The notes beneath the pieces were generated by a model. That model did not search any database, had not been told where the DNA came from, and saw only the letters and a program-made list of their open reading frames with translations. Positions 1-64,000 of a DNA stretch of 64,000 nucleotides are shown piece by piece (position 1 is the stretch's first letter; the number at the start of each line of letters is the position of its first letter). The stretch is taken from positions 1-64,000 of the IMG/VR virus record IMGVR_UViG_3300045988_100686; one strand, 5' to 3'. The DNA comes from a virus. Both the position numbers and the translations under genes were made by a program.

Positions 1-588
1 CCAACGTCAGCAATCCAACTCATTGATGGCATTCTGAAAGACATGTATACCGTGGAAGACATGGAAGACATGGAAGACACGGAAGACATGGAAGACATGG
101 AAGACATGGAAGACATGGGAAATTATGACAAATTCTCCAATGATATTACTAATGGCGCAGTATCCATGGACGACTTCGTAGATCCCTATCATAATTACAG
201 AATCAGAGATTGTATCCTCAGTATTCCTCGTTTTGCTAAGGAATTAGTCAATACAACCTGTTCTACTGTTAATGGATATGTATTGCCATCTGATGTAGAG
301 CAGATAATTCCTGCCATGCGTTATACTCCCACTGTATTGTATCTTCTTGTCATAACAGTATTACTTGACATGGGGATACCTGTGGTGTATAATGAAGTAG
401 AAATGAATGCATTTGACTACACTGAATTTAGATGTCGTCTAGCGAAGGTATTGACTTGTGCATTAGGTGCGGATAGCGATGCTGTTGCCCAAAATATTTA
501 TAGCGTTGATGAAGAACTTGACATGTATGAAGATTTTGTTGCAACCATAGATGATGCATTGCTGGTTTCATTAAAAACGTCAAATTAG
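1..588 (+). CDS. acidic (M-E-D)n tandem-repeat protein; frame is open back to base 1, so it may be 5'-partial
   Basis: Track ORF 43..588. Upstream codons 1-42 are in frame with no stop. The N-terminal MEDMEDTEDMEDMEDMED is encoded by a 9-bp tandem repeat and the protein is strongly acidic. Confidence 0.45.
   Translation, partial: PTSAIQLIDGILKDMYTVEDMEDMEDTEDMEDMEDMEDMGNYDKFSNDITNGAVSMDDFVDPYHNYRIRDCILSIPRFAKELVNTTCSTVNGYVLPSDVEQIIPAMRYTPTVLYLLVITVLLDMGIPVVYNEVEMNAFDYTEFRCRLAKVLTCALGADSDAVAQNIYSVDEELDMYEDFVATIDDALLVSLKTSN
52..120. repeat. 9-bp tandem repeat (ATGGAAGAC), about 7.7 units, with one ACGGAAGAC variant
   Basis: Read directly at 52-120; in frame within the acidic ORF. Confidence 0.9.
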
Positions 589-600
589 TGGTATAAGTAT
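589..600 (+). promoter_or_regulatory. extended -10 promoter-like motif TGGTATAAGTAT (copy 1 of 5)
   Basis: The exact 12-mer recurs at 8023, 24326, 42572 and 54825, always in plus-strand intergenic positions upstream of transcribed units. Confidence 0.5.
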
Positions 601-684
601 TATGTAGGGGAAATTAGCTATTCTCTCTACACTTCTCTCCATTGTATAGGCTTCATGGTCTACAAAATTACTATGATTGGGAAT

Positions 685-714
685 TTATTTACAGAGAGTT
701 CTCTGTACTATAAT
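685..714 (+). promoter_or_regulatory. unit A promoter-like element: TTTACA, palindromic spacer CAGAGA-GT-TCTCTG, TATAAT
   Basis: TTTACA 688-693 and TATAAT 709-714 with a 15-nt palindromic spacer. Downstream GC-rich insert with internal hairpins TTAAGAC/GTCTTAA and AGGCC/GGCCT. Confidence 0.45.
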
Positions 715-852
715 TCTTTAAGACTACGTCTTAAGTCCTCCAGCAGGCTCGCGATCCTGGATCTTCGGGCTGTACCTTCCCGTGGGTGCCAATCATAGTA
801 ATTTTTTAGGCCATGAGGCCTTACATTAAAATTAACTGTATAGCTGATATTA

Positions 853-879
853 TTTGTAGAGAGTTCTCTGCACTATTTT
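853..879 (+). promoter_or_regulatory. unit B promoter-like element: TTTGTA, palindrome, TATTTT
   Basis: Same architecture as unit A. Downstream insert contains the perfect palindrome GGAAGCGCTTCC. Confidence 0.45.
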
Positions 880-1018
880 AATACCGAGCTGCGCTCTGGT
901 CTTGAGATCCGGAAGCGCTTCCAGTATCCCGCACGCGACATCGGCATGGGAGCTATACAGTTAATTTTAGTGTATACTATTATACATGTATTAAGGTTAA
1001 CTGTGTATCTGAACACTA

Positions 1019-1045
1019 TTTGTAGAGAGTTCTCTGCATTATTAT
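1019..1045 (+). promoter_or_regulatory. unit C promoter-like element: TTTGTA, palindrome, TATTAT
   Basis: Same architecture. The insert starts GAGCTACGCTCT, matching unit B's GAGCTGCGCTCT. Confidence 0.45.
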
Positions 1046-1146
1046 TCTATAGAGCTACGCTCTAATCCAGAAAACCTGGTCCGAGAGGCTGCAGTTGACA
1101 GTGACGACCAACGAGACGGTAGGGAGATACACAGTTAACCTTAGTA

Positions 1147-1277
1147 TAAGACACCTAGTAAACAGCGCATGTATTCGATCAATTTTTCAGAGAGTTCTCT
1201 GAAATTTTTTGAATTATAGTCTCATGATTATTATTTTCGGAATACATGCGTTGTCTACTAGGTGTCTTTTTTTTTTA
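1147..1277 (+). terminator. long-stem hairpin (30-bp arms) followed by a T10 run; candidate terminator closing the array
   Basis: TAAGACACCTAGTAAACAGCGCATGTATTCG pairs with CGAATACATGCGTTGTCTACTAGGTGTCTT; a T10 run follows at 1267-1276. Confidence 0.5.
1183..1215 (+). promoter_or_regulatory. unit D promoter-like element containing CAGAGAGTTCTCTG; lacks the GC-rich insert
   Basis: Core at 1188-1201, sitting in the loop of the 30-bp inverted repeat 1147-1176/1238-1268. Confidence 0.4.
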
Positions 1278-1290
1278 CCTATTTTTTTAG

Positions 1291-1791
1291 TTATTCACGA
1301 TAACCAATAGTCCAATAAACTTCAAAGTATAGACCGGTAGTCTTGCGCCAAAGGCCAACAGTTGTACGAGCAACCATTGTACCATCTGTAGCAAACAAGC
1401 CCATTTCTTTAATGTCCTTATTATCAACGGACTCATCAACAGTATCATACAAGAAAGAGAATGTTACTGTTAGCCCGTCATCAGAAATCGTTGGCACTGT
1501 TGCACTTAATTTACGTGAACCTTGGATTTCTTTTTTTAGTGAAGTGTCTGTAATATTGGCAGCTGTGTCATCAGCGCCAAGTGCCAGTTGGCGTACAAAT
1601 GGTAGACTTTCAACATCAGAACCCCAGCCGCTCAAAAGCTTTATAATCGGTTTGCGTATGCTAAGAACAATGTTATTAGTAACATTTCCCTGTTCAACAA
1701 CATTACCATCTGCATCTTTTAAACAATAGCTTACACATCCGTGTAATTTGTCTGCTAGACCTAATTTTGATTCAGTGTTATTAATTTTCAT
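1291..1791 (-). CDS. hypothetical virion/baseplate-distal protein
   Basis: Track ORF; last gene of the minus-strand baseplate operon. Confidence 0.5.
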   Translation of the reverse strand: MKINNTESKLGLADKLHGCVSYCLKDADGNVVEQGNVTNNIVLSIRKPIIKLLSGWGSDVESLPFVRQLALGADDTAANITDTSLKKEIQGSRKLSATVPTISDDGLTVTFSFLYDTVDESVDNKDIKEMGLFATDGTMVARTTVGLWRKTTGLYFEVYWTIGYRE

Positions 1792-1801
1792 ATAATTTCC
1801 C

Positions 1802-3619
1802 CTATTCTACATAGTTTATATTGACATATAGTCTGCGAAATGTAGGACTTTTTTGAACACTTGCGTATAATATTATTTTATAGTAAACTGTACCTGTTAC
1901 AGCTGTGGCTATTTCTGGTACATCCTCCCAGGTTACTTTATCAAAGGATTGTTTTATATCTATCAATGTTGATTCCGGGGTATCATACTCCGCGCGTATA
2001 AACAGATTTTTTGGTATGCCACCAATATTAAATCCTTGAGTTATTGCATAACCTTGGTCACCATTTGATACTTGCAGTCCATCTTTACCTATAGACAGAT
2101 CATGAAGAGTCCAATCAGTGAATTCTGTAGTTGCGCATACTGTTTCCGCTTGTACAGTATTATATGATAACTCTGCATCTGTAATATCCATTGGCAATTC
2201 AGAGTATATACCGCCAGAAGTGTCTCCTTTTAGATTCAATTTGATTCCTTGATCTGATACCTCTGTAGGAAAACCAAGAGATAATATATGTTCTTCATGA
2301 TGCTCCCATGGAGATTCACTAACCAACCTTGCATACACACAGTCATAGTGTGGCTCGACATATGAAGCATGAGAAGGATTGCTTTTCCAGAATTCTTTCC
2401 AGTTATCAGTATCAGAGTTATCGAATACGTGCCATTTCCAGTCATCTAGCGTCAATGCTAAAGCGTCGTTTTTATTATCTGTCCATATAGGTCGACCAAT
2501 ACTAGGAGCGTAAATCCACATAGAACTATCTATCTTAGTAAGACCATAGATGGAAGCTGCACCAAGTTTTACACCATTATTATCATAGTTTGGCGAAATA
2601 ATTTCATCATGCTCATCAAGATCTTCAGCACGATACTGTTGCCCCATGAAGATATCTGTTCTAGTTGGTAAAGCATCTAAAAATAATTTCAGTATGTCTT
2701 GATTTGTGGCAAATCTCTCCAAGTCTTGCAGTTGAGTATTAAACCGTACGTATGCTACAGCGTCATACAAGAAATTACGCATAAGATAGTTACGCAACTC
2801 GGTAGACATAGGAGCATCTATGCAATACTTTGCAAATAACTCTACTGGTCTATCTTCCCACCAATACGGATGGGTTTTATGCGTAATGAGTTCAATTGCA
2901 TCCGTTAGTACCTGGTACTTCTTGAGTGTTTGTCCTTCAGTTACGCATATATGGGCGTTTCCCATAGGATAAGAGTATTTGTCTGTTTCTATTGTACCGT
3001 CTTTTATTGTCTGAACAGTCTCATCACCATATTTTGCTACTGGATAACCAAGCACTAAGCTTAAAACTGCTAACAGTCTTTCATAAGATGGACCAAGATA
3101 AAATGCTGCTAGAATTGGTTCTATAGAATCTCTGTAAAAAGTAGAATCTTTTCTGCGGTAGTCAAGGAAGTTACCTATCTCATTGTATATTCTATACCCT
3201 GCGTACCTACCTTTAGAAATATACATAGTCTTAGTAGACAGGGGTTTGGCAAAATAAATCTTTCCTTTGGTTAGCTTAAAGTCTACGTTTACTTGCCGTG
3301 GATCTACAGGATCTACGTGTTTGTCATATAAAGCGTCTATATACACCCAGTCAGGATCAATGTCATAGGCGTAGGGATAGATATCATCTTTAGATGTAAA
3401 CTCGTAGTCCCCAAACTCTACTTTTTCCCAAATTTTAGTGTTTCCAATACTGTGTTCAGGAATTTCTTCTATGTCATATCGTTCTAGAATCTTAGCATCC
3501 TGACGCATACTCAGAATGGAATTAATATGTGCGGTAACTCTCAGCAAATCTTTAGGTTTGAAAGTTTCTCGCCAAAAATCCGGGAGTAATTTTAGTTCCC
3601 AAGAGTTAAAACGTTGCAT
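1802..3619 (-). CDS. hypothetical large baseplate/tail-fiber-like structural protein
   Basis: 605-aa ORF immediately downstream of the baseplate J-like gene. Confidence 0.5.
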   Translation of the reverse strand: MQRFNSWELKLLPDFWRETFKPKDLLRVTAHINSILSMRQDAKILERYDIEEIPEHSIGNTKIWEKVEFGDYEFTSKDDIYPYAYDIDPDWVYIDALYDKHVDPVDPRQVNVDFKLTKGKIYFAKPLSTKTMYISKGRYAGYRIYNEIGNFLDYRRKDSTFYRDSIEPILAAFYLGPSYERLLAVLSLVLGYPVAKYGDETVQTIKDGTIETDKYSYPMGNAHICVTEGQTLKKYQVLTDAIELITHKTHPYWWEDRPVELFAKYCIDAPMSTELRNYLMRNFLYDAVAYVRFNTQLQDLERFATNQDILKLFLDALPTRTDIFMGQQYRAEDLDEHDEIISPNYDNNGVKLGAASIYGLTKIDSSMWIYAPSIGRPIWTDNKNDALALTLDDWKWHVFDNSDTDNWKEFWKSNPSHASYVEPHYDCVYARLVSESPWEHHEEHILSLGFPTEVSDQGIKLNLKGDTSGGIYSELPMDITDAELSYNTVQAETVCATTEFTDWTLHDLSIGKDGLQVSNGDQGYAITQGFNIGGIPKNLFIRAEYDTPESTLIDIKQSFDKVTWEDVPEIATAVTGTVYYKIILYASVQKSPTFRRLYVNINYVE

Positions 3620-3620
3620 A

Positions 3621-5096
3621 TTATCCTTCCACCTTCACTCGGATTAAATCCTCATTTGTGTACCAGCAACAAGTACGTAAAGAAATCTGTGATCTATCAT
3701 CTATCACGAATTTCAAACCATCTGTCTCTGTTGGGCGGAGAAGAGAGTCAACTGGCTGACGATATCCATTAAGTCCAATTCGTTCCATACGCAGATCCTC
3801 TGTGAGATACCAGCAATATAACTCCATTGGCAAGTGTACCACCATAACGCCTGAACTTCTGATAATATGTGCGATCTCTGCCACTTGTGGGTATTCTTGA
3901 CTTCGCAATGTATTTATATAGTATGCAATACTTGATTTTACTGCCGCTATCGCCTCATCAGAATCAGTGTCTGACACAGTTATCGTTGCTGTAACTACAA
4001 GTGGCCATTTCTGTTTAACTAAATTATCAGTATGAAATAGTTCGTTATCTGAATTTGATACATAGTTATCAACAGAAGTTAGGTCTGATGTAAGAGACGT
4101 CATCGGAGATGCAGGAGTAAGAAGTGGTACTGTTTCTTGTAGAGACCCACGGAGTGCTACGTCTGTTGGTTTCAAGTTTGCAGCATTCCATACCTGCATT
4201 AATTTTTCAGGGTTATTTGTAAGGCTTTGGCCATTGAAAGTCATTGGAAAACCTAGTGGAGCAGTATACCCAGTGGAAACATTAAATGTATTATTTCTGA
4301 CGTATATATCACACTTACCACCAATATGAACAGTTCCATATCCACGAATGGTAACTAAATCTCGAATCATCTCTGAGTCACGTAGCCCAACTGGTGTGAT
4401 CTCCTGAATGCTAGGAAACTTTTCTCGCAACATTGCACGAGTTGATCTATACGAATATAGTCCACGCAGTGCTAGCTCATCCTGCGCGCGATTATAAAAA
4501 ACATAATTGGACTCTGATACCCCACCATCTGTAGTATCTGCTAAAAAATATGCTCTACGTACAGATGGAGCAGATGTACCTGTAAGTGTTACAGCATCGT
4601 TAGCTACAGCATTATACTTATTTCCAGTTCCAACAGAGCGCACAGCGACATCTACATAGTATCCATTAATATCATCACCAGGCAATTCATCCTTGCTAAT
4701 AAAATGGTCAGTTAGTACTTCGTAGGCTCGGTCGTTCGATGCTTCACAAACTTCTCCAGCACTTATGTATGCATCTATTTTATTTCCATATACTACTCTG
4801 ACTACACCACTAACGTAGTTTCCTGTACGTCTATTAGCGAAGTAGCGGCTAAGTATTCGTTCAAGGTCCTCCTCAGACATGGACATATAATTACTAAGAT
4901 CTAGTGATCCTAGTAGTTCATCTATGCCTTCTGCTTGGCGTGACCATAATAATGATATTGGTCTCACTACCATTTCATATACAGGAGTTCCAGGTCCACA
5001 GTCTAAATTTGGGTATGTATCTGCTAATATTTGGAGAACCTGTGTCTCCATGTTTTTCTGAGAGTCAATGGTGGCACTCGGACTAGTTGCAGTCAT
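3621..5096 (-). CDS. baseplate J-like protein (tentative)
   Basis: 491 aa. 4-nt ATGA overlap with the upstream gp25-like gene, the classic gp25/baseplate-J order. N-terminal region resembles Baseplate_J family proteins. Confidence 0.45.
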   Translation of the reverse strand: MTATSPSATIDSQKNMETQVLQILADTYPNLDCGPGTPVYEMVVRPISLLWSRQAEGIDELLGSLDLSNYMSMSEEDLERILSRYFANRRTGNYVSGVVRVVYGNKIDAYISAGEVCEASNDRAYEVLTDHFISKDELPGDDINGYYVDVAVRSVGTGNKYNAVANDAVTLTGTSAPSVRRAYFLADTTDGGVSESNYVFYNRAQDELALRGLYSYRSTRAMLREKFPSIQEITPVGLRDSEMIRDLVTIRGYGTVHIGGKCDIYVRNNTFNVSTGYTAPLGFPMTFNGQSLTNNPEKLMQVWNAANLKPTDVALRGSLQETVPLLTPASPMTSLTSDLTSVDNYVSNSDNELFHTDNLVKQKWPLVVTATITVSDTDSDEAIAAVKSSIAYYINTLRSQEYPQVAEIAHIIRSSGVMVVHLPMELYCWYLTEDLRMERIGLNGYRQPVDSLLRPTETDGLKFVIDDRSQISLRTCCWYTNEDLIRVKVEG

Positions 5097-5542
5097 GTTG
5101 TACCTCCTAGTTTTAAAGAGTATATTATTGATTCCTGTTTAACAGGTGTGAACTTTATGTTTAGAAAAATTTGGTTACTGTTATTTATTGTTAAATCTTT
5201 TAATTCTATTGAAGAAATCAAATCAATGGCTTCCTGATTATTCTGCGTAGCTTCGCCACTCTGTAACTTGAAAAATTGACGAATAGCTTCTGAAACTTGT
5301 TCTCGTATAAATAACTGTGTTTCAGTACGATTCACAATATTCATGTGTAGCATCTGTGGCATATATGTTCCAAACCAGGGTCTCATGGAATCAGAGCCAA
5401 CTGTCGTAAGAAGTATAACTAAAAACTTTTGCATTGCACGAATGGGACCTTCTGCCGTCGTGTATGGGTTTAGTGTACAAGTTACAAGTTGTTTACCAAC
5501 ATTTTTCTCTAACTGTGGATTAATTAGTAGTCCCTTAATCAT
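5093..5542 (-). CDS. gp25-like baseplate wedge protein (GPW/gp25 family)
   Basis: 149 aa. The segment VGSDSMRPWFGTYMPQ...LFIREQVSEAIRQF fits the gp25 family pattern (G-S-R-P-x-F-G ... E-P-R-like region). Confidence 0.55.
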   Translation of the reverse strand: MIKGLLINPQLEKNVGKQLVTCTLNPYTTAEGPIRAMQKFLVILLTTVGSDSMRPWFGTYMPQMLHMNIVNRTETQLFIREQVSEAIRQFFKLQSGEATQNNQEAIDLISSIELKDLTINNSNQIFLNIKFTPVKQESIIYSLKLGGTT

Positions 5543-5555
5543 TTTTTTTTTTACC

Positions 5556-7220
5556 TTAGTTACTGATAGTTGATTTTGTATTAATAGTGTTATCCTTTGT
5601 GTTATCCACTACATTAGATGCATTACTATTAATTCTTGATGTTTTGTTGTTAAGAGTGGCAGTAGTCTTCGCCGCGGAGTTTTTGACCTGTTTCCCGATA
5701 TCTCCACCCTTCTTTTCTATAGTGCTAAGAGTGCTCTCTGCAATTTCTTCAGCATCCTTATTTAAGTCATCAGTAGAAATAGTAGCAGAACTTACCGCTC
5801 CTGCGACATTCTTAATATCATTTACACTCATCAATAAATCCGCCTTTTGAGACATGTCAGAGATAGATGCAATCGAATTTTCTAGCCCCTTATAGTCTAC
5901 ATTAATATTTTTTGGATCTACTATACCAAGAGTCTTAGGATTCAAGTTGGCGAGCATTCCCATTAAGTCTCCCAATGCTTGAGCATAACCTAGCGCCGAA
6001 AACACGAATGAAACTACCTTGTTTCCACTGCTAGTACTACCACTAGTATTTGCAAGCTCCGCGTTTGTCTGCTGGATACCTAAATTACTTTCAGTTGTAT
6101 CTTTGAGCCGCTCTATCAAACTCTTTGCAGTTGTTATTGCAACATGGATTGCATCAGCATTGTTATACGCAGATGACTGTTTAGAAACTGTTCTATATCC
6201 TGGAGGGAAAATTGAATATGATGAACGCGGATCATCCAGCGTTCCCAAACTTCCCTTTGGTGCAATCCAGACACCTGTATAGTCTAACCTTCCAGTTCCT
6301 TGAACCCCTATTTGAATAGTATCATCCGGGTTTACGTCAGCTTCAAATATTAAAATTTTCCATGCTGTATCAGTGATGACTTCAGTATATACTTTTTCTC
6401 CTACCTTTATATACGCCGTCGGGTTCGTTCCTAAAGAACGGATAGAACAAATGATTAAGCATGATGTGAATTGAGTGTACGTGAGAGGTGTACTCCAAGT
6501 GTATACTTTAGGAATAACTATAGGGTCCTCGTCACTTGGATCAACTGGGTAGTTCCCAGATACCTTGGAATCTATCTGTAAAAATCTAATAGGCAGTCCA
6601 GACTGCAGTTCTTCACTAATTTTTGCGGATGACCCTTCCTCCACCGTTTCTTCCTTCCAGGTATCAAACCTGTAAAAATAAGGGTCACCATTTCCTGTGG
6701 TATCAGTATCTTCTGTTTGTCTTACTGGAGGTCCATATTCCCCCTCTATGATACGTTTAGCAAGCTTATCTAGGTTTTCTTTGTTTTGCAAGTATTCTAG
6801 ATCTTTTTTATTTGTAGCATATCCAAGATAGAATGTTACATCTGCTTCACTACCATATTTAAGAGAATTTGTTTCAGTATACCCTAAGTTTGTAATCGGA
6901 GTGCGCCCCTGCATGTAAGTCTCGTAAGTTAGAGTTCCAACAAAGGCACTGTATTCACTGCACTGGATATCGTACCCAGATGTATCTGGTGAAATATCCA
7001 CATAACAGTCTATTGTCCAGCATAGCACTGGAGTATAGTTTGCACTGAGAGCTTTTATATCCATGGAAACTGCTGCTTCACTTTTTCGTGAAAGCATACA
7101 GTCATCACCCTTTAATTTTATGTATTTCTGCAGTAATTCAGCAAATACATAGTTGATATGCCAACGAGTTTCATCTGTTGCAGGATGTCTGATGTCTTTC
7201 ATTGGATGAATAAGAATCAT
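5556..7220 (-). CDS. hypothetical baseplate/structural protein with Ser/Thr/Asn-rich C-terminus
   Basis: 554-aa ORF in the baseplate operon. Confidence 0.5.
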   Translation of the reverse strand: MILIHPMKDIRHPATDETRWHINYVFAELLQKYIKLKGDDCMLSRKSEAAVSMDIKALSANYTPVLCWTIDCYVDISPDTSGYDIQCSEYSAFVGTLTYETYMQGRTPITNLGYTETNSLKYGSEADVTFYLGYATNKKDLEYLQNKENLDKLAKRIIEGEYGPPVRQTEDTDTTGNGDPYFYRFDTWKEETVEEGSSAKISEELQSGLPIRFLQIDSKVSGNYPVDPSDEDPIVIPKVYTWSTPLTYTQFTSCLIICSIRSLGTNPTAYIKVGEKVYTEVITDTAWKILIFEADVNPDDTIQIGVQGTGRLDYTGVWIAPKGSLGTLDDPRSSYSIFPPGYRTVSKQSSAYNNADAIHVAITTAKSLIERLKDTTESNLGIQQTNAELANTSGSTSSGNKVVSFVFSALGYAQALGDLMGMLANLNPKTLGIVDPKNINVDYKGLENSIASISDMSQKADLLMSVNDIKNVAGAVSSATISTDDLNKDAEEIAESTLSTIEKKGGDIGKQVKNSAAKTTATLNNKTSRINSNASNVVDNTKDNTINTKSTISN

Positions 7221-7981
7221 CAGTATCCCTCCTGAGCAACATTCAATGATTCTCGCATAACACTAACAACTTCATTCTTCTTTTTATTGTAAAGGTGAGG
7301 TGAAAGTTTTAAATCAACTCTTATTTTTGAGTCTGGTAGCTCCTTCTTTCCACCATAGCCTGTACTATGTTCAAGAATATATTTTCCTTGGTTATCTAAT
7401 ACATTATATGCATAGAAAAATGCTTGTTGTGTTGGATCTAGCTCTGACACACCTGGTTCAAAAGTCTGTTTGCTTTCTACTAGTTCACGTCTCAACCTAG
7501 TCGATGCATCTATTACTTTTGGTAATGACCACCCAGTGTATTCTGCCACCTCTTGATATGTAGGTTCTCTATTCAGGGCCTCGGTAAGATACTCGTTGGC
7601 CTCTGTTATAGGTTTAAATTTAAAATGAACATTCTCTGGAATACGAATAGCGTGCTGGTTATTTATGTTCTCTCTACTAACCTTCTTGAAATTGTTTATA
7701 ACATAAGTTGATAGTTTAGCTCCTTTGGCTGGAGTATAGGTATCAAATGATTTTAAGGTGATCTCTTTAAGCTCTGCCTCTACAACGGAATATGGCCGCA
7801 CATTACTTAGTTTACGTGCATTAGCAATGATTACTCCATGGAATCGTTGTAGTAAGTCCCACTTAGCTTGTTGATTACCTTGTTTGTATTTTCTCCAGAG
7901 ATCAAGATCTGACTCAGAGTAGCTATTATTAGCCTTGAGTCCTACCTTGCCTGCAGTAAATCCTGATGCTACTCTTGGCAT
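7220..7981 (-). CDS. sigma-70-family factor-like protein (regions 2.1-2.4 recognisable)
   Basis: DLLQRFHGVIIANARKL resembles region 2.1/2.2. FDTYTPAKGAKLSTYVINNFKK resembles region 2.3/2.4 (FDP-KG-KFSTYA-WWIR). It is the first gene of the minus-strand baseplate operon. Confidence 0.5.
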   Translation of the reverse strand: MPRVASGFTAGKVGLKANNSYSESDLDLWRKYKQGNQQAKWDLLQRFHGVIIANARKLSNVRPYSVVEAELKEITLKSFDTYTPAKGAKLSTYVINNFKKVSRENINNQHAIRIPENVHFKFKPITEANEYLTEALNREPTYQEVAEYTGWSLPKVIDASTRLRRELVESKQTFEPGVSELDPTQQAFFYAYNVLDNQGKYILEHSTGYGGKKELPDSKIRVDLKLSPHLYNKKKNEVVSVMRESLNVAQEGY

Positions 7982-8022
7982 ATTATCACTCCTTTAAAAG
8001 CTATTAACATTATACCTGAAGA

Positions 8023-8034
8023 TGGTATAAGTAA
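8023..8034 (+). promoter_or_regulatory. extended -10 motif TGGTATAAGTAA (copy 2)
   Basis: Motif match in the divergent intergenic region. Confidence 0.4.
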
Positions 8035-8045
8035 TATGTAGATGC

Positions 8046-8074
8046 TTGTAAAATTCATGAGTTTCTGCTATAAT
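8046..8074 (+). promoter_or_regulatory. sigma-A-type promoter TTGTAA-17-TATAAT
   Basis: TTGTAA 8046-8051, 17-nt spacer, TATAAT 8069-8074. Confidence 0.7.
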
Positions 8075-8188
8075 TTAGAAAGGAGAGAAGAAAAATCATT
8101 GCTACTATTCAAAGAACAATGTTTAATTTAATTACTTGATAGAGTTACCTACTGCGTAGCTTATTGAACCTTAAAAGGAGTGTTTTGT

Positions 8189-9043
8189 ATGCGTAAAAAT
8201 TTAATTCCTGTACTATGCAAGGCTCTTGATATGAGAGAAGCAGAGTTTAAGCTGTTTGGAAATCCTCAGGGGTTTAATGATACCCCGCTTCTGTGTAAGC
8301 ATATTAATAACTGTATTTTAGTCTGGAATGCAGACGCAGAAAGATGGTTAGAATTTCATGGCACCTTTGCTGATGCTCTTACTGGCAAGGATATGATTAA
8401 TAAAATGAATAAAAAGGAGAATAAAATGATGGACAATACTAATAGCAAATTGGTAGGATTAACTGATGCCCTGACTCTTAAATTTACACAAATGCTGGAA
8501 AATCATGTGAGTGAAGAATCGAATATTTTATTGACAACCATGTTGACACTTATTGCAGAACATTATGGTGAAGTCGCTAACTTTAAAAACATTTATGATG
8601 AGATTAAGTATAAACATGATGATCTCACTGTTGTTAGGTTTGGATACTCAATAGTTGATCCCTATAAAGCATCTTTATCAGATTTGTTTATATGTATTAC
8701 CGATAGCAATGGTGGTGCAACCTCTATTAATTTTGTAGCTGACATAGATCCATCAGCATATGATCTTGATGATGTACAACTCTGTGTTATTGTGAGTCTT
8801 GCATTTGCTGTCGTTAATACACTTACAAAGTACAGGGAACGTGATGAGAAAATAAAGAGCAACCGTAAGCAGGAACAGGAAAAGAAAGAATACAAAAGCT
8901 ATGCTGAAAAAACCTTAGAAGATGTTCTTGAAGAATTATTTAAGGTAAAAACCATTGTATCTATCTCTGTCAAACTTAACAATGGTGATGAAGTTACAAT
9001 TAATTTAAGCGATAAGCAGAATACTTGTAAAGTTGAAAAATAA
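8189..9043 (+). CDS. hypothetical early protein
   Basis: ATG at 8189, 8 nt after AAAAGGAG. The track start at 8180 is an in-frame GTG. Confidence 0.55.
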   Translation: MRKNLIPVLCKALDMREAEFKLFGNPQGFNDTPLLCKHINNCILVWNADAERWLEFHGTFADALTGKDMINKMNKKENKMMDNTNSKLVGLTDALTLKFTQMLENHVSEESNILLTTMLTLIAEHYGEVANFKNIYDEIKYKHDDLTVVRFGYSIVDPYKASLSDLFICITDSNGGATSINFVADIDPSAYDLDDVQLCVIVSLAFAVVNTLTKYRERDEKIKSNRKQEQEKKEYKSYAEKTLEDVLEELFKVKTIVSISVKLNNGDEVTINLSDKQNTCKVEK

Positions 9044-9066
9044 TATTAAAAAAAAGGAGTAAGACT

Positions 9067-9717
9067 ATGCAAATTTATGATTCGCTTCCATCCTTTGCAG
9101 ATGCAAGGGATTCACTGCTAAATATAATTGAGGATGCAAATGTTAGTTTTGATCCTCAGCTGATTAACCCGTATACTCTAAAGTGTATGGAGGCATCCTA
9201 TACACCAGAGGAATTCAAGGAAATCAGTTCAATCATTGAACCCTATAAAGATAAAATTAATCCTGTTCAGTATTTACCTTTCACAGGTTTTGAGTATGTA
9301 CATTTGCCATCCTCTGATTTTCTTCTTCCAAGTAGAGCTACGGAGAACTCTGCAGGATATGATTTTTATTTGCCAATGGATATCGTTGTGCGTCCTGAGG
9401 AACCAGTATTTGTAAAATTGGGAGTTAAAGTAAAACTTCCACATGATATGGTTCTTCAACTTTACATTCGTTCATCCTTGAGCAAGAAAATGTTCTTGCT
9501 TAACGCCGTTGGTATTATTGATGCTGACTATTATAACAATACAGATAACATGGGAGAAATAGGTGCGATGCTACAAGCGTGGCCTGGACAAGAACCAATT
9601 AGTCTGCAAAAAGGTGAACGCATTGTGCAAGGCCTACTTATGCACTATTCTACTATAGACGTAGATATTCCACGTATGGTAACCAGAACTGGTGGGTACG
9701 GCAGTACAGGCAAGTAA
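9067..9717 (+). CDS. dut: dUTP diphosphatase (dUTPase) with ~75-aa N-terminal extension
   Basis: dUTPase motifs PSRATENSAGYDF, VGIIDADYYNN, GERIVQGLL and RTGGYGSTGK. AGGAG ribosome-binding site before the ATG at 9067. Confidence 0.85.
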   Translation: MQIYDSLPSFADARDSLLNIIEDANVSFDPQLINPYTLKCMEASYTPEEFKEISSIIEPYKDKINPVQYLPFTGFEYVHLPSSDFLLPSRATENSAGYDFYLPMDIVVRPEEPVFVKLGVKVKLPHDMVLQLYIRSSLSKKMFLLNAVGIIDADYYNNTDNMGEIGAMLQAWPGQEPISLQKGERIVQGLLMHYSTIDVDIPRMVTRTGGYGSTGK

Positions 9718-9775
9718 ACTAATTAATATAGGGTAGTTTGAACAGCTATCCCATATATTTATAAGGAGGGTAAAT

Positions 9776-9961
9776 ATGAAGAAAACATTTAAACCTTGCC
9801 CATTTTGTGGCAGCAAGAATATTCAGTTTGAAGACTCTGTGTATTGTGGTTCACTTCACTGTTTAAACTGTGGGGCAAGAGGTGGTTTTGCTACCAGCTT
9901 TGATAAAGAAGGCTGGCATCAGAAAGCAGAGAAAATGTGGAATACAAGAAAGGAAGAGTAA
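9776..9961 (+). CDS. Lar-family restriction-alleviation-like zinc-ribbon protein
   Basis: 61 aa. FKPCPFCGSKNIQFED...CLNCGARGG matches the Lar_restr_allev pattern (KPCPFCG ... C-x2-C). Confidence 0.6.
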   Translation: MKKTFKPCPFCGSKNIQFEDSVYCGSLHCLNCGARGGFATSFDKEGWHQKAEKMWNTRKEE

Positions 9962-9967
9962 AATAAA

Positions 9968-10336
9968 ATGCAAGAAAAGCAAACTAAAACATTTATTTGC
10001 GATATATGTGGTACTGAATATAAGGATATTAATTCCTGTAAAGAATGTGAGCAGGAACACGCTACCGTACTTGAAACAGCAGCTGTGTTTTGGCATCCAG
10101 GACTTAGATTTCCAAGATATATATACTTTAAAGATTCCACTGGCAAACTAGTTCTATTTGCGAACTCAATGACCCCGGTTAATTGTATAGCTGAGAATAT
10201 ACCGGGGAGAGACCAGAGAATGTGGAATCCACTAACGTTGTGTATACCAGAAAAACCCAGTGAATCTACACCTAAACAACCAGATACTATATGGACCAGA
10301 TTAATGGATACAATTGCTAGTTTTTGGAGGGGATAA
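9968..10336 (+). CDS. hypothetical zinc-finger protein (CDICG...CKEC)
   Basis: Track ORF with an N-terminal Cys4 motif. Confidence 0.5.
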   Translation: MQEKQTKTFICDICGTEYKDINSCKECEQEHATVLETAAVFWHPGLRFPRYIYFKDSTGKLVLFANSMTPVNCIAENIPGRDQRMWNPLTLCIPEKPSESTPKQPDTIWTRLMDTIASFWRG

Positions 10337-10337
10337 T

Positions 10338-10529
10338 ATGTTATCAAAAGAGATTCGTAGGGTTATAAAAATGCTTGGACCAGGTAAGTACTCTAAAACC
10401 CGTCATGTTAAACTTTATAGACACAAATGGGCTAAACGTGGCACGCGATTAAAAATAAATACATATGTCAATAATATGTTTAAGGTAGGTGTTCCGTATG
10501 ACAGTCATCGATGGAATAGTAGCATGTAG
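10338..10529 (+). CDS. small basic hypothetical protein
   Basis: ATG at 10338 after GGAGGGG. The track start at 10314 is unlikely. Confidence 0.4.
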   Translation: MLSKEIRRVIKMLGPGKYSKTRHVKLYRHKWAKRGTRLKINTYVNNMFKVGVPYDSHRWNSSM

Positions 10530-10612
10530 TATATTATTATTGGGAATATATGCTTTCTTTGAGTTTTTGACGTGGAACTGTCCAGATCATACGCGTACTA
10601 GGAAGTGAAATA

Positions 10613-11050
10613 ATGAAAGAGCATTATGACAAAACACCAAACGGAGATTTCTCTCCTACTCGTAGTGCGCACTTTATGCAACAAGTAGTGGAGTTTAACT
10701 TTCAACGAATGCGTAGATTTAATAGCTCTAGCATCGACAATTTCCCAGCCAAAAACACAGGAAAGCCAGCAAGACAACCGTATTTTATCAAGACTCCTAA
10801 TGAGATACGATACTTTAGTGATATGCATCAATCATGTGACTGCTGTGGAAAAAGTCTTAATCCATTGACAGTTTCACCAATGTGTTCTACATTATGTGAA
10901 GAATGTTTGCATAGATTAAAAACTTATGTAAATCTAAAGGATAACCTTGATGCAAATGCATTTCTTCATGCAAGTAGCTTGGTATCAGTGAATATACGCG
11001 GAAATAATTTTGAAGAGGACAACCTAGTCCTAAAGGTATTAGGTGACTAA
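10613..11050 (+). CDS. hypothetical Cys-rich protein
   Basis: Track ORF with the CDCCGKSLNPLTVSPMCSTLCEEC cluster. Confidence 0.5.
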   Translation: MKEHYDKTPNGDFSPTRSAHFMQQVVEFNFQRMRRFNSSSIDNFPAKNTGKPARQPYFIKTPNEIRYFSDMHQSCDCCGKSLNPLTVSPMCSTLCEECLHRLKTYVNLKDNLDANAFLHASSLVSVNIRGNNFEEDNLVLKVLGD

Positions 11051-11055
11051 AAAGA

Positions 11056-11100
11056 AAGGCTCGGAGGAACTACCTCCGGGCCATTTATTTGTAATATTTT
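11056..11100. terminator. bidirectional rho-independent terminator
   Basis: Hairpin GGCTCGGAGG-AACTA-CCTCCGGGCC at 11058-11082, flanked by T-rich tracts on both strands, between convergent genes. Confidence 0.75.
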
Positions 11101-11291
11101 TTTTTAGCTAATATACTAACAGCATAGACACCATCTCTACATTTATTAGCATGATCTTCATATGCTACAAAGTGTCCATCCTGAGTAAGCTGTTTAGCTA
11201 GTGCTGTAGCACTTGTTTTCGCTTGTTCCTCTGTGTTCCCAAAAGCACTATATAGTGTTGCAGCTGAATCATGTAAACCCAGAACTGTCAT
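11085..11291 (-). CDS. small hypothetical protein
   Basis: 68-aa ORF ending at the bidirectional terminator. Confidence 0.45.
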   Translation of the reverse strand: MTVLGLHDSAATLYSAFGNTEEQAKTSATALAKQLTQDGHFVAYEDHANKCRDGVYAVSILAKKKYYK

Positions 11292-11296
11292 TGCTC

Positions 11297-13144
11297 TTAC
11301 CTCACATCATCGTTATTCATTGCAAGAGTTTTAGAAATAATAGTATTTGTGTATTCTTTGATTCTATCTTGTATAGTAGTATCAAAAAAAGTACTACCAT
11401 CGCCATTTTTTAGCCAAACATAGTTGTCTTCTTCCACAACTGTAGCTCCATCTGCTACATCTTTTAGATAATCGTCAAAAGATGTAGTCTCTCTCCAAAT
11501 CTTGCGTAAAGATTGAGTTACATAAGTTTTGTCGGTACCATAGTTATTCATAAGCCCAGGAATATCATCATTTGTTACAGGAGTTACAGATTCCCCTAGC
11601 ATATCTTTATATGTCTCTGCTAGCTTATCTGTATACTCTGATTCTACTATGGGATACGCTCCGGGACTCTGTTCAGTGTCGGAGTGACCACAATTAAATG
11701 TTACAGATGTAGTCCAGGACCTATCTGTTAGATTATGGGCTACGTTAGTTACATATCCATAGATATTAAGTCCATTCTCAGTAGTTTCTATGCTTGCCAT
11801 TGGAAACCCAGGAACAATGTAAGGATTGAAGTAGCATTCTAAACTCCCGCTTCTAGTAACATATCTCTGTCTAGCGAGTTCATACCTTGCTAATGCTGCA
11901 ATTGTTTGACCAATGCCGTTTAGCCTATCTACACCAGCACCTATAGACATTACGTAGTTTTCATCATCTCCAGATTGTTGGTTTTGCTTAGACTTAAGAA
12001 AGAGATAAATATCTGCACCCTTGTTTACATTGCTTACACGTATACCATTTCGCTCCTCAAATGCTGTAAGGTTCAGCACTGGATGACTCTTATCCGTTAA
12101 TGTAGATGGTGCTGGGTTTCCTGCCGTATCTTTATTCTGGTCTCCAAAAGATGTAATAAAAGTTGAGTACTTAGGTAGTCCATTTTTTTCACCTTCTAAC
12201 TTTGTTTCTTCAGTAAACATCATACAAGTAAGCGTAAATGGGGCTCCTGATTGTCCAGAGATCTCACCAATTGGATCAGTAGTCTGCAGTAACCGTGTTG
12301 GTTGTTCCTTATACGGGTTTGTATAGCTAATTTGCGACTTTAAGTTCGGAAACATCAGATTACAGGATGGTGCATTTACAAATAGTGTTTCTGGCTTTAC
12401 TACCATAACATAGTTATTTCGTAGATTAGGAATATAATACATTTGATGATAAAATTTATTCATGAAGTTACTCAAGTAATCATGAACTGACCACATTCCA
12501 TCCTCATTAAATGTTTGATTTGCTTTAGACTTAAATGCTAAGCTCTCTGCGAAAGACGCAAAACTCATTATTCCATAGTCTGTAATAAGATCACTAGGAA
12601 CACCTGCACCTGTAACTTGTGCCCCAGACTGAAGTGTATTAGGTGAAGTATTTCCACCCTTGTTTTCTAACTTCGTATCACTGGTTATTTTCCCTTCGCT
12701 GCGCCCATGCGCTTTTTGAGTGCTATTAAGAGTATCTCCACGTTGTAACCATGAATTAGAGAATGTTGACCCTTGGTGAATATCATACTGGTTTCTGAAA
12801 CTTTGTGCATCTAAGTCACCATCTACTTTAGTGCCTGGAGGATATACAGTAACTGTATTTCCATACGTATGTCCTCCTTGAACAGCTTCAGCCTTTGTCC
12901 AACACGCAATATCAATCTTTGTTCCATTGATAGCACTGCCTGTATCAGTCGCAAGATAGTTTCGTCCGTTTATTTTTACAATGGATCCAAGTGGAATCTT
13001 GTTTGGATCAACAGCTATCGTTCTGCCTGGTACCGCAGGAGAATTATCTGCAGATATTGCATCACCACTAGGTTTTGTTTCTGCAGGATTATTATATGTA
13101 TAGTGAGTAAACTCTACGTTGTTAAGTGTATACGGTTGTGCCAA
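11297..13144 (-). CDS. tail-associated peptidoglycan hydrolase with N-terminal 3D domain
   Basis: TIAVDPNKIPLGSIVKINGRNYLATDTGSAINGTKIDI matches the 3D-domain signature (VAVDP-IPLGS...DTGGAI-G-IDI). Confidence 0.65.
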   Translation of the reverse strand: MAQPYTLNNVEFTHYTYNNPAETKPSGDAISADNSPAVPGRTIAVDPNKIPLGSIVKINGRNYLATDTGSAINGTKIDIACWTKAEAVQGGHTYGNTVTVYPPGTKVDGDLDAQSFRNQYDIHQGSTFSNSWLQRGDTLNSTQKAHGRSEGKITSDTKLENKGGNTSPNTLQSGAQVTGAGVPSDLITDYGIMSFASFAESLAFKSKANQTFNEDGMWSVHDYLSNFMNKFYHQMYYIPNLRNNYVMVVKPETLFVNAPSCNLMFPNLKSQISYTNPYKEQPTRLLQTTDPIGEISGQSGAPFTLTCMMFTEETKLEGEKNGLPKYSTFITSFGDQNKDTAGNPAPSTLTDKSHPVLNLTAFEERNGIRVSNVNKGADIYLFLKSKQNQQSGDDENYVMSIGAGVDRLNGIGQTIAALARYELARQRYVTRSGSLECYFNPYIVPGFPMASIETTENGLNIYGYVTNVAHNLTDRSWTTSVTFNCGHSDTEQSPGAYPIVESEYTDKLAETYKDMLGESVTPVTNDDIPGLMNNYGTDKTYVTQSLRKIWRETTSFDDYLKDVADGATVVEEDNYVWLKNGDGSTFFDTTIQDRIKEYTNTIISKTLAMNNDDVR

Positions 13145-13155
13145 TGTTACTCACC

Positions 13156-14679
13156 TCATTTCAAATCATTAACAGCTATATAACCTGTTATCTTATGATT
13201 AAAACTTGTAGCAGTTGAAGGATCATGCAACGTCCTGCCACCATTGTAAGATGCCGCATAATTACCACCATTTCCATCACAGATTACAATATGGTTCAAG
13301 TCGTCTTCGACAACAATTCCATCTCCTGCACGCGGAACATATGAACCATCTGCGTCATGCCAAATATTTTTTTGGCGAGCTTCTTGCACCATAGATGGAA
13401 CAAAAGAAGAATCCCATTCAATACCTGCAGCATTCCAGCAAGTTTTAGTGTACATGGCACAGTCTGTAGCTGAAACACCATCTCCACCTAGTTTATAAGG
13501 TATTCCAAGTTTTGACTTAGCAGCATTTATTATTGCAAAACTTCTCGGCCCAGCCCCACCCGTGCCAACTTCTCCGTTAGCAATGAATTGCTTATATTGT
13601 ACTCCCTCAGATGATACTTTTACTCCTTCAGTATTTTTATAGTAGGTGGCAGGAGCTCCTCCACCAATATTATAAAATGGATCATTACTGCCGCTGTTTG
13701 CTGAGTAATTCTTCCCTTCCAGATCAGCAGGAAGTAACGCTGCATTTTTTGCAGTATCTGACACCCCATAAATTCTGTTAAGAATTTTGTAGCCATTAAC
13801 ATCGTTGCCGAGCTTTGACCAATACCACTTGCTTACGGCAGATGCATCTTTATACCCCTCTAAAATCTGTCGAAGAATACGGTATGTTAAATCAGCCATG
13901 CTTTTGTATTCTTTCCCTTCAATGATTTTACTAACTTGAGATATTTGTACCTTATTCATACCAGAAATGGTCTTAAATACAGTTTGGCCGATCATCTCGT
14001 AATCCTTCATGTAAAGATACTGAGCTGCTGCTTGGTTAACTATTTGCATAAGAGTCAAATATGCACTACTATGAATAGCATGAATAGTCAAATATGCTCC
14101 TGATGAATCAATTGAGTACGATATGGCGCTTAGCTCACCATCAAATAATAGTCTCCATTTATATATACCATTAGAATCCGGCATAAGATCTTTGTAAATT
14201 ATGTGAACCTTTGTTGTCTCTGGTAAATCACGCATAAAAGACGCCGCTGGTACAGTTATGGTAGCAGATGGCGGGCTTGTAACGCCATAGGATACTGCAG
14301 CAGCTGAATGTGGTACTTGTACGCCTTCTAAAAATACCTTCGTATCTACATAAAATACATTGGTGTCTGTGAAAGCCTGTGGCTTCGCCGCATCAGTTGT
14401 TGTTGACGCTGTTGTATTAGTGTTAGAAGCTGTTTTACTACTTACTTTAGGAATGGCATTTGCCTTTGCAGTGTCTACTGCGGCTGTAGATTTAGCAGTG
14501 GATAGTCGTGGTTCTGAAGCATGAGATGTAGACGTTGACTTACTACTGCTCAGTTCTTCTTGCTTTTTAAACACATACCCAGTGTCAGCTGCTTGTTGCT
14601 GTATTTTTTTCTCTCGTTCAACTATACGTTGTTGGCGAGCTTTTTCGTTAGCAGATAAGTTTGTAGGCTGAAAACTCAA
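13156..14679 (-). CDS. NlpC/P60-family cell-wall endopeptidase (tail lysin) with Ser/Thr-rich N-terminal region
   Basis: C-terminal GIPYKLGGDGVSATDCAMY...NHIVICDGNG gives the NlpC/P60 Cys and His positions. Confidence 0.65.
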   Translation of the reverse strand: MSFQPTNLSANEKARQQRIVEREKKIQQQAADTGYVFKKQEELSSSKSTSTSHASEPRLSTAKSTAAVDTAKANAIPKVSSKTASNTNTTASTTTDAAKPQAFTDTNVFYVDTKVFLEGVQVPHSAAAVSYGVTSPPSATITVPAASFMRDLPETTKVHIIYKDLMPDSNGIYKWRLLFDGELSAISYSIDSSGAYLTIHAIHSSAYLTLMQIVNQAAAQYLYMKDYEMIGQTVFKTISGMNKVQISQVSKIIEGKEYKSMADLTYRILRQILEGYKDASAVSKWYWSKLGNDVNGYKILNRIYGVSDTAKNAALLPADLEGKNYSANSGSNDPFYNIGGGAPATYYKNTEGVKVSSEGVQYKQFIANGEVGTGGAGPRSFAIINAAKSKLGIPYKLGGDGVSATDCAMYTKTCWNAAGIEWDSSFVPSMVQEARQKNIWHDADGSYVPRAGDGIVVEDDLNHIVICDGNGGNYAASYNGGRTLHDPSTATSFNHKITGYIAVNDLK

Positions 14680-15932
14680 TCATAGCTCCCCCTTCCTATT
14701 TTCCCGGAGAAATATCGTTTTCCATAGGATTTCCCTGTCAATACATTCAGTGCACCATGAACCTGATTGGTAACTGCTAGGGTTTTGTTAACTGTTTGCA
14801 TAGTTTTACTGTTCAATACAGAGTTTATCCCTTCTTGAACGCTTTGTACAAAGCTTTTCTTTTGACTTGCCTTGCCTACTTCTTTAGGATCTTTGGTTGT
14901 TTCTTTCTGTATCTCTGCGATCTTAGTGTCTGTAGATTCATTGTTTTTTACCTCTTCAACCGTGTTTTTTGGTTCAGTTACTGTCGTGCTATACCCATAT
15001 GCCTTATTTATTGGATGCTCCATTACAATAGCATTCATACTAAATGGAATAACGTTGTCTTGTTCTGAAGACAAGGACGCAGTAAACGAAATCGGATAGC
15101 ACTTGTAAGAACTAAAATCTGGAAACACCAAGTTCAACCAGCATCTATACTTAGCTAGTCTACTTGCACGCAGAAAATAACGATATGCATTGATAAACGC
15201 GAGAAACCAAGAGTTATCTCTACTTCCGTCAAATGGGAGGTATCCTGATATACTTACTACTTGTGGTTCTTGCCCTGCAAAAGTAGCAGCAAAGGAGTCC
15301 CCAACAGTAGGCATGATATGCTGTTTCTCCTGCATGTTTTCCTGTAGAGATAAAATGATTATACTAGTGTACCTATCAATTAACTGGTTGTACACTGCCT
15401 GTAAAACAGTTTGATCTTCACCTGAAATAGCTTCCGCGAGACCTGCAGTTTCTCCCTGGATTTGCATGTATGCACGTCGGGAATCATCATCAGATCCATC
15501 TATAAAGGTGAAATCTATAAGTCTACCAGAGCCCCTAGAGTACTTTGTACTAAGAGCCTGTGCAGCTGCACTCGCTTCTATAGCAGTATCAATACTTGAT
15601 GTAAGTGCTGCGACTGTTTCTTGAGTAGTAGTACTCATTGCTGCTTCAGCTTCAGAGGTTGTTCCATCACTTAATGTGTATGATTGATACGGGCTTCCAT
15701 TCCTATCTGCAGTACGATTGCCAGTTATATTCTGACTAATCATACCGTTAACAGCTTCAACTTCAGACTTTGATTTCAGTGTGCTATTGGTCATGCCCAT
15801 GAAATTAAAGTACTCAAGTTCGTCCTTTGTAACTTCTTGGTATTCATTAATTCCAACAGGTTTATACTTGCCAGTACCGGATCCTGAAGTAGCTGATACT
15901 ATATTTGTTGTATTACTTTTTAATATTGCCAT
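14676..15932 (-). CDS. hypothetical tail protein
   Basis: 418-aa ORF, 4-nt overlap with the downstream lysin gene. Confidence 0.5.
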   Translation of the reverse strand: MAILKSNTTNIVSATSGSGTGKYKPVGINEYQEVTKDELEYFNFMGMTNSTLKSKSEVEAVNGMISQNITGNRTADRNGSPYQSYTLSDGTTSEAEAAMSTTTQETVAALTSSIDTAIEASAAAQALSTKYSRGSGRLIDFTFIDGSDDDSRRAYMQIQGETAGLAEAISGEDQTVLQAVYNQLIDRYTSIIILSLQENMQEKQHIMPTVGDSFAATFAGQEPQVVSISGYLPFDGSRDNSWFLAFINAYRYFLRASRLAKYRCWLNLVFPDFSSYKCYPISFTASLSSEQDNVIPFSMNAIVMEHPINKAYGYSTTVTEPKNTVEEVKNNESTDTKIAEIQKETTKDPKEVGKASQKKSFVQSVQEGINSVLNSKTMQTVNKTLAVTNQVHGALNVLTGKSYGKRYFSGKIGRGSYD

Positions 15933-15944
15933 AATTAGTGATTG

Positions 15945-18900
15945 TTAATTTCTGGAGAATATCTCTCTTATCCATTTAGGGGTATATATAGGTTTTTGTT
16001 GATCCGCTAGTGTTCCTTTATTCTCAGGCTTGGTTGGCTTGTCTGTATTTTTTTCAACACTTTCACGAGCATCCTTGATTTCAGTATCACTGACCACACG
16101 TACTCGCAACCAGTTTTTACCGTCTTTACCTTGTTCAATAGCAGTATCAACTGCAGTTTTCATAACCTGGGCAGCATCCTGTTTCTTTTGCTGTACCCCG
16201 CCGCCTTCTCTAGCAGCAGCCAACATGGTATCCTGTACGATTGTTAAAGCCCTGTTTTGATCAGTTATTGTACCTCGTTTATGACCAAGTCTATCCTCTA
16301 GTTCCTCGTTGCTTAAGTTCTTTAATTCTTCTGCACGCTTTAAAAACGCAGAGGCAGTTGAGTTATGTGCTGTAAATCCGCCTTTATCAAGGAAACGCTT
16401 TGCCTCATCATTAGTCATTGTAGAAATTTGAGACTGTGTTATACCTGATATACCAAAATCTGCTACTTTAGCATCAATATCTTGATTGAATTTCGCAATC
16501 AGAGCAGCCTTAAAACTATCGGAATACTTTTTACCTGTATAGTCTACCTTTACTCTTTTTTTGCCAAATTTAGCAACTTTTTCTGCCTCATCTCCAAGTA
16601 CTGCAAGAACAGCTTGGTTCCGGCTTAATTCATTAATGTTTCGTATTTTGGATAAATCCGTTTCGCCGTTGGAAATATCTGTAAGTGCTTCTAAGAAAAG
16701 ACTTATTTGATCTGAGCTTTTTAGAGAACGACCAAGAGTTTCTAGTTTTTTTGGATCCAAACCTATATCATTCATTAATTTCATCCCAGCATCACCGTTA
16801 ACATCTATGCCAGCCATACCCTCAGGACCCATAAACTTAGATACGTTATCTAAAGAAATAACCCCCTGAGACGCATCTATAACTTTTTGGTAGTCTTTGT
16901 GGCCCACAGCACCTACAATGCCGGTTGCAGTACCATGTCCAAACATAGTCTGACTTGTTGCTGCCATTATTTGATCGGCAGTTACAGTTGAACCATCGGA
17001 CAGTCTCATGTTTCTAGCAACTTTTTCAGCTATGTCTCTAGAATTAGATGTTTTTAGTATCTCGAAAGCCTTATCCGTAGTCATATTCTTTTGATTCCAA
17101 GTTAAGTTATTTCCACGGATAGCATCTATATCTTCCATAGTTAACTTATTAGATATTTCTGATAGGCGTTTACGAGCTTCATTTCTATATGCTTCACTTG
17201 CATGTTCATCAAACCACTTTCCAGTACCAACGTATGGAAGTAGCGGGTTTTCATTGCCTTTAACATTATAGTATCTATCAAGGTCTTTTCGTGTTAAGCT
17301 TGCATCAGAGTATTTCTGTATTGCAACTTGTCCCTCTAATGCAGTTATTTTATTCTGGCTTCCAACTTTATTCCAGTAGCTAGCCATAGAGTCCTTTGCC
17401 CCTAACCAGGTTACATCTGCTAAAAAGTTATAGTCTTTAGTGTCACCAGTTGGTATTCCGTCTTGTTGTGCCATGCGTCTACTAAATCTAATGAAGTTTT
17501 TCCAACCACCAACAAATGCGTCTCCAAGCGTACTTCGTTTATCCATACGATCTAAGGCTTCTAGCCTATCCGCATTAGAAAACATTGCATTTTCATCTGG
17601 CTTATAGTTACTTTTTTGTAGGTCCTTAACAGCAGAATAGTATAGCTGTAAATCTACGCCTTCCAATGGCTTAGCTATTGCCGTACTAGTTCTGTAAGAT
17701 GTATCAAGAGCATTACTTGCAGCATCTGCAATAGATCTTGCTGGTCTTTCAATAAAAGTCTGATGTAATGCCCCTAAATTGCGTTCTATGTTCTCACCAA
17801 TGCTATCAACAAACCTTCCAAACCCTCTACCAGCCCTAGCATATTCTAGGCTACCTATTTGATATTCCTCTCTAGCTGTCCTATCTATGCCTGCTTGAAT
17901 TCTTGGGTTAAGTACTTTTAATGCTATCGCTTTAGCAGTATTTATATCTAGGCCTGGGCTTATCTGCGTTAAATGCACAGCAGCAAATGCTACCTTCTGT
18001 TCTAATGACGCATTCTTAGGTAACATTCCAAGAATATTCTTAAGTTCACTACGTAACTGTATCTCTAATAGTTTATCTAGGTCACCTTTTTCAGCAGCAC
18101 TAGCTATAATATTATTTTTTTCTGCTATAGACATAGCAATGCTACCTAGTCCGCCTTCCGTAATATTTTTAGCTGCTTGTCCTACTGCTCCCCAGTAGCC
18201 ACTATTTTCTATTGTTGCTTTATATTTTTCTAGATCAAAGCCAGTGTTTCCATTCCAACCAGCGTATAACATTGCGCCACCAATAGCACCGTTGTTTAAT
18301 AAATTAGCTTGTGTAGACAACATTTTGCCAGCTATCGCTTGAACACCACCACCTGCTGCAATTTCAGCTGGTGTAAGCATCCTTCTTTTTTCAAGCTCTG
18401 AAGTGTAAGCCAGGTTTCTTAATGCTGGATGAATGCCAACGAATGCCGGATTTCCATATTGTCCAAATGCTACTGAACTCATGGAAGCAGCTGTACTTAA
18501 TAGTGTATTTGCTTGAACACCAAGAGCTCTACCGTAGCTAAAGGCGTCTGTACCTATAGATTGAATAGCACTTATGTTACGGAAACTATTAAGACCCATG
18601 TCTTTTAGCTGTTTTACAACTTGCATGGTCTCTTGTACGTCTTTACTACCTAGAACACCGGTTAAAAACTTAACAACATTACTAGCTGCGGAAACTTGCT
18701 TAACGAGTTCCTCTGGAGTTTCACCCTGAAACATATTTCCCTGAAGCCCCATCATAGTAATATCTCTGAAACCTGACATATTTAATCTTGGTTCCAAGTG
18801 AGATGTTCTATAAAGTTCCTCATATGCTAAGTTTTCGATTCCACCAACTGCGCGCTGTGCTTCCTTCATTGTAAAAGGAGATCTAAAGCGAGCAGACATA

Positions 18901-19568
18901 CGCATCATTGCAGCTACATCGTTATTGTGTCTAACACTTGCTTCTACAATTGGATCTACTAGTAGATCAACGGCAGCACCAGCTGCAGCACCGAATGGAA
19001 GTCCAACGGCAAAGCGACCAATTGTACCTAGCATTCCGGTTCCCATACCCATAGCCCCGCCTATGGCTCCACCAGCTTGAGCTCCTGCAAACATTCCTGC
19101 AGCCTCTTTGGCAAGTGCTCCAACAGTGGCTACACCAGTACTAGAACCGCGCAATGCCATGCCAGTTTGACGTTCACTCCAAAATTCATTTTGGTTAACA
19201 TTGTATTGCTGGTTTGCAGCCATAAGATTCATCAAACTGTTTGATCCAGCGTATTGCTGGTAAGCTTGACTTAGACTACCATTATAAAGTCCACCTGGTC
19301 CTCTAGGAATCCACTGACTTGCTATATTTATTGGTGCAAGCTGGTTGCTATTGGATGCCATAGCTGAACCTATCTTAGTACCAACATTAGCCATAGTCTG
19401 TGACATAGAAGCCAATGTAAGATTAAGCGTTTGGAAGCTAAATGCGAGTGAATCCCTAAAAGATCTAAGCGTGCTAGATAGATCACTTTGAGCCTGAGCT
19501 GCTGGTAACGCAGATGAATATACAGTTGTATTAAGTGTTGTGGAGTCTAGCTGACCACTTAATTCCAT
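15945..19568 (-). CDS. tape-measure-like / large internal tail protein
   Basis: 1207 aa with Gly/Ala-rich hydrophobic stretches (GAIGGAMGMGTGMLGTIGRFAVGLPFGAAAGAAV) and extended helical regions. Preceded by a small chaperone-sized ORF. Confidence 0.5.
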   Translation of the reverse strand: MELSGQLDSTTLNTTVYSSALPAAQAQSDLSSTLRSFRDSLAFSFQTLNLTLASMSQTMANVGTKIGSAMASNSNQLAPINIASQWIPRGPGGLYNGSLSQAYQQYAGSNSLMNLMAANQQYNVNQNEFWSERQTGMALRGSSTGVATVGALAKEAAGMFAGAQAGGAIGGAMGMGTGMLGTIGRFAVGLPFGAAAGAAVDLLVDPIVEASVRHNNDVAAMMRMSARFRSPFTMKEAQRAVGGIENLAYEELYRTSHLEPRLNMSGFRDITMMGLQGNMFQGETPEELVKQVSAASNVVKFLTGVLGSKDVQETMQVVKQLKDMGLNSFRNISAIQSIGTDAFSYGRALGVQANTLLSTAASMSSVAFGQYGNPAFVGIHPALRNLAYTSELEKRRMLTPAEIAAGGGVQAIAGKMLSTQANLLNNGAIGGAMLYAGWNGNTGFDLEKYKATIENSGYWGAVGQAAKNITEGGLGSIAMSIAEKNNIIASAAEKGDLDKLLEIQLRSELKNILGMLPKNASLEQKVAFAAVHLTQISPGLDINTAKAIALKVLNPRIQAGIDRTAREEYQIGSLEYARAGRGFGRFVDSIGENIERNLGALHQTFIERPARSIADAASNALDTSYRTSTAIAKPLEGVDLQLYYSAVKDLQKSNYKPDENAMFSNADRLEALDRMDKRSTLGDAFVGGWKNFIRFSRRMAQQDGIPTGDTKDYNFLADVTWLGAKDSMASYWNKVGSQNKITALEGQVAIQKYSDASLTRKDLDRYYNVKGNENPLLPYVGTGKWFDEHASEAYRNEARKRLSEISNKLTMEDIDAIRGNNLTWNQKNMTTDKAFEILKTSNSRDIAEKVARNMRLSDGSTVTADQIMAATSQTMFGHGTATGIVGAVGHKDYQKVIDASQGVISLDNVSKFMGPEGMAGIDVNGDAGMKLMNDIGLDPKKLETLGRSLKSSDQISLFLEALTDISNGETDLSKIRNINELSRNQAVLAVLGDEAEKVAKFGKKRVKVDYTGKKYSDSFKAALIAKFNQDIDAKVADFGISGITQSQISTMTNDEAKRFLDKGGFTAHNSTASAFLKRAEELKNLSNEELEDRLGHKRGTITDQNRALTIVQDTMLAAAREGGGVQQKKQDAAQVMKTAVDTAIEQGKDGKNWLRVRVVSDTEIKDARESVEKNTDKPTKPENKGTLADQQKPIYTPKWIREIFSRN

Positions 19569-19591
19569 GTGTGTTCCCTCCTAATAAGAGA

Positions 19592-19915
19592 TCACAGCAC
19601 CTGGTTTGGTACACCTGTTCTCTTATATTTATTAACTAATTCTGAATACTTGAACTTGTATCCAACGTTGTCAATATGGTACTCTTTGAACTCATTCGTT
19701 GGCACAACAAATTCGGCGTTTATTTTGTCAGTATCTGTAATATAAATAGCATCTACCTTATCAGGAATATTAAAATCAGGAATAGTAATATATTCCTCCC
19801 CCAGAATTAAAGAAGCACTATTTATCCAAAGATCTAGTCTATTCTTTAATACGTTGTATTGCCCAATGTTGGTTTTTAACGCTAATTGTGACTTTGGTGT
19901 TATACTAATAATCAT
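19592..19915 (-). CDS. small hypothetical protein (position of a tail assembly chaperone)
   Basis: 107-aa ORF immediately upstream of the tape-measure-like gene. Confidence 0.4.
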   Translation of the reverse strand: MIISITPKSQLALKTNIGQYNVLKNRLDLWINSASLILGEEYITIPDFNIPDKVDAIYITDTDKINAEFVVPTNEFKEYHIDNVGYKFKYSELVNKYKRTGVPNQVL

Positions 19916-19979
19916 TATGCTTACTCCCTATTAATTTTTATAGTTATATTATACCTATAGCATATAGACATAAGAAAAT

Positions 19980-20008
19980 AGACCCGAATGCGGTGCATTG
20001 TCGGGTCT
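19980..20008 (-). terminator. rho-independent terminator for the minus strand
   Basis: 8-bp stem AGACCCGA/TCGGGTCT with a T-rich tract on the minus strand. A TATAAT-containing promoter-like sequence for the next minus gene follows at about 19935-19965. Confidence 0.6.
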
Positions 20009-20175
20009 AGATCTTTTCCTGCAATAGCCAGGAAATGCTTTATGTCACTAGTAGCCTTTGTGTTGTGGCTGGTGTCCGAAGTTATGGGTGAAGAAAGGAG
20101 GTGGGAAGAACGCCCATAGCCTTATAGTTTGCAAAGGAGGGAGATGCATTCTATTAAGCATTGTATAGTATACTA

Positions 20176-21384
20176 CTAGTTACTATTATATTTATTCATA
20201 CGGCGATCAAGAACCGTGGCAAATGGCATTCCTTGAAGGTACGGATATTTATTGAGAAGCGTTGTAGGCTGTGTTATCATTTTGATTTTCTTAGCCTTAT
20301 CTTCATCAGATAAACCCGAGTCACCCTGAATTTCTGCAATAGCTCTCTGAGCTCTTATTTTACCTAGGTTCTCAGCACCGTACATAAACGGTATAGTTGC
20401 TGCTACGGTCAACTTGTCTGACCTGTTAGCATTGGAAATATAGTTATTAAACATTGTGGATAGCTTAGAGTGTACTTCTGGATGATCTGGGTACAACTCT
20501 TGTAGTCTATTAAGGCTACCTGTTACACTTGAAACCAATGGTCCTGTTTTTTGGAGATAGTTACGTGTACCAACATAGGCCCCAGCACTTAACCCTGTCA
20601 TACCAAGTCCTAGTGCCAGTTTCTTTTTGTCATCCCTGTTTTTATAAGCATAGTATCCAGCTAATGGAGTTGTTAATAGAGTCGCATTATTTAAAATTGC
20701 AGCTCCTGTTAACTTTTGTAGATCCTTTTGAGATACTGTTGAAGCTGCGCTATCTAACAATGCTCCAAATTGAGGATCTTTTAGTGCTTGTTTGTTCTTA
20801 AGTGATGTATATAAAGCTGCAGCTCCTAACCCAGCACCAAGAACTAGGGCTCCAAGCATACGTTTCCTATACTTAGAAGTTTCTGGAGTGCTCGGATTAT
20901 CCATGTACTCGTTAACCATCTGCACTGGTGGCACTGTTTTTTTAGCCTTTATATAAAAGTTCTCTTTCTCATCAAACTTGGCATCGTAAGGAGCATTATC
21001 CTCATTAGTTGCTTGGGCTAACTCTGTATAATCTTCGAGTCCTCTGACAACCTTGTTGCGAGTACTAGGAGATACTTTGTCTTTTAACTTTGAAGCTGCT
21101 AATAAAATAAATGGTGAAGCTGTAAGTACAGTATTCTTGACACCTTTTAGCTTATCAATCTTTCCTTCGAGTGTTGCATCCATTGAGTCAAAGTATCCAG
21201 GGTCATCTTCTTTGGCTGCAACTTTTTTTGCTTCTCGATTGTACTCTGCTATCTGGTTATCTATTGCTTTTCTATAATTATTATAGCATAAGGCAGACTC
21301 TGTTGTCAAGCCCCCAAGAACAAGTGCACCAGTTAAACTTTTGGCAGTCTCTGGGTGCCTTTTAAGCGTAGATATAATATTCAT
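20176..21384 (-). CDS. hypothetical membrane-associated virion protein
   Basis: 402 aa with several Gly/Ala-rich hydrophobic segments. Confidence 0.5.
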   Translation of the reverse strand: MNIISTLKRHPETAKSLTGALVLGGLTTESALCYNNYRKAIDNQIAEYNREAKKVAAKEDDPGYFDSMDATLEGKIDKLKGVKNTVLTASPFILLAASKLKDKVSPSTRNKVVRGLEDYTELAQATNEDNAPYDAKFDEKENFYIKAKKTVPPVQMVNEYMDNPSTPETSKYRKRMLGALVLGAGLGAAALYTSLKNKQALKDPQFGALLDSAASTVSQKDLQKLTGAAILNNATLLTTPLAGYYAYKNRDDKKKLALGLGMTGLSAGAYVGTRNYLQKTGPLVSSVTGSLNRLQELYPDHPEVHSKLSTMFNNYISNANRSDKLTVAATIPFMYGAENLGKIRAQRAIAEIQGDSGLSDEDKAKKIKMITQPTTLLNKYPYLQGMPFATVLDRRMNKYNSN

Positions 21385-21386
21385 TA

Positions 21387-21836
21387 TTACTCCATGTAGG
21401 CAGGTCTACGAAAATTTTCTATTAATTGTTGTGTAAAAGATGGTTGTGACTTAGCTGCTTCATTGATGGAAGCTCCTAGAAATCTGTTTCCTGAGTTAGC
21501 AGGAATAGTTAACTCTGTAGCTGCATATTTGTATTGTTGTTCAAAGATGTGAGCTCGTGTTGATGCATCTAACCCAAGAGCATTAGCAATCTTTGTTGCA
21601 GAAATTGTAGGATGGTTGTCTCTGTCTGGTGTATTCATTGGACCATCTTGAGCCATGTACTCTTGCCAATCATAGTAGTCAGGACCGTCTGCTGGCTGGT
21701 TATTAGCAGGCTTGCGTGTGTCCATGGGAATATTGTCATCCATAGCGGCATCTTTTTCTAAATCTTGAGTGTCTGTATGAAAATTAGGGAGTATTCCTGA
21801 TTTATAAATATCAATATGCATTAAAATAACCTCCAT
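21387..21836 (-). CDS. hypothetical protein
   Basis: Track ORF. Confidence 0.45.
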   Translation of the reverse strand: MEVILMHIDIYKSGILPNFHTDTQDLEKDAAMDDNIPMDTRKPANNQPADGPDYYDWQEYMAQDGPMNTPDRDNHPTISATKIANALGLDASTRAHIFEQQYKYAATELTIPANSGNRFLGASINEAAKSQPSFTQQLIENFRRPAYME

Positions 21837-21887
21837 AGGATTCTCTTGTACTAAGAATTATACCTATGGAGGTTGTTGTATTTATGT

Positions 21888-22739
21888 TTAATTATACTTG
21901 GTACTTACTTCGTCTAACTTGGCAAGCAGGGTAACTGTAGAATCATGAAGTTCCTTTAGGTCATTCATGAATTTCTCGAATAGTGGTACAGTTTCATACA
22001 GCTCATCACTGGATTTCTCTGAAAACTGGTAGTCTAAAACAGGCTGGATGGCTGTATGTAGCTGATATCCAATAATGTCCTGAATTAACTCCTTGTCTTC
22101 CACACTTAGTGGTTCTCGGTGTAGTATTGGGTGCCCGCCTTGTAAAAACAGACTCAACGTAGTACCAAGAGTTTCACATGCATCACCAACTAGTAAGTCA
22201 ATGTACTGCTGACTATAGTTATGACAACTAGCATCTGCGTATCTACCATCTTTTTGATCGGAAGTATCCGTTAGAGGATCAGTAGTAGCTATGTAATCCT
22301 TGGTAACTATATTTTTAAGGACGTTCTCAATGGATGTATTTATCAATTCTGGAGTGTTGACTCTGATATCACCTAAGAATGCTATGAACTCCGGGGAATC
22401 CCATGGATATGCCGGTGTTATAGGGAAATTTGGACCGTAAGGCTCAAGTTTGTTTCTGGAATACGCCAACTCTGCTGCTACTGTGCGCACCTTTCCTTTC
22501 TCTGTCTCCAGCTTTTGTAAAGTATCATTTATATGATCTTTTAACTGATAAAGAGTAGTGGATGTTTCAGCAAGAGATTTAAGAGCTTTATTTTCCCAAG
22601 TAGAGTACTCATCCAATAACGGTTTTACATCAACTTTCTTGAGAGCCTTGGATGACTCCTCTGTTAACTCCTTGCTATCCTCTTTATGATCACCTGGTTT
22701 TATTTTATTTAAGAGTGACTTTATTGTTGTCATAATCAT
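21888..22739 (-). CDS. hypothetical protein
   Basis: Start reassigned to the ATG at 22739 (GAGGAG 7 nt upstream). The track start at 22805 would overlap the upstream gene. Confidence 0.45.
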   Translation of the reverse strand: MIMTTIKSLLNKIKPGDHKEDSKELTEESSKALKKVDVKPLLDEYSTWENKALKSLAETSTTLYQLKDHINDTLQKLETEKGKVRTVAAELAYSRNKLEPYGPNFPITPAYPWDSPEFIAFLGDIRVNTPELINTSIENVLKNIVTKDYIATTDPLTDTSDQKDGRYADASCHNYSQQYIDLLVGDACETLGTTLSLFLQGGHPILHREPLSVEDKELIQDIIGYQLHTAIQPVLDYQFSEKSSDELYETVPLFEKFMNDLKELHDSTVTLLAKLDEVSTKYN

Positions 22740-22749
22740 TAAGATCTCC

Positions 22750-23088
22750 TCATGGTACTTTAATTGTACTACTTGGTGAAGCTGCAAGCATTGCTGCAAT
22801 TTCATTCAGCGTTTGATGTGTCTTTTCAACGAATGCTGAATCGTTGTTCTTGCGCAATTCCTTTGTACCAGGCAATACAAGATTTATATATTCATCAGTA
22901 AGTTCTTCAATACGTTTAGATAATTTAGGATCTAAGGCTAGCCCGCTTGCAAGTACATTAATTAGAGTCTCAAATATCCGGAACTGTTCTCTTCTTAACC
23001 ATACTGCCTGGCACAGTGAATCTTGAAGAGTTCCTATTTCATGTACAGGACACCCAGATATATACATCGCTGCTCTAGTTAAGTACAC
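22750..23088 (-). CDS. hypothetical protein
   Basis: Track ORF. Confidence 0.45.
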   Translation of the reverse strand: MYLTRAAMYISGCPVHEIGTLQDSLCQAVWLRREQFRIFETLINVLASGLALDPKLSKRIEELTDEYINLVLPGTKELRKNNDSAFVEKTHQTLNEIAAMLAASPSSTIKVP

Positions 23089-23096
23089 CGGGCTAT

Positions 23097-23861
23097 TTAA
23101 AAATCTTTGATGAGTTCCTCAAAGTTCTTGGAGATATATTCCACCTTTTTGAAAAACGCTGCACGACGTTCCCACAAGTAGTTTATTAGAACAGAGGGAA
23201 GAGTTTGCAAGAACTCAGCACGTTCTTCCATTGACTTACGAAGTTCACCAGGAGTACCGCGATTGATTGGTTTGAAGTGGTTACCACCAAACTGTTCAAT
23301 GTTCATACTGAGAACATACAGTGAGTTAACAAGTGCACCAGTATCACGCAGTGAACCTGGAGTAAGATGTTCTTCAGTGAGTTTCATAGCCATTTGGTCT
23401 TCCCAGAAAAACTGAGTACGAAATACTACAGTAGCTCCTCGAATGGAAAAAGTCTCTCGAATAATTCCCTTCATAAGCAAAGAATCTAATAAAGGTAATA
23501 TTTCATCTTTTGTGAATTCAGTTTTTTCTGTGTCTGTACCAACTTTACTGAATTCCACTTTTTTAGTAGTATTAGTTGTATGTTTTGCTTCCTCATCCTC
23601 AACTGTTGGTTCATTATGTACCACAGTAGTAAGCGGAGATTCTATATCATTAGATACAGAATAATTTTTAGGCTCCTTTTTGTTTAGTATCTTTAACATA
23701 GTCTCATACCCCTCGTCAGTAGACGCCTCCTTGGGGACATAGGGCTTGATTGCCATATTCTCCTCTTCACTAGTATCAGGTTTATCACTAACTGCACCAG
23801 CGTTATCGATTGGCACTGTACGTGCAAAGGGGTCAAAATAGTTATTTGAATGTTCACTCAT
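23097..23861 (-). CDS. hypothetical acidic protein, first gene of the minus-strand operon
   Basis: GGAGG ribosome-binding site; downstream of a perfect minus-strand promoter. Confidence 0.5.
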   Translation of the reverse strand: MSEHSNNYFDPFARTVPIDNAGAVSDKPDTSEEENMAIKPYVPKEASTDEGYETMLKILNKKEPKNYSVSNDIESPLTTVVHNEPTVEDEEAKHTTNTTKKVEFSKVGTDTEKTEFTKDEILPLLDSLLMKGIIRETFSIRGATVVFRTQFFWEDQMAMKLTEEHLTPGSLRDTGALVNSLYVLSMNIEQFGGNHFKPINRGTPGELRKSMEERAEFLQTLPSVLINYLWERRAAFFKKVEYISKNFEELIKDF

Positions 23862-23910
23862 TGTAACTGCCTCCGTAAAACTAAATTGGTAGTATTTCCT
23901 TTATGACATA

Positions 23911-23939
23911 ATTATAACAGTAGTCAAACATAAAGTCAA
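23911..23939 (-). promoter_or_regulatory. minus-strand sigma-A-type promoter TTGACT-17-TATAAT
   Basis: Minus strand reads TTGACT ttatgtttgactactgt TATAAT. Confidence 0.7.
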
Positions 23940-23969
23940 GTAAAAATGGTTATATTAAATTATCTGACA

Positions 23970-24290
23970 ACTATCTACACCTTTCTACACCTTTCTACAC
24001 CTAATTTTTTTAAAAGTGTAACCGCCGAAAGCCTTATGGGGCAAGGGTTTCATTGTTTAATAGTGCTCTGGTTACACTTTCTACACTTTTTTGAATACAC
24101 ATATACATATATACGTATACGTATATACTTATATACTTAAAACTCCTCGCGCACATATAATATATATATTTTAGTGTAGAAAGTGTAACTACTACTACTA
24201 CAGTGGCTGAAAGCCTTACAGGGAAAGGGTTCCAGCGGTTACACTTTTTCAAAAAACAAGTGTAGAAAGGTGTAGAAAGGTGTAACCAGT
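23970..24290. repeat. ~320-bp composite palindrome with 9-bp iterons, nested inverted repeats and a central alternating (TA)n core; candidate origin of replication
   Basis: Iterons TCTACACCT x3 at 23974-24003 and inverted GTGTAGAAAG copies at 24259-24287. IR GGTTACACTTTCTACAC 24070-24086 pairs with 24173-24188. IR AAAAGTGTAACCGC 24011-24024 pairs with 24234-24247. Direct repeat GAAAGCCTTA(T/C)(G/A)GGG(C/A)AAGGGTT. Core 24095-24170 is ACATATACATATATACGTATACGTATATAC. Confidence 0.6.
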
Positions 24291-24325
24291 AGACTATATT
24301 TTCTGAAAAATCTCTTCCATAAAAA

Positions 24326-24337
24326 TGGTATAAGTAT
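24326..24337 (+). promoter_or_regulatory. extended -10 motif TGGTATAAGTAT (copy 3)
   Basis: Exact motif match. Confidence 0.4.
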
Positions 24338-24367
24338 ATTAGGGGCACTCTGTCACCCAAAATTTTA

Positions 24368-24396
24368 TTGACATGGTAAGTGTAGAGTGCTATTCT
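24368..24396 (+). promoter_or_regulatory. sigma-A-type promoter TTGACA-17-TATTCT
   Basis: Read directly upstream of the 24422 gene. Confidence 0.6.
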
Positions 24397-24421
24397 TTTA
24401 GTAAAGAAAGGAGAGGTTTTA

Positions 24422-25522
24422 ATGCATAAATCACTAAGAACATGGACACTACATGTTCAGTACAGGATTAAACCTGATCAGCGCAGGTACTACAAATATC
24501 AAAGACAATACAAAGGTCCATTAAATGGTTGTGCACTATGGCATAATCAAGATAACAGCTTAATAGAAATTGACCCACGTAATGCTCACATATTAGTATC
24601 TTTTAAGCTACCAAATAAAAAAATAAAGCAAATAGATATTAACAATGTATCTATTGAATGCTCTAACCCTACAAAAAAAATGATTTATTTGCTAAACAAA
24701 CATAACTACTTAAGCATAGAGAACGATGTCATCTATGCCACTACACTTACAAATAGACGTATCAAGTTGATAGACCTAGATACTGTGTGTAAAATACATT
24801 ATATCTGTAGGTTAAACACCGTATTTATAAATCGAATGGAGGAGATACTGGATTACCCCAATGGAATACATGGTACACCAGTATTTATTGACGAAGAAGA
24901 CTTTTCAGATGAAGACTACTTTTATGCTTACAAGGAGCAGTTAAGAATTGATAATATTACGGATTCACTACGACGTGCTTTTCCCTATAATTCTGAATTA
25001 CTAGCTGCTATTCCAAAATTCAATAGTCTACCAAAAGAGTTACACAATTTATATGCATCATCATCAGCACTGGATTCACTGTATGATTCAATATCTAGTA
25101 ATTCAAAGAGCATAATATGGAATCCTGCAAAACGAAAACCAATAAGAGATCTGATGTATACTAAGTATGTCAATCAATTGTTGCATGTATCAAAGTTATA
25201 TCGAATCATAAATGAACTAAATTCATCACTAACTATCATTAACTATCTACTATCTGAGTTACTAAAGTATATATCATCACCACGCGTAGTATTCTGTGAC
25301 TCAAAGGTGTTGCAAAATATGGCTTGCATTCGATATAAAGACATATCAATTGCTATGTCTAGACTTCATGGGATCATTAAAGAGCTAGAAGGTCCTATAA
25401 CAGAAGCATATCAAGAGATACGTGTAGCAGACTTTAAAAAGAATACAGTATGGCGTAAATATATGCTTACAGTGTTAAAACAAGACAAATTGGGTGAGGT
25501 GAACAAAGATGGGGATAATTAA
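24422..25522 (+). CDS. hypothetical early protein
   Basis: 366-aa ORF with GGAGAGG ribosome-binding site. Confidence 0.55.
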   Translation: MHKSLRTWTLHVQYRIKPDQRRYYKYQRQYKGPLNGCALWHNQDNSLIEIDPRNAHILVSFKLPNKKIKQIDINNVSIECSNPTKKMIYLLNKHNYLSIENDVIYATTLTNRRIKLIDLDTVCKIHYICRLNTVFINRMEEILDYPNGIHGTPVFIDEEDFSDEDYFYAYKEQLRIDNITDSLRRAFPYNSELLAAIPKFNSLPKELHNLYASSSALDSLYDSISSNSKSIIWNPAKRKPIRDLMYTKYVNQLLHVSKLYRIINELNSSLTIINYLLSELLKYISSPRVVFCDSKVLQNMACIRYKDISIAMSRLHGIIKELEGPITEAYQEIRVADFKKNTVWRKYMLTVLKQDKLGEVNKDGDN

Positions 25523-26264
25523 GTATTCAATGGTTTTCAATAATCGTCACCCATACCCAGAGTATGTAAAGGATACATTATTTGACTCTGTATCAATTTA
25601 TGACCCACGAGATACTAAGTTCATGGAAGCTACAATAAGAGAAAAATTCCGCAAATGGAAAGATGAAGGATTTTCAGGTGTCTTCTTGTTTCTTAGCGGA
25701 CTTATTTCTGCTACTGTATGCGCGATAAACGTAGCATACGAAGAAAAAATGTATCTTAGATTATATCATTATTCAGTTATAACCGATTCATGGCTACCTC
25801 AAAACGTATCTGTATTTGACGGGGTCAACGGTTATCATAACACTCTCACAATGTCTGAGGAATTAAACCTCGCATTGGAGATTCAGCGAACTTCGTCTTT
25901 AGGCAAGTATGCAACGGCACTCTTAGCAAACTACGTGCTAGCATATAAAGACTTAGAGAGGAAAAACATGCATACTGTCTTAGACTGGGACGCTGAACGA
26001 GCTGTATTAAAAGGGAAATTAAACTCCTACATTCCTCCGTATGTAGAAGCAATGAGGATCTATGCAAACAGATTACAGCAAGATCCGTCGGAGTCTTACT
26101 CCGACTACCTTTATACACAGCTCATAAGAAGAAAGGAGGGCACATATGGAAACGGAGGACTCCAAGGTACAGCAATCCCCCCAACAGCAAGTAGGTATAC
26201 CACTACGCGACCAGTTCCTAGGAAACGTAATCGACCTACAGGTAAAGGTAGGAAAGGACGTTAA
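25509..26264 (+). CDS. hypothetical protein with basic C-terminal tail
   Basis: Track ORF; C-terminus RPVPRKRNRPTGKGRKGR. Confidence 0.5.
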   Translation: MGIIKYSMVFNNRHPYPEYVKDTLFDSVSIYDPRDTKFMEATIREKFRKWKDEGFSGVFLFLSGLISATVCAINVAYEEKMYLRLYHYSVITDSWLPQNVSVFDGVNGYHNTLTMSEELNLALEIQRTSSLGKYATALLANYVLAYKDLERKNMHTVLDWDAERAVLKGKLNSYIPPYVEAMRIYANRLQQDPSESYSDYLYTQLIRRKEGTYGNGGLQGTAIPPTASRYTTTRPVPRKRNRPTGKGRKGR

Positions 26265-26480
26265 GCAAGATATGTTTATCTGTGTCAGCAAAGATACAGT
26301 TGATCTTGCAACGAAACTCTTATCTGCCATGAAATGGGGACTTTAATGATTGCCGGCGACTAGAATTTCCTAGTCGCCCACAATACAATCCTTGGAGATT
26401 GCTCTAATTTGGGAGTAGATGATAGTGAAATATATTATTATCTACCCCCACTTTTTTAAATGCAAAGGAGATGATTGCAC

Positions 26481-26588
26481 ATGACTTATAGTTTCGAGTT
26501 TACACTAGTCACTGCTATTTTAATGTTAGCAATAGGTACATATTGTTTGATTATGATTATTGAAGACATACCAATAAGAAAGAGGTAA
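26481..26588 (+). CDS. 35-aa hydrophobic (single-TM) peptide
   Basis: AAAGGAG ribosome-binding site 8 nt upstream. Peptide MTYSFEFTLVTAILMLAIGTYCLIMIIEDIPIRKR. Below the track size cutoff. Confidence 0.3.
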   Translation: MTYSFEFTLVTAILMLAIGTYCLIMIIEDIPIRKR

Positions 26589-26590
26589 CC

Positions 26591-26803
26591 ATGGATACTC
26601 AAATTTCACAAGAATCATTACTGTATTATGTTAATCATCACTACGAAATTAATGGTAGCAGTAAACCTATATTGGGAATGCCAGACTTTAATACCTTTAA
26701 TAGTAATACTAGTGAGTTGACTTTAAGTCAACAATTCTGCAGCTTAGTACGTGCGTTAAATATAGTCTTCCCAATATTTCCAATTTATCCATTCCTTTCT
26801 TAA
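26591..26803 (+). CDS. small hypothetical protein
   Basis: Track ORF with AGAGG ribosome-binding site. Confidence 0.35.
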   Translation: MDTQISQESLLYYVNHHYEINGSSKPILGMPDFNTFNSNTSELTLSQQFCSLVRALNIVFPIFPIYPFLS

Positions 26804-26813
26804 TATCTCAAGG

Positions 26814-27026
26814 ATGACTATTATGAACAAAGAAGATTGTTCTTGGTGCTTAACAGAAGTAAACTATTTGACAAAATACTGGGGTGTAGATTGGTACACT
26901 TATGGGTGTTCCGCAGTAGAAATTTGTGACCATAATTTTCATTATATACATACAACTTTTCATCTAAATGGATCTCTATATACTGACGTTGAAAAGTTCC
27001 TACCACTAGCTATAGTACTTAGTTGA
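26814..27026 (+). CDS. small hypothetical Cys/His-rich protein
   Basis: Track ORF. Confidence 0.3.
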   Translation: MTIMNKEDCSWCLTEVNYLTKYWGVDWYTYGCSAVEICDHNFHYIHTTFHLNGSLYTDVEKFLPLAIVLS

Positions 27027-27051
27027 TTATCAAAGGAGGTGAGTATAACTA

Positions 27052-27174
27052 TGTCTACATATAAGGATTCTATGGTTAAAGAGTATAGAGACGTTATAGG
27101 GCTACTTTTATCAAACTATGTTTATGGTATACTTAATGGCGAAATACTGGACATAAGGTACTTTACATGCTAAA
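27052..27174 (+). CDS. 40-aa small protein
   Basis: Strong AAAGGAGGTG ribosome-binding site 9 nt upstream of the ATG. Below the track cutoff. Confidence 0.3.
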
Positions 27175-27324
27175 ATATCTGTAACAGCTATGTAATTTAT
27201 CAAAAACAAGATACAAGGAGGAAGAAACATGACTATTGAGCAAGACAAGTGCACCGTAACAGTGCATTGGTGGTACGGATATATCGAAACATTAAATAAT
27301 AATATTTCAATTGGAGGTTAAATT

Positions 27325-27534
27325 ATGGATACTAAACCTATTTGTAGTAAATGGCATGAACAAGATGTTGTTCCTAGAGAATATGAAACTTGCATTTTTG
27401 AAATCAACCAGTATGACGAAAAAAGTATTTTTATTGGTTTTAGGCAGGGAAATGGAATATGCAAAAAAAGTAATGCCTCACATGTATGTGGAGAAGAATC
27501 AGTAATACGTTGGTGTTATATTACTCTTAATTAA
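27325..27534 (+). CDS. small hypothetical protein
   Basis: Track ORF with GGAGG ribosome-binding site. Confidence 0.35.
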   Translation: MDTKPICSKWHEQDVVPREYETCIFEINQYDEKSIFIGFRQGNGICKKSNASHVCGEESVIRWCYITLN

Positions 27535-27681
27535 CCCATGGGATGCGGCGGCTGGGTTGCCGAATGGCAGTAGGTTGCGGACTTGGCAACGGTAGGCCCA
27601 TTATTGTTATGGACTGATGAAACAGGCCTGCATAAAATCCAAGAATTCCCACGTCGCCGCTTTTATAAAGGAGGAAGAAAA

Positions 27682-28545
27682 ATGAATGTTAAATTAATGA
27701 ACGATCTGGTTGTAAAGTATAGCTTAGAAAAAATTGGGCAATTCGCTTCAATCTGTAAGAACGGAGAGTTGCCACCGCGCGAACAACTCATTAAAATTGG
27801 TAAATCTTGTATGAGACAAGGTCATTTTAGTACATGCCGTGGAATTATGTGGAACTTTCAAATCACAGGAATTTCAAGAGTATGTTCACATCAACTCGTG
27901 CGTCATCATGTCGGTGTTGCTATTAATCAGGCCAGCAATGTTTACCAAGAAGCTAACACCAATGTTGTACTACCATATACAGTACAAGGAGCTTGTGGTA
28001 ATGACACCGATTTAGAGCATGAAATCAAAGATCTTTTTGATAAGAGTCAACGAATCTATGCAAAATTGCGTGAACGTGGTATTAGCACGAGTGACTCTAG
28101 GTACTTGCTGCCACAGGGACTGGAGACTAGTATCAACATTGCGTTAACCCCAGAGGCACTGATCCATCTATGTCATGAACGTTTATGTTCTAAAGCACAA
28201 TGGGAGATTCGTGGTGTAGTACAACGAATGGTAAAACAAATTATAAAAATTGAACCATTCTGGGAAGAGCTATTAGTGCCTAAATGTATGTATCTGCATG
28301 GATGTCCGGAAGCACTAGGATGTGGTTACTATAATTCCAAGGTAAACATGACTAATGTGGGGGAACCTGTAGCTCACATTGAACAGAGACTAAATGTATT
28401 TAAATGTGACTCCTGCGGACGCCAGTTGATGCACAAAGATGACGATCAAGTTCCAATTGTTAAAGTTGGCGATAAGCAGTGGTGCAGGGAATGCTATAGA
28501 AAACACAATGAAGAAATAACAAGAGGTACAAATGATTACTATTAA
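27682..28545 (+). CDS. thyX: flavin-dependent thymidylate synthase ThyX with C-terminal zinc-ribbon extension
   Basis: ATG at 27682 after AAGGAGG. ThyX core motifs: RHH-x7-S (RHR-x7-S family signature, one substitution), SRYLLP, conserved AQWEI. C-terminal CDSCG...CRECY. The track start at 27583 is not supported. Confidence 0.7.
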   Translation: MNVKLMNDLVVKYSLEKIGQFASICKNGELPPREQLIKIGKSCMRQGHFSTCRGIMWNFQITGISRVCSHQLVRHHVGVAINQASNVYQEANTNVVLPYTVQGACGNDTDLEHEIKDLFDKSQRIYAKLRERGISTSDSRYLLPQGLETSINIALTPEALIHLCHERLCSKAQWEIRGVVQRMVKQIIKIEPFWEELLVPKCMYLHGCPEALGCGYYNSKVNMTNVGEPVAHIEQRLNVFKCDSCGRQLMHKDDDQVPIVKVGDKQWCRECYRKHNEEITRGTNDYY

Positions 28546-28768
28546 ACAACTAATACAAATACTGGAAGAGATTGAATCAAAATATGAATCCGACACTCAC
28601 ATATGTATACAAACAGTTGAACCAAGAACTAAGAAGGTAATTTACAGCAATTATCTTCAGCTGGGGAGCAACAGGGCAAATAAGACAACAGTGGTAAACA
28701 CAGTTGCGATAAGAAAATGGTGCAGAGATTACCTTAAGGAGGAAGTAGCAGAGGATAACAATGATTGA
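28532..28768 (+). CDS. small hypothetical protein, paralog A
   Basis: Shares an alignable N-terminal segment with the adjacent ORF (the '*IC*Q**********K*IY***L' pattern in finding 15). Confidence 0.45.
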   Translation: MITIKQLIQILEEIESKYESDTHICIQTVEPRTKKVIYSNYLQLGSNRANKTTVVNTVAIRKWCRDYLKEEVAEDNND

Positions 28769-28946
28769 TGTAGGTGAACTAATAGATATTCTAGAAAAGA
28801 TTCAGTCAGAATACGGATCTGATGCCACTGTTTGTATTCAACTATATGATCGTAACACCAAGAAGTTAATCTACGGTGATCATCTTCTTGGAGTACATAT
28901 TAGGAAAGACGGGACAACAGTTCTATCTAATAGAAAGGGGGAATAA
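28761..28946 (+). CDS. small hypothetical protein, paralog B
   Basis: Tandem duplicate of the 28532 ORF. Confidence 0.45.
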   Translation: MIDVGELIDILEKIQSEYGSDATVCIQLYDRNTKKLIYGDHLLGVHIRKDGTTVLSNRKGE

Positions 28947-28947
28947 C

Positions 28948-29757
28948 ATGCTTGATGATTATTTAGATGAGCTAGGTACATTAGACGAGGCACTAGACTC
29001 TGAAGATACCTCTGAGAGCTCCAGAATTGACTCTACAGAAGACAATCCAGCTTACCCTATAGAAGACATAGATCCAAAGAAAATAGTCTTCTGTAAGTCT
29101 TGTAAGAAGCGTACAGTACATATCAAGACAATCGACGGAGAATGCCTTACATGTGCATTTAAACGTTTACGTAGACTTGAAAGTGAACTAAGTACGCTAC
29201 ATCAGTTGCAAGGTAAGCGCGAGTACTGCATAATGGATGGGCATAGAGAGATCAGTAAGAATAAGTTGTTCCCTGACTGGAATGGTAAGTTCGTGATTAA
29301 CGGTGTGGAACTATACCCAGTACAGCCACTATGTAGTCAATGTCTTACCAAGTTAACAGCGTATTTCATTTACTTCTTAGAAGAACGTGGAATAATGCGT
29401 AGAGCTCCTGGGCATAAGGATAATCTTTTTGGAGACCCTTATAATACTAAAATGACAATCCTTGAGGAACAGGATGCCAAGGTAAGACTTCAGAAATTTA
29501 TTCAGTCAATCGATCTTTACGTGCTCGATAGGCAAAGCCCTTTGTCTGGTCTTTATAAGACTCTGCGCCTGCGTCAGCGGGCGTTGTTAAAAAGAGAGGC
29601 GGTGAAGAAAAAGAAATGCCTAGAAGAAAAGTCACAGCAGAGCCAGCTCAAGAACCAGAGCCAAAGCGAAGAACAAGAAAACAAAAGGAACCAGAAATCC
29701 CAGTATGTGGAATCTGTGGACGACAAAAGCAGCGAGGGAACCCCTTACACAAAGTAG
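28948..29757 (+). CDS. hypothetical protein with zinc ribbon and low-complexity Q/S/E-rich C-terminus
   Basis: ATG at 28948 after AGGGGG; the track start at 28876 overlaps the upstream gene. Confidence 0.5.
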   Translation: MLDDYLDELGTLDEALDSEDTSESSRIDSTEDNPAYPIEDIDPKKIVFCKSCKKRTVHIKTIDGECLTCAFKRLRRLESELSTLHQLQGKREYCIMDGHREISKNKLFPDWNGKFVINGVELYPVQPLCSQCLTKLTAYFIYFLEERGIMRRAPGHKDNLFGDPYNTKMTILEEQDAKVRLQKFIQSIDLYVLDRQSPLSGLYKTLRLRQRALLKREAVKKKKCLEEKSQQSQLKNQSQSEEQENKRNQKSQYVESVDDKSSEGTPYTK

Positions 29758-29939
29758 TCCTTGATTTCCAAGTAGATAATACTGGGTACTCCTACAACGA
29801 TTACATGTGTAAGGAGTGTTTGGAATATTTCCCGGGATTTTTAGCTGGTTCACTATACTTTGGAGGACTTGCAACTAACAAGGGCAAGCTTAGCAATTTC
29901 ATGCTGCCTCCAGTACAGTTGACACTACAAAAAAGATAA
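29616..29939 (+). CDS. possible overlapping or frameshift-accessed ORF encoding a basic zinc-finger segment
   Basis: Alternative frame overlapping the last 140 nt of the previous gene. Encodes CGICGRQ...CKEC. Confidence 0.3.
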   Translation: MPRRKVTAEPAQEPEPKRRTRKQKEPEIPVCGICGRQKQRGNPLHKVVLDFQVDNTGYSYNDYMCKECLEYFPGFLAGSLYFGGLATNKGKLSNFMLPPVQLTLQKR

Positions 29940-29993
29940 ATTCATGGCCTCTAGGATTAGTACCCTAGGGGCCTTTTAATTGGAGAGATTATC

Positions 29994-30578
29994 ATGCAAA
30001 CAAAACCAATAAATGTCAAACGATACAAAGAGTACATAGGAAAGAAATATGGACATCTTACAATTGTAAACATATTTGATCCAGGACTTGATGTAATCCC
30101 ACATGTAGCTATGGCGGAGTGCCTATGTGATTGTGGAAACCATGTAGTTTATAGGTTAAGCAAGGTTACTAGTGCGTCCATTACAACCTGCAAAAATTGT
30201 CCATCACCATACGAAAAATATGTTGGACAAAAATTTAAACATTTAACTTTGTTACAGATACTACCGAATAGAGATGACAACGGATGTATTCTATGCAAAT
30301 GCAAGTGTGACTGTGGACGGGAAGTAACTTATCGTGCAACGGTTGTAATCCAAGGTAAACTACCCACTTGTGGGTGCAATATAGATCGCAAAAAACCAAC
30401 AGAAAATAAGTCTAAGATGTGTTGGAGATGTCCATATACATTTCCTGGGTGTATTTGGTCAGACGTGAAAAAACGATGTTGCAAGGAATGTCCCACTCCC
30501 TGTCCTAATAAGTGCCTAAATATACCAGAAAAATGTGGAGCGGTAAGGATTTCCAAGTCTACACAGGAGGACTACTAA
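29994..30578 (+). CDS. tandem zinc-ribbon repeat protein (G-x-L-T-[IL] ... C-x-C-x-C-G ... C-x-x-C, twice) with Cys-rich tail
   Basis: Two internal repeats, YIGKKYGHLTIV...CLCDCGN...CKNC and YVGQKFKHLTLL...CKCKCDCGRE...CGC. The pattern resembles proteins I recall from Firmicutes phages and sometimes labelled HNH; I cannot name or verify a family. Confidence 0.5.
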   Translation: MQTKPINVKRYKEYIGKKYGHLTIVNIFDPGLDVIPHVAMAECLCDCGNHVVYRLSKVTSASITTCKNCPSPYEKYVGQKFKHLTLLQILPNRDDNGCILCKCKCDCGREVTYRATVVIQGKLPTCGCNIDRKKPTENKSKMCWRCPYTFPGCIWSDVKKRCCKECPTPCPNKCLNIPEKCGAVRISKSTQEDY

Positions 30579-30580
30579 CT

Positions 30581-30871
30581 ATGTTGCACACTGATATGAC
30601 TAAGAAAACAACTTCATTCATCGAAATACTAGTTTCAAAAGACGAGCAGATAAAAATACCACAGCTACTACCAGGTAGTATATATAATATAGCATTCTAT
30701 TCATTTTTATATATTGGGAATCGTATTATAAAGAATTACAACAATCCAAATAATAACAAAGTAGACGTTTGCTATATATGTATATTGGATCCACTTAAAG
30801 TAATACATATTGAGGTTCAAGATCAGAAAGAAGTCAACAATAACTTTTATCGTCGAGTTCTACTATGCTAA
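30581..30871 (+). CDS. small hypothetical protein
   Basis: ATG at 30581 after GGAGG. Confidence 0.4.
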   Translation: MLHTDMTKKTTSFIEILVSKDEQIKIPQLLPGSIYNIAFYSFLYIGNRIIKNYNNPNNNKVDVCYICILDPLKVIHIEVQDQKEVNNNFYRRVLLC

Positions 30872-30891
30872 AGTGCAGAAGGAGTAACCAA

Positions 30892-31128
30892 ATGTTCAAA
30901 GAACTAAGAATTCAAAAAGCAAAAAAAACTCTTGCAACATTACTGCTCGGGCAAGTGTATACTAACCATGAGTATGTTTTGCTTTACATAGGTCTTTCTC
31001 CAAGTCGGATGTCTGCAGAATTCAAAATAATAAACACTGATCCTATCGGTGAACTTAAAGCAATGGGCAATTATACCAAGCCGAACATGAAGTTTATAGG
31101 ATCACTAAGTAGAATATTATTGTGTTAA
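30892..31128 (+). CDS. small hypothetical protein
   Basis: ATG after GAAGGAG. Confidence 0.4.
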   Translation: MFKELRIQKAKKTLATLLLGQVYTNHEYVLLYIGLSPSRMSAEFKIINTDPIGELKAMGNYTKPNMKFIGSLSRILLC

Positions 31129-31140
31129 GAAGGTGACTAT

Positions 31141-31407
31141 ATGAGATTTATTGAATTTCATAAACAAAAAAATGCTTATGGAGATATACTGTGTGTGCCA
31201 ATTATTCATGTAAGCCATTCGGAAAGAGAATATTTGGCAACGATTATTAGAGACACAGACATAGGCTATCCTGGAGCGAAAAAGAAACTAATATTTCAGC
31301 TCTATACTGCAATTTCACATGAAGATGTAAAAGATCCTGTAAACCATTGGGTAACTATTCCATGTAATATTAGAAACAGGGATTTAATTGGTGGTATGAT
31401 TTCCTAG
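31141..31407 (+). CDS. small hypothetical protein
   Basis: Track ORF. Confidence 0.4.
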   Translation: MRFIEFHKQKNAYGDILCVPIIHVSHSEREYLATIIRDTDIGYPGAKKKLIFQLYTAISHEDVKDPVNHWVTIPCNIRNRDLIGGMIS

Positions 31408-31462
31408 TGGACATTCTGGTAAGAAACTGATATAATAAAATACATATAGGAGGTACAGATAT

Positions 31463-32215
31463 ATGATATTCTTAACAGGCGATACCCACGGATTTCACGA
31501 CGCTGACAAAATTTTCAAACTCTCTAGTAGGATACCAAGGATAACAGAAGATAAAGAGAACTACTTGATAGTTGCAGGAGACTTCGGATGTATTTGGAGG
31601 TACCCAGAACACGCTAATCTGAAGATAAACTCTAATGATCTCCACACTATTGAGTACATTTATGAAGATGCTCCATTTATCACTCTCTTTGTGGACGGAA
31701 ACCATGAAAATCACGTTGTACTCAATCAGCTCCCGGTTTCTAAAAAGTGGGGTGGATGTGTACATCAGTTGACACCTTATTGTTACCACTTAATGCGGGG
31801 TGAAGTGTTTACCATTCAAGATAAAACATTTTTAGCTATGGGTGGTGCATTATCCGTAGATAAAGACCTACGTAAAGAAGGTGCGAGTTGGTGGACAGAA
31901 GAGTTAATCTATCAGAAGGATTATGATAATGCTATGAACAACATGGCTAAACATAATAATACTGTAGATTACATAGTTACTCATACGTGCCCAACACCAG
32001 TAGCCATTGAACTCGAAAAGGAGCTTCCACCATACGATACAGGTCTCTGGGGTCATAAGAAAACAGATCAATCATGCCAATTTTTAGAAGATCTACGAAG
32101 GCAAATTCAGTTTAAGGAATGGTTTTTTGGTCATTTCCACGTAATTTCTGATATAACTTATGATAACCATGAATTTCACTGTATGTACAATAATATAAAA
32201 GGAATAACAAGTTAG
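31463..32215 (+). CDS. calcineurin-like metallophosphoesterase
   Basis: Motifs GDTHG, AGDFG and GNHEN. Confidence 0.75.
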   Translation: MIFLTGDTHGFHDADKIFKLSSRIPRITEDKENYLIVAGDFGCIWRYPEHANLKINSNDLHTIEYIYEDAPFITLFVDGNHENHVVLNQLPVSKKWGGCVHQLTPYCYHLMRGEVFTIQDKTFLAMGGALSVDKDLRKEGASWWTEELIYQKDYDNAMNNMAKHNNTVDYIVTHTCPTPVAIELEKELPPYDTGLWGHKKTDQSCQFLEDLRRQIQFKEWFFGHFHVISDITYDNHEFHCMYNNIKGITS

Positions 32216-32228
32216 GAGGTACATAACA

Positions 32229-32831
32229 ATGAAACTAAAATTATGCAAAAGCTTTAAGAAACTTTGGTTACCAAATCCAAAAACTGTAGTAGCAATGCAG
32301 GTAGAGGAGCAGTCTATTGACACGACGCGTAAGCTAGAGTTACTAGTTAAAAAAGGATTCAAGACCTTTATCTGGGACACATCTTATTTACGCTCATACT
32401 GCATAAATGACGCTTGGGTTACACAGCAGTTGTTTTTAAGACTGTATAAACAAAAAGTAAATATTGTATTTCATATTGACGACTCCATTGACTTACTTTC
32501 TTTGGCAGCCATCGGAAATACATATCCAGTATATCTAAACAAATATGCAACCATAGACTTTACATCATATAAAGAATTACCATCTGAACATCGGTCAGAC
32601 GTTAGAATAATGCTTGGGAAACAAGTTCAGTACTTAGAGTTCGCTAATATTAGCAATTCAGATGACCAGGAACTTCCAGCAGTTGAGGCACAAGCCATGA
32701 AGCTTGTTACTGGAATCGGCGATAGCTATTTCACGAAAGTAATAGCAGCAACTTTTCTCCCGCAGCCTAGAGAAGTTGACAATGCAAAATTCTCACGTAT
32801 TGAAGATCTTTTAGATGACTACCTTTATTAA
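32229..32831 (+). CDS. hypothetical protein
   Basis: Track ORF with AGGAGG ribosome-binding site. Confidence 0.5.
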   Translation: MKLKLCKSFKKLWLPNPKTVVAMQVEEQSIDTTRKLELLVKKGFKTFIWDTSYLRSYCINDAWVTQQLFLRLYKQKVNIVFHIDDSIDLLSLAAIGNTYPVYLNKYATIDFTSYKELPSEHRSDVRIMLGKQVQYLEFANISNSDDQELPAVEAQAMKLVTGIGDSYFTKVIAATFLPQPREVDNAKFSRIEDLLDDYLY

Positions 32832-34650
32832 ACGTGGAGAAAACCTAGTATTTAAACTAGGAGTACAGGGTGTTGAAAGACTTAAAAAGGTCCTTCGACA
32901 CCTTGTATATAACAAGAAAACAAAGCTATGGGAAACGCGGGCTTCCATATCTGTTTTTCTTGATCTGTATACTAAAGTACCCAAGTTATTGAATTCTAAA
33001 GACCCAGAAACAATACTTTGGGTAACACACATGAAATCCCTATACCCAAGATTACATGATATTCAGCAGGGAATAGCAAAGATTACTTTGCCAGACACAA
33101 TTGATTATGTGCTTAAGCCTTACAAGCACCAGATGGAAGCCATTGCATTCGCACTTTATATAAATAAATGTGCTCTTTGGCTAGACATGGGATTAGGTAA
33201 GACATATACAGCAATAACATTGGCTAAGATACGTCATTCGCAACGGCATTTCGGAGGCGTAAACAGAGTATTGGTTGTTGCGCCAAGATCTTTGTTATAT
33301 CAATGGGAAACAGAAATAAAAAGGTTAGTGAAGTCTGCAGAAGTATTTTCTATAGTTGGCACTCCTTATCAGAAGGAGAGAGCAATAGAGAAAATAGCTG
33401 CAGCAGATGGGTTTACTTGGACCCTAATTAGTTATGAATCTGTTGGTAATGTATATGATGAATTAGTAGCCTTAAATCATGATATGTTTATCTTAGATGA
33501 GGCAACAAAAATAAAGAATCCTAAAGCAAAGCGTACAGAGAAAACAGTTGATCTCTGCAACACTATCCGTTATGGTGTTGAGCTAACAGGAATGGCTTAC
33601 GTAAACTCTCCACTAGACCTATTTAGTCAGTTTAGTGCAATTGATCCAACCGTGTTTGGCGTAAACTCATATGTATTTTCCCATAGATACATAAACTACG
33701 CTAACATGACATTTGGAAAAATTATTCTTGGGTATAAGAACATGGAGGAACTGAAGTCACGTAGTTATTTAGCTGCATTCGCTAGAACAAAAGACCAGTG
33801 TCTTGATCTTCCAGCTCGTGTATACCAAGTGCGAAAGCTACCTGTAAATGAAGACCAGTATAAGTGGTATACGAGTCTTTTAGATCAGCTTGCACAGTCT
33901 AAGGATGGTACAGGAAACTATCAACAGACGTATGTGGTTGCATTGCTGGAAAAGTTTACCCAGATTACATCAGGTTTTATTCTTACAGATGACCATGAAT
34001 ACATCTGGTTGGACAGCCCAAAGTACGCCGAAGCATGGGATATAATTTCCAATTCCAAAGAAAAATTTATTATATGGGCAAGACATACTTACACACTTAA
34101 AAAACTTGCAGCATATTTCACTGGAAAAGAAAGGAACAAATGTAAATTAAATGTGCAAGTTCTTGATCGTCATTCATCAGCATCTGCAAGGCAGTATATA
34201 AAAGAGCAGTTTAAGAATGGAAATATTGATGTTCTTATCCTCCAGCTACAGTCCGAGTGTCGTGGTAATGACTTTACGTGTCAGACTTCAAGTGTTAGCA
34301 GTATTTTCTTTGAAAACTCTGCTAGTATTGAAGAACGTAGTCAGGCGGAAGATAGACAACATCGTATTGGTATGGTTGGAACAGCTCTCTATATTGACCT
34401 AGTATGTGAAGATACCTATGATGAAGGCATTCAAGTATTACTTGAGGGGAAGAAAACAATCACATCATATATTAGAGAACAGAACCTACAGATTCTTCTT
34501 GGTTCTGGTGGAACAATAGCGGTAAAGAAGAGCAGATCACAGAAGCGACCTAAATCACCGTCCGAGGTTGCTCAACGTGTAGCAAAGGCTGAAGAAGAGG
34601 CACAAGATTTTTCTGAGATTGAAGGAATGGAGACATTTAATGACCAATAA
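32815..34650 (+). CDS. SNF2-family DNA-dependent ATPase/helicase
   Basis: Motifs LDMGLGKT, DEATKIKN, SAT-like LTGMAYVNSPLDLFSQF, plus a helicase-C region. Confidence 0.75.
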   Translation: MTTFIKRGENLVFKLGVQGVERLKKVLRHLVYNKKTKLWETRASISVFLDLYTKVPKLLNSKDPETILWVTHMKSLYPRLHDIQQGIAKITLPDTIDYVLKPYKHQMEAIAFALYINKCALWLDMGLGKTYTAITLAKIRHSQRHFGGVNRVLVVAPRSLLYQWETEIKRLVKSAEVFSIVGTPYQKERAIEKIAAADGFTWTLISYESVGNVYDELVALNHDMFILDEATKIKNPKAKRTEKTVDLCNTIRYGVELTGMAYVNSPLDLFSQFSAIDPTVFGVNSYVFSHRYINYANMTFGKIILGYKNMEELKSRSYLAAFARTKDQCLDLPARVYQVRKLPVNEDQYKWYTSLLDQLAQSKDGTGNYQQTYVVALLEKFTQITSGFILTDDHEYIWLDSPKYAEAWDIISNSKEKFIIWARHTYTLKKLAAYFTGKERNKCKLNVQVLDRHSSASARQYIKEQFKNGNIDVLILQLQSECRGNDFTCQTSSVSSIFFENSASIEERSQAEDRQHRIGMVGTALYIDLVCEDTYDEGIQVLLEGKKTITSYIREQNLQILLGSGGTIAVKKSRSQKRPKSPSEVAQRVAKAEEEAQDFSEIEGMETFNDQ

Positions 34651-34662
34651 GGGGGAATAATA

Positions 34663-35544
34663 ATGGAGTGGACAAAGTATAATTTAAATAATTATGAAGC
34701 GTCTACTGGTGTTGAAGACAACATCGTAGAAGAATGTCAGGAAGACACTTGGACTATTCTTGATGCATTAAATATTGCTGTAAAGAAAATAAATGCAGAT
34801 GAAGTAACACCTGCAGAGTATTTTAATATTTTAAAATCACAAAAACATAAAATATCTAATAACGCATTAAATAAGAGTTACGATGCTTGTTTACAGTTAG
34901 CAGATAAATATGCTAAATTAGGTCAGTTGGCTGGGCTAAAACGCATTGGATTCCAAATGGCATGTATTATTCAGGAACGTAAACTCATTGAAACAGGAAT
35001 TACAACCTACGTATATAAAGAAGACGTGATGACTTATATTGATAAGGTAAAAGATAAAAGCATAAAAATCTGTTATCTTAAAGACTATGAACGCGAGATC
35101 CCGGATGAAGTAAGTGAGACAATTCTGTCAGTTAAAGATATCTTTGATGAATTCGTTGTTATCTACACAGACTATACCATTAAGGAAACCATGAAAACAA
35201 AGGCATTCATAGAACACAAAGAAAAAGACCCTATAGTATTTGGTATTTTTACTGACAAAGAGAACATTTTCACCTTAGATCGTCTGTATTACATTGCTGA
35301 TTGGGTAGACGAATACTGTGATCTAACACTTGACAAACTTGTAGAAGAATACAAAACTATGACCGATAGACACATCACAAGAACCATGTCTACACCACTT
35401 ACACTTGAGGATGTTAAAGAGAAGATTAAGTGCCTTGAGGCAAAGGATGCGTCTAGTGGAGTCTATAAGGTTACAGATTATACACCAAGTAAAAATAAGA
35501 CGTTCTTTGAAAAAGTATCTACGTTCTTTAGCAGAAAGGATTAA
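34663..35544 (+). CDS. hypothetical protein
   Basis: Track ORF. Confidence 0.5.
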   Translation: MEWTKYNLNNYEASTGVEDNIVEECQEDTWTILDALNIAVKKINADEVTPAEYFNILKSQKHKISNNALNKSYDACLQLADKYAKLGQLAGLKRIGFQMACIIQERKLIETGITTYVYKEDVMTYIDKVKDKSIKICYLKDYEREIPDEVSETILSVKDIFDEFVVIYTDYTIKETMKTKAFIEHKEKDPIVFGIFTDKENIFTLDRLYYIADWVDEYCDLTLDKLVEEYKTMTDRHITRTMSTPLTLEDVKEKIKCLEAKDASSGVYKVTDYTPSKNKTFFEKVSTFFSRKD

Positions 35545-35588
35545 GCAACTTCTACTATAGTAATGGGAATATAAGAGGAGGTAAAAGT

Positions 35589-35771
35589 ATGAGTCCTAAG
35601 GAGTTATATGAGTGGGCGTTGGATCACAACGCTGAAGATTGCAAAATAGAATTTATGTGTTTCAACGGTAGCAGTGATTACAAGCTTCTAACAATGAAAG
35701 ATTTGGGAATATCTAAGCATTTAAACGGATCACCAGAAACAGTGTTACTAAATCTGAATAAGGGAATATAA
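35589..35771 (+). CDS. small hypothetical protein
   Basis: GAGGAGG ribosome-binding site. Confidence 0.4.
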   Translation: MSPKELYEWALDHNAEDCKIEFMCFNGSSDYKLLTMKDLGISKHLNGSPETVLLNLNKGI

Positions 35772-35784
35772 GGAGGAATTTAAA

Positions 35785-36141
35785 ATGTCTTGGGATTGTG
35801 TAGTAGTTTACAAAGATACTAAAGAAGACGTAAAGCTTGATAAGCCAATAGATTTAAAAGGAGGAACATACAATGTATTTGGTACAGATATTCTGTGGCT
35901 AAACGTTACTTACAACTACTCCCAGTCCTATAGAAAGAAGCTACCTGAGAGCCTACGAAGTTTAGATGGAATGGATGTAAAGGAGTCCATCCCAATTCTA
36001 CAAGACTTGGCGGATAGTCTTGGAGATGATAAAACGTCTAATTACTGGGAGCCAACAGAAGGAAACGCAAAAGCTGCACTCATGAAGTTGATTAAATTAG
36101 CTGAACTGGCACCAGACAATACAATGTGGGAGGTTGATTAA
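35785..36141 (+). CDS. hypothetical protein
   Basis: AAGGAGG ribosome-binding site. Confidence 0.45.
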   Translation: MSWDCVVVYKDTKEDVKLDKPIDLKGGTYNVFGTDILWLNVTYNYSQSYRKKLPESLRSLDGMDVKESIPILQDLADSLGDDKTSNYWEPTEGNAKAALMKLIKLAELAPDNTMWEVD

Positions 36142-36143
36142 CA

Positions 36144-36440
36144 GTGGAAACTTTAATCCCAAGTACTGCCATTCAAGCTGCAATGATTATTATTGAGGTT
36201 ACTCTTTTAATCTTGATTATTATAAGCATACAGGTATCACGAGCAATAGTTGATAAAACCAAACATAATGAATACAACGTCTCTAACAGCATTCCAAAAT
36301 TCACATACACTACGTTAAAGATAACTAAGGAGGTACAAAATGATGACAAAAAAGCAGAAAGTACTAGTAGGATTAGCGTTGATGTTGACACTAATGGCAA
36401 CATTACCTCCCAAACAACTACCAGAGTACCAAAACCCTGA
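36144..36440 (+). CDS. small membrane protein (N-terminal TM helix)
   Basis: GTG start 10 nt after GGGAGG; hydrophobic IIIEVTLLILIIISI segment. Confidence 0.35.
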   Translation: METLIPSTAIQAAMIIIEVTLLILIIISIQVSRAIVDKTKHNEYNVSNSIPKFTYTTLKITKEVQNDDKKAESTSRISVDVDTNGNITSQTTTRVPKP

Positions 36441-36792
36441 TTTACCAAAGTCTATGCAAATACGCTGGCCTACTTTTTCACAAAAGGTTGCAAATGCGGA
36501 GCAACATCATTACGTATTGCACGTAGTAGCCACAGCATACTGGACACATATTGGAGGGCATGGAATTGCATATGACGGGAATCCAGCAGTAGCATACCGT
36601 ACCCTTGCGGTTGATCCAAATATAATCCCTTTAGGATCAAAGGTGCATGTACCTGGCATTGGTTGGATGCTAGCGCATGACACTGGTAGCTCAATAAAGG
36701 GTAACAGAATTGATATTGCTATGGAATCAAATCAAGCAGCCATTAAGTGGGGAAGAAAAGAGTTGACAGTTACTGTAATTCCGCCACAGTAA
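36340..36792 (+). CDS. secreted YuiC/MltA-like 3D-domain (stationary-phase-survival family) cell-wall protein
   Basis: Signal-peptide-like N-terminus, VATAYW...GG and LAVDPNIIPLGSKVHVPGIG...DTGSSIKGNRIDI. Confidence 0.75.
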   Translation: MMTKKQKVLVGLALMLTLMATLPPKQLPEYQNPDLPKSMQIRWPTFSQKVANAEQHHYVLHVVATAYWTHIGGHGIAYDGNPAVAYRTLAVDPNIIPLGSKVHVPGIGWMLAHDTGSSIKGNRIDIAMESNQAAIKWGRKELTVTVIPPQ

Positions 36793-36808
36793 GAAAGGAG
36801 AGACAAGG

Positions 36809-37009
36809 ATGTATATGACAGTAAGAGACTTAATATCATATGCTATAGAGAATAGGTGTCTAGACTATGAAATTGCCATTGAGGGATGGGATGCTTACGG
36901 TGAGGAAACAACATTTCATCCTGGAGTAGAATGTTTACGTAGTAAACATACAAATGACTACTTAAAAATTTATGTAGATCCCACGTACCAATCAACGGAG
37001 GAAGAATAG
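36809..37009 (+). CDS. small hypothetical protein
   Basis: Track ORF. Confidence 0.4.
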   Translation: MYMTVRDLISYAIENRCLDYEIAIEGWDAYGEETTFHPGVECLRSKHTNDYLKIYVDPTYQSTEEE

Positions 37010-37192
37010 ATGCATAACTACGAGGTTAGCGGCTACAATCTTTTAACTGCAGAATTAGTTATTAAAAGCTATGTATGTAAGTCTTCAGAAGTAGCACGTA
37101 TGCTGTTTCTTCAAGAAAATCCAATGTGTAATGAGGAGATACTTTGTATAAACAAAGATTCTAACAGGATTCAATAAAGGAGGACAATACAA

Positions 37193-37522
37193 ATGGAAAA
37201 CTTAGATAGAATGTCTCGTTCAGAATTATTAGAATACGTAACTATTCATACCAATGAGTTAGATTTATTAGTAGCTTTAGCAGAAGAGGCTGCAGAGTTA
37301 AGCAAGGCAGCATTGAAGCTTGCAAGAGCTCGCAAATATGTAAATCATCCAACACCAGTACAGAGTGACCAGGCATTAAAAGACTTAGTAGAGGAATACA
37401 CAGATGTAAAACTTTGTGTTGACGCATTCGCAATAGATTATGATCCAGACCTGTTGCAGAAGAAAACACTGCGTTGGGCAAAGAGACTTGAAAGAGCAGC
37501 AGAGGAACAAAAGGAGGGTTAA
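37193..37522 (+). CDS. MazG-like nucleotide pyrophosphohydrolase (small all-alpha NTP-PPase)
   Basis: EEAAELSKA (EExxEL) and EEYTDV (E-x2-D) motifs, about 109 aa. Confidence 0.5.
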   Translation: MENLDRMSRSELLEYVTIHTNELDLLVALAEEAAELSKAALKLARARKYVNHPTPVQSDQALKDLVEEYTDVKLCVDAFAIDYDPDLLQKKTLRWAKRLERAAEEQKEG

Positions 37523-37523
37523 T

Positions 37524-38078
37524 ATGAAAGTTATAATCTATATAAACATGACTACTGGGCTGGAACAACTAAAAGAATTTCAAGAAAAGTTTAAAGATGG
37601 GGAAGCAGAATTTCATTTCTCTCACTTGCAATCTACACATTTGGAACAAGTGAACTATAAAGCTTTTCTTAACTCCGTGGACAACGATATGCTTATGTAT
37701 TTAGCTTTAGATTGGCCTATATTGTTCATAGATTCAGGATCTCGCTATAAGGATGGAATTCCTCGCACAATTTATCAAGGACTTCAGTTTCTAAAATATG
37801 TTTGTACAAGAATGTGGTTTGGTGTAGATGAGAAGGACTTGTGCAAAGTAAAATGTTTTAACTGTCATAAATTCTTCCAAGGAAAGTATGCTGAGCTTTT
37901 CATCAATTCTGATACAAAGGACAATCAATTATGTAAGAAATTCAAATATTTCAAGAAATACGCAGTACCTCGTGAATACTTTAACTTAGTTGGAATCTCC
38001 CAGGTTAGCGTGTTCGACGGAAAGCCTCAAGCGTATTTAGACATTGTTTCTGAGTGTTTGACAAATAAATCTGAATAA
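37524..38078 (+). CDS. hypothetical protein
   Basis: ATG at 37524 after AAGGAGGG. Confidence 0.45.
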   Translation: MKVIIYINMTTGLEQLKEFQEKFKDGEAEFHFSHLQSTHLEQVNYKAFLNSVDNDMLMYLALDWPILFIDSGSRYKDGIPRTIYQGLQFLKYVCTRMWFGVDEKDLCKVKCFNCHKFFQGKYAELFINSDTKDNQLCKKFKYFKKYAVPREYFNLVGISQVSVFDGKPQAYLDIVSECLTNKSE

Positions 38079-38093
38079 TTTCTCTAAAAGTGC

Positions 38094-38122
38094 TTGACAA
38101 TGCCTATCACGTATGCTATACT
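38094..38122 (+). promoter_or_regulatory. sigma-A-type promoter TTGACA-17-TATACT
   Basis: Read directly upstream of the sigma-factor gene. Confidence 0.7.
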
Positions 38123-38160
38123 GTACTCATAAACAGGAATAACAAAGCGAGGTAGGCATT

Positions 38161-39105
38161 ATGAGCACAAATACCACTCATAGCCCCTCTAATGATGACT
38201 TAGAAGCTTTAGCCGAAAAGCGAGGAGTACATAGTTCACTACTCACATTGCTTCAACATCAGAAACCTTCAGATGTTTCAGACGCAGTGTTATGTGAACA
38301 GATACGAAAAGGTGACCAGACTGCAGCTTTTCAGCTCCTTGTTCACCACTATCGCTATATTATAGCTAAAGCGATGCAGATAGCTTCCGGAAGACATTTT
38401 TCAGATGACATACTGCAAGCTGGCGCTGTAGGGTTATACGAGGCGGCTAGTAGATACGACGCTACTAAACACGTAAAGTTTCTTACATACGCACATTATT
38501 GGATACTAAAATTTCTTTATATTGAAGTACGCAATGAGCTCCTCCCTCTTGGTGGATTATATATTGCTAGAGATAATAAAGAACGACTTTTTAATTATAT
38601 AAAGTATTCAATGATGGGCTGGACAGACGCCCAAATACTAGAAAAACTAAACATTAAACAAGAAGCATTAGACGAGTTAAAGTTACTCAACAGGATTGCT
38701 TCGCGGTTAAAAAGTTTAGATGATCTACGTTCTGATGGTGATAAAGATGATTTAGATCCATATGATTTCTTAGGAATGCCAACGCATAAGAGTGCAGAGG
38801 ATGAATACATTTCCATGGAATTACAAAATTACGTAGAAGCATTAGTATCTGATTTAAAGATCACAGAACCAAAGTTGGCTAAATTTTTAAATTATGAACT
38901 TGGCCTTAATAGTCATGCACAATTAACAAAATCAGAAATATGTAAAACCCTTAAAATTTCTCCGTTGGAGTATAAAGGTCTTAAAGACTCCGGAATTCAA
39001 TACCTACGCACACAGATGATTGAAGACGGATGGATGGATAAAAAAAAGGATAAAATAAAGGAGATTGTTGATGAATGGCTCATACAAAACGAACCATCAC
39101 AGTAG
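38161..39105 (+). CDS. phage-encoded sigma-70-family RNA polymerase sigma factor
   Basis: Region 2 (AAFQLLVHHYRYIIAKAM ... GLYEAASRYD..K.KFLTYAHYWILKF) and region 4-like C-terminus. Confidence 0.75.
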   Translation: MSTNTTHSPSNDDLEALAEKRGVHSSLLTLLQHQKPSDVSDAVLCEQIRKGDQTAAFQLLVHHYRYIIAKAMQIASGRHFSDDILQAGAVGLYEAASRYDATKHVKFLTYAHYWILKFLYIEVRNELLPLGGLYIARDNKERLFNYIKYSMMGWTDAQILEKLNIKQEALDELKLLNRIASRLKSLDDLRSDGDKDDLDPYDFLGMPTHKSAEDEYISMELQNYVEALVSDLKITEPKLAKFLNYELGLNSHAQLTKSEICKTLKISPLEYKGLKDSGIQYLRTQMIEDGWMDKKKDKIKEIVDEWLIQNEPSQ

Positions 39106-39662
39106 AATATTTAGCTGAGGATTCTCCTTTTACTCAATCAGATTATCTGTATTATGTTGGCATTGATCCTTCTTATTCATCAACAGGACTTGTAATTCTA
39201 GACGGGATACATAATGTACCATTAGTTAATTGTCATATTAAGGCTGGCAACCCTAAAGATCCTTTTTATGTTCGTATACGGAAATTATTAGATGCATTAT
39301 CCGATAACTTACTGCATTTCAATACCGATGATATTTATGTAGTTATGGAAGGTGCAGCATTTGCGTCTGAGTTTAATGCATTCAAATTAGGCAAACTCAG
39401 TGGAGTAATTGAATACTTTCTTGGTGAACATAAAATAGCGTATAGCCTAGTAGCTCCTACTTTTGCAAAAAAAGTTGCAACTGGAAAGGGTTCTGCAGAC
39501 AAACTAGCTGTTATGCAAGGAGTAAGGAACAAGTGGGGTTTTCGGAGTAACTGTGATGATGAAAATGACGCATATGTCATGGCGCAGATTGCACGTGGAG
39601 CTCGACCAGAAACTCCCATAAAAAAGAGGAGACAAAGCAAAAATGTTAAGTCTAGTACGTAG
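39075..39662 (+). CDS. RuvC-like Holliday junction resolvase
   Basis: VGIDPSYSSTGLVILDG, VVMEGAAF, KKVATGKGSADKLAVMQGV and DENDAYVMAQIA follow the RuvC catalytic pattern. Confidence 0.75.
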   Translation: MAHTKRTITVEYLAEDSPFTQSDYLYYVGIDPSYSSTGLVILDGIHNVPLVNCHIKAGNPKDPFYVRIRKLLDALSDNLLHFNTDDIYVVMEGAAFASEFNAFKLGKLSGVIEYFLGEHKIAYSLVAPTFAKKVATGKGSADKLAVMQGVRNKWGFRSNCDDENDAYVMAQIARGARPETPIKKRRQSKNVKSST

Positions 39663-39805
39663 ATTTACAAGTAAATTCATGAAAAGTGCAACAGCAAAAA
39701 TGCTTGATTCGTTGTACACGTTTACCTACTTAGTGAGCTTAAGAGCTATTGATCTACGAGTTAGCTAAGTTGCAATATATAAAAACATGAAAGGAGACCA
39801 TTAAA

Positions 39806-40072
39806 ATGGCTTTAACTACTGTAAAGGAACTAACTGCAAAAATTGCAGAAAAAGAGGGTATGCCGAAACTTCAGGCATACAAGGTTTGGATGGACATCTG
39901 CGAGATTCTGAAAGATGAACTTACTGCAGGAAATAAAGTTCGTCTGCGTAACATTGGAACTCTTTCCCGCAGAGATCGTAAAGCAAAACCATTCCGTCTG
40001 CCGAATGGTACTGAAGGCGTAAGCACTCCAAAGTTTGGCTTCAAACTTGCTTCCAACACCTACGCTCTGTAA
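39806..40072 (+). CDS. HU/IHF-family histone-like DNA-binding protein
   Basis: KVRLRNIGTLSRRDRKAKPFRLPNGTEGVSTPKFGFKLAS matches the HU arm region. Confidence 0.8.
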   Translation: MALTTVKELTAKIAEKEGMPKLQAYKVWMDICEILKDELTAGNKVRLRNIGTLSRRDRKAKPFRLPNGTEGVSTPKFGFKLASNTYAL

Positions 40073-40191
40073 CCAATTAGCCCTTTGGAACGTCCTTAGG
40101 GACACCTCTTTCTAACTTGGGGGTCGTAAAATTATCTGCGGCCCCCACTCTTAGTTTATAGTAATTAGAAACCAGAAAGGAGCTACATATC

Positions 40192-40797
40192 ATGACTCAA
40201 ATCAGTGTAGCACGAGCATTAACAAAACTCAAAACAACAAAAGCAAAAATTAATGTAAAGATTAAACATATTGCTGCAAACGCATATGGAAATTCCAAGA
40301 CTACGTCAATTTTATCAAAGGTTACTAATGTGGAAGGAAACCGCAAGGAAACCACATCTCAAATAACCGCTACAATCCAGTCCTACAAGGACCTTATGAA
40401 GTACTACCGTGTAGTATCCCTGGCTATCCAAGAATCAAACAGTAAAACTATCATTCACACTGATGCCTTTGGAGATATCTCTGTAGCTGATGCTATCATT
40501 ATTACCACAAAATTAAATGATAACATTAAAGATTTCTCTAGCGCTCTTAGTACTTGCATCACAAAAGCTACTGAGTCTGCGGAAAACTTTAACAAGAAAA
40601 GTTTCTCAAAGACTATCACAGAAAGCATGGATAAAAGTACAGCTGATGCATTGTTAGCACAACCGTGTGTATATTTTAACCCAGCAGAAGCTGAAGCTGC
40701 TAACATTATGGCCCTGTATATCCATGATGAATTAAATTCTCTTATCAACGAAAGCAACGCAATTACAATGATTGATGTTCCTGATGAAGTAAACTAA
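40192..40797 (+). CDS. hypothetical protein
   Basis: Track ORF with AAAGGAG ribosome-binding site. Confidence 0.5.
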   Translation: MTQISVARALTKLKTTKAKINVKIKHIAANAYGNSKTTSILSKVTNVEGNRKETTSQITATIQSYKDLMKYYRVVSLAIQESNSKTIIHTDAFGDISVADAIIITTKLNDNIKDFSSALSTCITKATESAENFNKKSFSKTITESMDKSTADALLAQPCVYFNPAEAEAANIMALYIHDELNSLINESNAITMIDVPDEVN

Positions 40798-40829
40798 TAC
40801 ATCAATACCTGACTGCTAATATAATAATT

Positions 40830-40903
40830 GCGGATATAGTTCAACGGTAGAATAGTGGCCTTCCAAGCCATATATGCGGGTTCGATTCCCGTTATCCGCT
40901 CCA
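40830..40903 (+). tRNA. tRNA-Gly (anticodon TCC)
   Basis: Cloverleaf: acceptor GCGGATA/TATCCGC, anticodon loop CTTCCAA, T-loop TTCGATT, encoded CCA. Confidence 0.8.
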
Positions 40904-40967
40904 ACAAACAATATCTCCCTAGAAAGCCATGCTATTCTGGGGAGTTTTATTATTTAGGAGAAAGCGT

Positions 40968-41396
40968 ATGTCAGAAACTAACCAATCATCATTTAACACT
41001 GTAAAGTCATATTTGGTAGAAATTACCTTTAAATTTGATACAAACAGCATAATTATTTTACAAACTTTAGTAAGAGGTTTAAGTCCTCGCGATTGTCTAG
41101 GATTTGCACTAGAGAAAGCCTTGCCATTTATAGGAAACCGTGGAGTTCACTATATTACTGGAAAGCTTGTATATAATTATAGGTTTGCAAAAATTTATGC
41201 GTATAACAACGAAGGTAAACTAGTAGGTATATATAATCATACAAAGTTCAAAGATCTAGCGAGTCACATATCTAAGGTAGAAATACTAGGTGAATATGAT
41301 GACAATGATAGTCTCCCCAATAATTTAGGTGATCGAGTATATATGGATCCGGGGATTCATACAGTTAGATACAAGGAGGTTATACATGAAGACTAA
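40968..41396 (+). CDS. hypothetical protein
   Basis: ATG at 40968 after TAGGAGAAAG. Confidence 0.45.
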   Translation: MSETNQSSFNTVKSYLVEITFKFDTNSIIILQTLVRGLSPRDCLGFALEKALPFIGNRGVHYITGKLVYNYRFAKIYAYNNEGKLVGIYNHTKFKDLASHISKVEILGEYDDNDSLPNNLGDRVYMDPGIHTVRYKEVIHED

Positions 41397-41778
41397 AGTT
41401 TTGTACTTAATTAGAGGGGTTCCGGGATCCGGAAAAACAACTCTTGGTAAACAATTAATTAAAGGAACTGACGGAGTAATTTTTAGTGCCGACGATTATT
41501 TTACAGCTTCTGACGGATTTTATCAATTTGATCCAAGTAGGTTATATGAGGCTCACAGATGTTGTCAGTTAGACTGTGAGTGTGCTATGATTACTGGACT
41601 AACTCCTGTAGTTGTAGCTAACGTTTTTCATAAACGACTATATATGGAGCCTTACATTGAATATGCTAAGGAAAACGGGTATCATGTAGTGGAAATCTGT
41701 GTAAAGAGTGATTTTAAAAATATACATGGATGCCCTGAAGATAAAGTAAAGTTATTCAAAGAAACTTTCGAGTACTAA
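41387..41778 (+). CDS. P-loop NTPase/kinase (AAA_33-like)
   Basis: Walker A LIRGVPGSGKTTL; ATG at 41387 after AAGGAGG. Confidence 0.6.
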
Positions 41779-41791
41779 GGAGGAAAAGAAT

Positions 41792-42568
41792 GTGAGTAAT
41801 GTAACTGTATTTAACAATGACGTCTTTGGGGCACTAAGAACAATTGAAAGAGATGGTGAAATCTGGTTTGTAGGTAAAGAAGTTGCTGAGATGTTAGGAT
41901 ACAGTAATGCTAGAAATGCTGTAGTAAATCATGTTGATAGTGACGATAAGCTGCGTACCCAAATCGAGTACGCAGGTCAACGACGCGAAGTATCATTAAT
42001 TAACGAATCTGGACTATACTCGTTAATACTATCTAGTAAATTGCCCGCTGCTAAAGATTTCAAACGTTGGGTAACTTCAGAGGTACTTCCTAGTATTCGC
42101 AAAACAGGAAATTACAAAATTCAATCTTCAAAGGTAACACCAGAGGAACTTGAAGTACGCAAGATTGAGGCGCAGGCTAATCTAAATGCAACAAGATCAG
42201 AACAAAGTAAGTTACTTCTTTCCATAGCAGACACAGTTTCCAATGAGCTTTATAAGGAGACCCTGAAATCAGTAGCAGTAGCAACGCTTACAGGCAAAGA
42301 ATACCTGCCGCTACCAAAGATAGAATGCAACTACCATACTACTACTGAGTTAGCTACTATTTTGAGCAAAAAGTTCAATAGGAAAGTGTCAGCCAACATA
42401 GTAGGAAGGCTAACAACCAAAAATAATCTCAAAACGGAAGAATACGCAGTAAAAGTATGGGATAAAGCAAAATTCAGTAATAAACAGATAGAATCTTACA
42501 GATATAAAGATACTGTCATTGAACCTCTTTGTAAAGCTTACGAAGTATACTTACAAATTCATTCCTAA
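41792..42568 (+). CDS. Bro-N domain protein (antirepressor-like)
   Basis: VFGALRTIERDGEIWFVGKEVAEMLGY...FKRWVTSEVLPSIRKTG. Confidence 0.7.
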   Translation: MSNVTVFNNDVFGALRTIERDGEIWFVGKEVAEMLGYSNARNAVVNHVDSDDKLRTQIEYAGQRREVSLINESGLYSLILSSKLPAAKDFKRWVTSEVLPSIRKTGNYKIQSSKVTPEELEVRKIEAQANLNATRSEQSKLLLSIADTVSNELYKETLKSVAVATLTGKEYLPLPKIECNYHTTTELATILSKKFNRKVSANIVGRLTTKNNLKTEEYAVKVWDKAKFSNKQIESYRYKDTVIEPLCKAYEVYLQIHS

Positions 42569-42571
42569 AAT

Positions 42572-42583
42572 TGGTATAAGTAT
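42572..42583 (+). promoter_or_regulatory. extended -10 motif TGGTATAAGTAT (copy 4), with TTACAA 18 nt upstream
   Basis: Exact motif match. Confidence 0.45.
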
Positions 42584-42592
42584 AATGTAAAA

Positions 42593-42664
42593 GAATACGT
42601 AGATCAAGCGGTAAGATCACCCTGGTACCTGCGGAGATCCGATGTTCGAGTCATCGGCGTATTC
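42593..42664 (+). ncRNA. tRNA-like element (pseudo-tRNA) in the 5' leader of the 42695 gene
   Basis: Perfect acceptor pair GAATACG/CGTATTC, D-arm GATC/GATC and T-arm CCGATG-TTCGAGT-CATCGG. The anticodon arm is irregular (CCCTG/CGGAG with a C-A mismatch, loop GTACCTG). Confidence 0.4.
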
Positions 42665-42694
42665 TTTTATTTTAGTTAAAGGAGGAAAAAATAA

Positions 42695-42946
42695 ATGTTT
42701 ACGAAGAAACAATATGAAGAATTTGAGGCACTTACGACTCCCGTAATCAACTGGATTAAAAGCTTAGACGATCCGGATGTATTAGTAACTATTGATGGAG
42801 CAGAAGCTGTATTACACGTTCCTCAACTTGTGAACATGGATTACGAATTTGAGGAAATGACTAAGGACCTTGATGAATTTTTAGATAGCAAAAAGGATGA
42901 AGATCCTAAAAAAGAAGCAGATAAACCGTCTACCATTTTAAACTAA
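42695..42946 (+). CDS. small acidic hypothetical protein
   Basis: AAAGGAGG ribosome-binding site. Confidence 0.5.
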   Translation: MFTKKQYEEFEALTTPVINWIKSLDDPDVLVTIDGAEAVLHVPQLVNMDYEFEEMTKDLDEFLDSKKDEDPKKEADKPSTILN

Positions 42947-42968
42947 GCATAAAACGGGGGAAATTACA

Positions 42969-43550
42969 ATGAAAACACACTTAAAGACACTAATAGCAAT
43001 TATCTGTGGATTAATTATCTGTGTAGTAGCTTTCAACCTTGTGAATAATAATTCAACACCAAAAGTGATACCACCAAAGGTACTACAAGATAACTTAACA
43101 AATTCCCAGATATTTTGTATGATGGGATCATATAATTTGCGTGATGAATCGTGGCACGATGACGTGATCTTGTCACCTAAGAATTATCAATTCGTAGAAA
43201 AAGACGAATTTATTAGATATCTTAGAACAGCCAAGTCATCCTCTATCCTAAACGCAGATGAACAAACCACCTTAAGAAATGACATAATTAAACTTGCTAA
43301 GTATGCTGGACGTCAAGTAACTACTAAAAACAAAGATGACCATGAGGTTACTGATTATTTTTATCTCTATGCTAATGCTGGACAGCTCTATCAAGTAACA
43401 TTTAAAGACGGTTGTATATTTAAGGCAGTCCAAACTACAGAAAAGGGATACATCTCGTTTGAGATAGCCCCTAACTTAATGTTATCACATGAATGGAAAG
43501 CGTCACCTAAATTATTACACAAATTAAACAACGAATACTGCGGCTGGTAG
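42969..43550 (+). CDS. membrane-anchored hypothetical protein
   Basis: N-terminal TM LIAIICGLIICVVAF. Confidence 0.5.
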   Translation: MKTHLKTLIAIICGLIICVVAFNLVNNNSTPKVIPPKVLQDNLTNSQIFCMMGSYNLRDESWHDDVILSPKNYQFVEKDEFIRYLRTAKSSSILNADEQTTLRNDIIKLAKYAGRQVTTKNKDDHEVTDYFYLYANAGQLYQVTFKDGCIFKAVQTTEKGYISFEIAPNLMLSHEWKASPKLLHKLNNEYCGW

Positions 43551-43615
43551 GTATAATTTTAGTAAAGGCAGTGTCGTTATTCAGAGGCTTTTCACAAAAA
43601 GTACATAATTTAAAG

Positions 43616-43644
43616 TTGACATTTGCTGTGCTTCTTATTATAAT
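43616..43644 (+). promoter_or_regulatory. sigma-A-type promoter TTGACA-17-TATAAT for the tRNA cluster
   Basis: Perfect consensus; the first tRNA starts about 30 nt downstream. Confidence 0.75.
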
Positions 43645-43673
43645 ATATGTATGAAACACAGTTTATCTTTTAA

Positions 43674-43748
43674 GGTTCAGTAGCTCAGTGGAAGAGCAGG
43701 GTACTCATAATACTCTAGTCCTGGGTTCAAACCCCAGCTGAACCTCCA
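43674..43748 (+). tRNA. tRNA-Met/Ile2 (anticodon CAT)
   Basis: Acceptor GGTTCAG/CTGAACC, anticodon loop CTCATAA, encoded CCA. Confidence 0.8.
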
Positions 43749-43775
43749 AATTTGTTAATCACATTTAACATAAAT

Positions 43776-43860
43776 GCCGCCTTGGTGGAATTGGCAGACA
43801 CGCTAGACTTAGGATCTAGTGGATAATTCCGTAAGGGTTCGAGTCCCTTAGGCGGCACCA
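43776..43860 (+). tRNA. tRNA-Leu (anticodon TAG), long variable arm
   Basis: Acceptor GCCGCCT/AGGCGGC, anticodon stem CTAGA/TCTAG with loop CTTAGGA, encoded CCA. Confidence 0.8.
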
Positions 43861-43864
43861 ATTT

Positions 43865-43939
43865 CGGGCGTTGGTGTAATTGGTAACACTTCGGTCTCCA
43901 AAACCGACATTCTAAGTTCGAGTCTTAGACGCTTCGGCC
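43865..43939 (+). tRNA. tRNA-Trp (anticodon CCA), acceptor end noncanonical
   Basis: D-arm GTGT/ACAC, anticodon stem TCGGT/ACCGA with loop CTCCAAA, T-arm CTAAG-TTCGAGT-CTTAG. The acceptor pairs imperfectly (C1:C72) and the 3' end abuts tRNA-Pro. Confidence 0.55.
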
Positions 43940-43941
43940 AT

Positions 43942-44018
43942 CGGGATGTAGCGCAGTTTGGTAGCGCACGTGATTTGGGATCACGGTGTCGCAGGTTCAA
44001 ATCCTGTCATCCCGACCA
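43942..44018 (+). tRNA. tRNA-Pro (anticodon TGG)
   Basis: Acceptor CGGGATG/CATCCCG, anticodon loop TTTGGGA, encoded CCA. Confidence 0.8.
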
Positions 44019-44022
44019 CTAT

Positions 44023-44098
44023 GCTCCTGTGGCGCAATTGGCAGCGCAAGTGTTTTGTAAACATTAGGTTGTAGGTTCAAGTCCTATCAGGAGCTCCA
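44023..44098 (+). tRNA. tRNA-Thr (anticodon TGT)
   Basis: Acceptor GCTCCTG/CAGGAGC, anticodon loop TTTGTAA, encoded CCA. Confidence 0.8.
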
Positions 44099-44101
44099 TA
44101 C

Positions 44102-44191
44102 GGAAAGGTGGTCGAGTGGTTTAAGACAGCAGTCTTGAAAACTGCCGAAGACACAAATCTTCCGTGGGTTCAAATCCCACCCTTTCCGCCA
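44102..44191 (+). tRNA. tRNA-Ser (anticodon TGA), long variable arm
   Basis: Acceptor GGAAAGG/CCTTTCC, anticodon stem GCAGT/ACTGC with loop CTTGAAA, encoded CCA. Confidence 0.8.
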
Positions 44192-44555
44192 CAATTATTG
44201 TAATTATATACCGTAGTAACTTCAAAAACTGTTAACAATTAAGAAGAAAATTTCTTCATGCACACAATTTGCAAAAAGCATGACCAAATAATGAGGTTGG
44301 TGACCTGGGATTGCATGGACAAATCCAAAATAACCGGAGCGCGTTAGCTAGTTAGATAAAAGTAGCTTAGTTTCTTAGTTATACAAGTTTATAGAAGATA
44401 AGTTGAATAGACTATTACAAAAATCCTATGATCTACTTCTAGTGAAAGCTAGCAGGATAAACAGTGCCTGGAAGTTCAGACATACGGCAGGTATACAATT
44501 ATTAATATATTAGCATTAACGTGGTGTTAACCAAGTTAAACTGCTAAGTCCACTA

Positions 44556-44600
44556 GGCTCTCGGGCAACACCGAGGGCCTATTTTATTCTTCATTTTTTT
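44556..44600 (+). terminator. rho-independent terminator
   Basis: Stem GGCTCTCGG/CCGAGGGCC followed by a T-rich tract. Confidence 0.65.
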
Positions 44601-44602
44601 AC

Positions 44603-44631
44603 TTGACATCCGTTTTGCGGCATGATACAAT
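44603..44631 (+). promoter_or_regulatory. sigma-A-type promoter TTGACA-17-TACAAT
   Basis: Read directly. Confidence 0.7.
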
Positions 44632-44679
44632 AATCATGCAAGGACATTAAATGTCAAAATTAGAAAGGAGATTACAACA

Positions 44680-45564
44680 ATGGCAAAAGAAGCTAAAACT
44701 GAAGAAGCAAAACAAATGGAAGCAGTATCCAATATTCCTGATTTTGGAGATGAATTTGAAGGTGATATTGGTATTGAAGGAGGATCAGTTACTTTCAGTT
44801 CTATTCCTGTTCTTAAATTGACTCAAGCTATGAGCCCAGAGGTTCAGGACAGAAACTTCCCAGATGTATACGCAGGTATGTTTATCAATGATACCACAAA
44901 AGAGTGCCTGGGTGAAGAAGTAACCTGTCGTATTCTGCGCACTTGGAGATCCCGTGCAAAATTTGTTCCACGTGATGCAGGCAGTGGCATTGAGTGCAGC
45001 TGTCCTACATATAATTCTCCAGATGGTGACTTTGGTAGTGAATATGGTAGCTGTCGTACTTGCATGTACAACAATTTTACGCAGTCTGATCACTGCTTGA
45101 CTCAGTATAACATGATTATTACCATTAATGACAATCCTACTGACATGTATCGTGTAATACTGTCGAAGACATCCTTCAAGGCAGGACGCACTCTTGACAC
45201 CGCTTTACGTGCATTGAGTACTCGTTACAAACGTCAACCGATTTTCATGTTCAAGGTAAAGATCTCTGCAAAAGAAGCTACTAACACCAAGATCGGCAGC
45301 AAATATTTCGTTTATAAGCTGGATGTGATTCCTCCTAAAGCAGATGAACCGCTACTGAACGAGGATTCTATCCCTGAATACATTGATGCAATGCATCAAA
45401 TCGCAGATATTCGTACTGCACAATTAGAATATCATAAACGCCAATTAACTGAGAAATCCTCCTTCGATACTGCAGGTGCGCAAACATCAACTGATTTTGA
45501 GAAGATGGGAACAGCTCTTGCAGCAGAGCTTGCACCCGGCGGATCTGAAGAGATTCCGTTTTAA
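44680..45564 (+). CDS. hypothetical protein with Cys cluster (possible DNA-binding/replication accessory)
   Basis: Track ORF with GAAAGGAG ribosome-binding site. Confidence 0.5.
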   Translation: MAKEAKTEEAKQMEAVSNIPDFGDEFEGDIGIEGGSVTFSSIPVLKLTQAMSPEVQDRNFPDVYAGMFINDTTKECLGEEVTCRILRTWRSRAKFVPRDAGSGIECSCPTYNSPDGDFGSEYGSCRTCMYNNFTQSDHCLTQYNMIITINDNPTDMYRVILSKTSFKAGRTLDTALRALSTRYKRQPIFMFKVKISAKEATNTKIGSKYFVYKLDVIPPKADEPLLNEDSIPEYIDAMHQIADIRTAQLEYHKRQLTEKSSFDTAGAQTSTDFEKMGTALAAELAPGGSEEIPF

Positions 45565-45632
45565 TTAGTAAATTACATAAGGGGTTGAGGAGAGTGTTCT
45601 TCAACCCCGTATTTTTGAAAGGAGTTTTTTAG

Positions 45633-46133
45633 ATGTCTAATCTTGAACCTAAATCCACTGAAGTTAAACAGGAAGAAACAAGCGTAGAACAACAAGAAAC
45701 AGCAAAGGAATACCCAGTAATTCACTGTCAACGAGTTGTTCCCGGGAAAACAGCAGAGTCTATGGAAGATATTGAAGGTCTTGTAATTCAGCTTTCAGAA
45801 AATGGTGCGCTTTCACCTGAGTTGGTTCCCAAGTTCATCATGAATATGGATGTTGCAAAGCTTCCTAATGGAAGAACAACAATTGTGTCAGCTAGATGCC
45901 GCAACAATTTTATCATCACTGAAACTATCTCATCCCCAAGTCCAGATACTTATGATGAACAGGCAGCTGTTGAGATTTGCCGTAATAAAATTTATAGTAG
46001 ACTATGGGAAATGTTGCAATTCTTATATGCGACTGCAATAGTAACAACCAATACTATCGTATCTGAGTATAACGCTGCGCAACAGATTCCTGAGTCTGTA
46101 ACAAATGAAAGGACTGAAGAAAATGATGACTGA
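45633..46133 (+). CDS. hypothetical protein
   Basis: Track ORF. Confidence 0.5.
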   Translation: MSNLEPKSTEVKQEETSVEQQETAKEYPVIHCQRVVPGKTAESMEDIEGLVIQLSENGALSPELVPKFIMNMDVAKLPNGRTTIVSARCRNNFIITETISSPSPDTYDEQAAVEICRNKIYSRLWEMLQFLYATAIVTTNTIVSEYNAAQQIPESVTNERTEENDD

Positions 46134-46647
46134 TCCTAGATCTTTCACTGAACTCACAAACTCTAACGTATCACAAGACAGCTGGATAGATCTGGCAGTA
46201 GAGAAACTCATTGATCCAATGTTTTATACAAAATCAACTGCATATAGTGACAATAGTGATCAATTTCATTCAATCAGGGAACTTGCTCGTCGTAATTTTC
46301 CAAAAGAGTATGAGGCTAATGAGTGGTATGCGATGGCGCACGTTGTAGGAATTCTCGTAGATAAACATCATGTAGCATTAGCAAAGACACCAGATGTCTA
46401 CGAAAACCGTGATCGTGCAGTGGATTGCGTTGTATACGAATTTTTTAGACTGCGTTTCATTCTTCTAGGGAATGAACTTGAAAAATCACATACTCTAGAG
46501 CAGATTCAAGAAAAATGCCAAATGAGTAAAATGGAATCAGAAAAACTACAAGGAGCAGTAGTACATGAATGTTCAAAATGCAACTGCAAAGGAAACAATA
46601 GAAAACTATCTTTCGATTACTTGGCTAATAAAGAATCCAAAGATTAG
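46105..46647 (+). CDS. hypothetical protein
   Basis: Track ORF; start uncertain. Confidence 0.45.
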   Translation: MKGLKKMMTDPRSFTELTNSNVSQDSWIDLAVEKLIDPMFYTKSTAYSDNSDQFHSIRELARRNFPKEYEANEWYAMAHVVGILVDKHHVALAKTPDVYENRDRAVDCVVYEFFRLRFILLGNELEKSHTLEQIQEKCQMSKMESEKLQGAVVHECSKCNCKGNNRKLSFDYLANKESKD

Positions 46648-47167
46648 AGAGTTTACACAGAGATTTATCCAAGAAAAAGTCCCAGATTACTTCATGTGGA
46701 TACCTGCTAGTGCATCAGGAAAATACCATCCTATGGATTCTCTCGGAGATGGTGGTCTAGTAAGACATTCTATGTCAGTAGCAATCGTAGCTCAAGCAAT
46801 TTGTGAACTTGAATATCTACAAGTTACCCCAGTTGATAAAAGTTTTATTCTTGCTGCATGTTTGCTTCATGATACCTTTAAACAAGGAAGATCTGAATCA
46901 GGAACTACAGTTAGGACTCACCCCAACATTGCTGCTCAAGAAATATATAATTTTGGCAAAGAAATTGGGGAAGAAAAGATTGGGAAATCAATAGCTACAC
47001 TTGTGGTATCACATATGGGACAATGGGGGAATCAGAAACCAGGTTCCCGTGTGCAATTTCTTGTGCATCTTGCAGACTTCATCTCAAGTAGACGCTGGGT
47101 AACAATTGATTACACAGATACTATTGAGAGAGCGAAGCGAGCAAAGGAAGCACTGAATCACAAATAA
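46565..47167 (+). CDS. HD-domain metal-dependent phosphohydrolase
   Basis: His and HD motifs KYHP, LLHDTFK and VSHMGQW. Confidence 0.65.
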   Translation: MNVQNATAKETIENYLSITWLIKNPKIREFTQRFIQEKVPDYFMWIPASASGKYHPMDSLGDGGLVRHSMSVAIVAQAICELEYLQVTPVDKSFILAACLLHDTFKQGRSESGTTVRTHPNIAAQEIYNFGKEIGEEKIGKSIATLVVSHMGQWGNQKPGSRVQFLVHLADFISSRRWVTIDYTDTIERAKRAKEALNHK

Positions 47168-47185
47168 ATAAAAGAGGTCAAGATT

Positions 47186-48037
47186 ATGAGCGAACACGTT
47201 ATTAATGGCGACCTAGATATGTTACTAGGGGAGGCTAAATACCTCCCCTGGTCTTCTTCTAGGGTAGATACAGCGTGCAGTTGTCTTTACAAGTTTTACA
47301 AGGTTTATATGGAAGGGTACAAGGAAGAGTCATCTGCGCTCACTCTTGGGAGCTTAACACATGAGATACTTGCTAAATCTATAAATGACGGCAGTCCGTC
47401 CATCCTAAAGCTACAGAGTTGGCTACACCAATCATATGAACTTTATAGAGATAAAGATACTACTGGAGAAATTTATTCTGAAGTAGATAGATTTCTTCAA
47501 TATATAATGGAGTTCACAATTAAATGGAAAAATTTCTTATCACAAGAGGGAATCCCTGAAGATCACGTGGAAGAGCCATATGGCTTAACTCAGAGATGTG
47601 GTGCAGCCCCATATATTCCAACAGAAGCTAATTCTACATACTTCCGAGGAATTGTAGACTTATGGGCATATGATCCAAATAAATGTATACTGTATATTGT
47701 AGATCATAAGACAAATAAGTCAGCACTTTCTAAACAGCGAGTCAAAGAACATCCGCAGCTAAATCTTTATACAATGATGCTAACAAGCATTTTTCAATTA
47801 CCATGGAGGAAAGCGGTTGTAGGCTTAAACTTCATTCGTAAGGAAAAGGTTGTATGGAACACTATATATCCTAAAGAAGCAGAAGAGTTTCGAGATAAAT
47901 ATTGGAATACACTGAAATATTTAGAATATAAATTGTGGGAAGCAGAAAGTGATATGGTTTGGCCCGCAACACGGTCATTTAAATGTAACTGGTGTACATT
48001 TAAAAGCTCTTGCAATTCGTACTTGAATAAAGTATAA
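47186..48037 (+). CDS. Cas4/RecB-like PD-(D/E)xK exonuclease with Fe-S Cys cluster
   Basis: GIVDLWAYD...YIVDHKTNKS core. Cys at the N-terminus (CSCLYKFY) plus C-terminal CNWCTFKSSC. Confidence 0.65.
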   Translation: MSEHVINGDLDMLLGEAKYLPWSSSRVDTACSCLYKFYKVYMEGYKEESSALTLGSLTHEILAKSINDGSPSILKLQSWLHQSYELYRDKDTTGEIYSEVDRFLQYIMEFTIKWKNFLSQEGIPEDHVEEPYGLTQRCGAAPYIPTEANSTYFRGIVDLWAYDPNKCILYIVDHKTNKSALSKQRVKEHPQLNLYTMMLTSIFQLPWRKAVVGLNFIRKEKVVWNTIYPKEAEEFRDKYWNTLKYLEYKLWEAESDMVWPATRSFKCNWCTFKSSCNSYLNKV

Positions 48038-48072
48038 TAGAATTGCAGACTAAAAAGAAAGGTTGTGAGCAT

Positions 48073-51000
48073 ATGTTAGTAGAAGCTTTTGAAACCGCTT
48101 TTCCCAACCATGATTTTGGATGGCGGCAAAGCGGATCAAGTGCTCTTGGATTTTGCCCTTTTCATAATGATAAGCATCAACGTTCATTAAGCGTTTATCT
48201 CAATGACATGGGAGAAGAACGTTGGCATTGTTTTGCTGAGTCTATTGGAGGTGGGCTCATTGAAATTATCAAGCGTTCAGGGCTTCCAGAGACATCATCC
48301 ACCGAGGGCGCAAACTACTGGTTGGTGCAACATGGTTTTATTCAAGAAACCGAGCAACAAGTAGCTGCAAGTAAACGTAATCGTGCACTACGTGAATTCC
48401 TAGAGTGGACCAACAAATTATTAATGGAGTCTGAGGATGCTGCCGGGCTTCGTTCATATATAGCAAGTAGACATATTGATGTTCGTACTATTCCTATGGC
48501 ACCTATTGGATTCTACCCTACTGTATCTGAGGTCGAGTCCTGGTTATCAGAACATAACTACTATGAGTTACTAGAACCTGAGTTAATACCAGAACGCAGG
48601 CACGAACCTCTTGTAACAGGGTCTCTACTTATGTTTTACCGTCATTCCTATGAAGAATTTGGTAGAATAAAGATTCGCAATGTATTCAAGGAGAAGGATG
48701 GGAATAAAGTCACTATGTTTCTTGGGCGTAAAACTTCTAAGAAAGAGAGCGCTGGTTATTTCAGTTGGAACATGCATGGTAGCCCATCTGAAGATGCTAT
48801 TCTTGTAGAAGGAGAGTTTGACGTAGGCGCTCTTACTAGTATGGTATATACATATGATGATACTGCGGTTGAGCCAATATACTGCTTTAGTGGCGGTGGA
48901 AACCTAAACTACGGCATAGGAATCTTGACTAACATGGGTAAAAAGAACCTCTACGTAATGCCGGATAACGACGACGCAGGAATGGATTACGCATATAAAT
49001 TGGCTGACGCATTCCCACAAACTTTTATAATAGTTCCCCATGACTACAAGGAAAAGGACGATCCTGCATCTTGGGCTGCAGATCATACTTTTGATGACTT
49101 ACAGGCAGCATATAACGCAAGAACACCTGCTTTTAGCTGGATTGGTACTCGACTCGCAGATTCTGCTAAAGACGCAACAATAGAAGAACAGTCAACAATT
49201 AAAACTAAGTTGATTAAGTATGCAAAGAAGCTGCGTCCGATTGACCGTGAACTGTTTTTGAAGAGCTATGGAGCCATCTCTGGAGTATCTTTACCTGCAC
49301 TTATTGAAGAAGTAGAAGATAGTTCTGAAGTTAGGTACAGAAAGGTACTCAATGAAATGGGCTACGGAATTCAGATGCGGGTAGAGACTAAAAATAGTAT
49401 AAATTGGGAACAGATTTCTAACATCATAATGGAAACTGAACGTGATATACTATTAGATGCTGGTGATGACGACGTAGAACGTAAGATTGTTCTACGTGTA
49501 TCCTTGGCTTCCAGGTCAGAGCGACTAGAACTTAGTCCTGAAGAATATGCAGATGATAAGAAGCTGTACTCTTCTGTAGTAACCCTATTAGGATCCCGTG
49601 TATGGGTAAAGCCAAGATGCATGAGTTATATGCGTGAATCTTGCAACTTACTTTCTAGAAATCATCTTCAAGATATTCCAGAGGAAATGATTTACACACA
49701 TACCGGGTGGCGTGGGGACCGATATATTTCCCCAACAGGATTTATCAATGCAGAGGGGTTTCATAAGCTAAATGACATCAAGGTGGAACTCCCTGATAAC
49801 CCAGCTTATATGCGTAATTATTACCTTGATGATCCACCTGCAGACTTGGAGTTTGTAAAGAATCTAATTAGGGAAGAAATTCTTAAGGTATTTCCATATC
49901 AAGTAACCTTACCTTACTTGGCACATATCTTTTGGTCACCATTAGCTCATTTTGTTCCCATGGCTAAACCTGTATGTCTTTGGGTAGTAGGCTTAACAGG
50001 AAGTTTCAAAACAAGTTATACGGGTCTTATGGCTAGCTTTTTTGGAAACTTTAAAACTGGCGACTTTGAGACATGGAGATCAACAACTAATGCTATTGAG
50101 AAAAATGGCTATTTTGTCAAAGACATGCCATATGTAGTTGATGATTACAAGGGCGTAGACATCAATCCCAAGGCTCTTACAAGCTGTATTCAGAACTATG
50201 GTGACCGTCATGGCCGTGGCCGTATGCGTGCAGATTTAAACATTGGCAAAACTTGGTATATCCGTGGAAACATGATTTCCACAGCAGAAGATATTCCACA
50301 GGGTGAGGCTTCTGTACTTTCTCGTATACTCCTGCTTAAAATACCTGGACGAGGAAATTCTGAGCATCTTACCAGGGCGCAAGCAAATGCTAATTTACTA
50401 CCAGGACTCATGAGTAAGTATATTCAGTTTCTTTGTCAACGTAAACTTCGTGAGCATGACTATGAACTTCTTCTTGCAGAAAGACGTTCTAAATACAAGG
50501 CATTTCATGGTCGTGTATCTGAATCTCTGGCTGCTAACTCTATCGCATGGGATGCAGTAGCGGAGTTTCTAGGCTTAGAAGACTTACAGTCAGAATATGA
50601 TTTTGCGATTGAGGAAATATTGCACACAATGAACATGTCTACTCGTGATGAACAAGCTGGATTTGTTTTTATTTCCACACTAACAGAGTTGCTTCAGTCT
50701 GGACAGTGCTATCTTGAAGGTTACAATGGAATGGACGATACAGAGCACCCAGAAAACGCTAAGAGAATTGGTTGGATAACACCATCAGAGGTATACTTGT
50801 TGGGAAGCCTTGCATTGGCAGAAGTTAACAAATTCCGTATCTCAGTAAACGGAGTTGGACTAAAGTACTCTACAAGTGCTATTTATGACCAGTTAATCCA
50901 CGCAGGACAAGTAAAACCTGCTAAAAATGGTGGACCAACTAATATTGTAAAGATTAATAAACAATCTGTACGTGTTCTAAAGTTCAGAAGGGGGGTTCTA

Positions 51001-51096
51001 GAGCATTACGATGAAGCACCTACAAATTCTATCCAACTTGATTCCGCTGTCATTCGGGATCAGCAGGAAGGCACTGAGAAAAACGACCTCTGGTAA
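48073..51096 (+). CDS. DnaG-type DNA primase (CHC2 zinc finger plus Toprim) fused to a large C-terminal domain with a degenerate P-loop
   Basis: CPFHNDKHQRSLSV zinc-binding motif. Toprim LVEGEFDVGAL and MPDNDDAG. Downstream GLTGSFKTS. ATG at 48073; the track start is TTG at 48043. Confidence 0.7.
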   Translation: MLVEAFETAFPNHDFGWRQSGSSALGFCPFHNDKHQRSLSVYLNDMGEERWHCFAESIGGGLIEIIKRSGLPETSSTEGANYWLVQHGFIQETEQQVAASKRNRALREFLEWTNKLLMESEDAAGLRSYIASRHIDVRTIPMAPIGFYPTVSEVESWLSEHNYYELLEPELIPERRHEPLVTGSLLMFYRHSYEEFGRIKIRNVFKEKDGNKVTMFLGRKTSKKESAGYFSWNMHGSPSEDAILVEGEFDVGALTSMVYTYDDTAVEPIYCFSGGGNLNYGIGILTNMGKKNLYVMPDNDDAGMDYAYKLADAFPQTFIIVPHDYKEKDDPASWAADHTFDDLQAAYNARTPAFSWIGTRLADSAKDATIEEQSTIKTKLIKYAKKLRPIDRELFLKSYGAISGVSLPALIEEVEDSSEVRYRKVLNEMGYGIQMRVETKNSINWEQISNIIMETERDILLDAGDDDVERKIVLRVSLASRSERLELSPEEYADDKKLYSSVVTLLGSRVWVKPRCMSYMRESCNLLSRNHLQDIPEEMIYTHTGWRGDRYISPTGFINAEGFHKLNDIKVELPDNPAYMRNYYLDDPPADLEFVKNLIREEILKVFPYQVTLPYLAHIFWSPLAHFVPMAKPVCLWVVGLTGSFKTSYTGLMASFFGNFKTGDFETWRSTTNAIEKNGYFVKDMPYVVDDYKGVDINPKALTSCIQNYGDRHGRGRMRADLNIGKTWYIRGNMISTAEDIPQGEASVLSRILLLKIPGRGNSEHLTRAQANANLLPGLMSKYIQFLCQRKLREHDYELLLAERRSKYKAFHGRVSESLAANSIAWDAVAEFLGLEDLQSEYDFAIEEILHTMNMSTRDEQAGFVFISTLTELLQSGQCYLEGYNGMDDTEHPENAKRIGWITPSEVYLLGSLALAEVNKFRISVNGVGLKYSTSAIYDQLIHAGQVKPAKNGGPTNIVKINKQSVRVLKFRRGVLEHYDEAPTNSIQLDSAVIRDQQEGTEKNDLW

Positions 51097-53803
51097 CGGA
51101 GATGTTGAACCAGATTTAACACAACTTACCAGTGATGTGATTCCTGCTTTCCATTGCAATAAATGTACTCTGCATAATCAAAGTTCTCCATGCTTTACCT
51201 CTGATAGACTACTATTGACGGGTAAGCATAGAGAATCTGATACAGAACGAATTATTATGTTGATTACAGGTGCTCCAGTTTCTGACAACGCCCTGGTTTC
51301 TAAGGAAGCCAGGGACCTTATTAGGAGTTGGACGCGAGAACATATTACTGCTAACAAAGTGTATTTAACCTCAGTAGTAAAATGTCCGCATACTAAAGAC
51401 CCAACAAAGTTAATGATTCAGTGTTGTGAAGAAAGACTTCGGCAAGAACTTCTTAACATCCAGCCTGACGTCATTATTTGCATGGGAAAGGCAGCAGCAG
51501 TACCTTTCAATCTTGGCGGAAAGATGACAGAGCTGCTAAACAGAGTTATGACGGTAAAGCCTTTGACTTATTCATTCAGTGCTCCAGGTAAAGACACTAA
51601 ACGCATTGTAACTAGAGAAGCCAAAATTATAGTCACCTATGATCCTGTAAAGTTTGTGAGTGACATCAAGGTACGAAGTGCCGTGGAAGCTTGTTTCAGA
51701 CAGGCAGAAAGGCTATCACTAGGTGCTACAATTAAACCACCAGATAAATACTATCTCATTGAGTCCCCTAGAGAGTTTGAGGACTGGGTTGAAAGGCACC
51801 TCACAGATGAGCGACTAAATAAACGTGTACACGCGTTCGATATTGAGACAAATGGTCGTTCAATTCATCCAAAAACTGAATTTGATGCTCAATATCCTCC
51901 AAAGCTACGTTGTGTAAGCTTCTCTTGGGGACCAGGCATGGCTATTTGTGTACCTTATGAGAATGACCCAGCATATCATGTACCCCTAAAAAGATTTATG
52001 GAATCTGGTATTCAATTTACAGGGCATAACGTGGCATTCGATATTTTCTTTTTAAAACTTGTCAATGATATTCATACAAAGCACTTATCCGGAGATACGA
52101 TGCTTATGGCAGCGATGCTAAACCCTGGTAAAGGTAAGTATGGATATGGCTTAAAACCCTTAGCTGCAGAATGGACAGACCTTGGTGGCTACGAAACTGA
52201 TATGAAATCCACTCCAGATACTCTGGATGAACAGGGACGAATAACTGAGACCAAGTGGGAAAAAGTAGACATGGATGTTATGGCACCCTATAACTGTGCT
52301 GACGCTGATGCTACCTTGCAAATTTATCATATCTTTATGGGCTTCTTTAAAGAACGCAAAATGCTTCCCGCTCATTGGGTTATGACTCATGCATTGTTTC
52401 CGTTAGCAGAAATGGAGCACAATGGGTTCCTTGTTGACAGGAACTGGGTAGATACTAGCCGTAAAAAGATCGAAGACATTGTTGTACGGTATGAACAGCA
52501 ACTAAAAGAACTTTGCGGTGGTAAGGAGTACCTATGGTCATCTCCCGATGCTCTGAGTATGGTCATGTACGATGAGTTTAAGTACCCAGTTCCTAACCTA
52601 GATCCTTTCGCTGTCGGTAGATCTGATGAAGATGATTCCTCTGACTCAAGCAGACCTACAAATGATGCAGCTTTATCCATTATCAATACTCCGTTTACAC
52701 AGACGATTCGTAAATACCGTCGTGCAACAAAATTATTATCCACGTTTTTTAATGGATATCTTGTTCATACAGGATTAGACAATAGACTACGTGCAGACTT
52801 TAATCTTGTTGGTACGGTCACAGGAAGACTTTCGTCATCTGGGGATGCTAACCTTCAAAACATCCCGTCAGGTATGCCGTCTACAGCACCTGGTTATGAA
52901 GAACTCCATGAGTTCAAAGTTAAGAAAGCCTTTATTCCTCGCCCTGGGTGGAAGATAGTAAACGCAGACCAATCGCAGTTGGAACTTCGTATAGCTGGAG
53001 CTGTGTCTAACGAGGAACTGTTCATCAAGTCCTATAAAAACCAGATAGACATGCATTCACGTAATGCAAAAGTATCCTTTGGATTACAAGTAGATCAACG
53101 AGAATATGAAGCTGAAGCTTTAGCAAAAGGATTTCTACGTGGATCAGAGGACTTCAATGTTTACGTGGAACGTGCAGTATGTAAGTATATCAAAAAGCAC
53201 TACCCTGAAGAACGGCAAGCAGCAAAGACTGTATCCTTTGGTATTCTTTATGGAATGTCTAAATGGGGATTGGCACAGTCACTCAATGCTGATGGCCGTG
53301 ATGCAGGTAGTACACGTATTTGGACTCCAGATGAATGCCAGCAGTTAATTTCTAAGTTTAAGCTTGGATATCCAACTTTAACTCGTTGGCAAGCAGGGTT
53401 GATTCAGTTTGCACATAAAAACGGATATACGTATACGGTGTTTGGCCGTCGTCGTTACCTGCCTGATATAAATTCAGCAGATAGACAGCTAAAAGGCAGA
53501 GCAGAGCGTGCAGCTATTAATACACCAGTACAATCAGCAGGTTCTGATTTCATGATGTCTGGCGTATATCAGATGTATAAAGAACTGGATTATACTAAGT
53601 ATCGTTTCTGTGCTACTGTGCATGATTCCATAGTCTGTGAAGTTCAGGAAGACTATATTCCTGAGTTTTGTAAAATTTCTAAGCAATGCTTGGAGCATCC
53701 ACACATAGGTAATACTGAGATTCCACTGTGCAGTGTAATGCCGTTCATTGCAGAGTTTGAAGTTGGTAATTCTTATGGTACTATGGAAGGCTATGAAGTA
53801 TAA
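51011..53803 (+). CDS. polA: family A DNA polymerase with N-terminal UDG (family 4)-like domain and 3'-5' exonuclease
   Basis: N-terminal C-x2-C...LITGAPVSDNA...VVKC (UDG-like, degenerate). Exonuclease motifs FDIETNG and YNCADADA. Polymerase motifs RLSSSGDANLQNIP, DQSQLELRIAG, RQAAKTVSFGILYG and VHDSIVCEV. The first in-frame ATG at 51011 overlaps the primase by 86 nt, so the start is uncertain. Confidence 0.8.
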   Translation: MKHLQILSNLIPLSFGISRKALRKTTSGNGDVEPDLTQLTSDVIPAFHCNKCTLHNQSSPCFTSDRLLLTGKHRESDTERIIMLITGAPVSDNALVSKEARDLIRSWTREHITANKVYLTSVVKCPHTKDPTKLMIQCCEERLRQELLNIQPDVIICMGKAAAVPFNLGGKMTELLNRVMTVKPLTYSFSAPGKDTKRIVTREAKIIVTYDPVKFVSDIKVRSAVEACFRQAERLSLGATIKPPDKYYLIESPREFEDWVERHLTDERLNKRVHAFDIETNGRSIHPKTEFDAQYPPKLRCVSFSWGPGMAICVPYENDPAYHVPLKRFMESGIQFTGHNVAFDIFFLKLVNDIHTKHLSGDTMLMAAMLNPGKGKYGYGLKPLAAEWTDLGGYETDMKSTPDTLDEQGRITETKWEKVDMDVMAPYNCADADATLQIYHIFMGFFKERKMLPAHWVMTHALFPLAEMEHNGFLVDRNWVDTSRKKIEDIVVRYEQQLKELCGGKEYLWSSPDALSMVMYDEFKYPVPNLDPFAVGRSDEDDSSDSSRPTNDAALSIINTPFTQTIRKYRRATKLLSTFFNGYLVHTGLDNRLRADFNLVGTVTGRLSSSGDANLQNIPSGMPSTAPGYEELHEFKVKKAFIPRPGWKIVNADQSQLELRIAGAVSNEELFIKSYKNQIDMHSRNAKVSFGLQVDQREYEAEALAKGFLRGSEDFNVYVERAVCKYIKKHYPEERQAAKTVSFGILYGMSKWGLAQSLNADGRDAGSTRIWTPDECQQLISKFKLGYPTLTRWQAGLIQFAHKNGYTYTVFGRRRYLPDINSADRQLKGRAERAAINTPVQSAGSDFMMSGVYQMYKELDYTKYRFCATVHDSIVCEVQEDYIPEFCKISKQCLEHPHIGNTEIPLCSVMPFIAEFEVGNSYGTMEGYEV

Positions 53804-53822
53804 AAGAAAGGAATGAGGAACA

Positions 53823-54551
53823 ATGGCTAACGAAATTCAAATATTTAGCAATGAAACATTTGGACAGTTAAGAACTATCAAGATAAACGGAGAGATATGG
53901 TTTGTAGCAAAAGATGTCTGTGATGCGTTAGAGATTAAAAATTCCAGGGATGCCTTAACAAGACTTGATGCTGATGAAAAGAATACCGTAGTTTTAACCG
54001 ACGGTATTGGAAATCCTAACAAATCCGTAGTAAATGAGTATGGACTATATACATTAGTGCTTTCAAGCCGTAAGCCTGAGGCAAAAACATTTAAACGTTG
54101 GGTTACTCATGATGTGTTGCCATCTATACGTAAAACTGGGCAATACAGTAATTTGCCTCAGGATTATTTAAGTGCACTGAAAGCACTTGTTGCTAGTGAA
54201 GAAGCTAAACAGAAAGCAGAGTTGGAACTCGCCATTGCACAGCCTAAAGCCAACTACACGGACAATGTTCTTTCCTCTGAAGGCTACATGACTGCGACCC
54301 AGATTGCTAAAGATTATGGAAAGTCTGCAAAGTGGTTAAACAAACTGCTTCATGTGGAAGAAATTCAGTATAAGAGTGGCAACCAATGGATTCTTTATGC
54401 TAAGTATGCTGACAAGGGATATACTGTGTCTGGTACTTGTGTTGTATGTGATAATTCCTACGTATCTACCTATTGGACTCAGGAGGGACGCAAGTTTATA
54501 TATGATCTTATTAAAGATAAATATGGTTTGACTCCGAGAAACGAGGAGTAA
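53823..54551 (+). CDS. Bro-N domain protein, second paralog
   Basis: TFGQLRTIKINGEIWFVAKDVCDAL...FKRWVTHDVLPSIRKTG. Confidence 0.7.
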   Translation: MANEIQIFSNETFGQLRTIKINGEIWFVAKDVCDALEIKNSRDALTRLDADEKNTVVLTDGIGNPNKSVVNEYGLYTLVLSSRKPEAKTFKRWVTHDVLPSIRKTGQYSNLPQDYLSALKALVASEEAKQKAELELAIAQPKANYTDNVLSSEGYMTATQIAKDYGKSAKWLNKLLHVEEIQYKSGNQWILYAKYADKGYTVSGTCVVCDNSYVSTYWTQEGRKFIYDLIKDKYGLTPRNEE

Positions 54552-54562
54552 GTAGTTTTGTC

Positions 54563-54595
54563 AGAGAGGCGTCATAACGGCGTCTCTCTTTTATT
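54563..54595 (+). terminator. rho-independent terminator
   Basis: 10-bp stem GAGAGGCGTC/GGCGTCTCTC with two G-U pairs, loop ATAAC, then TTTTATT. Confidence 0.75.
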
Positions 54596-54612
54596 ATAAG
54601 GAGGTAATTAAA

Positions 54613-54813
54613 ATGACATTTCAGTACAAACAAGTAACATTTTTAAACAAAAGAGACCCCCGGTTGAGCACAGCTGACCAAGTAATTAAGATCTCTAATG
54701 ATTTATATCTGGTAGCTTGCAATCATACTACTCCGTTATTACAGTCTGCAAGTGAAGTGTGCCAAATAGGTAAACTCCTTGGATTCCTTTCCAAAGGAAA
54801 TATTTCCAAATAG
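54613..54813 (+). CDS. small hypothetical protein
   Basis: AAGGAGG ribosome-binding site. Confidence 0.45.
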   Translation: MTFQYKQVTFLNKRDPRLSTADQVIKISNDLYLVACNHTTPLLQSASEVCQIGKLLGFLSKGNISK

Positions 54814-54824
54814 ATTCCTAAAAT

Positions 54825-54836
54825 TGGTATAAGTAT
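54825..54836 (+). promoter_or_regulatory. extended -10 motif TGGTATAAGTAT (copy 5)
   Basis: Exact motif. The flanking CCTAAAATTGGTATAAGTAT is identical to copy 4 over 20 nt. Confidence 0.45.
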
Positions 54837-54854
54837 ATAAAGGAGGTGACATTG

Positions 54855-55136
54855 ATGGTGCCTAAAAATTTAGATACTATGCGCAGAGAAACGGAGATTG
54901 GACTACACGATCCGCAGGAAATCCAAGATGAATTTATGGTATCTATGCAGAAGCTTACTACTATGCTCCTAGAAGTTAAAACACAGGAACTAGAAGATTC
55001 TCAGCGTACTCTACAAAAATTTAATAAAGATTTTTCACTCCTTCAAGCAATGGAGTACTGGGCATATCTTACTATAGCATTCATTTTGGGTGTTATATCA
55101 GGGATAGGGATTATAAAAACCGTTCTCGAAAAGTAG
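54855..55136 (+). CDS. small protein with C-terminal TM helix (holin-like topology, speculative)
   Basis: ATG at 54855 after AAGGAGGTG; YLTIAFILGVISGIGII. Confidence 0.4.
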   Translation: MVPKNLDTMRRETEIGLHDPQEIQDEFMVSMQKLTTMLLEVKTQELEDSQRTLQKFNKDFSLLQAMEYWAYLTIAFILGVISGIGIIKTVLEK

Positions 55137-55297
55137 TTTAGGTTAAGGAGGTAGGTGAGTGATATGTGGGGAGATCCGGGCTTACTGTTGGTTATGCTAA
55201 GATACCTAAGAATTATGCTGTTATGCATGTGTCTATGTGTATTTATAATAATAGCATTTATCAACTATATTATTGCTAGTTAAAGGAGGTGAGGTTA

Positions 55298-55819
55298 ATG
55301 AATATTGTAGAAGACGTACTTCAAAAGTTGGGTGTGAAAAAGAGAGAAATCTTTACAATTGATGAGTCACGAAGATTACTAATGATTGATACATTTGGAA
55401 CTATATGGACTCCAAAATGTCCAGACAACCCTACAGGTAATTGGGAGACGATTAGCATTGACGTATCAAAATTACTTAGTAGCACTGCATCCATAACGCA
55501 TATTCCTTGGTTGCCGCATACAGGTCAGCCATATTATGCGTTAGTGGATCAGGAGTCTGTGGAACCTGCAAGAACCTATGGTTTTGCGAATAAAACGTAC
55601 CTTTTAATACTTGAGTGTAGATACTGGAAAAATGACATTCTAGAAAGAGCACTGTATAGAATGAATATGGTCTTTCAAACATTTGAAGAGTGTAATGCAG
55701 CCAGGTCAGCATTAATTAAACGGTATCCCAATGTCTATGGCGTTGCAGAGGTGGATAAACGTGCAGATTGCATCGTTAGAGCTGTCCAGGGACACACAGA
55801 TTACATTAAAAAACTCTAA
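55298..55819 (+). CDS. hypothetical protein
   Basis: ATG at 55298 after AAAGGAGGTG. Confidence 0.5.
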   Translation: MNIVEDVLQKLGVKKREIFTIDESRRLLMIDTFGTIWTPKCPDNPTGNWETISIDVSKLLSSTASITHIPWLPHTGQPYYALVDQESVEPARTYGFANKTYLLILECRYWKNDILERALYRMNMVFQTFEECNAARSALIKRYPNVYGVAEVDKRADCIVRAVQGHTDYIKKL

Positions 55820-55835
55820 GGGGTGGAGATAAATC

Positions 55836-57128
55836 ATGGAAATGCAAGTAGATATAATTAAAGACTTAAAAGAATACAATATTTATTTATTAAGGACTAC
55901 TGGGTCTAAGGATATGTTGAGCGTAGGGTTATCAAGGGCCAACATTACATACGCCATTTTAATTCACAGCATTTGTACAGCGCGAAATAAAGGAGAGACC
56001 TGGCAAATAACGTTAGATGACCTGGCTAAAACTTTTTGCATGGATAAAGTACAGTTGCGAAAATATGCAGTATACCTTGTAAAATTAGGTGTATTAGATG
56101 TTGTTGATAACAACACCTTTATGCCAAAAATGGGCAGTGCACCTGAACAACCATTGTTTATCCCAGTATATACACGCGGTGCCACATTAGAGGATAAAGA
56201 GCTTTGGAGTCCACGCACTCGTATGCTTAGGTCACCGAGGGATACAGCAAATCCTCCAAAGCTTCCCAATGGTGCTATAGGAGCATCCCCAGAGTTATTT
56301 AGTGGCGGGCATACGCTAATCGCTTACAACTACAGGGGATTAGTTAGCGGAACAAACGAGCCAATTAATATAATTGTAGCACACAGTAGTATAAATAGAT
56401 TCTCTGAAACTCTAAAGGCTGCCTGGTTTGCGTCAAACGGTGTAAAGCAAATACCAAATGGTTACGCAGTTTTAAAACAGGGATCGAATTTTTGGGACAT
56501 TGCTACACCTGATCATTTTAAGTCTAATGACTATTGTAAACCTGATTGTGCGCCTGTTCCCTTCTGGCAGGATATTAATGTTAATTTGTTCTTTGGAAAT
56601 ACTGCATCAGAATCCGCCAGAGGAGGATTATATCGTAAACTCCTGCTTCATACACAGGATGTTGTAAAAGACAATCCTCAGTTGCTCCCGTGGATTACTA
56701 ACGTAGGCGTAGGGAACTATATCGAGCTAGTAAAAGAAAGTGGACTTAAAGTTGCGAAAATGCAGCAAGAAGAACTAGTAAAAATGACTACACAGGGCAA
56801 ACGAACTAGTACTACTAGGTTGGTAGCTGAGGAAAAAATCAAGGTTGTTAAACATAATGAACAACACGTAGCTAATGAACAATACGTAGCTAATGAACAA
56901 CATGTAGCTAATGAACAACATGTAGTCAATGAACAACAAGTAGCTAGTGAGCAACGCTTTGAACCTCAGCCAGCACTTAGTATTCGTGGTAGACTTAATC
57001 TGTCATTCACATCTTCTCAGCTAATTCGCAGAGTATTCTCAAGCGACCTTGATGAGTCAACTCAAGATATCCTTGTGGAACACATTATCCAGGCACGTAT
57101 GTGGAAACACTATAATCGCATGAAATAA
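55836..57128 (+). CDS. replication-initiator-like protein (winged-helix-like N-terminus) containing in-frame 18-bp iterons
   Basis: 430 aa with an internal NEQHVA x5 repeat. Position and repeat structure are analogous to lambda O-type initiators that carry the origin inside their own gene. Confidence 0.45.
   Translation: MEMQVDIIKDLKEYNIYLLRTTGSKDMLSVGLSRANITYAILIHSICTARNKGETWQITLDDLAKTFCMDKVQLRKYAVYLVKLGVLDVVDNNTFMPKMGSAPEQPLFIPVYTRGATLEDKELWSPRTRMLRSPRDTANPPKLPNGAIGASPELFSGGHTLIAYNYRGLVSGTNEPINIIVAHSSINRFSETLKAAWFASNGVKQIPNGYAVLKQGSNFWDIATPDHFKSNDYCKPDCAPVPFWQDINVNLFFGNTASESARGGLYRKLLLHTQDVVKDNPQLLPWITNVGVGNYIELVKESGLKVAKMQQEELVKMTTQGKRTSTTRLVAEEKIKVVKHNEQHVANEQYVANEQHVANEQHVVNEQQVASEQRFEPQPALSIRGRLNLSFTSSQLIRRVFSSDLDESTQDILVEHIIQARMWKHYNRMK
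56856..56957. repeat. 18-bp direct repeats AATGAACAACA(C/T)GTAGCT x5 plus a partial; candidate iterons
   Basis: Read directly. Confidence 0.85.
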
Positions 57129-57133
57129 CAAAA

Positions 57134-57184
57134 AGCCCCGAGACGTAGTGAAAACTACGTTCTCAGGGCTTCTCTTTTTTTTTT
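57134..57184. terminator. bidirectional terminator between convergent operons
   Basis: 16-nt arms AGCCCCGAGACGTAGT / CTACGTTCTCAGGGCT, then a T10 run. Confidence 0.75.
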
Positions 57185-57455
57185 AGCCAACTGTTGTGCG
57201 GTTATTAGCTGCAATTACTGACGCACCACAGCTTACTGGAGCTCCATTTCCAGCTACAGCTTGCCCACTTACAGTTGTTCTCCCTGTGGCAGCGTGACCA
57301 GTAATTAATTTGCCATTATGTCCAGGTATTGGGTCCGGTGATACTGAAGAACCAACGTGTGCTACATTGCTACCAGCTACAGTCGTCCTAGTGGATCCGG
57401 AGGTTACAGAGCCACCGTGTGAATCAGCGTCCCCTACTACACATACAGCACCCAT
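57183..57455 (-). CDS. PAAR-like spike-tip protein
   Basis: 90 aa, Gly/Ser/Val-rich with VGD..SHGG, HVGS and PIPGHNG motifs typical of PAAR repeats; directly downstream of the spike gene. Confidence 0.55.
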   Translation of the reverse strand: MGAVCVVGDADSHGGSVTSGSTRTTVAGSNVAHVGSSVSPDPIPGHNGKLITGHAATGRTTVSGQAVAGNGAPVSCGASVIAANNRTTVG

Positions 57456-57472
57456 AGTCCTACTCCTTTCTT

Positions 57473-58249
57473 TTATGGAAGTTTAACACTAGAAACGTTT
57501 AAACAGTCAAAGTTGTCTGCGTTAAAGGTAATATTTGTTCCGTTAAGAGTAACATTTTTAGCAGTAATCGTTGTATTTCTATCAGCGTCTACATGTAAAA
57601 ATTCTACTCCATTGATATTTAGTTGAATAACGTCAGCATCTTTACCTATGTTTAGATTAACTACTGAAGTTCCTGTACGCTCCCCTACCGTCCTGCGTAC
57701 ATTGATAGTAGTGTTTGTATTATCTGATGTATCTACTTCACAGAATATGTCTGCAGGACCAGATCGTAGTCTGAAAATGCTACACCAGTTTTCCCAAATA
57801 CAGTTTAACATGTTCCATATTGAAGCTAGCTTTCCAGGGGACATGACAATCTTTTTCATATTATCTGTAAACGTTTCTTCTGCACCCATGGATGTTGTAG
57901 CTGAAGTATTTCCAGGCAACGTTCCGCTATTTCTCATCGTAGACGGACCTCGATTAATCGTAGCATTCGTAGGAGATAATACTTGACCATTCGTGTCTGC
58001 ATTTACATTTATTGGAGAGAACGTACCTAGAATAAATGTTTCTTCTCCAGCCTGCGTAAACAAACATGGAGCATTAATGCTCGGTGGAGTTACTGCGTAA
58101 GCACCATTTCGTGGATCATATCTTGAGAATTGACATACAACATTCTGCAGTATTCCACTCCCATCATATGGAACTACTGTAGCTGTCATGGTGTTTGGGT
58201 CATACGCAGTGACTATGCCACGGCGTATTAATCCAGGATGATTAGCCAT
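57473..58249 (-). CDS. baseplate hub/spike protein (gpV/gp5 N-terminal OB-fold-like)
   Basis: N-terminal GLIRRGIVTAYDPNTMTATV resembles the gpV family start; followed by the PAAR gene. Confidence 0.45.
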   Translation of the reverse strand: MANHPGLIRRGIVTAYDPNTMTATVVPYDGSGILQNVVCQFSRYDPRNGAYAVTPPSINAPCLFTQAGEETFILGTFSPINVNADTNGQVLSPTNATINRGPSTMRNSGTLPGNTSATTSMGAEETFTDNMKKIVMSPGKLASIWNMLNCIWENWCSIFRLRSGPADIFCEVDTSDNTNTTINVRRTVGERTGTSVVNLNIGKDADVIQLNINGVEFLHVDADRNTTITAKNVTLNGTNITFNADNFDCLNVSSVKLP

Positions 58250-58264
58250 TTTTAACCTTCTTTC

Positions 58265-59293
58265 TTACAACTTCCATAGGTTATCATTATTAAATTTCAA
58301 CCCAGAACTACTACTACTAGAAGTATTGGAGCTGTCGATATAATCATTCAAGCCTCTGTCAAGTGCATCACCTGTTGATAATGAGCTTTTGACGCCTGCA
58401 GTTGACACATCTTTAACTGCAGAGGATATTGCCTTATCTAACCCGTTGCCAGAAGAAGACGATTGGACGGAGTCCTGTGCAGCTACTGTTTCTGCTGTTC
58501 CCGCAGTCAACTCTCCAACGCCAATACATCTACCATAAACAATTCCTACGTTGTCAAGTATTTGATAACTACCAGCATTTAATCCCATAGATACAGAAGT
58601 GATTGCACAGCGTTCAAAGTATAACGTACTTATAGATTGCTCCCTACTGGGGGTAAGGAACATTGCCATTATTCCAAATAGCGGTTTCATTGTGAGCGAT
58701 TGAGTAGAATAATTCCAGTTAGGTAGGATGTGCAATCTATTAGTAAGACTGGAGTACGTTCCACACAGTCTACCCATAGTCATTGATCCAGCCTGGGACT
58801 TTCCAGGGATAACAATATTCTCCTCGCAGCGCAGTTCCTTAAATGTTGTTACATTAATACTGCTAGAAAATTGCCAATTCTGGCACAAACCTATAGGTAC
58901 TAACTCTGCTCCTGTGTTCAAATTGGAGTATAACGGCTCACCTGCAAATAGTAGGACAGAGTCTGCAGTGGCGAAGTTCTCGGGGGTAGTTTCCATTTCC
59001 ACCCATTTGAAAGACCCCGTGTTAGCATCTCCACTAGATGTTTGAGTATGAGCGGCTTCACCAGCAACAGAGGAGTTTGTCAGTCCTAAGATGTTAAGAA
59101 TGTTGGTAACATTATCTCCAACACGTAACATTCTATTAAGTTGTAACGGTACCTTGGGTAGCTTTACTAATCCTAGTGTTGCACTGCTAATACCATTACG
59201 TAAACCGTTATAACTATTTTTTAGCGCGGTAGTATCATTAACTACTGTTTGCGCACCATTAAGAAAAGTGAGTGCTTGTGAAGCCCAATTCAT
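58265..59293 (-). CDS. hypothetical baseplate/virion protein
   Basis: Track ORF. Confidence 0.45.
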   Translation of the reverse strand: MNWASQALTFLNGAQTVVNDTTALKNSYNGLRNGISSATLGLVKLPKVPLQLNRMLRVGDNVTNILNILGLTNSSVAGEAAHTQTSSGDANTGSFKWVEMETTPENFATADSVLLFAGEPLYSNLNTGAELVPIGLCQNWQFSSSINVTTFKELRCEENIVIPGKSQAGSMTMGRLCGTYSSLTNRLHILPNWNYSTQSLTMKPLFGIMAMFLTPSREQSISTLYFERCAITSVSMGLNAGSYQILDNVGIVYGRCIGVGELTAGTAETVAAQDSVQSSSSGNGLDKAISSAVKDVSTAGVKSSLSTGDALDRGLNDYIDSSNTSSSSSSGLKFNNDNLWKL

Positions 59294-59299
59294 AGTCGG

Positions 59300-59872
59300 T
59301 TATCCCTCTTTAGATTTATTTTTCAGACTGTGATATAGTCCTTGGATTTTCTCAGGAAGGTAACGCGCAGCTCCATACACTGCTATAGGTCGTATTGTAC
59401 CAAACCCATAGGTAGCTAAGCCTGCATATGGACCTAAGCGTTTGTTGAGTCCTCTTACTTTTACACCAGTCATCCCCGCATTACGCAGTAGTTTGTGTCC
59501 TCTAATGGATGCGTCAGCCTCCATTATAAACTGTGGAATTCTTACTGCAGTTTGTATTCCTGCGAAGCCTCTACCTAGTATATCCACAGCTTTCTGCGTA
59601 TTTGGGTCATCTGACCTATAACTGCCAAGTCCCAGAGTAAGTAGTCCTTTGTGAGGTATTTTATCTAAGTGTCTCATCTCAAAGTACCTACCTTTATTCG
59701 CCAAGTTTTTCAGGGTACCTGACTGTAATGCGTGTCCCAGTTCGTGCGCAATTGTGCCTGCTGTAGCATTTCTTCCTTTACCTATATACACTTCATGAAG
59801 TGTATTGCCTTGAATTGATGTACCGAGATCTCTTTCATAAGCGGTATTGGGATCCATAAACCCAATATTCAT
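59300..59872 (-). CDS. zincin-like metallopeptidase (HExxH)
   Basis: TAGTIAHELGHALQSG. Could be a virion-associated peptidase or an ImmA/IrrE-like protease. Confidence 0.5.
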   Translation of the reverse strand: MNIGFMDPNTAYERDLGTSIQGNTLHEVYIGKGRNATAGTIAHELGHALQSGTLKNLANKGRYFEMRHLDKIPHKGLLTLGLGSYRSDDPNTQKAVDILGRGFAGIQTAVRIPQFIMEADASIRGHKLLRNAGMTGVKVRGLNKRLGPYAGLATYGFGTIRPIAVYGAARYLPEKIQGLYHSLKNKSKEG

Positions 59873-60159
59873 TTTGCGTATAACTTTATTGCCTTTTTCC
59901 AGCCTATATGTGGAGCGTCGTCTGTACCAGTATTTACCCTGCGGAATCCAGCTGAAGATAAGAGTTTATCTATTATATTTTCTTGCATAGCATTTCTTCT
60001 AGGACTTACCTTCCAGGATTGCAAGTTTGAGTCTAGGTGTTTGTTATATGTATTCCAGGCTTTATTAACAAGCTTTTGCGCACCAAATCCTCCAGCAAGC
60101 GCAGGTATTCCAAGGTAATGACTAGGCGTAGTATTCTTTTGTTCCTTCTTATTCGTCAT
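59869..60159 (-). CDS. small hypothetical protein
   Basis: Track ORF; 4-nt overlap with the downstream gene. Confidence 0.4.
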   Translation of the reverse strand: MTNKKEQKNTTPSHYLGIPALAGGFGAQKLVNKAWNTYNKHLDSNLQSWKVSPRRNAMQENIIDKLLSSAGFRRVNTGTDDAPHIGWKKAIKLYAK

Positions 60160-60212
60160 ATATTAATGCCCTCAACACTATAGATTTAACTCCATAGAAA
60201 GATATATAATAT

Positions 60213-60959
60213 TTACAGTCCAATCATGGTATCATCACTCAAAGCAAAGGGACCAACCGCTTTAAGCGCACGTACACGCTCGAAATTAAATGACATACTG
60301 TCAATCATCTGAAATTGTCCTTGAGACATGCCAGATTGATTACCAAGCAACATACATTGCTCAAGAAAATTAATAGCAGTTACACGCTGGCGTGGGTCAC
60401 GTTTTACCTCGATTAAGCCAAATGGAATCTTATATAGAAGTGAGTTCATGCCGCCAGAAGAAATGACTCTGTCTAGTCTGTCAGAGGTATCTAGATCAAA
60501 GATATTAATGGACTGTGCGTTTAGTCCTTGAATCCACTCTTTTGCGTCACCTGCAATTCTGTCAATTATATCAGGAAGACTGTCAGTAGCAAGGATCCAT
60601 GCAATGGTTGGACGGTACAATGCTGCTGCAAGGGAGTTGCCATGAATAGACAAGCGACTAATCATACCACTACCCATTGCTGTTCCAGATGCACCAGTCT
60701 TTCTTGAAGAACCAATCTCAGCGATAAACTGGCCACTCAGTCCTTCATTATATGAAAATTGTTGAGCAAATCCTACTGGGAATAGCGGGATATCACTAAA
60801 AGAATCACCCACTTGCAGGAAAGGTACTGTAGAAAGAAGTAGAGACGAGTCGGCAGTAGTAAAGTCTGTAGCATCAGAAACTGCTTCAACAAATTGTTGT
60901 CTGTAATCAGTGCCTGTTAGTTGGTCTGATTTAAGTATATTATTTGTAGGCTGTGCCAT
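60213..60959 (-). CDS. virion protein, paralog 1 of an adjacent pair
   Basis: Shares FSYNEGLSGQFIAEIGSSRK...GNS and EQCMLLG motifs with the 60978 ORF. Confidence 0.45.
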   Translation of the reverse strand: MAQPTNNILKSDQLTGTDYRQQFVEAVSDATDFTTADSSLLLSTVPFLQVGDSFSDIPLFPVGFAQQFSYNEGLSGQFIAEIGSSRKTGASGTAMGSGMISRLSIHGNSLAAALYRPTIAWILATDSLPDIIDRIAGDAKEWIQGLNAQSINIFDLDTSDRLDRVISSGGMNSLLYKIPFGLIEVKRDPRQRVTAINFLEQCMLLGNQSGMSQGQFQMIDSMSFNFERVRALKAVGPFALSDDTMIGL

Positions 60960-60977
60960 TAGTTCTCACCTCTTTCC

Positions 60978-61649
60978 TTAGTAAGAATCAACGTGTTGTC
61001 CAACGTTGTCTTCATTCTCCCACATTGGAACAAGCTGTTCATATAGTAAGTTAAAGTTATCTACTACAAGGAAGCTTCCAGCTTGATAGCCACGAGAAAC
61101 TCCCATGCATAAGCATTGCTCAAACATATAGCATGAGTATGTGCGACCTGCGGGATCACCTTCAATAACAACTATTCCCATGGGAGTACGAAGTTTATCA
61201 AGGTTCAAGCCAACGGCAGCTCCCCATTCTTTCTCAGTCCAATAGTTTTTGTCAATATTAAACGTTCTACCATACTTAGAAAGAATGTTGATAGGACTGT
61301 TGCCGTTAACTACCATTTTGGAGATACTGATGCTTCCACCTTGAGATGATCCAACAGTAGCACGTTTACGACGTGAACCAATTTCACCGATAAGAGAAGC
61401 ATTCAATCCCTCAGAGAAACTGAAACTTTGTGTCAATCCAATCGGGGTAACTTTTGTAACTTTATCGTGTAACCAATGGTCTGCCATGCAGATCAGGGTG
61501 TTATCAGGAGTCATTAGGTCAACAGCTAGTCTAAGCTGTTCTACCCAGTTATAATGGGGAGCACCTGTGGAACTCAGCAGTTCGTTGAGCGTTTGTTCCT
61601 TTACTACACCACCCATAGATTTAATAGGGCTGATATTATAATCTGCCAT
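60978..61649 (-). CDS. virion protein, paralog 2
   Basis: FSFSEGLNASLIGEIGSRRK...GNSP and EQCLCMG. Confidence 0.45.
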   Translation of the reverse strand: MADYNISPIKSMGGVVKEQTLNELLSSTGAPHYNWVEQLRLAVDLMTPDNTLICMADHWLHDKVTKVTPIGLTQSFSFSEGLNASLIGEIGSRRKRATVGSSQGGSISISKMVVNGNSPINILSKYGRTFNIDKNYWTEKEWGAAVGLNLDKLRTPMGIVVIEGDPAGRTYSCYMFEQCLCMGVSRGYQAGSFLVVDNFNLLYEQLVPMWENEDNVGQHVDSY

Positions 61650-61665
61650 CTGGAGATATCCCTCC

Positions 61666-63273
61666 TTAATCTAAAAGAGAATTTATTTCTTTTACAATAG
61701 ACTGTTTTTTATCTCCAACTTGAGCCAAGTAGTTATCAATGGCTGTGTTGGCAGGTCTGTTAAACCATTTTTGAAAGGTTGTTTTTGGTAATGTAGACCT
61801 GTATTCTTCCACGATTACCTTGCGTTCACTTTCTGGCAAGGATTCGTGGGATTTATAACGAATTGCCCTAGCTTCAGCTTGGTCTGTCTTTGACTTATTG
61901 AAGTGGGGCTCAAGAATCTGCATTAAACGAGTATTTTTTAGGTTTAAACCTTCACTGCCACTGCTAGACAGTAATAGTACTTGAGGTTTCTTTGTATTAC
62001 TATTATACTTGTCAATGAGTTCTTGCTTTTCATTTTTTGTAAGCTTCCCAGTATAAACTAGAGGCTGGATACCTGCATCTTGTAGTGCCTGTGCATATGG
62101 TTTAAGCCCTGCGTCTAGGTAGTTAGAATAGACAACACCGCGGAACCCTGGTTTCTCTTTAGCTTTAGACAACATAGAAGACACTGCAGCCATAATCTTA
62201 GGACTATCTGTGTATCTACCCTTGTCGTCATGATGCAATGTAGAATCTGCTACCTGACGTACACCTTGAGAAAATACGTTGAGTCTACTAGCCTGTTGAA
62301 CTGTAAGTGGCATATTACCCTCAATATTCTTACGAATGTCTTTCGGAATATCTTTTTCCACTGCTTTATATACAGCCGCCTGACGAGGTGACATTTCTAC
62401 GTTGATTACCTTTCGTTCCACACTAGGGAAGTCTCCTGCATTTCTAGGTGTTTCATAGTGGTCTACAAATGGTGTTAGTAGGCTAGCTAGATGAGATTTG
62501 TTGCGTATCTTCCAGGTTTTATCATCTATAAACCTGCTATTGAACTCATGTTGAGTAGTAGGTAACTTTACTCCTGGATTAGACAGGTTTATCAAATTGC
62601 ACATATCTACAGGGTTGTTATACGCCGCAGTGCCTGTCAGAAGAAGAACCTTGTTAGATTTATCCATAAGCTTACGTAGCTGTCTAGCTCTATTCGTGTC
62701 GGTATTACGAAGTCTGTGGGCTTCGTCAAATACCGTCAAAGCGTAGTGTTTACGATTTAATTCATCAATATGATTAGCCGCTCTATCATAACTGATAATA
62801 TCTATCTTTCGTTTTAAGTTCTTAAAACCATGTTTATCAAGTTCTTCATTGTAGTTATTTACAAGCGATGCAGGTACAACCACCAGTCCCCTAGCTTTAG
62901 GGTTTTGTTTCAATGCAGTATCAAGTGCACCAAGGGATGTCAGTGTCTTTCCTGAACCCATAGAGTGGTAAGCAACAATTCCGTGAGGTCCTGTAGGATC
63001 ATTAACCTTGTCTACTACTCGTTGCTGATAGGGTTTCAACTCCGTGGAAGCAGTCTTCTTTTGAGAAAACCTAGTAGATGCTGCTACACCTATAGGAGTG
63101 GCACGCTTACGACTAGCTAGAGTATCATTTGAAGGTCTTTGAGATCCCCAGAATGTTGATTTTGTGAAATTACTCTCACTAGTGCTGTGTCCCCCTTGCA
63201 TTCCACCGGATAAAGGCTTTGGTGCAGGCGTTTTTGATACTGTTGGAGTAAGTGGTTTATATTGATTTGTCAT
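61666..63273 (-). CDS. superfamily-2 DEAH-box helicase with basic N-terminal region
   Basis: MGSGKT (Walker A), FDEAHRLRN (motif II), LLTGTA (motif III) and a C-terminal helicase domain. Confidence 0.7.
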   Translation of the reverse strand: MTNQYKPLTPTVSKTPAPKPLSGGMQGGHSTSESNFTKSTFWGSQRPSNDTLASRKRATPIGVAASTRFSQKKTASTELKPYQQRVVDKVNDPTGPHGIVAYHSMGSGKTLTSLGALDTALKQNPKARGLVVVPASLVNNYNEELDKHGFKNLKRKIDIISYDRAANHIDELNRKHYALTVFDEAHRLRNTDTNRARQLRKLMDKSNKVLLLTGTAAYNNPVDMCNLINLSNPGVKLPTTQHEFNSRFIDDKTWKIRNKSHLASLLTPFVDHYETPRNAGDFPSVERKVINVEMSPRQAAVYKAVEKDIPKDIRKNIEGNMPLTVQQASRLNVFSQGVRQVADSTLHHDDKGRYTDSPKIMAAVSSMLSKAKEKPGFRGVVYSNYLDAGLKPYAQALQDAGIQPLVYTGKLTKNEKQELIDKYNSNTKKPQVLLLSSSGSEGLNLKNTRLMQILEPHFNKSKTDQAEARAIRYKSHESLPESERKVIVEEYRSTLPKTTFQKWFNRPANTAIDNYLAQVGDKKQSIVKEINSLLD

Positions 63274-63279
63274 AATATA

Positions 63280-64000
63280 TTAGTCAGAGTAGTCCTTATA
63301 AAGTCCATAGATATTCTTAGCACCGAGTGCTGCGCCACCAACAATGCCTATTGCACCTATTTCTGGCATTGTACTATGGAGTAATTCTCTACCAGCAAGC
63401 ATTCCTGAGATGCCGCCAGCCACTCCTGCTACATGTTTGGCTTTATTTGTTGAGAGTGTGTCTACAACCTTTTGGAATACTGAACGATCTCGTTTGGGCT
63501 TTGGTACTGGATTGAGTTCCTCAGCTAATGCGGCAGTCTTTTCTTTTCCTGTGTTTAGAAGATTATTACCTCTTCTCCAGTTAATTATTCTAGGAGAATT
63601 AGGATTTTCTGGGAGGTATCCATTCGCTTTTAAGATGTTCTGCATGATAGTATTCATTGCGTTAGTTTTAGCCAATGTTTTTGGAAAGCTATTATGAAAA
63701 TATCTTAATAGTTTACTTGCTACTTTTTTCCCTCTATACTTTGGATGAACTACTAATTCCTCTAGCAAAGAATAACCTTCAGGGCGACCACTTTCTCGTA
63801 GAAATCCAATAATTTTATTTTTATCTGTAGCAACATAGCAATGCTTACCACTCCGAATAATCTGTCGTATCAATGCAGCTTTGGTATTATATGCTAAAAA
63901 TTTTACATCTTCAGCACTTAATGAATTAAATAATTCCAGGATTGCATTTAAGTCTGTGGCGTCTGCTTTGCGAATATTAACATCAGTACGTGCTTGTGTT
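63280..64000 (-). CDS. GNAT-family N-acetyltransferase with C-terminal Gly-zipper/TM tail; 5' end lies beyond the window
   Basis: Acetyl-CoA motif ELVVHPKYRGKKVASKLL. The frame stays open upstream of the track TTG start through VNIRKADATDLNAILELF to base 64000. C-terminus AGVAGGISGMLAG...IGAIGIVGGAALGA. Confidence 0.6.
   Translation of the reverse strand, partial: TQARTDVNIRKADATDLNAILELFNSLSAEDVKFLAYNTKAALIRQIIRSGKHCYVATDKNKIIGFLRESGRPEGYSLLEELVVHPKYRGKKVASKLLRYFHNSFPKTLAKTNAMNTIMQNILKANGYLPENPNSPRIINWRRGNNLLNTGKEKTAALAEELNPVPKPKRDRSVFQKVVDTLSTNKAKHVAGVAGGISGMLAGRELLHSTMPEIGAIGIVGGAALGAKNIYGLYKDYSD

Follow-up and report, generated by a model that had tools for sequence, protein, structure and literature searches.

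The 702-bp noncoding gap at positions 589 to 1290 of the window, by which we mean the whole 64-kb stretch of DNA analyzed here, is probably a naturally occurring array, carried by a phage, of retron-like RNAs that serve as templates for an adjacent reverse transcriptase (RT) of the retron family. The array has a regular anatomy, its hairpins covary and bear the marks of plus-strand RNA, it is strictly linked to an RT gene, and that RT has its closest affinity to retrons. Since a retron-type RT is linked to the array on the same strand, we call the units retron-like msr-msd units. The initial annotation had found no element type that it could name: this stands as far as tRNA genes and Rfam families are concerned, and the units could be named once the RT gene, which lies beyond the left edge of the window, had been seen.

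The gap lies between convergent open reading frames (ORFs), 43..588 on the plus strand and 1291..1791 on the minus strand. It holds no ORF longer than 47 amino acids (aa), and the small ORFs present there cross the stem arms; a small-ORF reading was rejected on both counts. A 27-mer family (TTTGTAGAGAGTTCTCTGCACTATTTT) begins at positions 688, 853, 1019, and 1184 (period, 165/166/165), which agrees with the four units about 165 bp apart described in the initial annotation. The conserved 13-mer palindrome reported there, AGAGAGTTCTCTG, has exactly four copies in 64 kb, all within the array; with up to 2 mismatches it gave 8 matches versus 1.8 expected, a count reached by 0 of 100 shuffles. Around each copy of the first hairpin (SL1) stands an inverted repeat of its own of 24 to 33 bp, and these enclosing repeats proved to be longer than originally noted (Table 1). 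The inserts of units A to C are indeed GC rich (53 to 61% GC, versus 38.4% for the window), and the T10 run is where it had been placed, after the last repeat.

When folded as plus-strand RNA, the gap gave −274.5 kcal/mol (z = −17.4) and exactly the four long stems; this fold and the covarying hairpins described below uphold the earlier picture of four long stems, each enclosing a small structured RNA. The parts of a unit, in 5′-to-3′ order, are a long arm, a G, an AU-rich linker, SL1, a U-rich linker, a second hairpin (SL2), a GC-rich segment, and the 3′ arm. No Rfam covariance model, CRISPR repeats and tRNA included, matched the array region at its gathering score, and with E values up to 10 only chance matches to long hairpins appeared; ARAGORN found neither a tRNA nor a tmRNA in the same region.

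Table 1. Features in and next to the array (window coordinates)
Feature	Positions	Strand	Remarks
Accessory gene, 3′ part (195 codons)	1..588	+	Between RT gene and array
Promoter-like 11-mer TGGTATAAGTA, extended −10 type	589..599	+	Probable array transcript start
5′ leader hairpin of array transcript	603..631	+	Predicted in RNA fold
Unit A	648..821	+	5′ arm 648-680; 3′ arm 789-821; arms 33 nt, 91%
Unit A interior	G681; SL1 690-707; SL2 ~717-735	+	SL1 apex GAGUUC; SL2 loop UAC
Unit A variable segment	736-788	+	GC-rich, 64% GC
Unit A covariance-model match	681-738	+	E 5e-10
Unit B	822..974	+	5′ arm 822-845; 3′ arm 951-974; arms 24 nt, 96%
Unit B interior	G846; SL1 855-872; SL2 ~886-896; variable segment 897-950	+	SL2 loop UGC
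Unit B covariance-model match	846-903	+	E 1.6e-9
Unit C	987..1148	+	5′ arm 987-1010; 3′ arm 1125-1148; 24 pairs including G-U
Unit C interior	G1011; SL1 1021-1038; SL2 1050-1064; variable segment 1065-1124	+	SL2 loop UAC
Unit C covariance-model match	1012-1069	+	E 1.1e-9
Unit D, short terminal unit	1148..1268	+	5′ arm 1148-1176; 3′ arm 1240-1268; 29 nt, 93%
Unit D interior	G1177; SL1 1185-1204; AU-rich 1205-1239	+	Without GC-rich segment
Unit D covariance-model match		+	E 0.005, though outside seed alignment
T10 run, right after unit D stem	1267..1276	+	With stem resembles intrinsic terminator

We looked for relatives in IMG/VR, ENA, and Logan via two neighboring tail-module proteins, of 166 aa and 605 aa, and found them on phage contigs of about 95 to 169 kb. 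At the corresponding position, these phages have a gap of 530 to 1270 bp in which the architecture is kept and the sequence is not; the arrangement that the initial annotation had expected in related genomes, a hairpin within its own inverted repeats, was present there in diverged sequence. Four features are common to the gaps: TGGTATAAGTA with a leader hairpin, stem-closed units, a hairpin with the apex GANUUC, and a final stem with a T run. Searches of other kinds returned nothing: GenBank phages gave no match to the array by blastn or to the neighboring 605-aa protein by tblastn, the exact two-copy 13-mer pattern had none in IMG/VR, and alignment of the neighbor protein against JGI metagenome contigs found no relative. 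The carriers are uncultured phages of about 150 kb that have tRNAs of their own and a gene resembling that of an RNA polymerase.

The array lies downstream of an RVT_1 gene (404 to 567 aa) and one accessory ORF, on the same strand. We saw this linkage in the lineages with enough flanking sequence (L014/L015, L016, L018/L019, L020, L001/L002, L007, L023, L025, L034, L123/L124, and L125), and in L028, whose tail module is the same, both the RT and the array are lacking. The order in L125 is terminase large subunit, a 219-aa gene, the RT (534 aa), the accessory gene (216 aa), the array, and convergent tail/baseplate genes. The L125 accessory protein (P0147), which directly follows the 534-aa RVT_1 protein, is a full-length homologue of the accessory protein of the window, with 97% identity. 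The accessory ORF was present in every case; its product is 168 to 550 aa long, acidic, and fast evolving, matched no Pfam, PHROG, PADLOC, or NCBIfam family, and gave a low-confidence AlphaFold model (pLDDT 41). The number of units per RT ranges from 3 to 8: the window has three full units and one short unit, L023 and L025 have four, and L034 has about eight SL1 hairpins.

Exact copies of TGGTATAAGTA stand at positions 589, 8023, 24326, 42572, and 54825 of the window, 5/5 on the plus strand, and a tRNA gene begins 10 nt downstream of the copy at 42572. The 11-mer also heads the corresponding gap in L001, L007, L023, L025, L034, L123, and L125, and in L123 and L125 it additionally precedes the operon carrying the RT. 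Because TGGTATAAGTA recurs as a plus-strand promoter-like sequence and heads the RT operon in L123 and L125, the array is probably a single transcript of about 670 nt, read from the promoter at 589 and extending from about position 605 to T10, much as the initial annotation had proposed. A leader hairpin stands at the equal position in the relatives, in other sequence, and in every relative the last long stem is followed by a T run. Unit D, which is without a template segment, is probably a terminator or regulator. In the RT-operon leader of L123 and L125, an SL1-like hairpin with the apex GAUUUC comes after TGGTATAAGTA and is in turn followed by T9, which hints at control of the RT operon by the same type of hairpin.

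Next, we evaluated the RNA structure by covariation, using 24 aligned units that represent 7 lineages. The stem of SL1 varies in sequence while its apex, GANUUC, is fixed in the seven other phage lineages; SL1 was paired in 99.4% of alignment cells, with both-sided changes in 6/7 pairs. The apical helix of SL2, whose loop is UAC or UGC (a YRC-type triloop), was paired in 85.5% of cells, with both-sided changes in 3/3 pairs. The overall covariation score was 0.60, versus 0.26 in shuffles and at most 0.17 with the partners slid. The terminal arms have wholly different sequences between units and lineages and yet are complementary over 15 to 35 bp; arms matched to wrong partners paired at only 43%. 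Read on the plus strand, which is also the strand of the RT, the arms contain 17 G-U pairs versus 4 A-C mismatches, and this excess indicates that the structure is selected in plus-strand RNA. Moreover, the SL1 apex is asymmetric and does not vary, the stem below it covaries, and G-U pairs occur there only when the plus strand is read; an RNA hairpin behaves in this way, and a double-stranded DNA operator does not.

The 5′ domain of the units folds better than expected (mean z = −2.6, P = 6e-12) at 36% GC. A covariance model, R1, was built on this domain only, with unit D outside the seed. In 223 kb (window and loci), the arrays were the only R1 matches. At default filters, R1 had no match in L034, the most distant lineage. 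The dinucleotide GA comes right after the 5′ arm in 4/4 window units and in 13/22 units over all lineages, and a G stands just before the 3′ arm in 14/22. In the most distant lineages, L025 and L034, this G behind the 5′ arm is not universal, which counts against the retron-template reading.

We then compared the RT with known RT families. It matched the PADLOC model RT_III-A (E value = 5.7e-48) and the NCBIfam model retron_St85_RT (E value = 7e-46) far better than group II intron RT (1e-5) or Drt2 (3.5e-8). Its best twelve sequence matches in the PDB were all retron RTs (Ec78, St85-family, Ec67, Kva2, Ec86, and Ec83), and its AlphaFold model (pLDDT 81.5) had retron RTs as its 18 best Foldseek matches, ahead of group II, G2L4, DRT9, and DRT2. 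By sequence and predicted fold, the RT is thus of the retron type. Its scores lie under the curated NCBIfam cut-offs (235 bits for retron_St85_RT), a point against the retron-template reading.

A further point against that reading is the absence of the NAXXH motif of region X, which is replaced by I-x-[DE]-A-x-x-x in 7 lineages; in the RT P0033, ALEVL stands opposite NAAAH of Ec78. NAXXH, with H as its most conserved residue, defines canonical retron RTs and is thought to be important for initiation, and the region Y triplet is VTG in RT7, with G as the most conserved residue (Mestre et al., PMC7736814). In the phage RT family, the region Y triplet is VTG, PTG, FTG, FSG, or LEG, with an invariant G; RYADD is invariant as well, and the C-terminal part of the RT bears an additional, conserved domain of some 230 aa. 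The family forms a discrete group: full-length matches with E values of <1e-53 came from about 30 clusters, after which come generic retron RTs that match in the RT domain only (E values of ~1e-36). There were no full-length members in GTDB, where each of 185,579 species of bacteria and archaea was represented by a single genome and the scan returned generic retron RTs only (at most 39% identity, in the RT domain alone), and none in 50,697 GenBank phage records. The only name that members bear in their sources is "hypothetical protein."

The segment between SL2 and the 3′ arm, our candidate template, differs in character from the hairpins before it. Over 25 units, the 50 nt adjoining the 3′ arm have a mean GC content of 58% and fold no better than shuffles (z = +0.42). 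The variable segments of the window gave z values of −0.15 to +0.96 as DNA and of +0.6 to +1.9 as RNA, and the RNA of the unit B segment folded worse than 199/200 shuffles. Accordingly, the long stable msd stem-loop of canonical retrons was absent in the fold tests of the 25 units, which also counts against the retron-template reading. The variable segment is the least conserved part of the unit: in comparison with L014, the variable segments are 63 to 80% identical, versus 90 to 94% for the scaffold and 91% for coding DNA, and in the L125 array, 98% identical to that of the window, 6/11 substitutions fall in the roughly 160 nt of variable segments. This divergence fits a segment under little sequence constraint whose GC-rich, unstructured character is maintained. 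Neutral drift of a segment constrained in its composition could also explain it, and by itself it is no proof of diversifying selection.

From these data, we infer the following course of events. The array would be transcribed on the plus strand from TGGTATAAGTA, ending at the unit D stem and T10. Each unit would fold separately, with its long inverted repeat as a terminal stem of the a1/a2 type, and RNase III could possibly cut the long stems and separate the units. SL1 and SL2 would form an msr-like protein-recognition domain that is bound by the RT; a retron msr has one to three short hairpins, and both of these show compensatory changes. Priming would occur at or near the G atop the terminal stem (681, 846, 1011, and 1177, following the 5′ arms), and the RT would then copy the GC-rich, unstructured 50 to 60 nt adjoining the 3′ arm as its template. 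A single RT may in this way produce three different small single-stranded cDNAs, and up to about eight in the relatives. Such a scheme is feasible because engineered tandem msr-msd arrays, expressed as a single transcript, function with one retron RT (doi 10.1101/2023.07.17.549397). The position of the phage array, downstream of the RT and with its own promoter, where typical retrons have their ncRNA upstream, counts against the retron-template reading.

We weighed several alternatives to retron-like template RNAs. In the first, which we consider unlikely, the units are RT-associated RNAs and not retron-type templates: they would serve as a scaffold or regulator of the RT, with SL1 as an autoregulatory or attenuator site, or would be copied with other priming, without a 2′-5′ branch at the G. 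Such RNAs would suit an RT in which NAXXH is missing and a conserved C-terminal domain is added, as well as units that are without an msd hairpin; they would also suit the SL1-like hairpin with T9 in the RT-operon leader of L125 and L123 and the presence of SL1 in unit D, which has no template segment. Against them stand the YADD and region Y xTG that the RT retains and the look of the units, whose terminal stem, G, short hairpins, and accessible segment at the 3′ arm are those of a retron template.

That the array works without the RT is, in our judgment, improbable. It would then be a precursor, as first proposed in the initial annotation: a read-through RNA with the stems as RNase III sites, from which small regulatory RNAs acting on their own are released. 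The near-perfect stems of 24 to 33 bp would suffice for RNase III, and the array is bracketed by a conserved promoter and terminator. The strict linkage to a retron-type RT, and the absence of the array where the RT is absent, argue otherwise, as do the inserts: these supposed functional parts are the least conserved between close relatives, and they are without complementarity to the 64-kb window or to 21.6 kb of L123.

Readings at the DNA level are very improbable, whether the units are taken for promoter switches that invert, for insertions resembling MITEs, or for cruciforms belonging to an origin of replication or packaging. Inverted repeats do flank each promoter-like segment, and the terminase and tail modules are next to the site. 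Each unit, however, has arms of its own, which leaves no common recombinase site; the SL1 center is asymmetric and constant in orientation, with no inverted orientation among about a dozen relatives; the same site is filled in all lineages by arms of wholly different sequence, unlike copies of a MITE; and the excess of G-U pairs over A-C mismatches points to single-stranded plus-strand RNA.

We give still less credence to four strong promoters whose spacer palindrome is the operator of a dimeric regulator, a possibility raised in the initial annotation. In the lineage of the window, the palindrome of units A to C does stand between TTTACA/TTTGTA and TATAAT-like hexamers, with a spacer of 15 bp instead of 16 to 18 bp, and a sigma-70 scan did not call the units. 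The hexamers are absent in L001, L007, L023, L025, and L034, where the hairpin is retained, its stem altered by compensatory changes and its apex fixed, and the motif occurs nowhere else in 64 kb.

A diversity-generating arrangement of the DGR type, in which a template repeat has a near-identical variable repeat in a target gene close by and the two differ at adenines, was rejected: BLAST found no similar or complementary copy of any insert on either strand of the 64-kb window or of 21.6 kb of L123, which leaves a DGR template/target pair unsupported. Specific tests contradict each of the operator/promoter, inverton, MITE, origin, and DGR readings. With the RT linkage found, we also dropped readings of the CRISPR-like, type III antitoxin-like, Y-RNA-like, N4-type hairpin promoter, and phi29 pRNA-like kinds.

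As to what an array of retron-like templates would do for the phage, our best guess is early-expressed counter-defense or exclusion of competitors, with cDNAs or RNA-cDNA hybrids as decoys; more broadly, the role could be counter-defense, exclusion of rival phages, or a link to the neighboring packaging and tail modules. A bolder proposal, which we put forward tentatively and regard as doubtful, is that phages use reverse transcription offensively: a single retron-derived RT would read the natural multiplex array and make free, unstructured, GC-rich single-stranded cDNAs (or RNA-cDNA hybrids) early in infection. The fast-evolving template segments would carry the specificity, and the target would be host immunity or rival phages, against which they would act as decoys, sponges, or guides. 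If this offensive reading is true, it would amount to a programmable nucleic-acid counter-defense distinct from the toxin-antitoxin logic of bacterial retrons.

Known retrons protect bacteria against phages, have a single ncRNA for each RT, and produce branched multicopy single-stranded DNA (msDNA). If the array is what we propose, retron-type reverse transcription is also put to use by phages, and templates in arrays occur naturally. The literature that we searched, the coverage of which was incomplete, holds no description of natural phage retron arrays and describes arrayed templates only as engineered multitrons. The template segments are unstructured and tolerate almost any sequence, and the recognition hairpins are short and well defined, which is what the production of custom single-stranded DNA inside cells calls for. 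The array family also makes testable the uses of retron cDNA outside toxin-antitoxin control and initiation by an RT without NAXXH.

Among known systems, the DRT2/DRT9 defense RTs resemble the phage system in pairing an RT with a structured ncRNA that has a short template region. They differ in having a single ncRNA, upstream of the RT and without a terminal a1/a2 stem, and the sequence similarity is far weaker (3.5e-8 for Drt2, versus ~1e-46 for retron models). RNase III processing stems, as in rRNA operons and T7 early RNA, are long stems formed from the sequences flanking a functional RNA, and Correia/NEMIS-type MITEs have terminal inverted repeats as well as promoter-like hexamers and are cleaved by RNase III. 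Unlike in either of these, the arms of the phage array are unique to each unit, and its site is syntenic across phages and tied to an RT. Phage DGRs likewise have a phage RT near tail genes and a noncoding template RNA with an unstructured template segment. In the array, in contrast, there is no variable-repeat copy in the 64-kb window or 21.6 kb of L123, the inserts are A poor and not A rich, the RT matches retron models and not other RT classes, and no Avd-like gene was recognized.

Bacterial retrons (Ec78/Eco7, Ec86/Eco1, the St85 family, and type III-A) are closer. Their RTs are the nearest to the phage RT by profile, PDB sequence, and predicted fold, and in both systems an ncRNA closed by terminal inverted repeats, with one or two short hairpins before the template region, is contiguous and co-oriented with the RT and accompanied by an extra adjacent gene. 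The conserved branching G of retrons, at the inner end of the 5′ arm, has a candidate counterpart in the G that follows this arm in the phage units. The differences lie in number and form. Bacterial retrons have one ncRNA per RT where the phages have 3 to 8, and a long msd hairpin where the phages have an unstructured GC-rich template region; the phage array follows the RT and the accessory gene and has its own promoter, and its terminal stems reach 15 to 35 bp. The phage RT is without NAXXH and has the C-terminal domain of about 230 aa, and the phage accessory protein has no known effector domain, where retron effectors carry a recognizable toxic or enzymatic one. The bacterial systems lie in defense islands or P2/P4-type prophages, whereas the carriers here are large phages.

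The multitrons of Gonzalez-Delgado et al. (doi 10.1101/2023.07.17.549397) share with the phage array, as we interpret it, tandem msr-msd units in one transcript that give several cDNAs with one RT. They are laboratory constructs made from retron Eco1, whereas the phage arrangement is natural and conserved across lineages. If our reading holds, the array is a natural counterpart of engineered retron arrays, in a family that is unannotated in public data.

The promoter 11-mer TGGTATAAGTA, at which the array transcript probably starts, is present in five exact copies in the window. These copies are usually followed by WWATGTAG, all five lack a -35 hexamer, and the element resembles an extended -10 class of phage promoters. 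At 42572 the 11-mer lies 10 nt upstream of a tRNA-Gly(acc) gene, whose Rfam tRNA score stays below the gathering cut-off. Because the window encodes a sigma-factor-like protein and a 1,371-aa protein that has the Rpb2 and Rpb1 domains of RNA polymerase is found in the same phage lineage (related contig L123, 1-1179), the phage may have its own transcription machinery.

The 11-mer is also present in the leader of the operon carrying the retron-type reverse transcriptase (RT) gene in L123 and in L125, a contig whose array is 98% identical to that of the window. In both leaders it is followed by a hairpin, AGAGATATGAGATTTCTCATGTCTCT, similar to SL1 of the array units, with the apex GATTTC, and then by T9. 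This hairpin with its T-run resembles a terminator or attenuator, and it may be a site at which the RT controls its own operon. In L004, another related contig, the leader includes a motif similar to SL2 (TAGGAC TAC G...), and a terminator-like hairpin forms its end; this region could be either a regulatory leader or one more noncoding RNA unit.

Features of the window and of related phage contigs
Feature	Location	Strand	Remarks
TGGTATAAGTA, five exact copies	window 589, 8023, 24326, 42572, 54825	+	
9-nt tandem repeat GAAGACATG, ~7 copies	window 50-115		within accessory gene
Sigma-factor-like protein gene	window 7220-7981	-	phrog_351
Eight clustered tRNA genes	window 40830-44191		
tRNA-Gly(acc)	window 42593-42665		ARAGORN call
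RT-operon leader	L125 1174-1224; L123 9255-9306		11-mer, SL1-like hairpin, T9
Structured leader, ~300 nt	L004 12480-12800	-	upstream of 220-aa gene-RT operon; L001/L004 lineage
Short terminator hairpin	L028 5047-5151		sole occupant of array site

In the accessory gene, which lies between the RT gene and the array, the tandem repeat GAAGACATG encodes an acidic MED repeat. Assemblies seem to break at this tract, since a 99%-related contig (L021) stops within it, at window position 89. Several metagenome contigs (L022, L024 and L027) end within the array itself, and in one of them (L024) sequencing-adapter sequence is present where the contig breaks off. Such ends could be due to the long stems, or to variable segments that differ between strains. 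The related phage L028 shares the baseplate/tail module and is without the RT, the accessory gene and the array; it provides a natural empty-site control.

Follow-up and report, generated by a model that had tools for sequence, protein, structure and literature searches.

Palindromic origins served by initiator-helicases are familiar from SV40 (the core origin and large T antigen), papillomavirus (E1) and HSV (oriS and oriL with UL9). In phage P4, a single polypeptide, alpha, comprises a primase, a helicase and a C-terminal origin-binding domain, and the origin is bipartite, combining an ori of octamer iterons in direct and inverted orientation plus an AT-rich stretch with a distant crr. The original descriptions of SaPI origins are reportedly those of Ubeda et al. 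(2007 and 2012). The origins served by SaPI Rep or PriRep proteins carry 6-12 short (5-8 bp) iterons in two sets, separated by an AT-rich centre and with at least 2 iterons per side in opposite directions, and lie immediately downstream of rep (PMC9371898). In such an origin, Rep melts the AT region without ATP, and the fragment carrying it supports replication. Rep binds these iterons via its winged helix, which is C-terminal, and self-loading has been proposed for two hexamers (PMC9371898, PMC7581432); an analogy of SV40 and E1 to Rep is drawn in PMC7581432. Ceduovirus (c2) origins occupy non-coding DNA that separates the divergent early module from the late one, are flanked by promoters and are highly conserved within a type; they work on a plasmid without phage proteins and seem to need the non-coding PE1 transcript (PMC7150918).

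For almost all uncultured large phages, origins are not known. Here, we analyzed an intergenic element in a 64,000-nt stretch of phage DNA (hereafter the window), which a preliminary description had singled out as an origin-like composite palindrome or, alternatively, a regulator binding site. Our reading, to which we assign a probability of roughly 60%, is that bidirectional replication of the phage starts at this element (about 23960-24290), as its origin or as one of several, and that, by analogy, the initiator would load itself there.

Architecture of the repeat array and its core

All repeats named in the preliminary description were found where it had placed them. The element consists of the following parts, given from left to right:

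23974 to 24002, plus strand: outer-left iteron triple, three TCTACACCT, with YTACAC cores at 23975, 23985 and 23995 (10-bp spacing)
24003 to 24025, no strand assigned: A/T tract (AAT7A4), then one oppositely oriented site, AAAAGTGTAACCGC
24027 to 24051, no strand assigned: H1, an imperfect 25-bp palindrome, GAAAGCCTT-N7-AAGGGTTTC
24070 to 24087, plus strand: inner-left iteron pair, GGTTACAC-T-TTCTACAC, directly beside the core; 17 nt are 100% complementary to 24173-24189
24088 to 24172, no strand assigned: core, the proposed DNA unwinding element, 85 bp, 78% A+T
24173 to 24189, plus strand: inner-right iteron pair, AGTGTAGAAAGTGTAAC, mirroring 24071-24087 and lying inside a 60-bp invariant block
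24189 to 24203, plus strand: (CTA)4 tract, then CAG; invariant, without a mirror counterpart in the left arm
24209 to 24233, no strand assigned: H2, a second copy of the imperfect palindrome (GAAAGCCTT-N7-AAGGGTTCC)
24235 to 24287, plus strand: GCGGTTACACTTTT (mirroring 24012-24025), A/T tract, outer-right triple AGTGTAGAAAG-GTGTAGAAAG-GTGTAACC

The motif common to the iterons, YTACAC (GTGTAR), occurs at 12 sites in 311 bp (23975-24285), six on either side of the 85-bp core, compared with 1.1 sites per kb elsewhere in the window, a local enrichment of about 30-fold. Six plus-strand sites are mirrored by six minus-strand sites, to the base pair, about an axis at bp 24130. A right outer triple does exist as claimed, but its make-up had to be corrected to two GTGTAGAAAG and one GTGTAACC. 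Because the sites of the outer triples are 10 bp apart, they lie on one face of the helix. In counts that cover 64 kb of a roughly 150-kb genome, TTCTACAC has six copies, all of them inside 23983-24277, while four of the six copies of GGTTACAC fall within the element, and none of 100 shuffles reached six. The repeated GAAAGCC unit ascribed to each arm is likewise present, as the 23-nt GAAAGCCTTAYRGGGMAAGGGTT motif, which is found in the window at 24027-24049 and 24209-24231 only. The nested perfect inverted repeats measure 17 nt (23986-24002 with 24268-24284), 14 nt (24012-24025 with 24235-24248) and 17 nt (24071-24087 with 24173-24189), and the full arms of 77 nt (23976-24052 and 24208-24284) are 81% complementary. 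As a single strand, 23967-24292 folds with -72.5 kcal/mol (z = -11.2).

Several simpler readings of this structure were rejected. H1 and H2 are not selected as stable hairpins, as their folding energies are weak (only -2 to -9 kcal/mol) and become negligible in a more distant relative, L018. The element is no known RNA or tRNA: Rfam matches are below threshold and driven by the hairpins, and the region is without a tRNA. Finally, the ORFs that cross the element (23946-24140 on the plus strand and 24034-24360 on the minus strand) are spurious rather than coding, since their ATG is absent in two relatives (L003 and L009) and (TA)n indels break the frames.

The TA-rich core lies between the inner arms as proposed, but it is 85 bp long rather than 75 bp, and it does not form a single alternating tract: the longest alternating purine-pyrimidine run is only 34 nt (24095-24128), which is still the longest in the window, where the runner-up has 15 nt. 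A (TA)n tract follows at about 24155-24169, and the window's least stable 20-mer is at 24155. The core is asymmetric, with the GC-rich CCTCGCGCAC, invariant in relatives, on its right side (24145-24154); its length ranges from 84 to 89 bp among relatives, and the length of (TA)n varies. The low stability and A+T content of the core are not unique within the window, in which the 85 bp rank third among the least stable loci.

Conservation of the element in relatives

Between pairs of relatives, identity is 84% in the intergenic region, compared with 56-61% at codon position 3 of the flanking genes. Six relatives show no variation in the iterons, in the promoter hexamers or in a 60-bp block (24144-24203), nor in 23974-24000, 24012-24025, 24070-24092, 24234-24248 and 24250-24287. 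Judged from these alignments, strong purifying selection acts on the iterons and on the core-proximal block, and the element as a whole appears strongly conserved in an uncultured, ~150-kb phage lineage of gut metagenomes. No close relatives were found among GenBank phages, IMG/VR or GTDB genomes, and the helicase discussed below is common to two unannotated faecal fragments only.

The architecture also persists where the sequence changes. In the more distant L018, three direct sites are again followed by a single inverted site, the palindrome, two inner sites and (TA)n, with GGTTACAC at every iteron position, the outer-left triple included; iterons of relatives are either TCTACACC-containing or, as in L018, of GGTTACAC only. 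Two others (L015 and L016) carry three CTACAC at a spacing of ~10 bp, which in L015 take the place of the outer-left triple. The sequence of H1 differs among relatives, with the CCTT/AAGG stem and an internal mismatch retained, and H2 is flipped in four of them (L003, L009, L012 and L014). Within the arms, the positions of the sites are invariant across six full-length loci, whereas the leftward promoter lies 35-36 bp away in the close group and 49 bp away in L015 and L018, and the rightward one 82-85 bp away. As the internal geometry is fixed while these distances vary, the element acts as a module in its own right. In one 6.4-kb scaffold (L011), the whole stretch between the two GTGTAACC sites is missing; if this were a real viable variant, it would make the core and the inner iterons dispensable, but it may equally be an artefact of assembly or slippage.

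About half of the retrieved contigs end inside the element. These ends are spread over more than 190 bp (window equivalents 24105, 24153, 24220, 24234, 24255 and 24292) and come from both sides, as would be expected if assemblies failed within a palindromic stretch rich in (TA), and not if the DNA had a defined end there. Arrays of short repeats, direct and inverted, make up partition sites and some pac sites, and the form of the array, together with the many contigs that end in it, would suit a centromere-like segregation site (parS/parC) or a pac-type terminase recognition site. We nevertheless regard such a role as very improbable, given the scatter of the ends, the lack of a ParA, ParB, ParM, ParR or terminase gene adjoining the element or among the scanned proteins of the window, and an AT-rich core that would be left without a role.

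The same breaks in assemblies, the flipping of H2 between lineages and a (TA)nCG(TA)n palindrome between large inverted repeats could also be seen as marks of a substrate for site-specific recombination, either a protelomerase (hairpin-telomere) site or an invertible promoter segment. We give this hardly any credence. The 20-bp perfect palindrome (24108-24127) is off-centre and not kept in relatives; palindrome centres at 24114.5 and 24117.5 are 12-15 bp off the symmetry axis of the arms (24130); and the asymmetric core has one and the same orientation in all six complete relatives and contains no convincing promoter. In addition, the neighbouring genes encode no recombinase or protelomerase domain. 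A hairpin telomere or a fixed DNA end was rejected on account of the scattered contig ends and the off-axis, unconserved palindrome. A protelomerase target of the telRL type, which would have a conserved perfect palindrome at the exact centre of its inverted repeats and an accompanying protelomerase gene, was rejected for the same reasons and for the lack of a recombinase domain nearby.

Divergent promoters and candidate DNA-binding proteins

The element was said to lie at a strand switch between divergent promoters, and this was borne out, with the leftward TTGACT-17-TATAAT at 23939..23911 on the minus strand. The promoters are:

23911 to 23939, minus strand: TTGACT-17-TATAAT, a sigma-70-type promoter reading leftward and close to consensus (11/12 matches), in which a TG precedes the -10
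24326 to 24337, plus strand: TGGTATAAGTAT, an extended -10-type promoter motif of a phage promoter class, invariant in relatives
24368 to 24396, plus strand: rightward sigma-70-type promoter, TTGACA-17-TATTCT, serving the plus-strand block that starts at 24422

The leftward promoter drives the minus-strand operon that starts at 23861; its hexamers are invariant in six relatives, and the distant L015 and L018 have an equivalent TTGACA-17-TATAAT/TAATAT promoter. The hexamers of the rightward promoter are invariant as well, with a variable spacer. Exact copies of TGGTATAAGTAT occur in the 64-kb window at 589, 24326, 42572 and 54825, with a one-mismatch copy at 8023, all on the plus strand and upstream of plus-strand genes. 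A c2-type origin would be bounded by two early promoters and have a non-coding, primer-like transcript; here, no promoter reading into the core was found, and the two tandem rightward promoters (24326 and 24368) are only 40 bp apart and outside the element. The strand switch and GC skew were rejected as independent evidence for an origin: at all four strand switches in the window the skew tracks gene orientation, and an island of plus-strand genes at 8-11 kb has positive skew within a minus-strand region. Since gene orientation explains it fully, the cumulative GC-skew minimum at ~24 kb is uninformative.

The position exactly between conserved divergent promoters raises the question of whether the element is a transcription control region only, in which phage regulators on the YTACAC array and H1/H2 would form a nucleoprotein complex that switches expression between the tail/virion operon on the minus strand and the early block on the plus strand. 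A comparable switch is formed by the phi29 p4/p6 complex at the A2c, A2b and A3 promoters, and candidate regulators would be the 430-aa product of the gene at 55836 (a possible winged helix), the adjacent 366-aa gene product and HU. The placement of each outer triple on one helix face would fit this reading, as would the position of the outer-right triple, the centre of which precedes the likely start of the 24326 promoter by roughly 57-77 bp and is hence in activator range; A-tracts and an HU-like gene suit an architectural complex, and origins and regulatory regions often coincide. However, no site overlaps any -35 or -10 hexamer, the two sigma-70-type promoters being separated from the nearest edges by 35 bp and 82 bp, and these distances change in relatives (by 13-14 bp leftward in the distant ones, and from 82 to 85 bp rightward), so that helical phasing with the promoters is not conserved. 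The flanking promoters are near-consensus and should need no activator. Furthermore, no YTACAC cluster accompanies other promoters in the 64 kb, the other four promoters of the TGGTATAAGTAT class being without iterons, and 12 sites with an invariant AT-rich core and (TA)n exceed what known switches use. We consider control of transcription as the sole function rather unlikely, although it is the leading alternative to an origin; as the roles of regulator site and origin are not mutually exclusive, regulation could be an additional function.

As an initiator-like candidate, the preliminary description had pointed to the gene at 55836, but its 430-aa product has no detectable initiator homology and no family match. 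It has 11 relatives among 1.84 billion representatives, and hints of a winged helix stay below threshold (E 0.013-0.014). The gene contains an 18-bp array (56837-56973, about six copies) that encodes a NEQHVA repeat; the L019 and L020 orthologues lack the array, and no AT-rich stretch adjoins it. An origin of the lambda-O/replisome-organiser kind inside the initiator gene was thus rejected, as the array is unconserved, lacks an AT-rich neighbour and sits in a gene without initiator homology. The adjacent 366-aa gene product was also rejected as the binder, having no Pfam, PHROG or PDB match and an AF2 model with a pLDDT of 47.5, which is unusable. Two other gene products enter into the proposed mechanism:

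48043 to 51096, plus strand: primase and initiator-helicase fusion, 1017 aa, candidate iteron binder
39806 to 40072, plus strand: HU-like protein, 88 aa, whose orthologues carry PF00216 Bac_DNA_binding

The 1017-aa protein is a better candidate binder than the product of 55836. Pfam assigns it DUF927, Toprim_2 and Zn_ribbon_DnaG. A DnaG-type primase with Zn-ribbon and Toprim parts occupies residues about 1-360; a helicase like that of SaPIbov1 Rep follows at about 430-800, and the C-terminal portion (about 800-985) is a bundle of helices that includes a winged-helix-like module. Against the PDB, phmmer matched 8tch (SaPIbov1 Rep) at 8e-7, and profile searches matched 2au3 (1.4e-10) and 8tch (2.6e-8). 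With the AF2 model (pLDDT 80.4), Foldseek returned 8tch at E 5.7e-16 and TM 0.65 over the whole target, followed by 2au3, 5dgk and 7ola. Residues 889-982 of the model form a strand/helix/helix/beta-hairpin module (pLDDT about 85) with a putative recognition helix at about 944-953, and the predicted order of secondary structures together with the whole-chain fold match suggests that this C-terminal module is winged-helix-like. The protein as modeled is a DnaG-type primase fused to a complete SaPIbov1-Rep-like initiator-helicase. A family A polymerase gene lies directly 3' of the end of the rep-like gene (51096), and no repeat cluster was found in the window beside the rep-like gene. The HU-like protein could be an architectural cofactor.

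A probable origin of replication and its likeness to known systems

The origin-like reading of the preliminary description, while not proven, is strengthened by the selection on the element, the persistence of its architecture, a geometry independent of the promoters and a Rep-type initiator. From the observed anatomy, statistical significance, conservation and uniqueness within the window, and from the presence and fold of the Rep-like protein, we infer that this protein binds the sites, that the core melts and that replication starts here. A DnaA-dependent theta origin was rejected, as no DnaA-box cluster lies beside the core: no DnaA boxes (TTATCCACA) with up to 1 mismatch occur in 20996-25510, and the window holds 25 in total compared with 22 expected. 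The lack of DnaA boxes fits a phage-encoded initiator.

The mechanism that we envisage would proceed as follows. The 1017-aa protein, as a DnaG-type primase with a self-loading initiator-helicase of the SaPI Rep type, would recognize the YTACAC iterons via its C-terminal winged-helix-like domain, each six-site arm nucleating one oligomer. A/T tracts, and possibly the HU-like protein, would bend the DNA, and the H1/H2 palindromes may take an accessory dimer. Between the inner pairs, which face inward, the (TA)-rich core of 85 bp would then melt, perhaps helped by negative supercoiling behind RNA polymerases leaving the divergent promoters, and two helicase rings would load in opposite orientations. 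The fused primase would make the first primers, to be extended by the adjacent family A polymerase. Firmicute DnaG primases start at template d(CTA) (PMC2978363), and the (CTA)4 tract may be such a primase start site.

A bolder version, which we think doubtful, takes the 320-bp palindrome as a self-contained module for recognition, melting and first priming, a counterpart in a bacterial virus of the HSV/SV40 type that would also switch early and late transcription. Here, each six-site arm would wrap one Rep-like hexamer, with the A-tracts bending the DNA and a second protein on H1/H2 holding it; supercoiling from divergent transcription would open the (TA)n core or extrude a cruciform; and the one-sided (CTA)4, along with the CTA/TTA in every iteron, would provide start sites for the fused DnaG-type primase.

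If the origin assignment is correct, it yields a testable pair of a 320-bp, 12-site cis element and a candidate initiator, the primase-Rep fusion. It would also extend the self-loading helicase mechanism of SaPI and SCCmec to a large phage, with a DnaG-type instead of an AEP-type primase, and would make the element a natural target for ori-based phage engineering or for Per-type (origin-decoy) resistance. In addition, short-read assemblies can be expected to break at the element.

Compared with known systems, the element shares with the c2 origins of Ceduovirus its location between divergent modules, flanking by promoters and a high degree of conservation, but the description of c2 origins mentions no symmetric array of iterons about an AT core (PMC7150918). 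With SV40, E1 and HSV it shares dyad-symmetric short sites that flank an A+T-rich centre between divergent transcription units and, as a functional analogy, an initiator that would itself be the helicase and load as two opposed rings; there is, however, no tie of sequence or lineage, and T antigen and E1 have their recognition domain at the N-terminus. P4 resembles the phage in its short iterons of both orientations beside an AT-rich stretch and in the predicted combination of primase, helicase and C-terminal origin-binding domain in one chain, but differs in its bipartite origin with a distant crr. Among the 50 Foldseek matches listed, a P4 alpha structure was absent and the best matches were SaPIbov1 Rep and Cch.

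The phage differs from the SaPIs in several respects. Its element is ~24 kb upstream of the rep-like gene and not immediately downstream; the phage primase is of the DnaG/Toprim type, whereas those of SaPIbov1 and SaPI5 are AEP-type (PMC7581432); the arms are two-tiered (outer triple, inverted site, inner pair) and include a 25-bp palindrome and A/T tracts; the element spans ~320 bp with exact mirror symmetry; and it belongs to a ~150-kb phage rather than to a 15-kb island. On the other hand, the likeness to SaPIbov1, SaPI1 and SaPI5 extends to the number of iterons (12 here, 6-12 in SaPIs), to two iteron sets flanking an AT-rich centre (85 bp and 78% A+T in the phage), to inner pairs that oppose each other across the core (plus-strand sites at 24070-24087, minus-strand sites at 24173-24189), to the absence of DnaA boxes and to a replicon-encoded Rep-type helicase with a predicted C-terminal winged-helix-like domain, the best fold match of which is 8tch; as in SaPI5, the helicase is fused to a primase. 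Most likely, the element adds one more case to a type of origin already known and does not represent a new principle.

Architecture of the element

The element, a mirror-symmetric array of YTACAC (GTGTAR) iterons around an AT-rich core, lies in the 560 bp that separate the first minus-strand gene (ending at 23861) from the first plus-strand gene (24422). We put at roughly 60% the probability that it is a bidirectional replication origin, at which a primase-Rep fusion protein would bind the iterons, melt the (TA)-rich core and load itself. Direct reading and repeat analysis recovered all of the iterons, mirrored copies, nested inverted repeats, per-arm repeats and flanking promoters listed in a preliminary description. 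Three TCTACACCT repeats with 10-bp spacing (23974-24002) have inverted counterparts at 24259-24287; between them lie perfect inverted repeats of 14 nt (24012-24025 / 24235-24248) and 17 nt (24071-24087 / 24173-24189), and each arm holds one copy of the 23-25-nt element GAAAGCCTTAYRGGGMAAGGGTT.

Parts of the element and its flanking promoters (arrows give the GTGTA orientation)
23939..23911, minus strand: leftward promoter, TTGACT-17-TATAAT
23974-24002: outer-left iterons (<<<), then an A/T tract
24012-24025: single left iteron (>)
24027-24051: H1, an imperfect 25-bp palindrome, then an 18-nt variable spacer
24070-24087: inner-left iterons (<<)
24088-24172: core
24173-24189: inner-right iterons (>>)
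24189-24200: (CTA)4
24209-24233: H2, the imperfect palindrome of the right arm
24235-24248: single right iteron (<), then an A/T tract
24259-24287: outer-right iterons (>>>)
24368-24396, plus strand: rightward promoter, TTGACA-17-TATTCT

This repeat pattern is far beyond chance. In the 64-kb window, all six copies of TTCTACAC fall within 23983-24277, as do four of the six copies of GGTTACAC, a total of six that was reached in 0 of 100 shuffles. Their common core, YTACAC, occurs at 12 sites in 311 bp of the element versus 1.1 per kb elsewhere, with six plus-strand sites mirroring six minus-strand sites to the exact base pair about position 24130, and the single-strand fold of the element reaches -72.5 kcal/mol (z = -11.2). 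No DnaA boxes were found in the element by motif search.

A TA-rich core is indeed present, but it spans 85 bp between the inner arms instead of the 75 bp first described, and its longest alternating purine-pyrimidine run is 34 nt, which is still the longest in the window (runner-up, 15). The core is asymmetric, with a 20-bp perfect palindrome lying off-axis (24108-24127). Of all 20-mers in the window the least stable one, at 24155, lies in the core, and the core itself ranks third among the least stable 85-bp loci, a stability that is low but not unique.

As hairpins, H1 and H2 are weak (-2 to -9 kcal/mol), but both retain a CCTT/AAGG stem with a mismatch inside it. Relative to the window, H2 is flipped, including mismatch and loop, in a sub-lineage of related loci (L003, L009, L012, L014), so that between the two arms the H2/H1 sub-element is a direct repeat in the lineage of the window but a true inverted repeat in that sub-lineage. 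Selection for a hairpin explains these features less well than a palindromic binding site for a dimeric accessory protein. The (CTA)4 tract does not vary and is not mirrored in the other arm. DnaG primases of Firmicutes begin at the template trinucleotide d(CTA) and next at d(TTA) (PMC2978363), and CTA or TTA is found within both iteron variants; given that a second exact (CTA)4 lies at 58308 and that trinucleotides are common, we take primase start sites here as a lead only.

Genomic setting

The window genome is phage-like, and related contigs measure 147-152 kb. No close relative was found among GenBank phages; the polymerase is ~25% identical to counterparts in SPO1-like Bacillus phages, and the promoters and ribosome-binding sites resemble those of Firmicutes, as we read the sequence.

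Other genes of the window
Minus strand: tail and baseplate genes
27583-28545: ThyX (Thy1) homologue
38161-39105: sigma factor
39806-40072: HU-like gene
51011-53803: family A polymerase with an N-terminal UDG-superfamily (UDG-like) and a 3'-5' exonuclease domain
Elsewhere in the window: SNF2 helicases and eight tRNAs

Cumulative GC skew reaches its minimum at the element, but the skew follows gene orientation at every strand switch of the window, including a small plus-strand island at 8-11 kb, and is therefore no evidence for an origin.

Several observations concern the genome more broadly. The minus-strand operon 11297-23861, with tail, tape-measure and baseplate genes, is driven by a near-consensus host-type promoter with a TG (23911-23939) that is kept even in distant relatives; as the phage has its own sigma factor, a host-type promoter for late genes is unexpected. 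The motif TGGTATAAGTA(T/A) occurs five times (589, 8023, 24326, 42572 and 54825; four are exact 12-mers), always intergenic on the plus strand and just upstream of plus-strand genes or tRNA, and two copies share an upstream ATTCCTAAAAT; the copies probably represent a class of phage promoters that have an extended -10 but lack a canonical -35. The polymerase UDG domain and ThyX may hint at unusual thymidine/uracil metabolism or DNA modification, and a 293-aa protein in the plus-strand block (34663-35544; PHROG 10081 'transposase', E 2.5e-67) may belong to a mobile element that has inserted into the phage DNA.

The second most repeat-dense locus of the window, 620-1270, is non-coding and lies between a plus-strand ORF (43-588) and a minus-strand ORF (1291-1791). 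It contains four TTTGTAGAGAGTTCTCTGCACTATTTT copies spaced 165/166/165 bp, each with a 6-bp inverted repeat (CAGAGA-GT-TCTCTG) and a TATAAT-like box, and each bracketed by its own long inverted repeat (24-40 nt, 78-96% complementary, enclosing ~105-114 nt). An Rfam search of 620-1270 gave no match near any family's gathering score; the copies may represent structured-RNA genes in tandem, promoter cassettes that can invert, or some other kind of repeat element.

Conservation and assembly breaks in related contigs

Syntenic loci (L001-L011) were reached via homologues of the adjacent 366-aa protein (65-93% identity). When six full-length intergenic regions are aligned, even the most divergent pairs share 84% of positions, whereas in the two flanking genes identity at third codon positions is only 56-61%. 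No variation is seen in the iterons, in the promoter hexamers, in AAATTATCTGACAACT (23957-23972) or in a 60-bp stretch (24144-24203) that runs from the right end of the core (TCCTCGCGCACATATAAT(AT)nTTTT) through the inner-right iterons to (CTA)4. H1/H2 do vary, as do the left spacer and the centre-right part of the core; the (TA)n tract differs in length, so that the core measures 84-89 bp. Among more distant relatives, found through the left-flank gene (62-66% identity), L018 carries only GGTTACAC sites and keeps the order of three direct, one inverted, palindrome, two inner and (TA)n, and L015 and L016 have three CTACAC sites at ~10-bp spacing. These sites point to YTACAC as the recognition core, and the order kept in L018 with another iteron indicates that the layout persists when the iteron sequence changes.

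The first iteron lies 35-36 bp from the leftward promoter in the close group but 49 bp from it in L015 and L018; on the other side, 82-85 bp separate the element from the rightward promoter. The internal geometry of the element is conserved and its phasing with the promoters is not. This bears on the reading, compatible with an origin, that the element is a control region for the divergent promoters it lies between. We regard it as the main rival, clearly less probable than an origin, and several points weaken it: besides the lack of conserved phasing, no iteron overlaps a promoter hexamer, both promoters are near-consensus, and within the window the iteron motif is absent at other promoters, the rest of the TGGTATAAGTAT class among them.

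Roughly one in two of the contigs retrieved, from short-read assemblies of many independent samples, stop inside the element. They enter it from the right (L006, L007, L008, L010, L012, L014; end points at window equivalents 24105, 24153, 24220, 24234, 24255 and 24292) or from the left (L015, L016, L018). As the end points are scattered, we attribute them to assembly failure in the palindromic (TA)-rich stretch and not to a physical DNA end; a recombination or telomere site is unlikely, and so is a partition or packaging site. In L011 (6.4-kb scaffold, 3740-4000), a clean deletion between two GTGTAACC sites removes the whole interior. It could be slippage, in vivo or as an artefact; if real, and if the phage is viable, it counts against an essential core.

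A candidate initiator and comparison with known origins

For the origin reading, the primase-Rep fusion (48043-51096, plus strand, 1017 aa) is a strong candidate iteron binder, judged from profile and model matches. Pfam assigns it Zn-ribbon, Toprim and DUF927 domains, and a 19-homologue profile matches the Aquifex DnaG primase (2au3, 1.4e-10) and SaPIbov1 Rep (8tch, 2.6e-8). Its AlphaFold model (pLDDT 80.4) ends in a helical bundle and a strand/helix/helix/beta-hairpin module (889-982), with 8tch as the top structural match (E 5.7e-16, TM 0.65 normalised to target), followed by DnaG primase, the SCCmec Cch helicase (5dgk) and SaPI5 PriRep (7ola). Divergent transcription and architectural proteins might help at such an origin.

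For the adjacent 366-aa protein, neither protein families nor the PDB gave a match, and the model (pLDDT 47.5) is unusable. The 430-aa product of 55836-57128, earlier called initiator-like, does not bear out that name: it has no match in Pfam, PHROG or PDB, only 11 relatives among 1.84 billion representatives, and sub-threshold winged-helix hints. This ORF contains an 18-bp tandem array (56837-56973, ~six copies) that codes for an (NEQHVA)n linker. The L019 and L020 orthologues lack the array; it is therefore a recent lineage-specific expansion and is ruled out as a conserved cis element.

SaPI Rep is initiator and helicase in one, reads penta-/hexanucleotide iterons with a winged helix within its C-terminal domain, binds and melts the origin without ATP, and in SaPI5 is fused to a primase (PMC9371898). 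SaPI origins have 6-12 iterons, at least two per side in opposite directions, and a roughly central AT-rich region (PMC9371898). The window element shares all of these architectural features and differs in position: it is ~24 kb from the rep-like gene, while a SaPI origin directly follows rep on its downstream side. The initiator-helicase/primase/origin module has been extended to other mobile elements and phages, and SaPI-type initiators have been likened to SV40 T antigen and papillomavirus E1 (PMC7581432); Ceduovirus c2 provides a tested precedent for a phage origin between divergent early and late modules (PMC7150918). We lean towards placing the element, as a further candidate member, in the known class of iteron and AT-rich origins for self-loading initiator-helicases; its two-tier palindromic build is unusually elaborate, and the phage lineage that carries it was previously uncharacterised.
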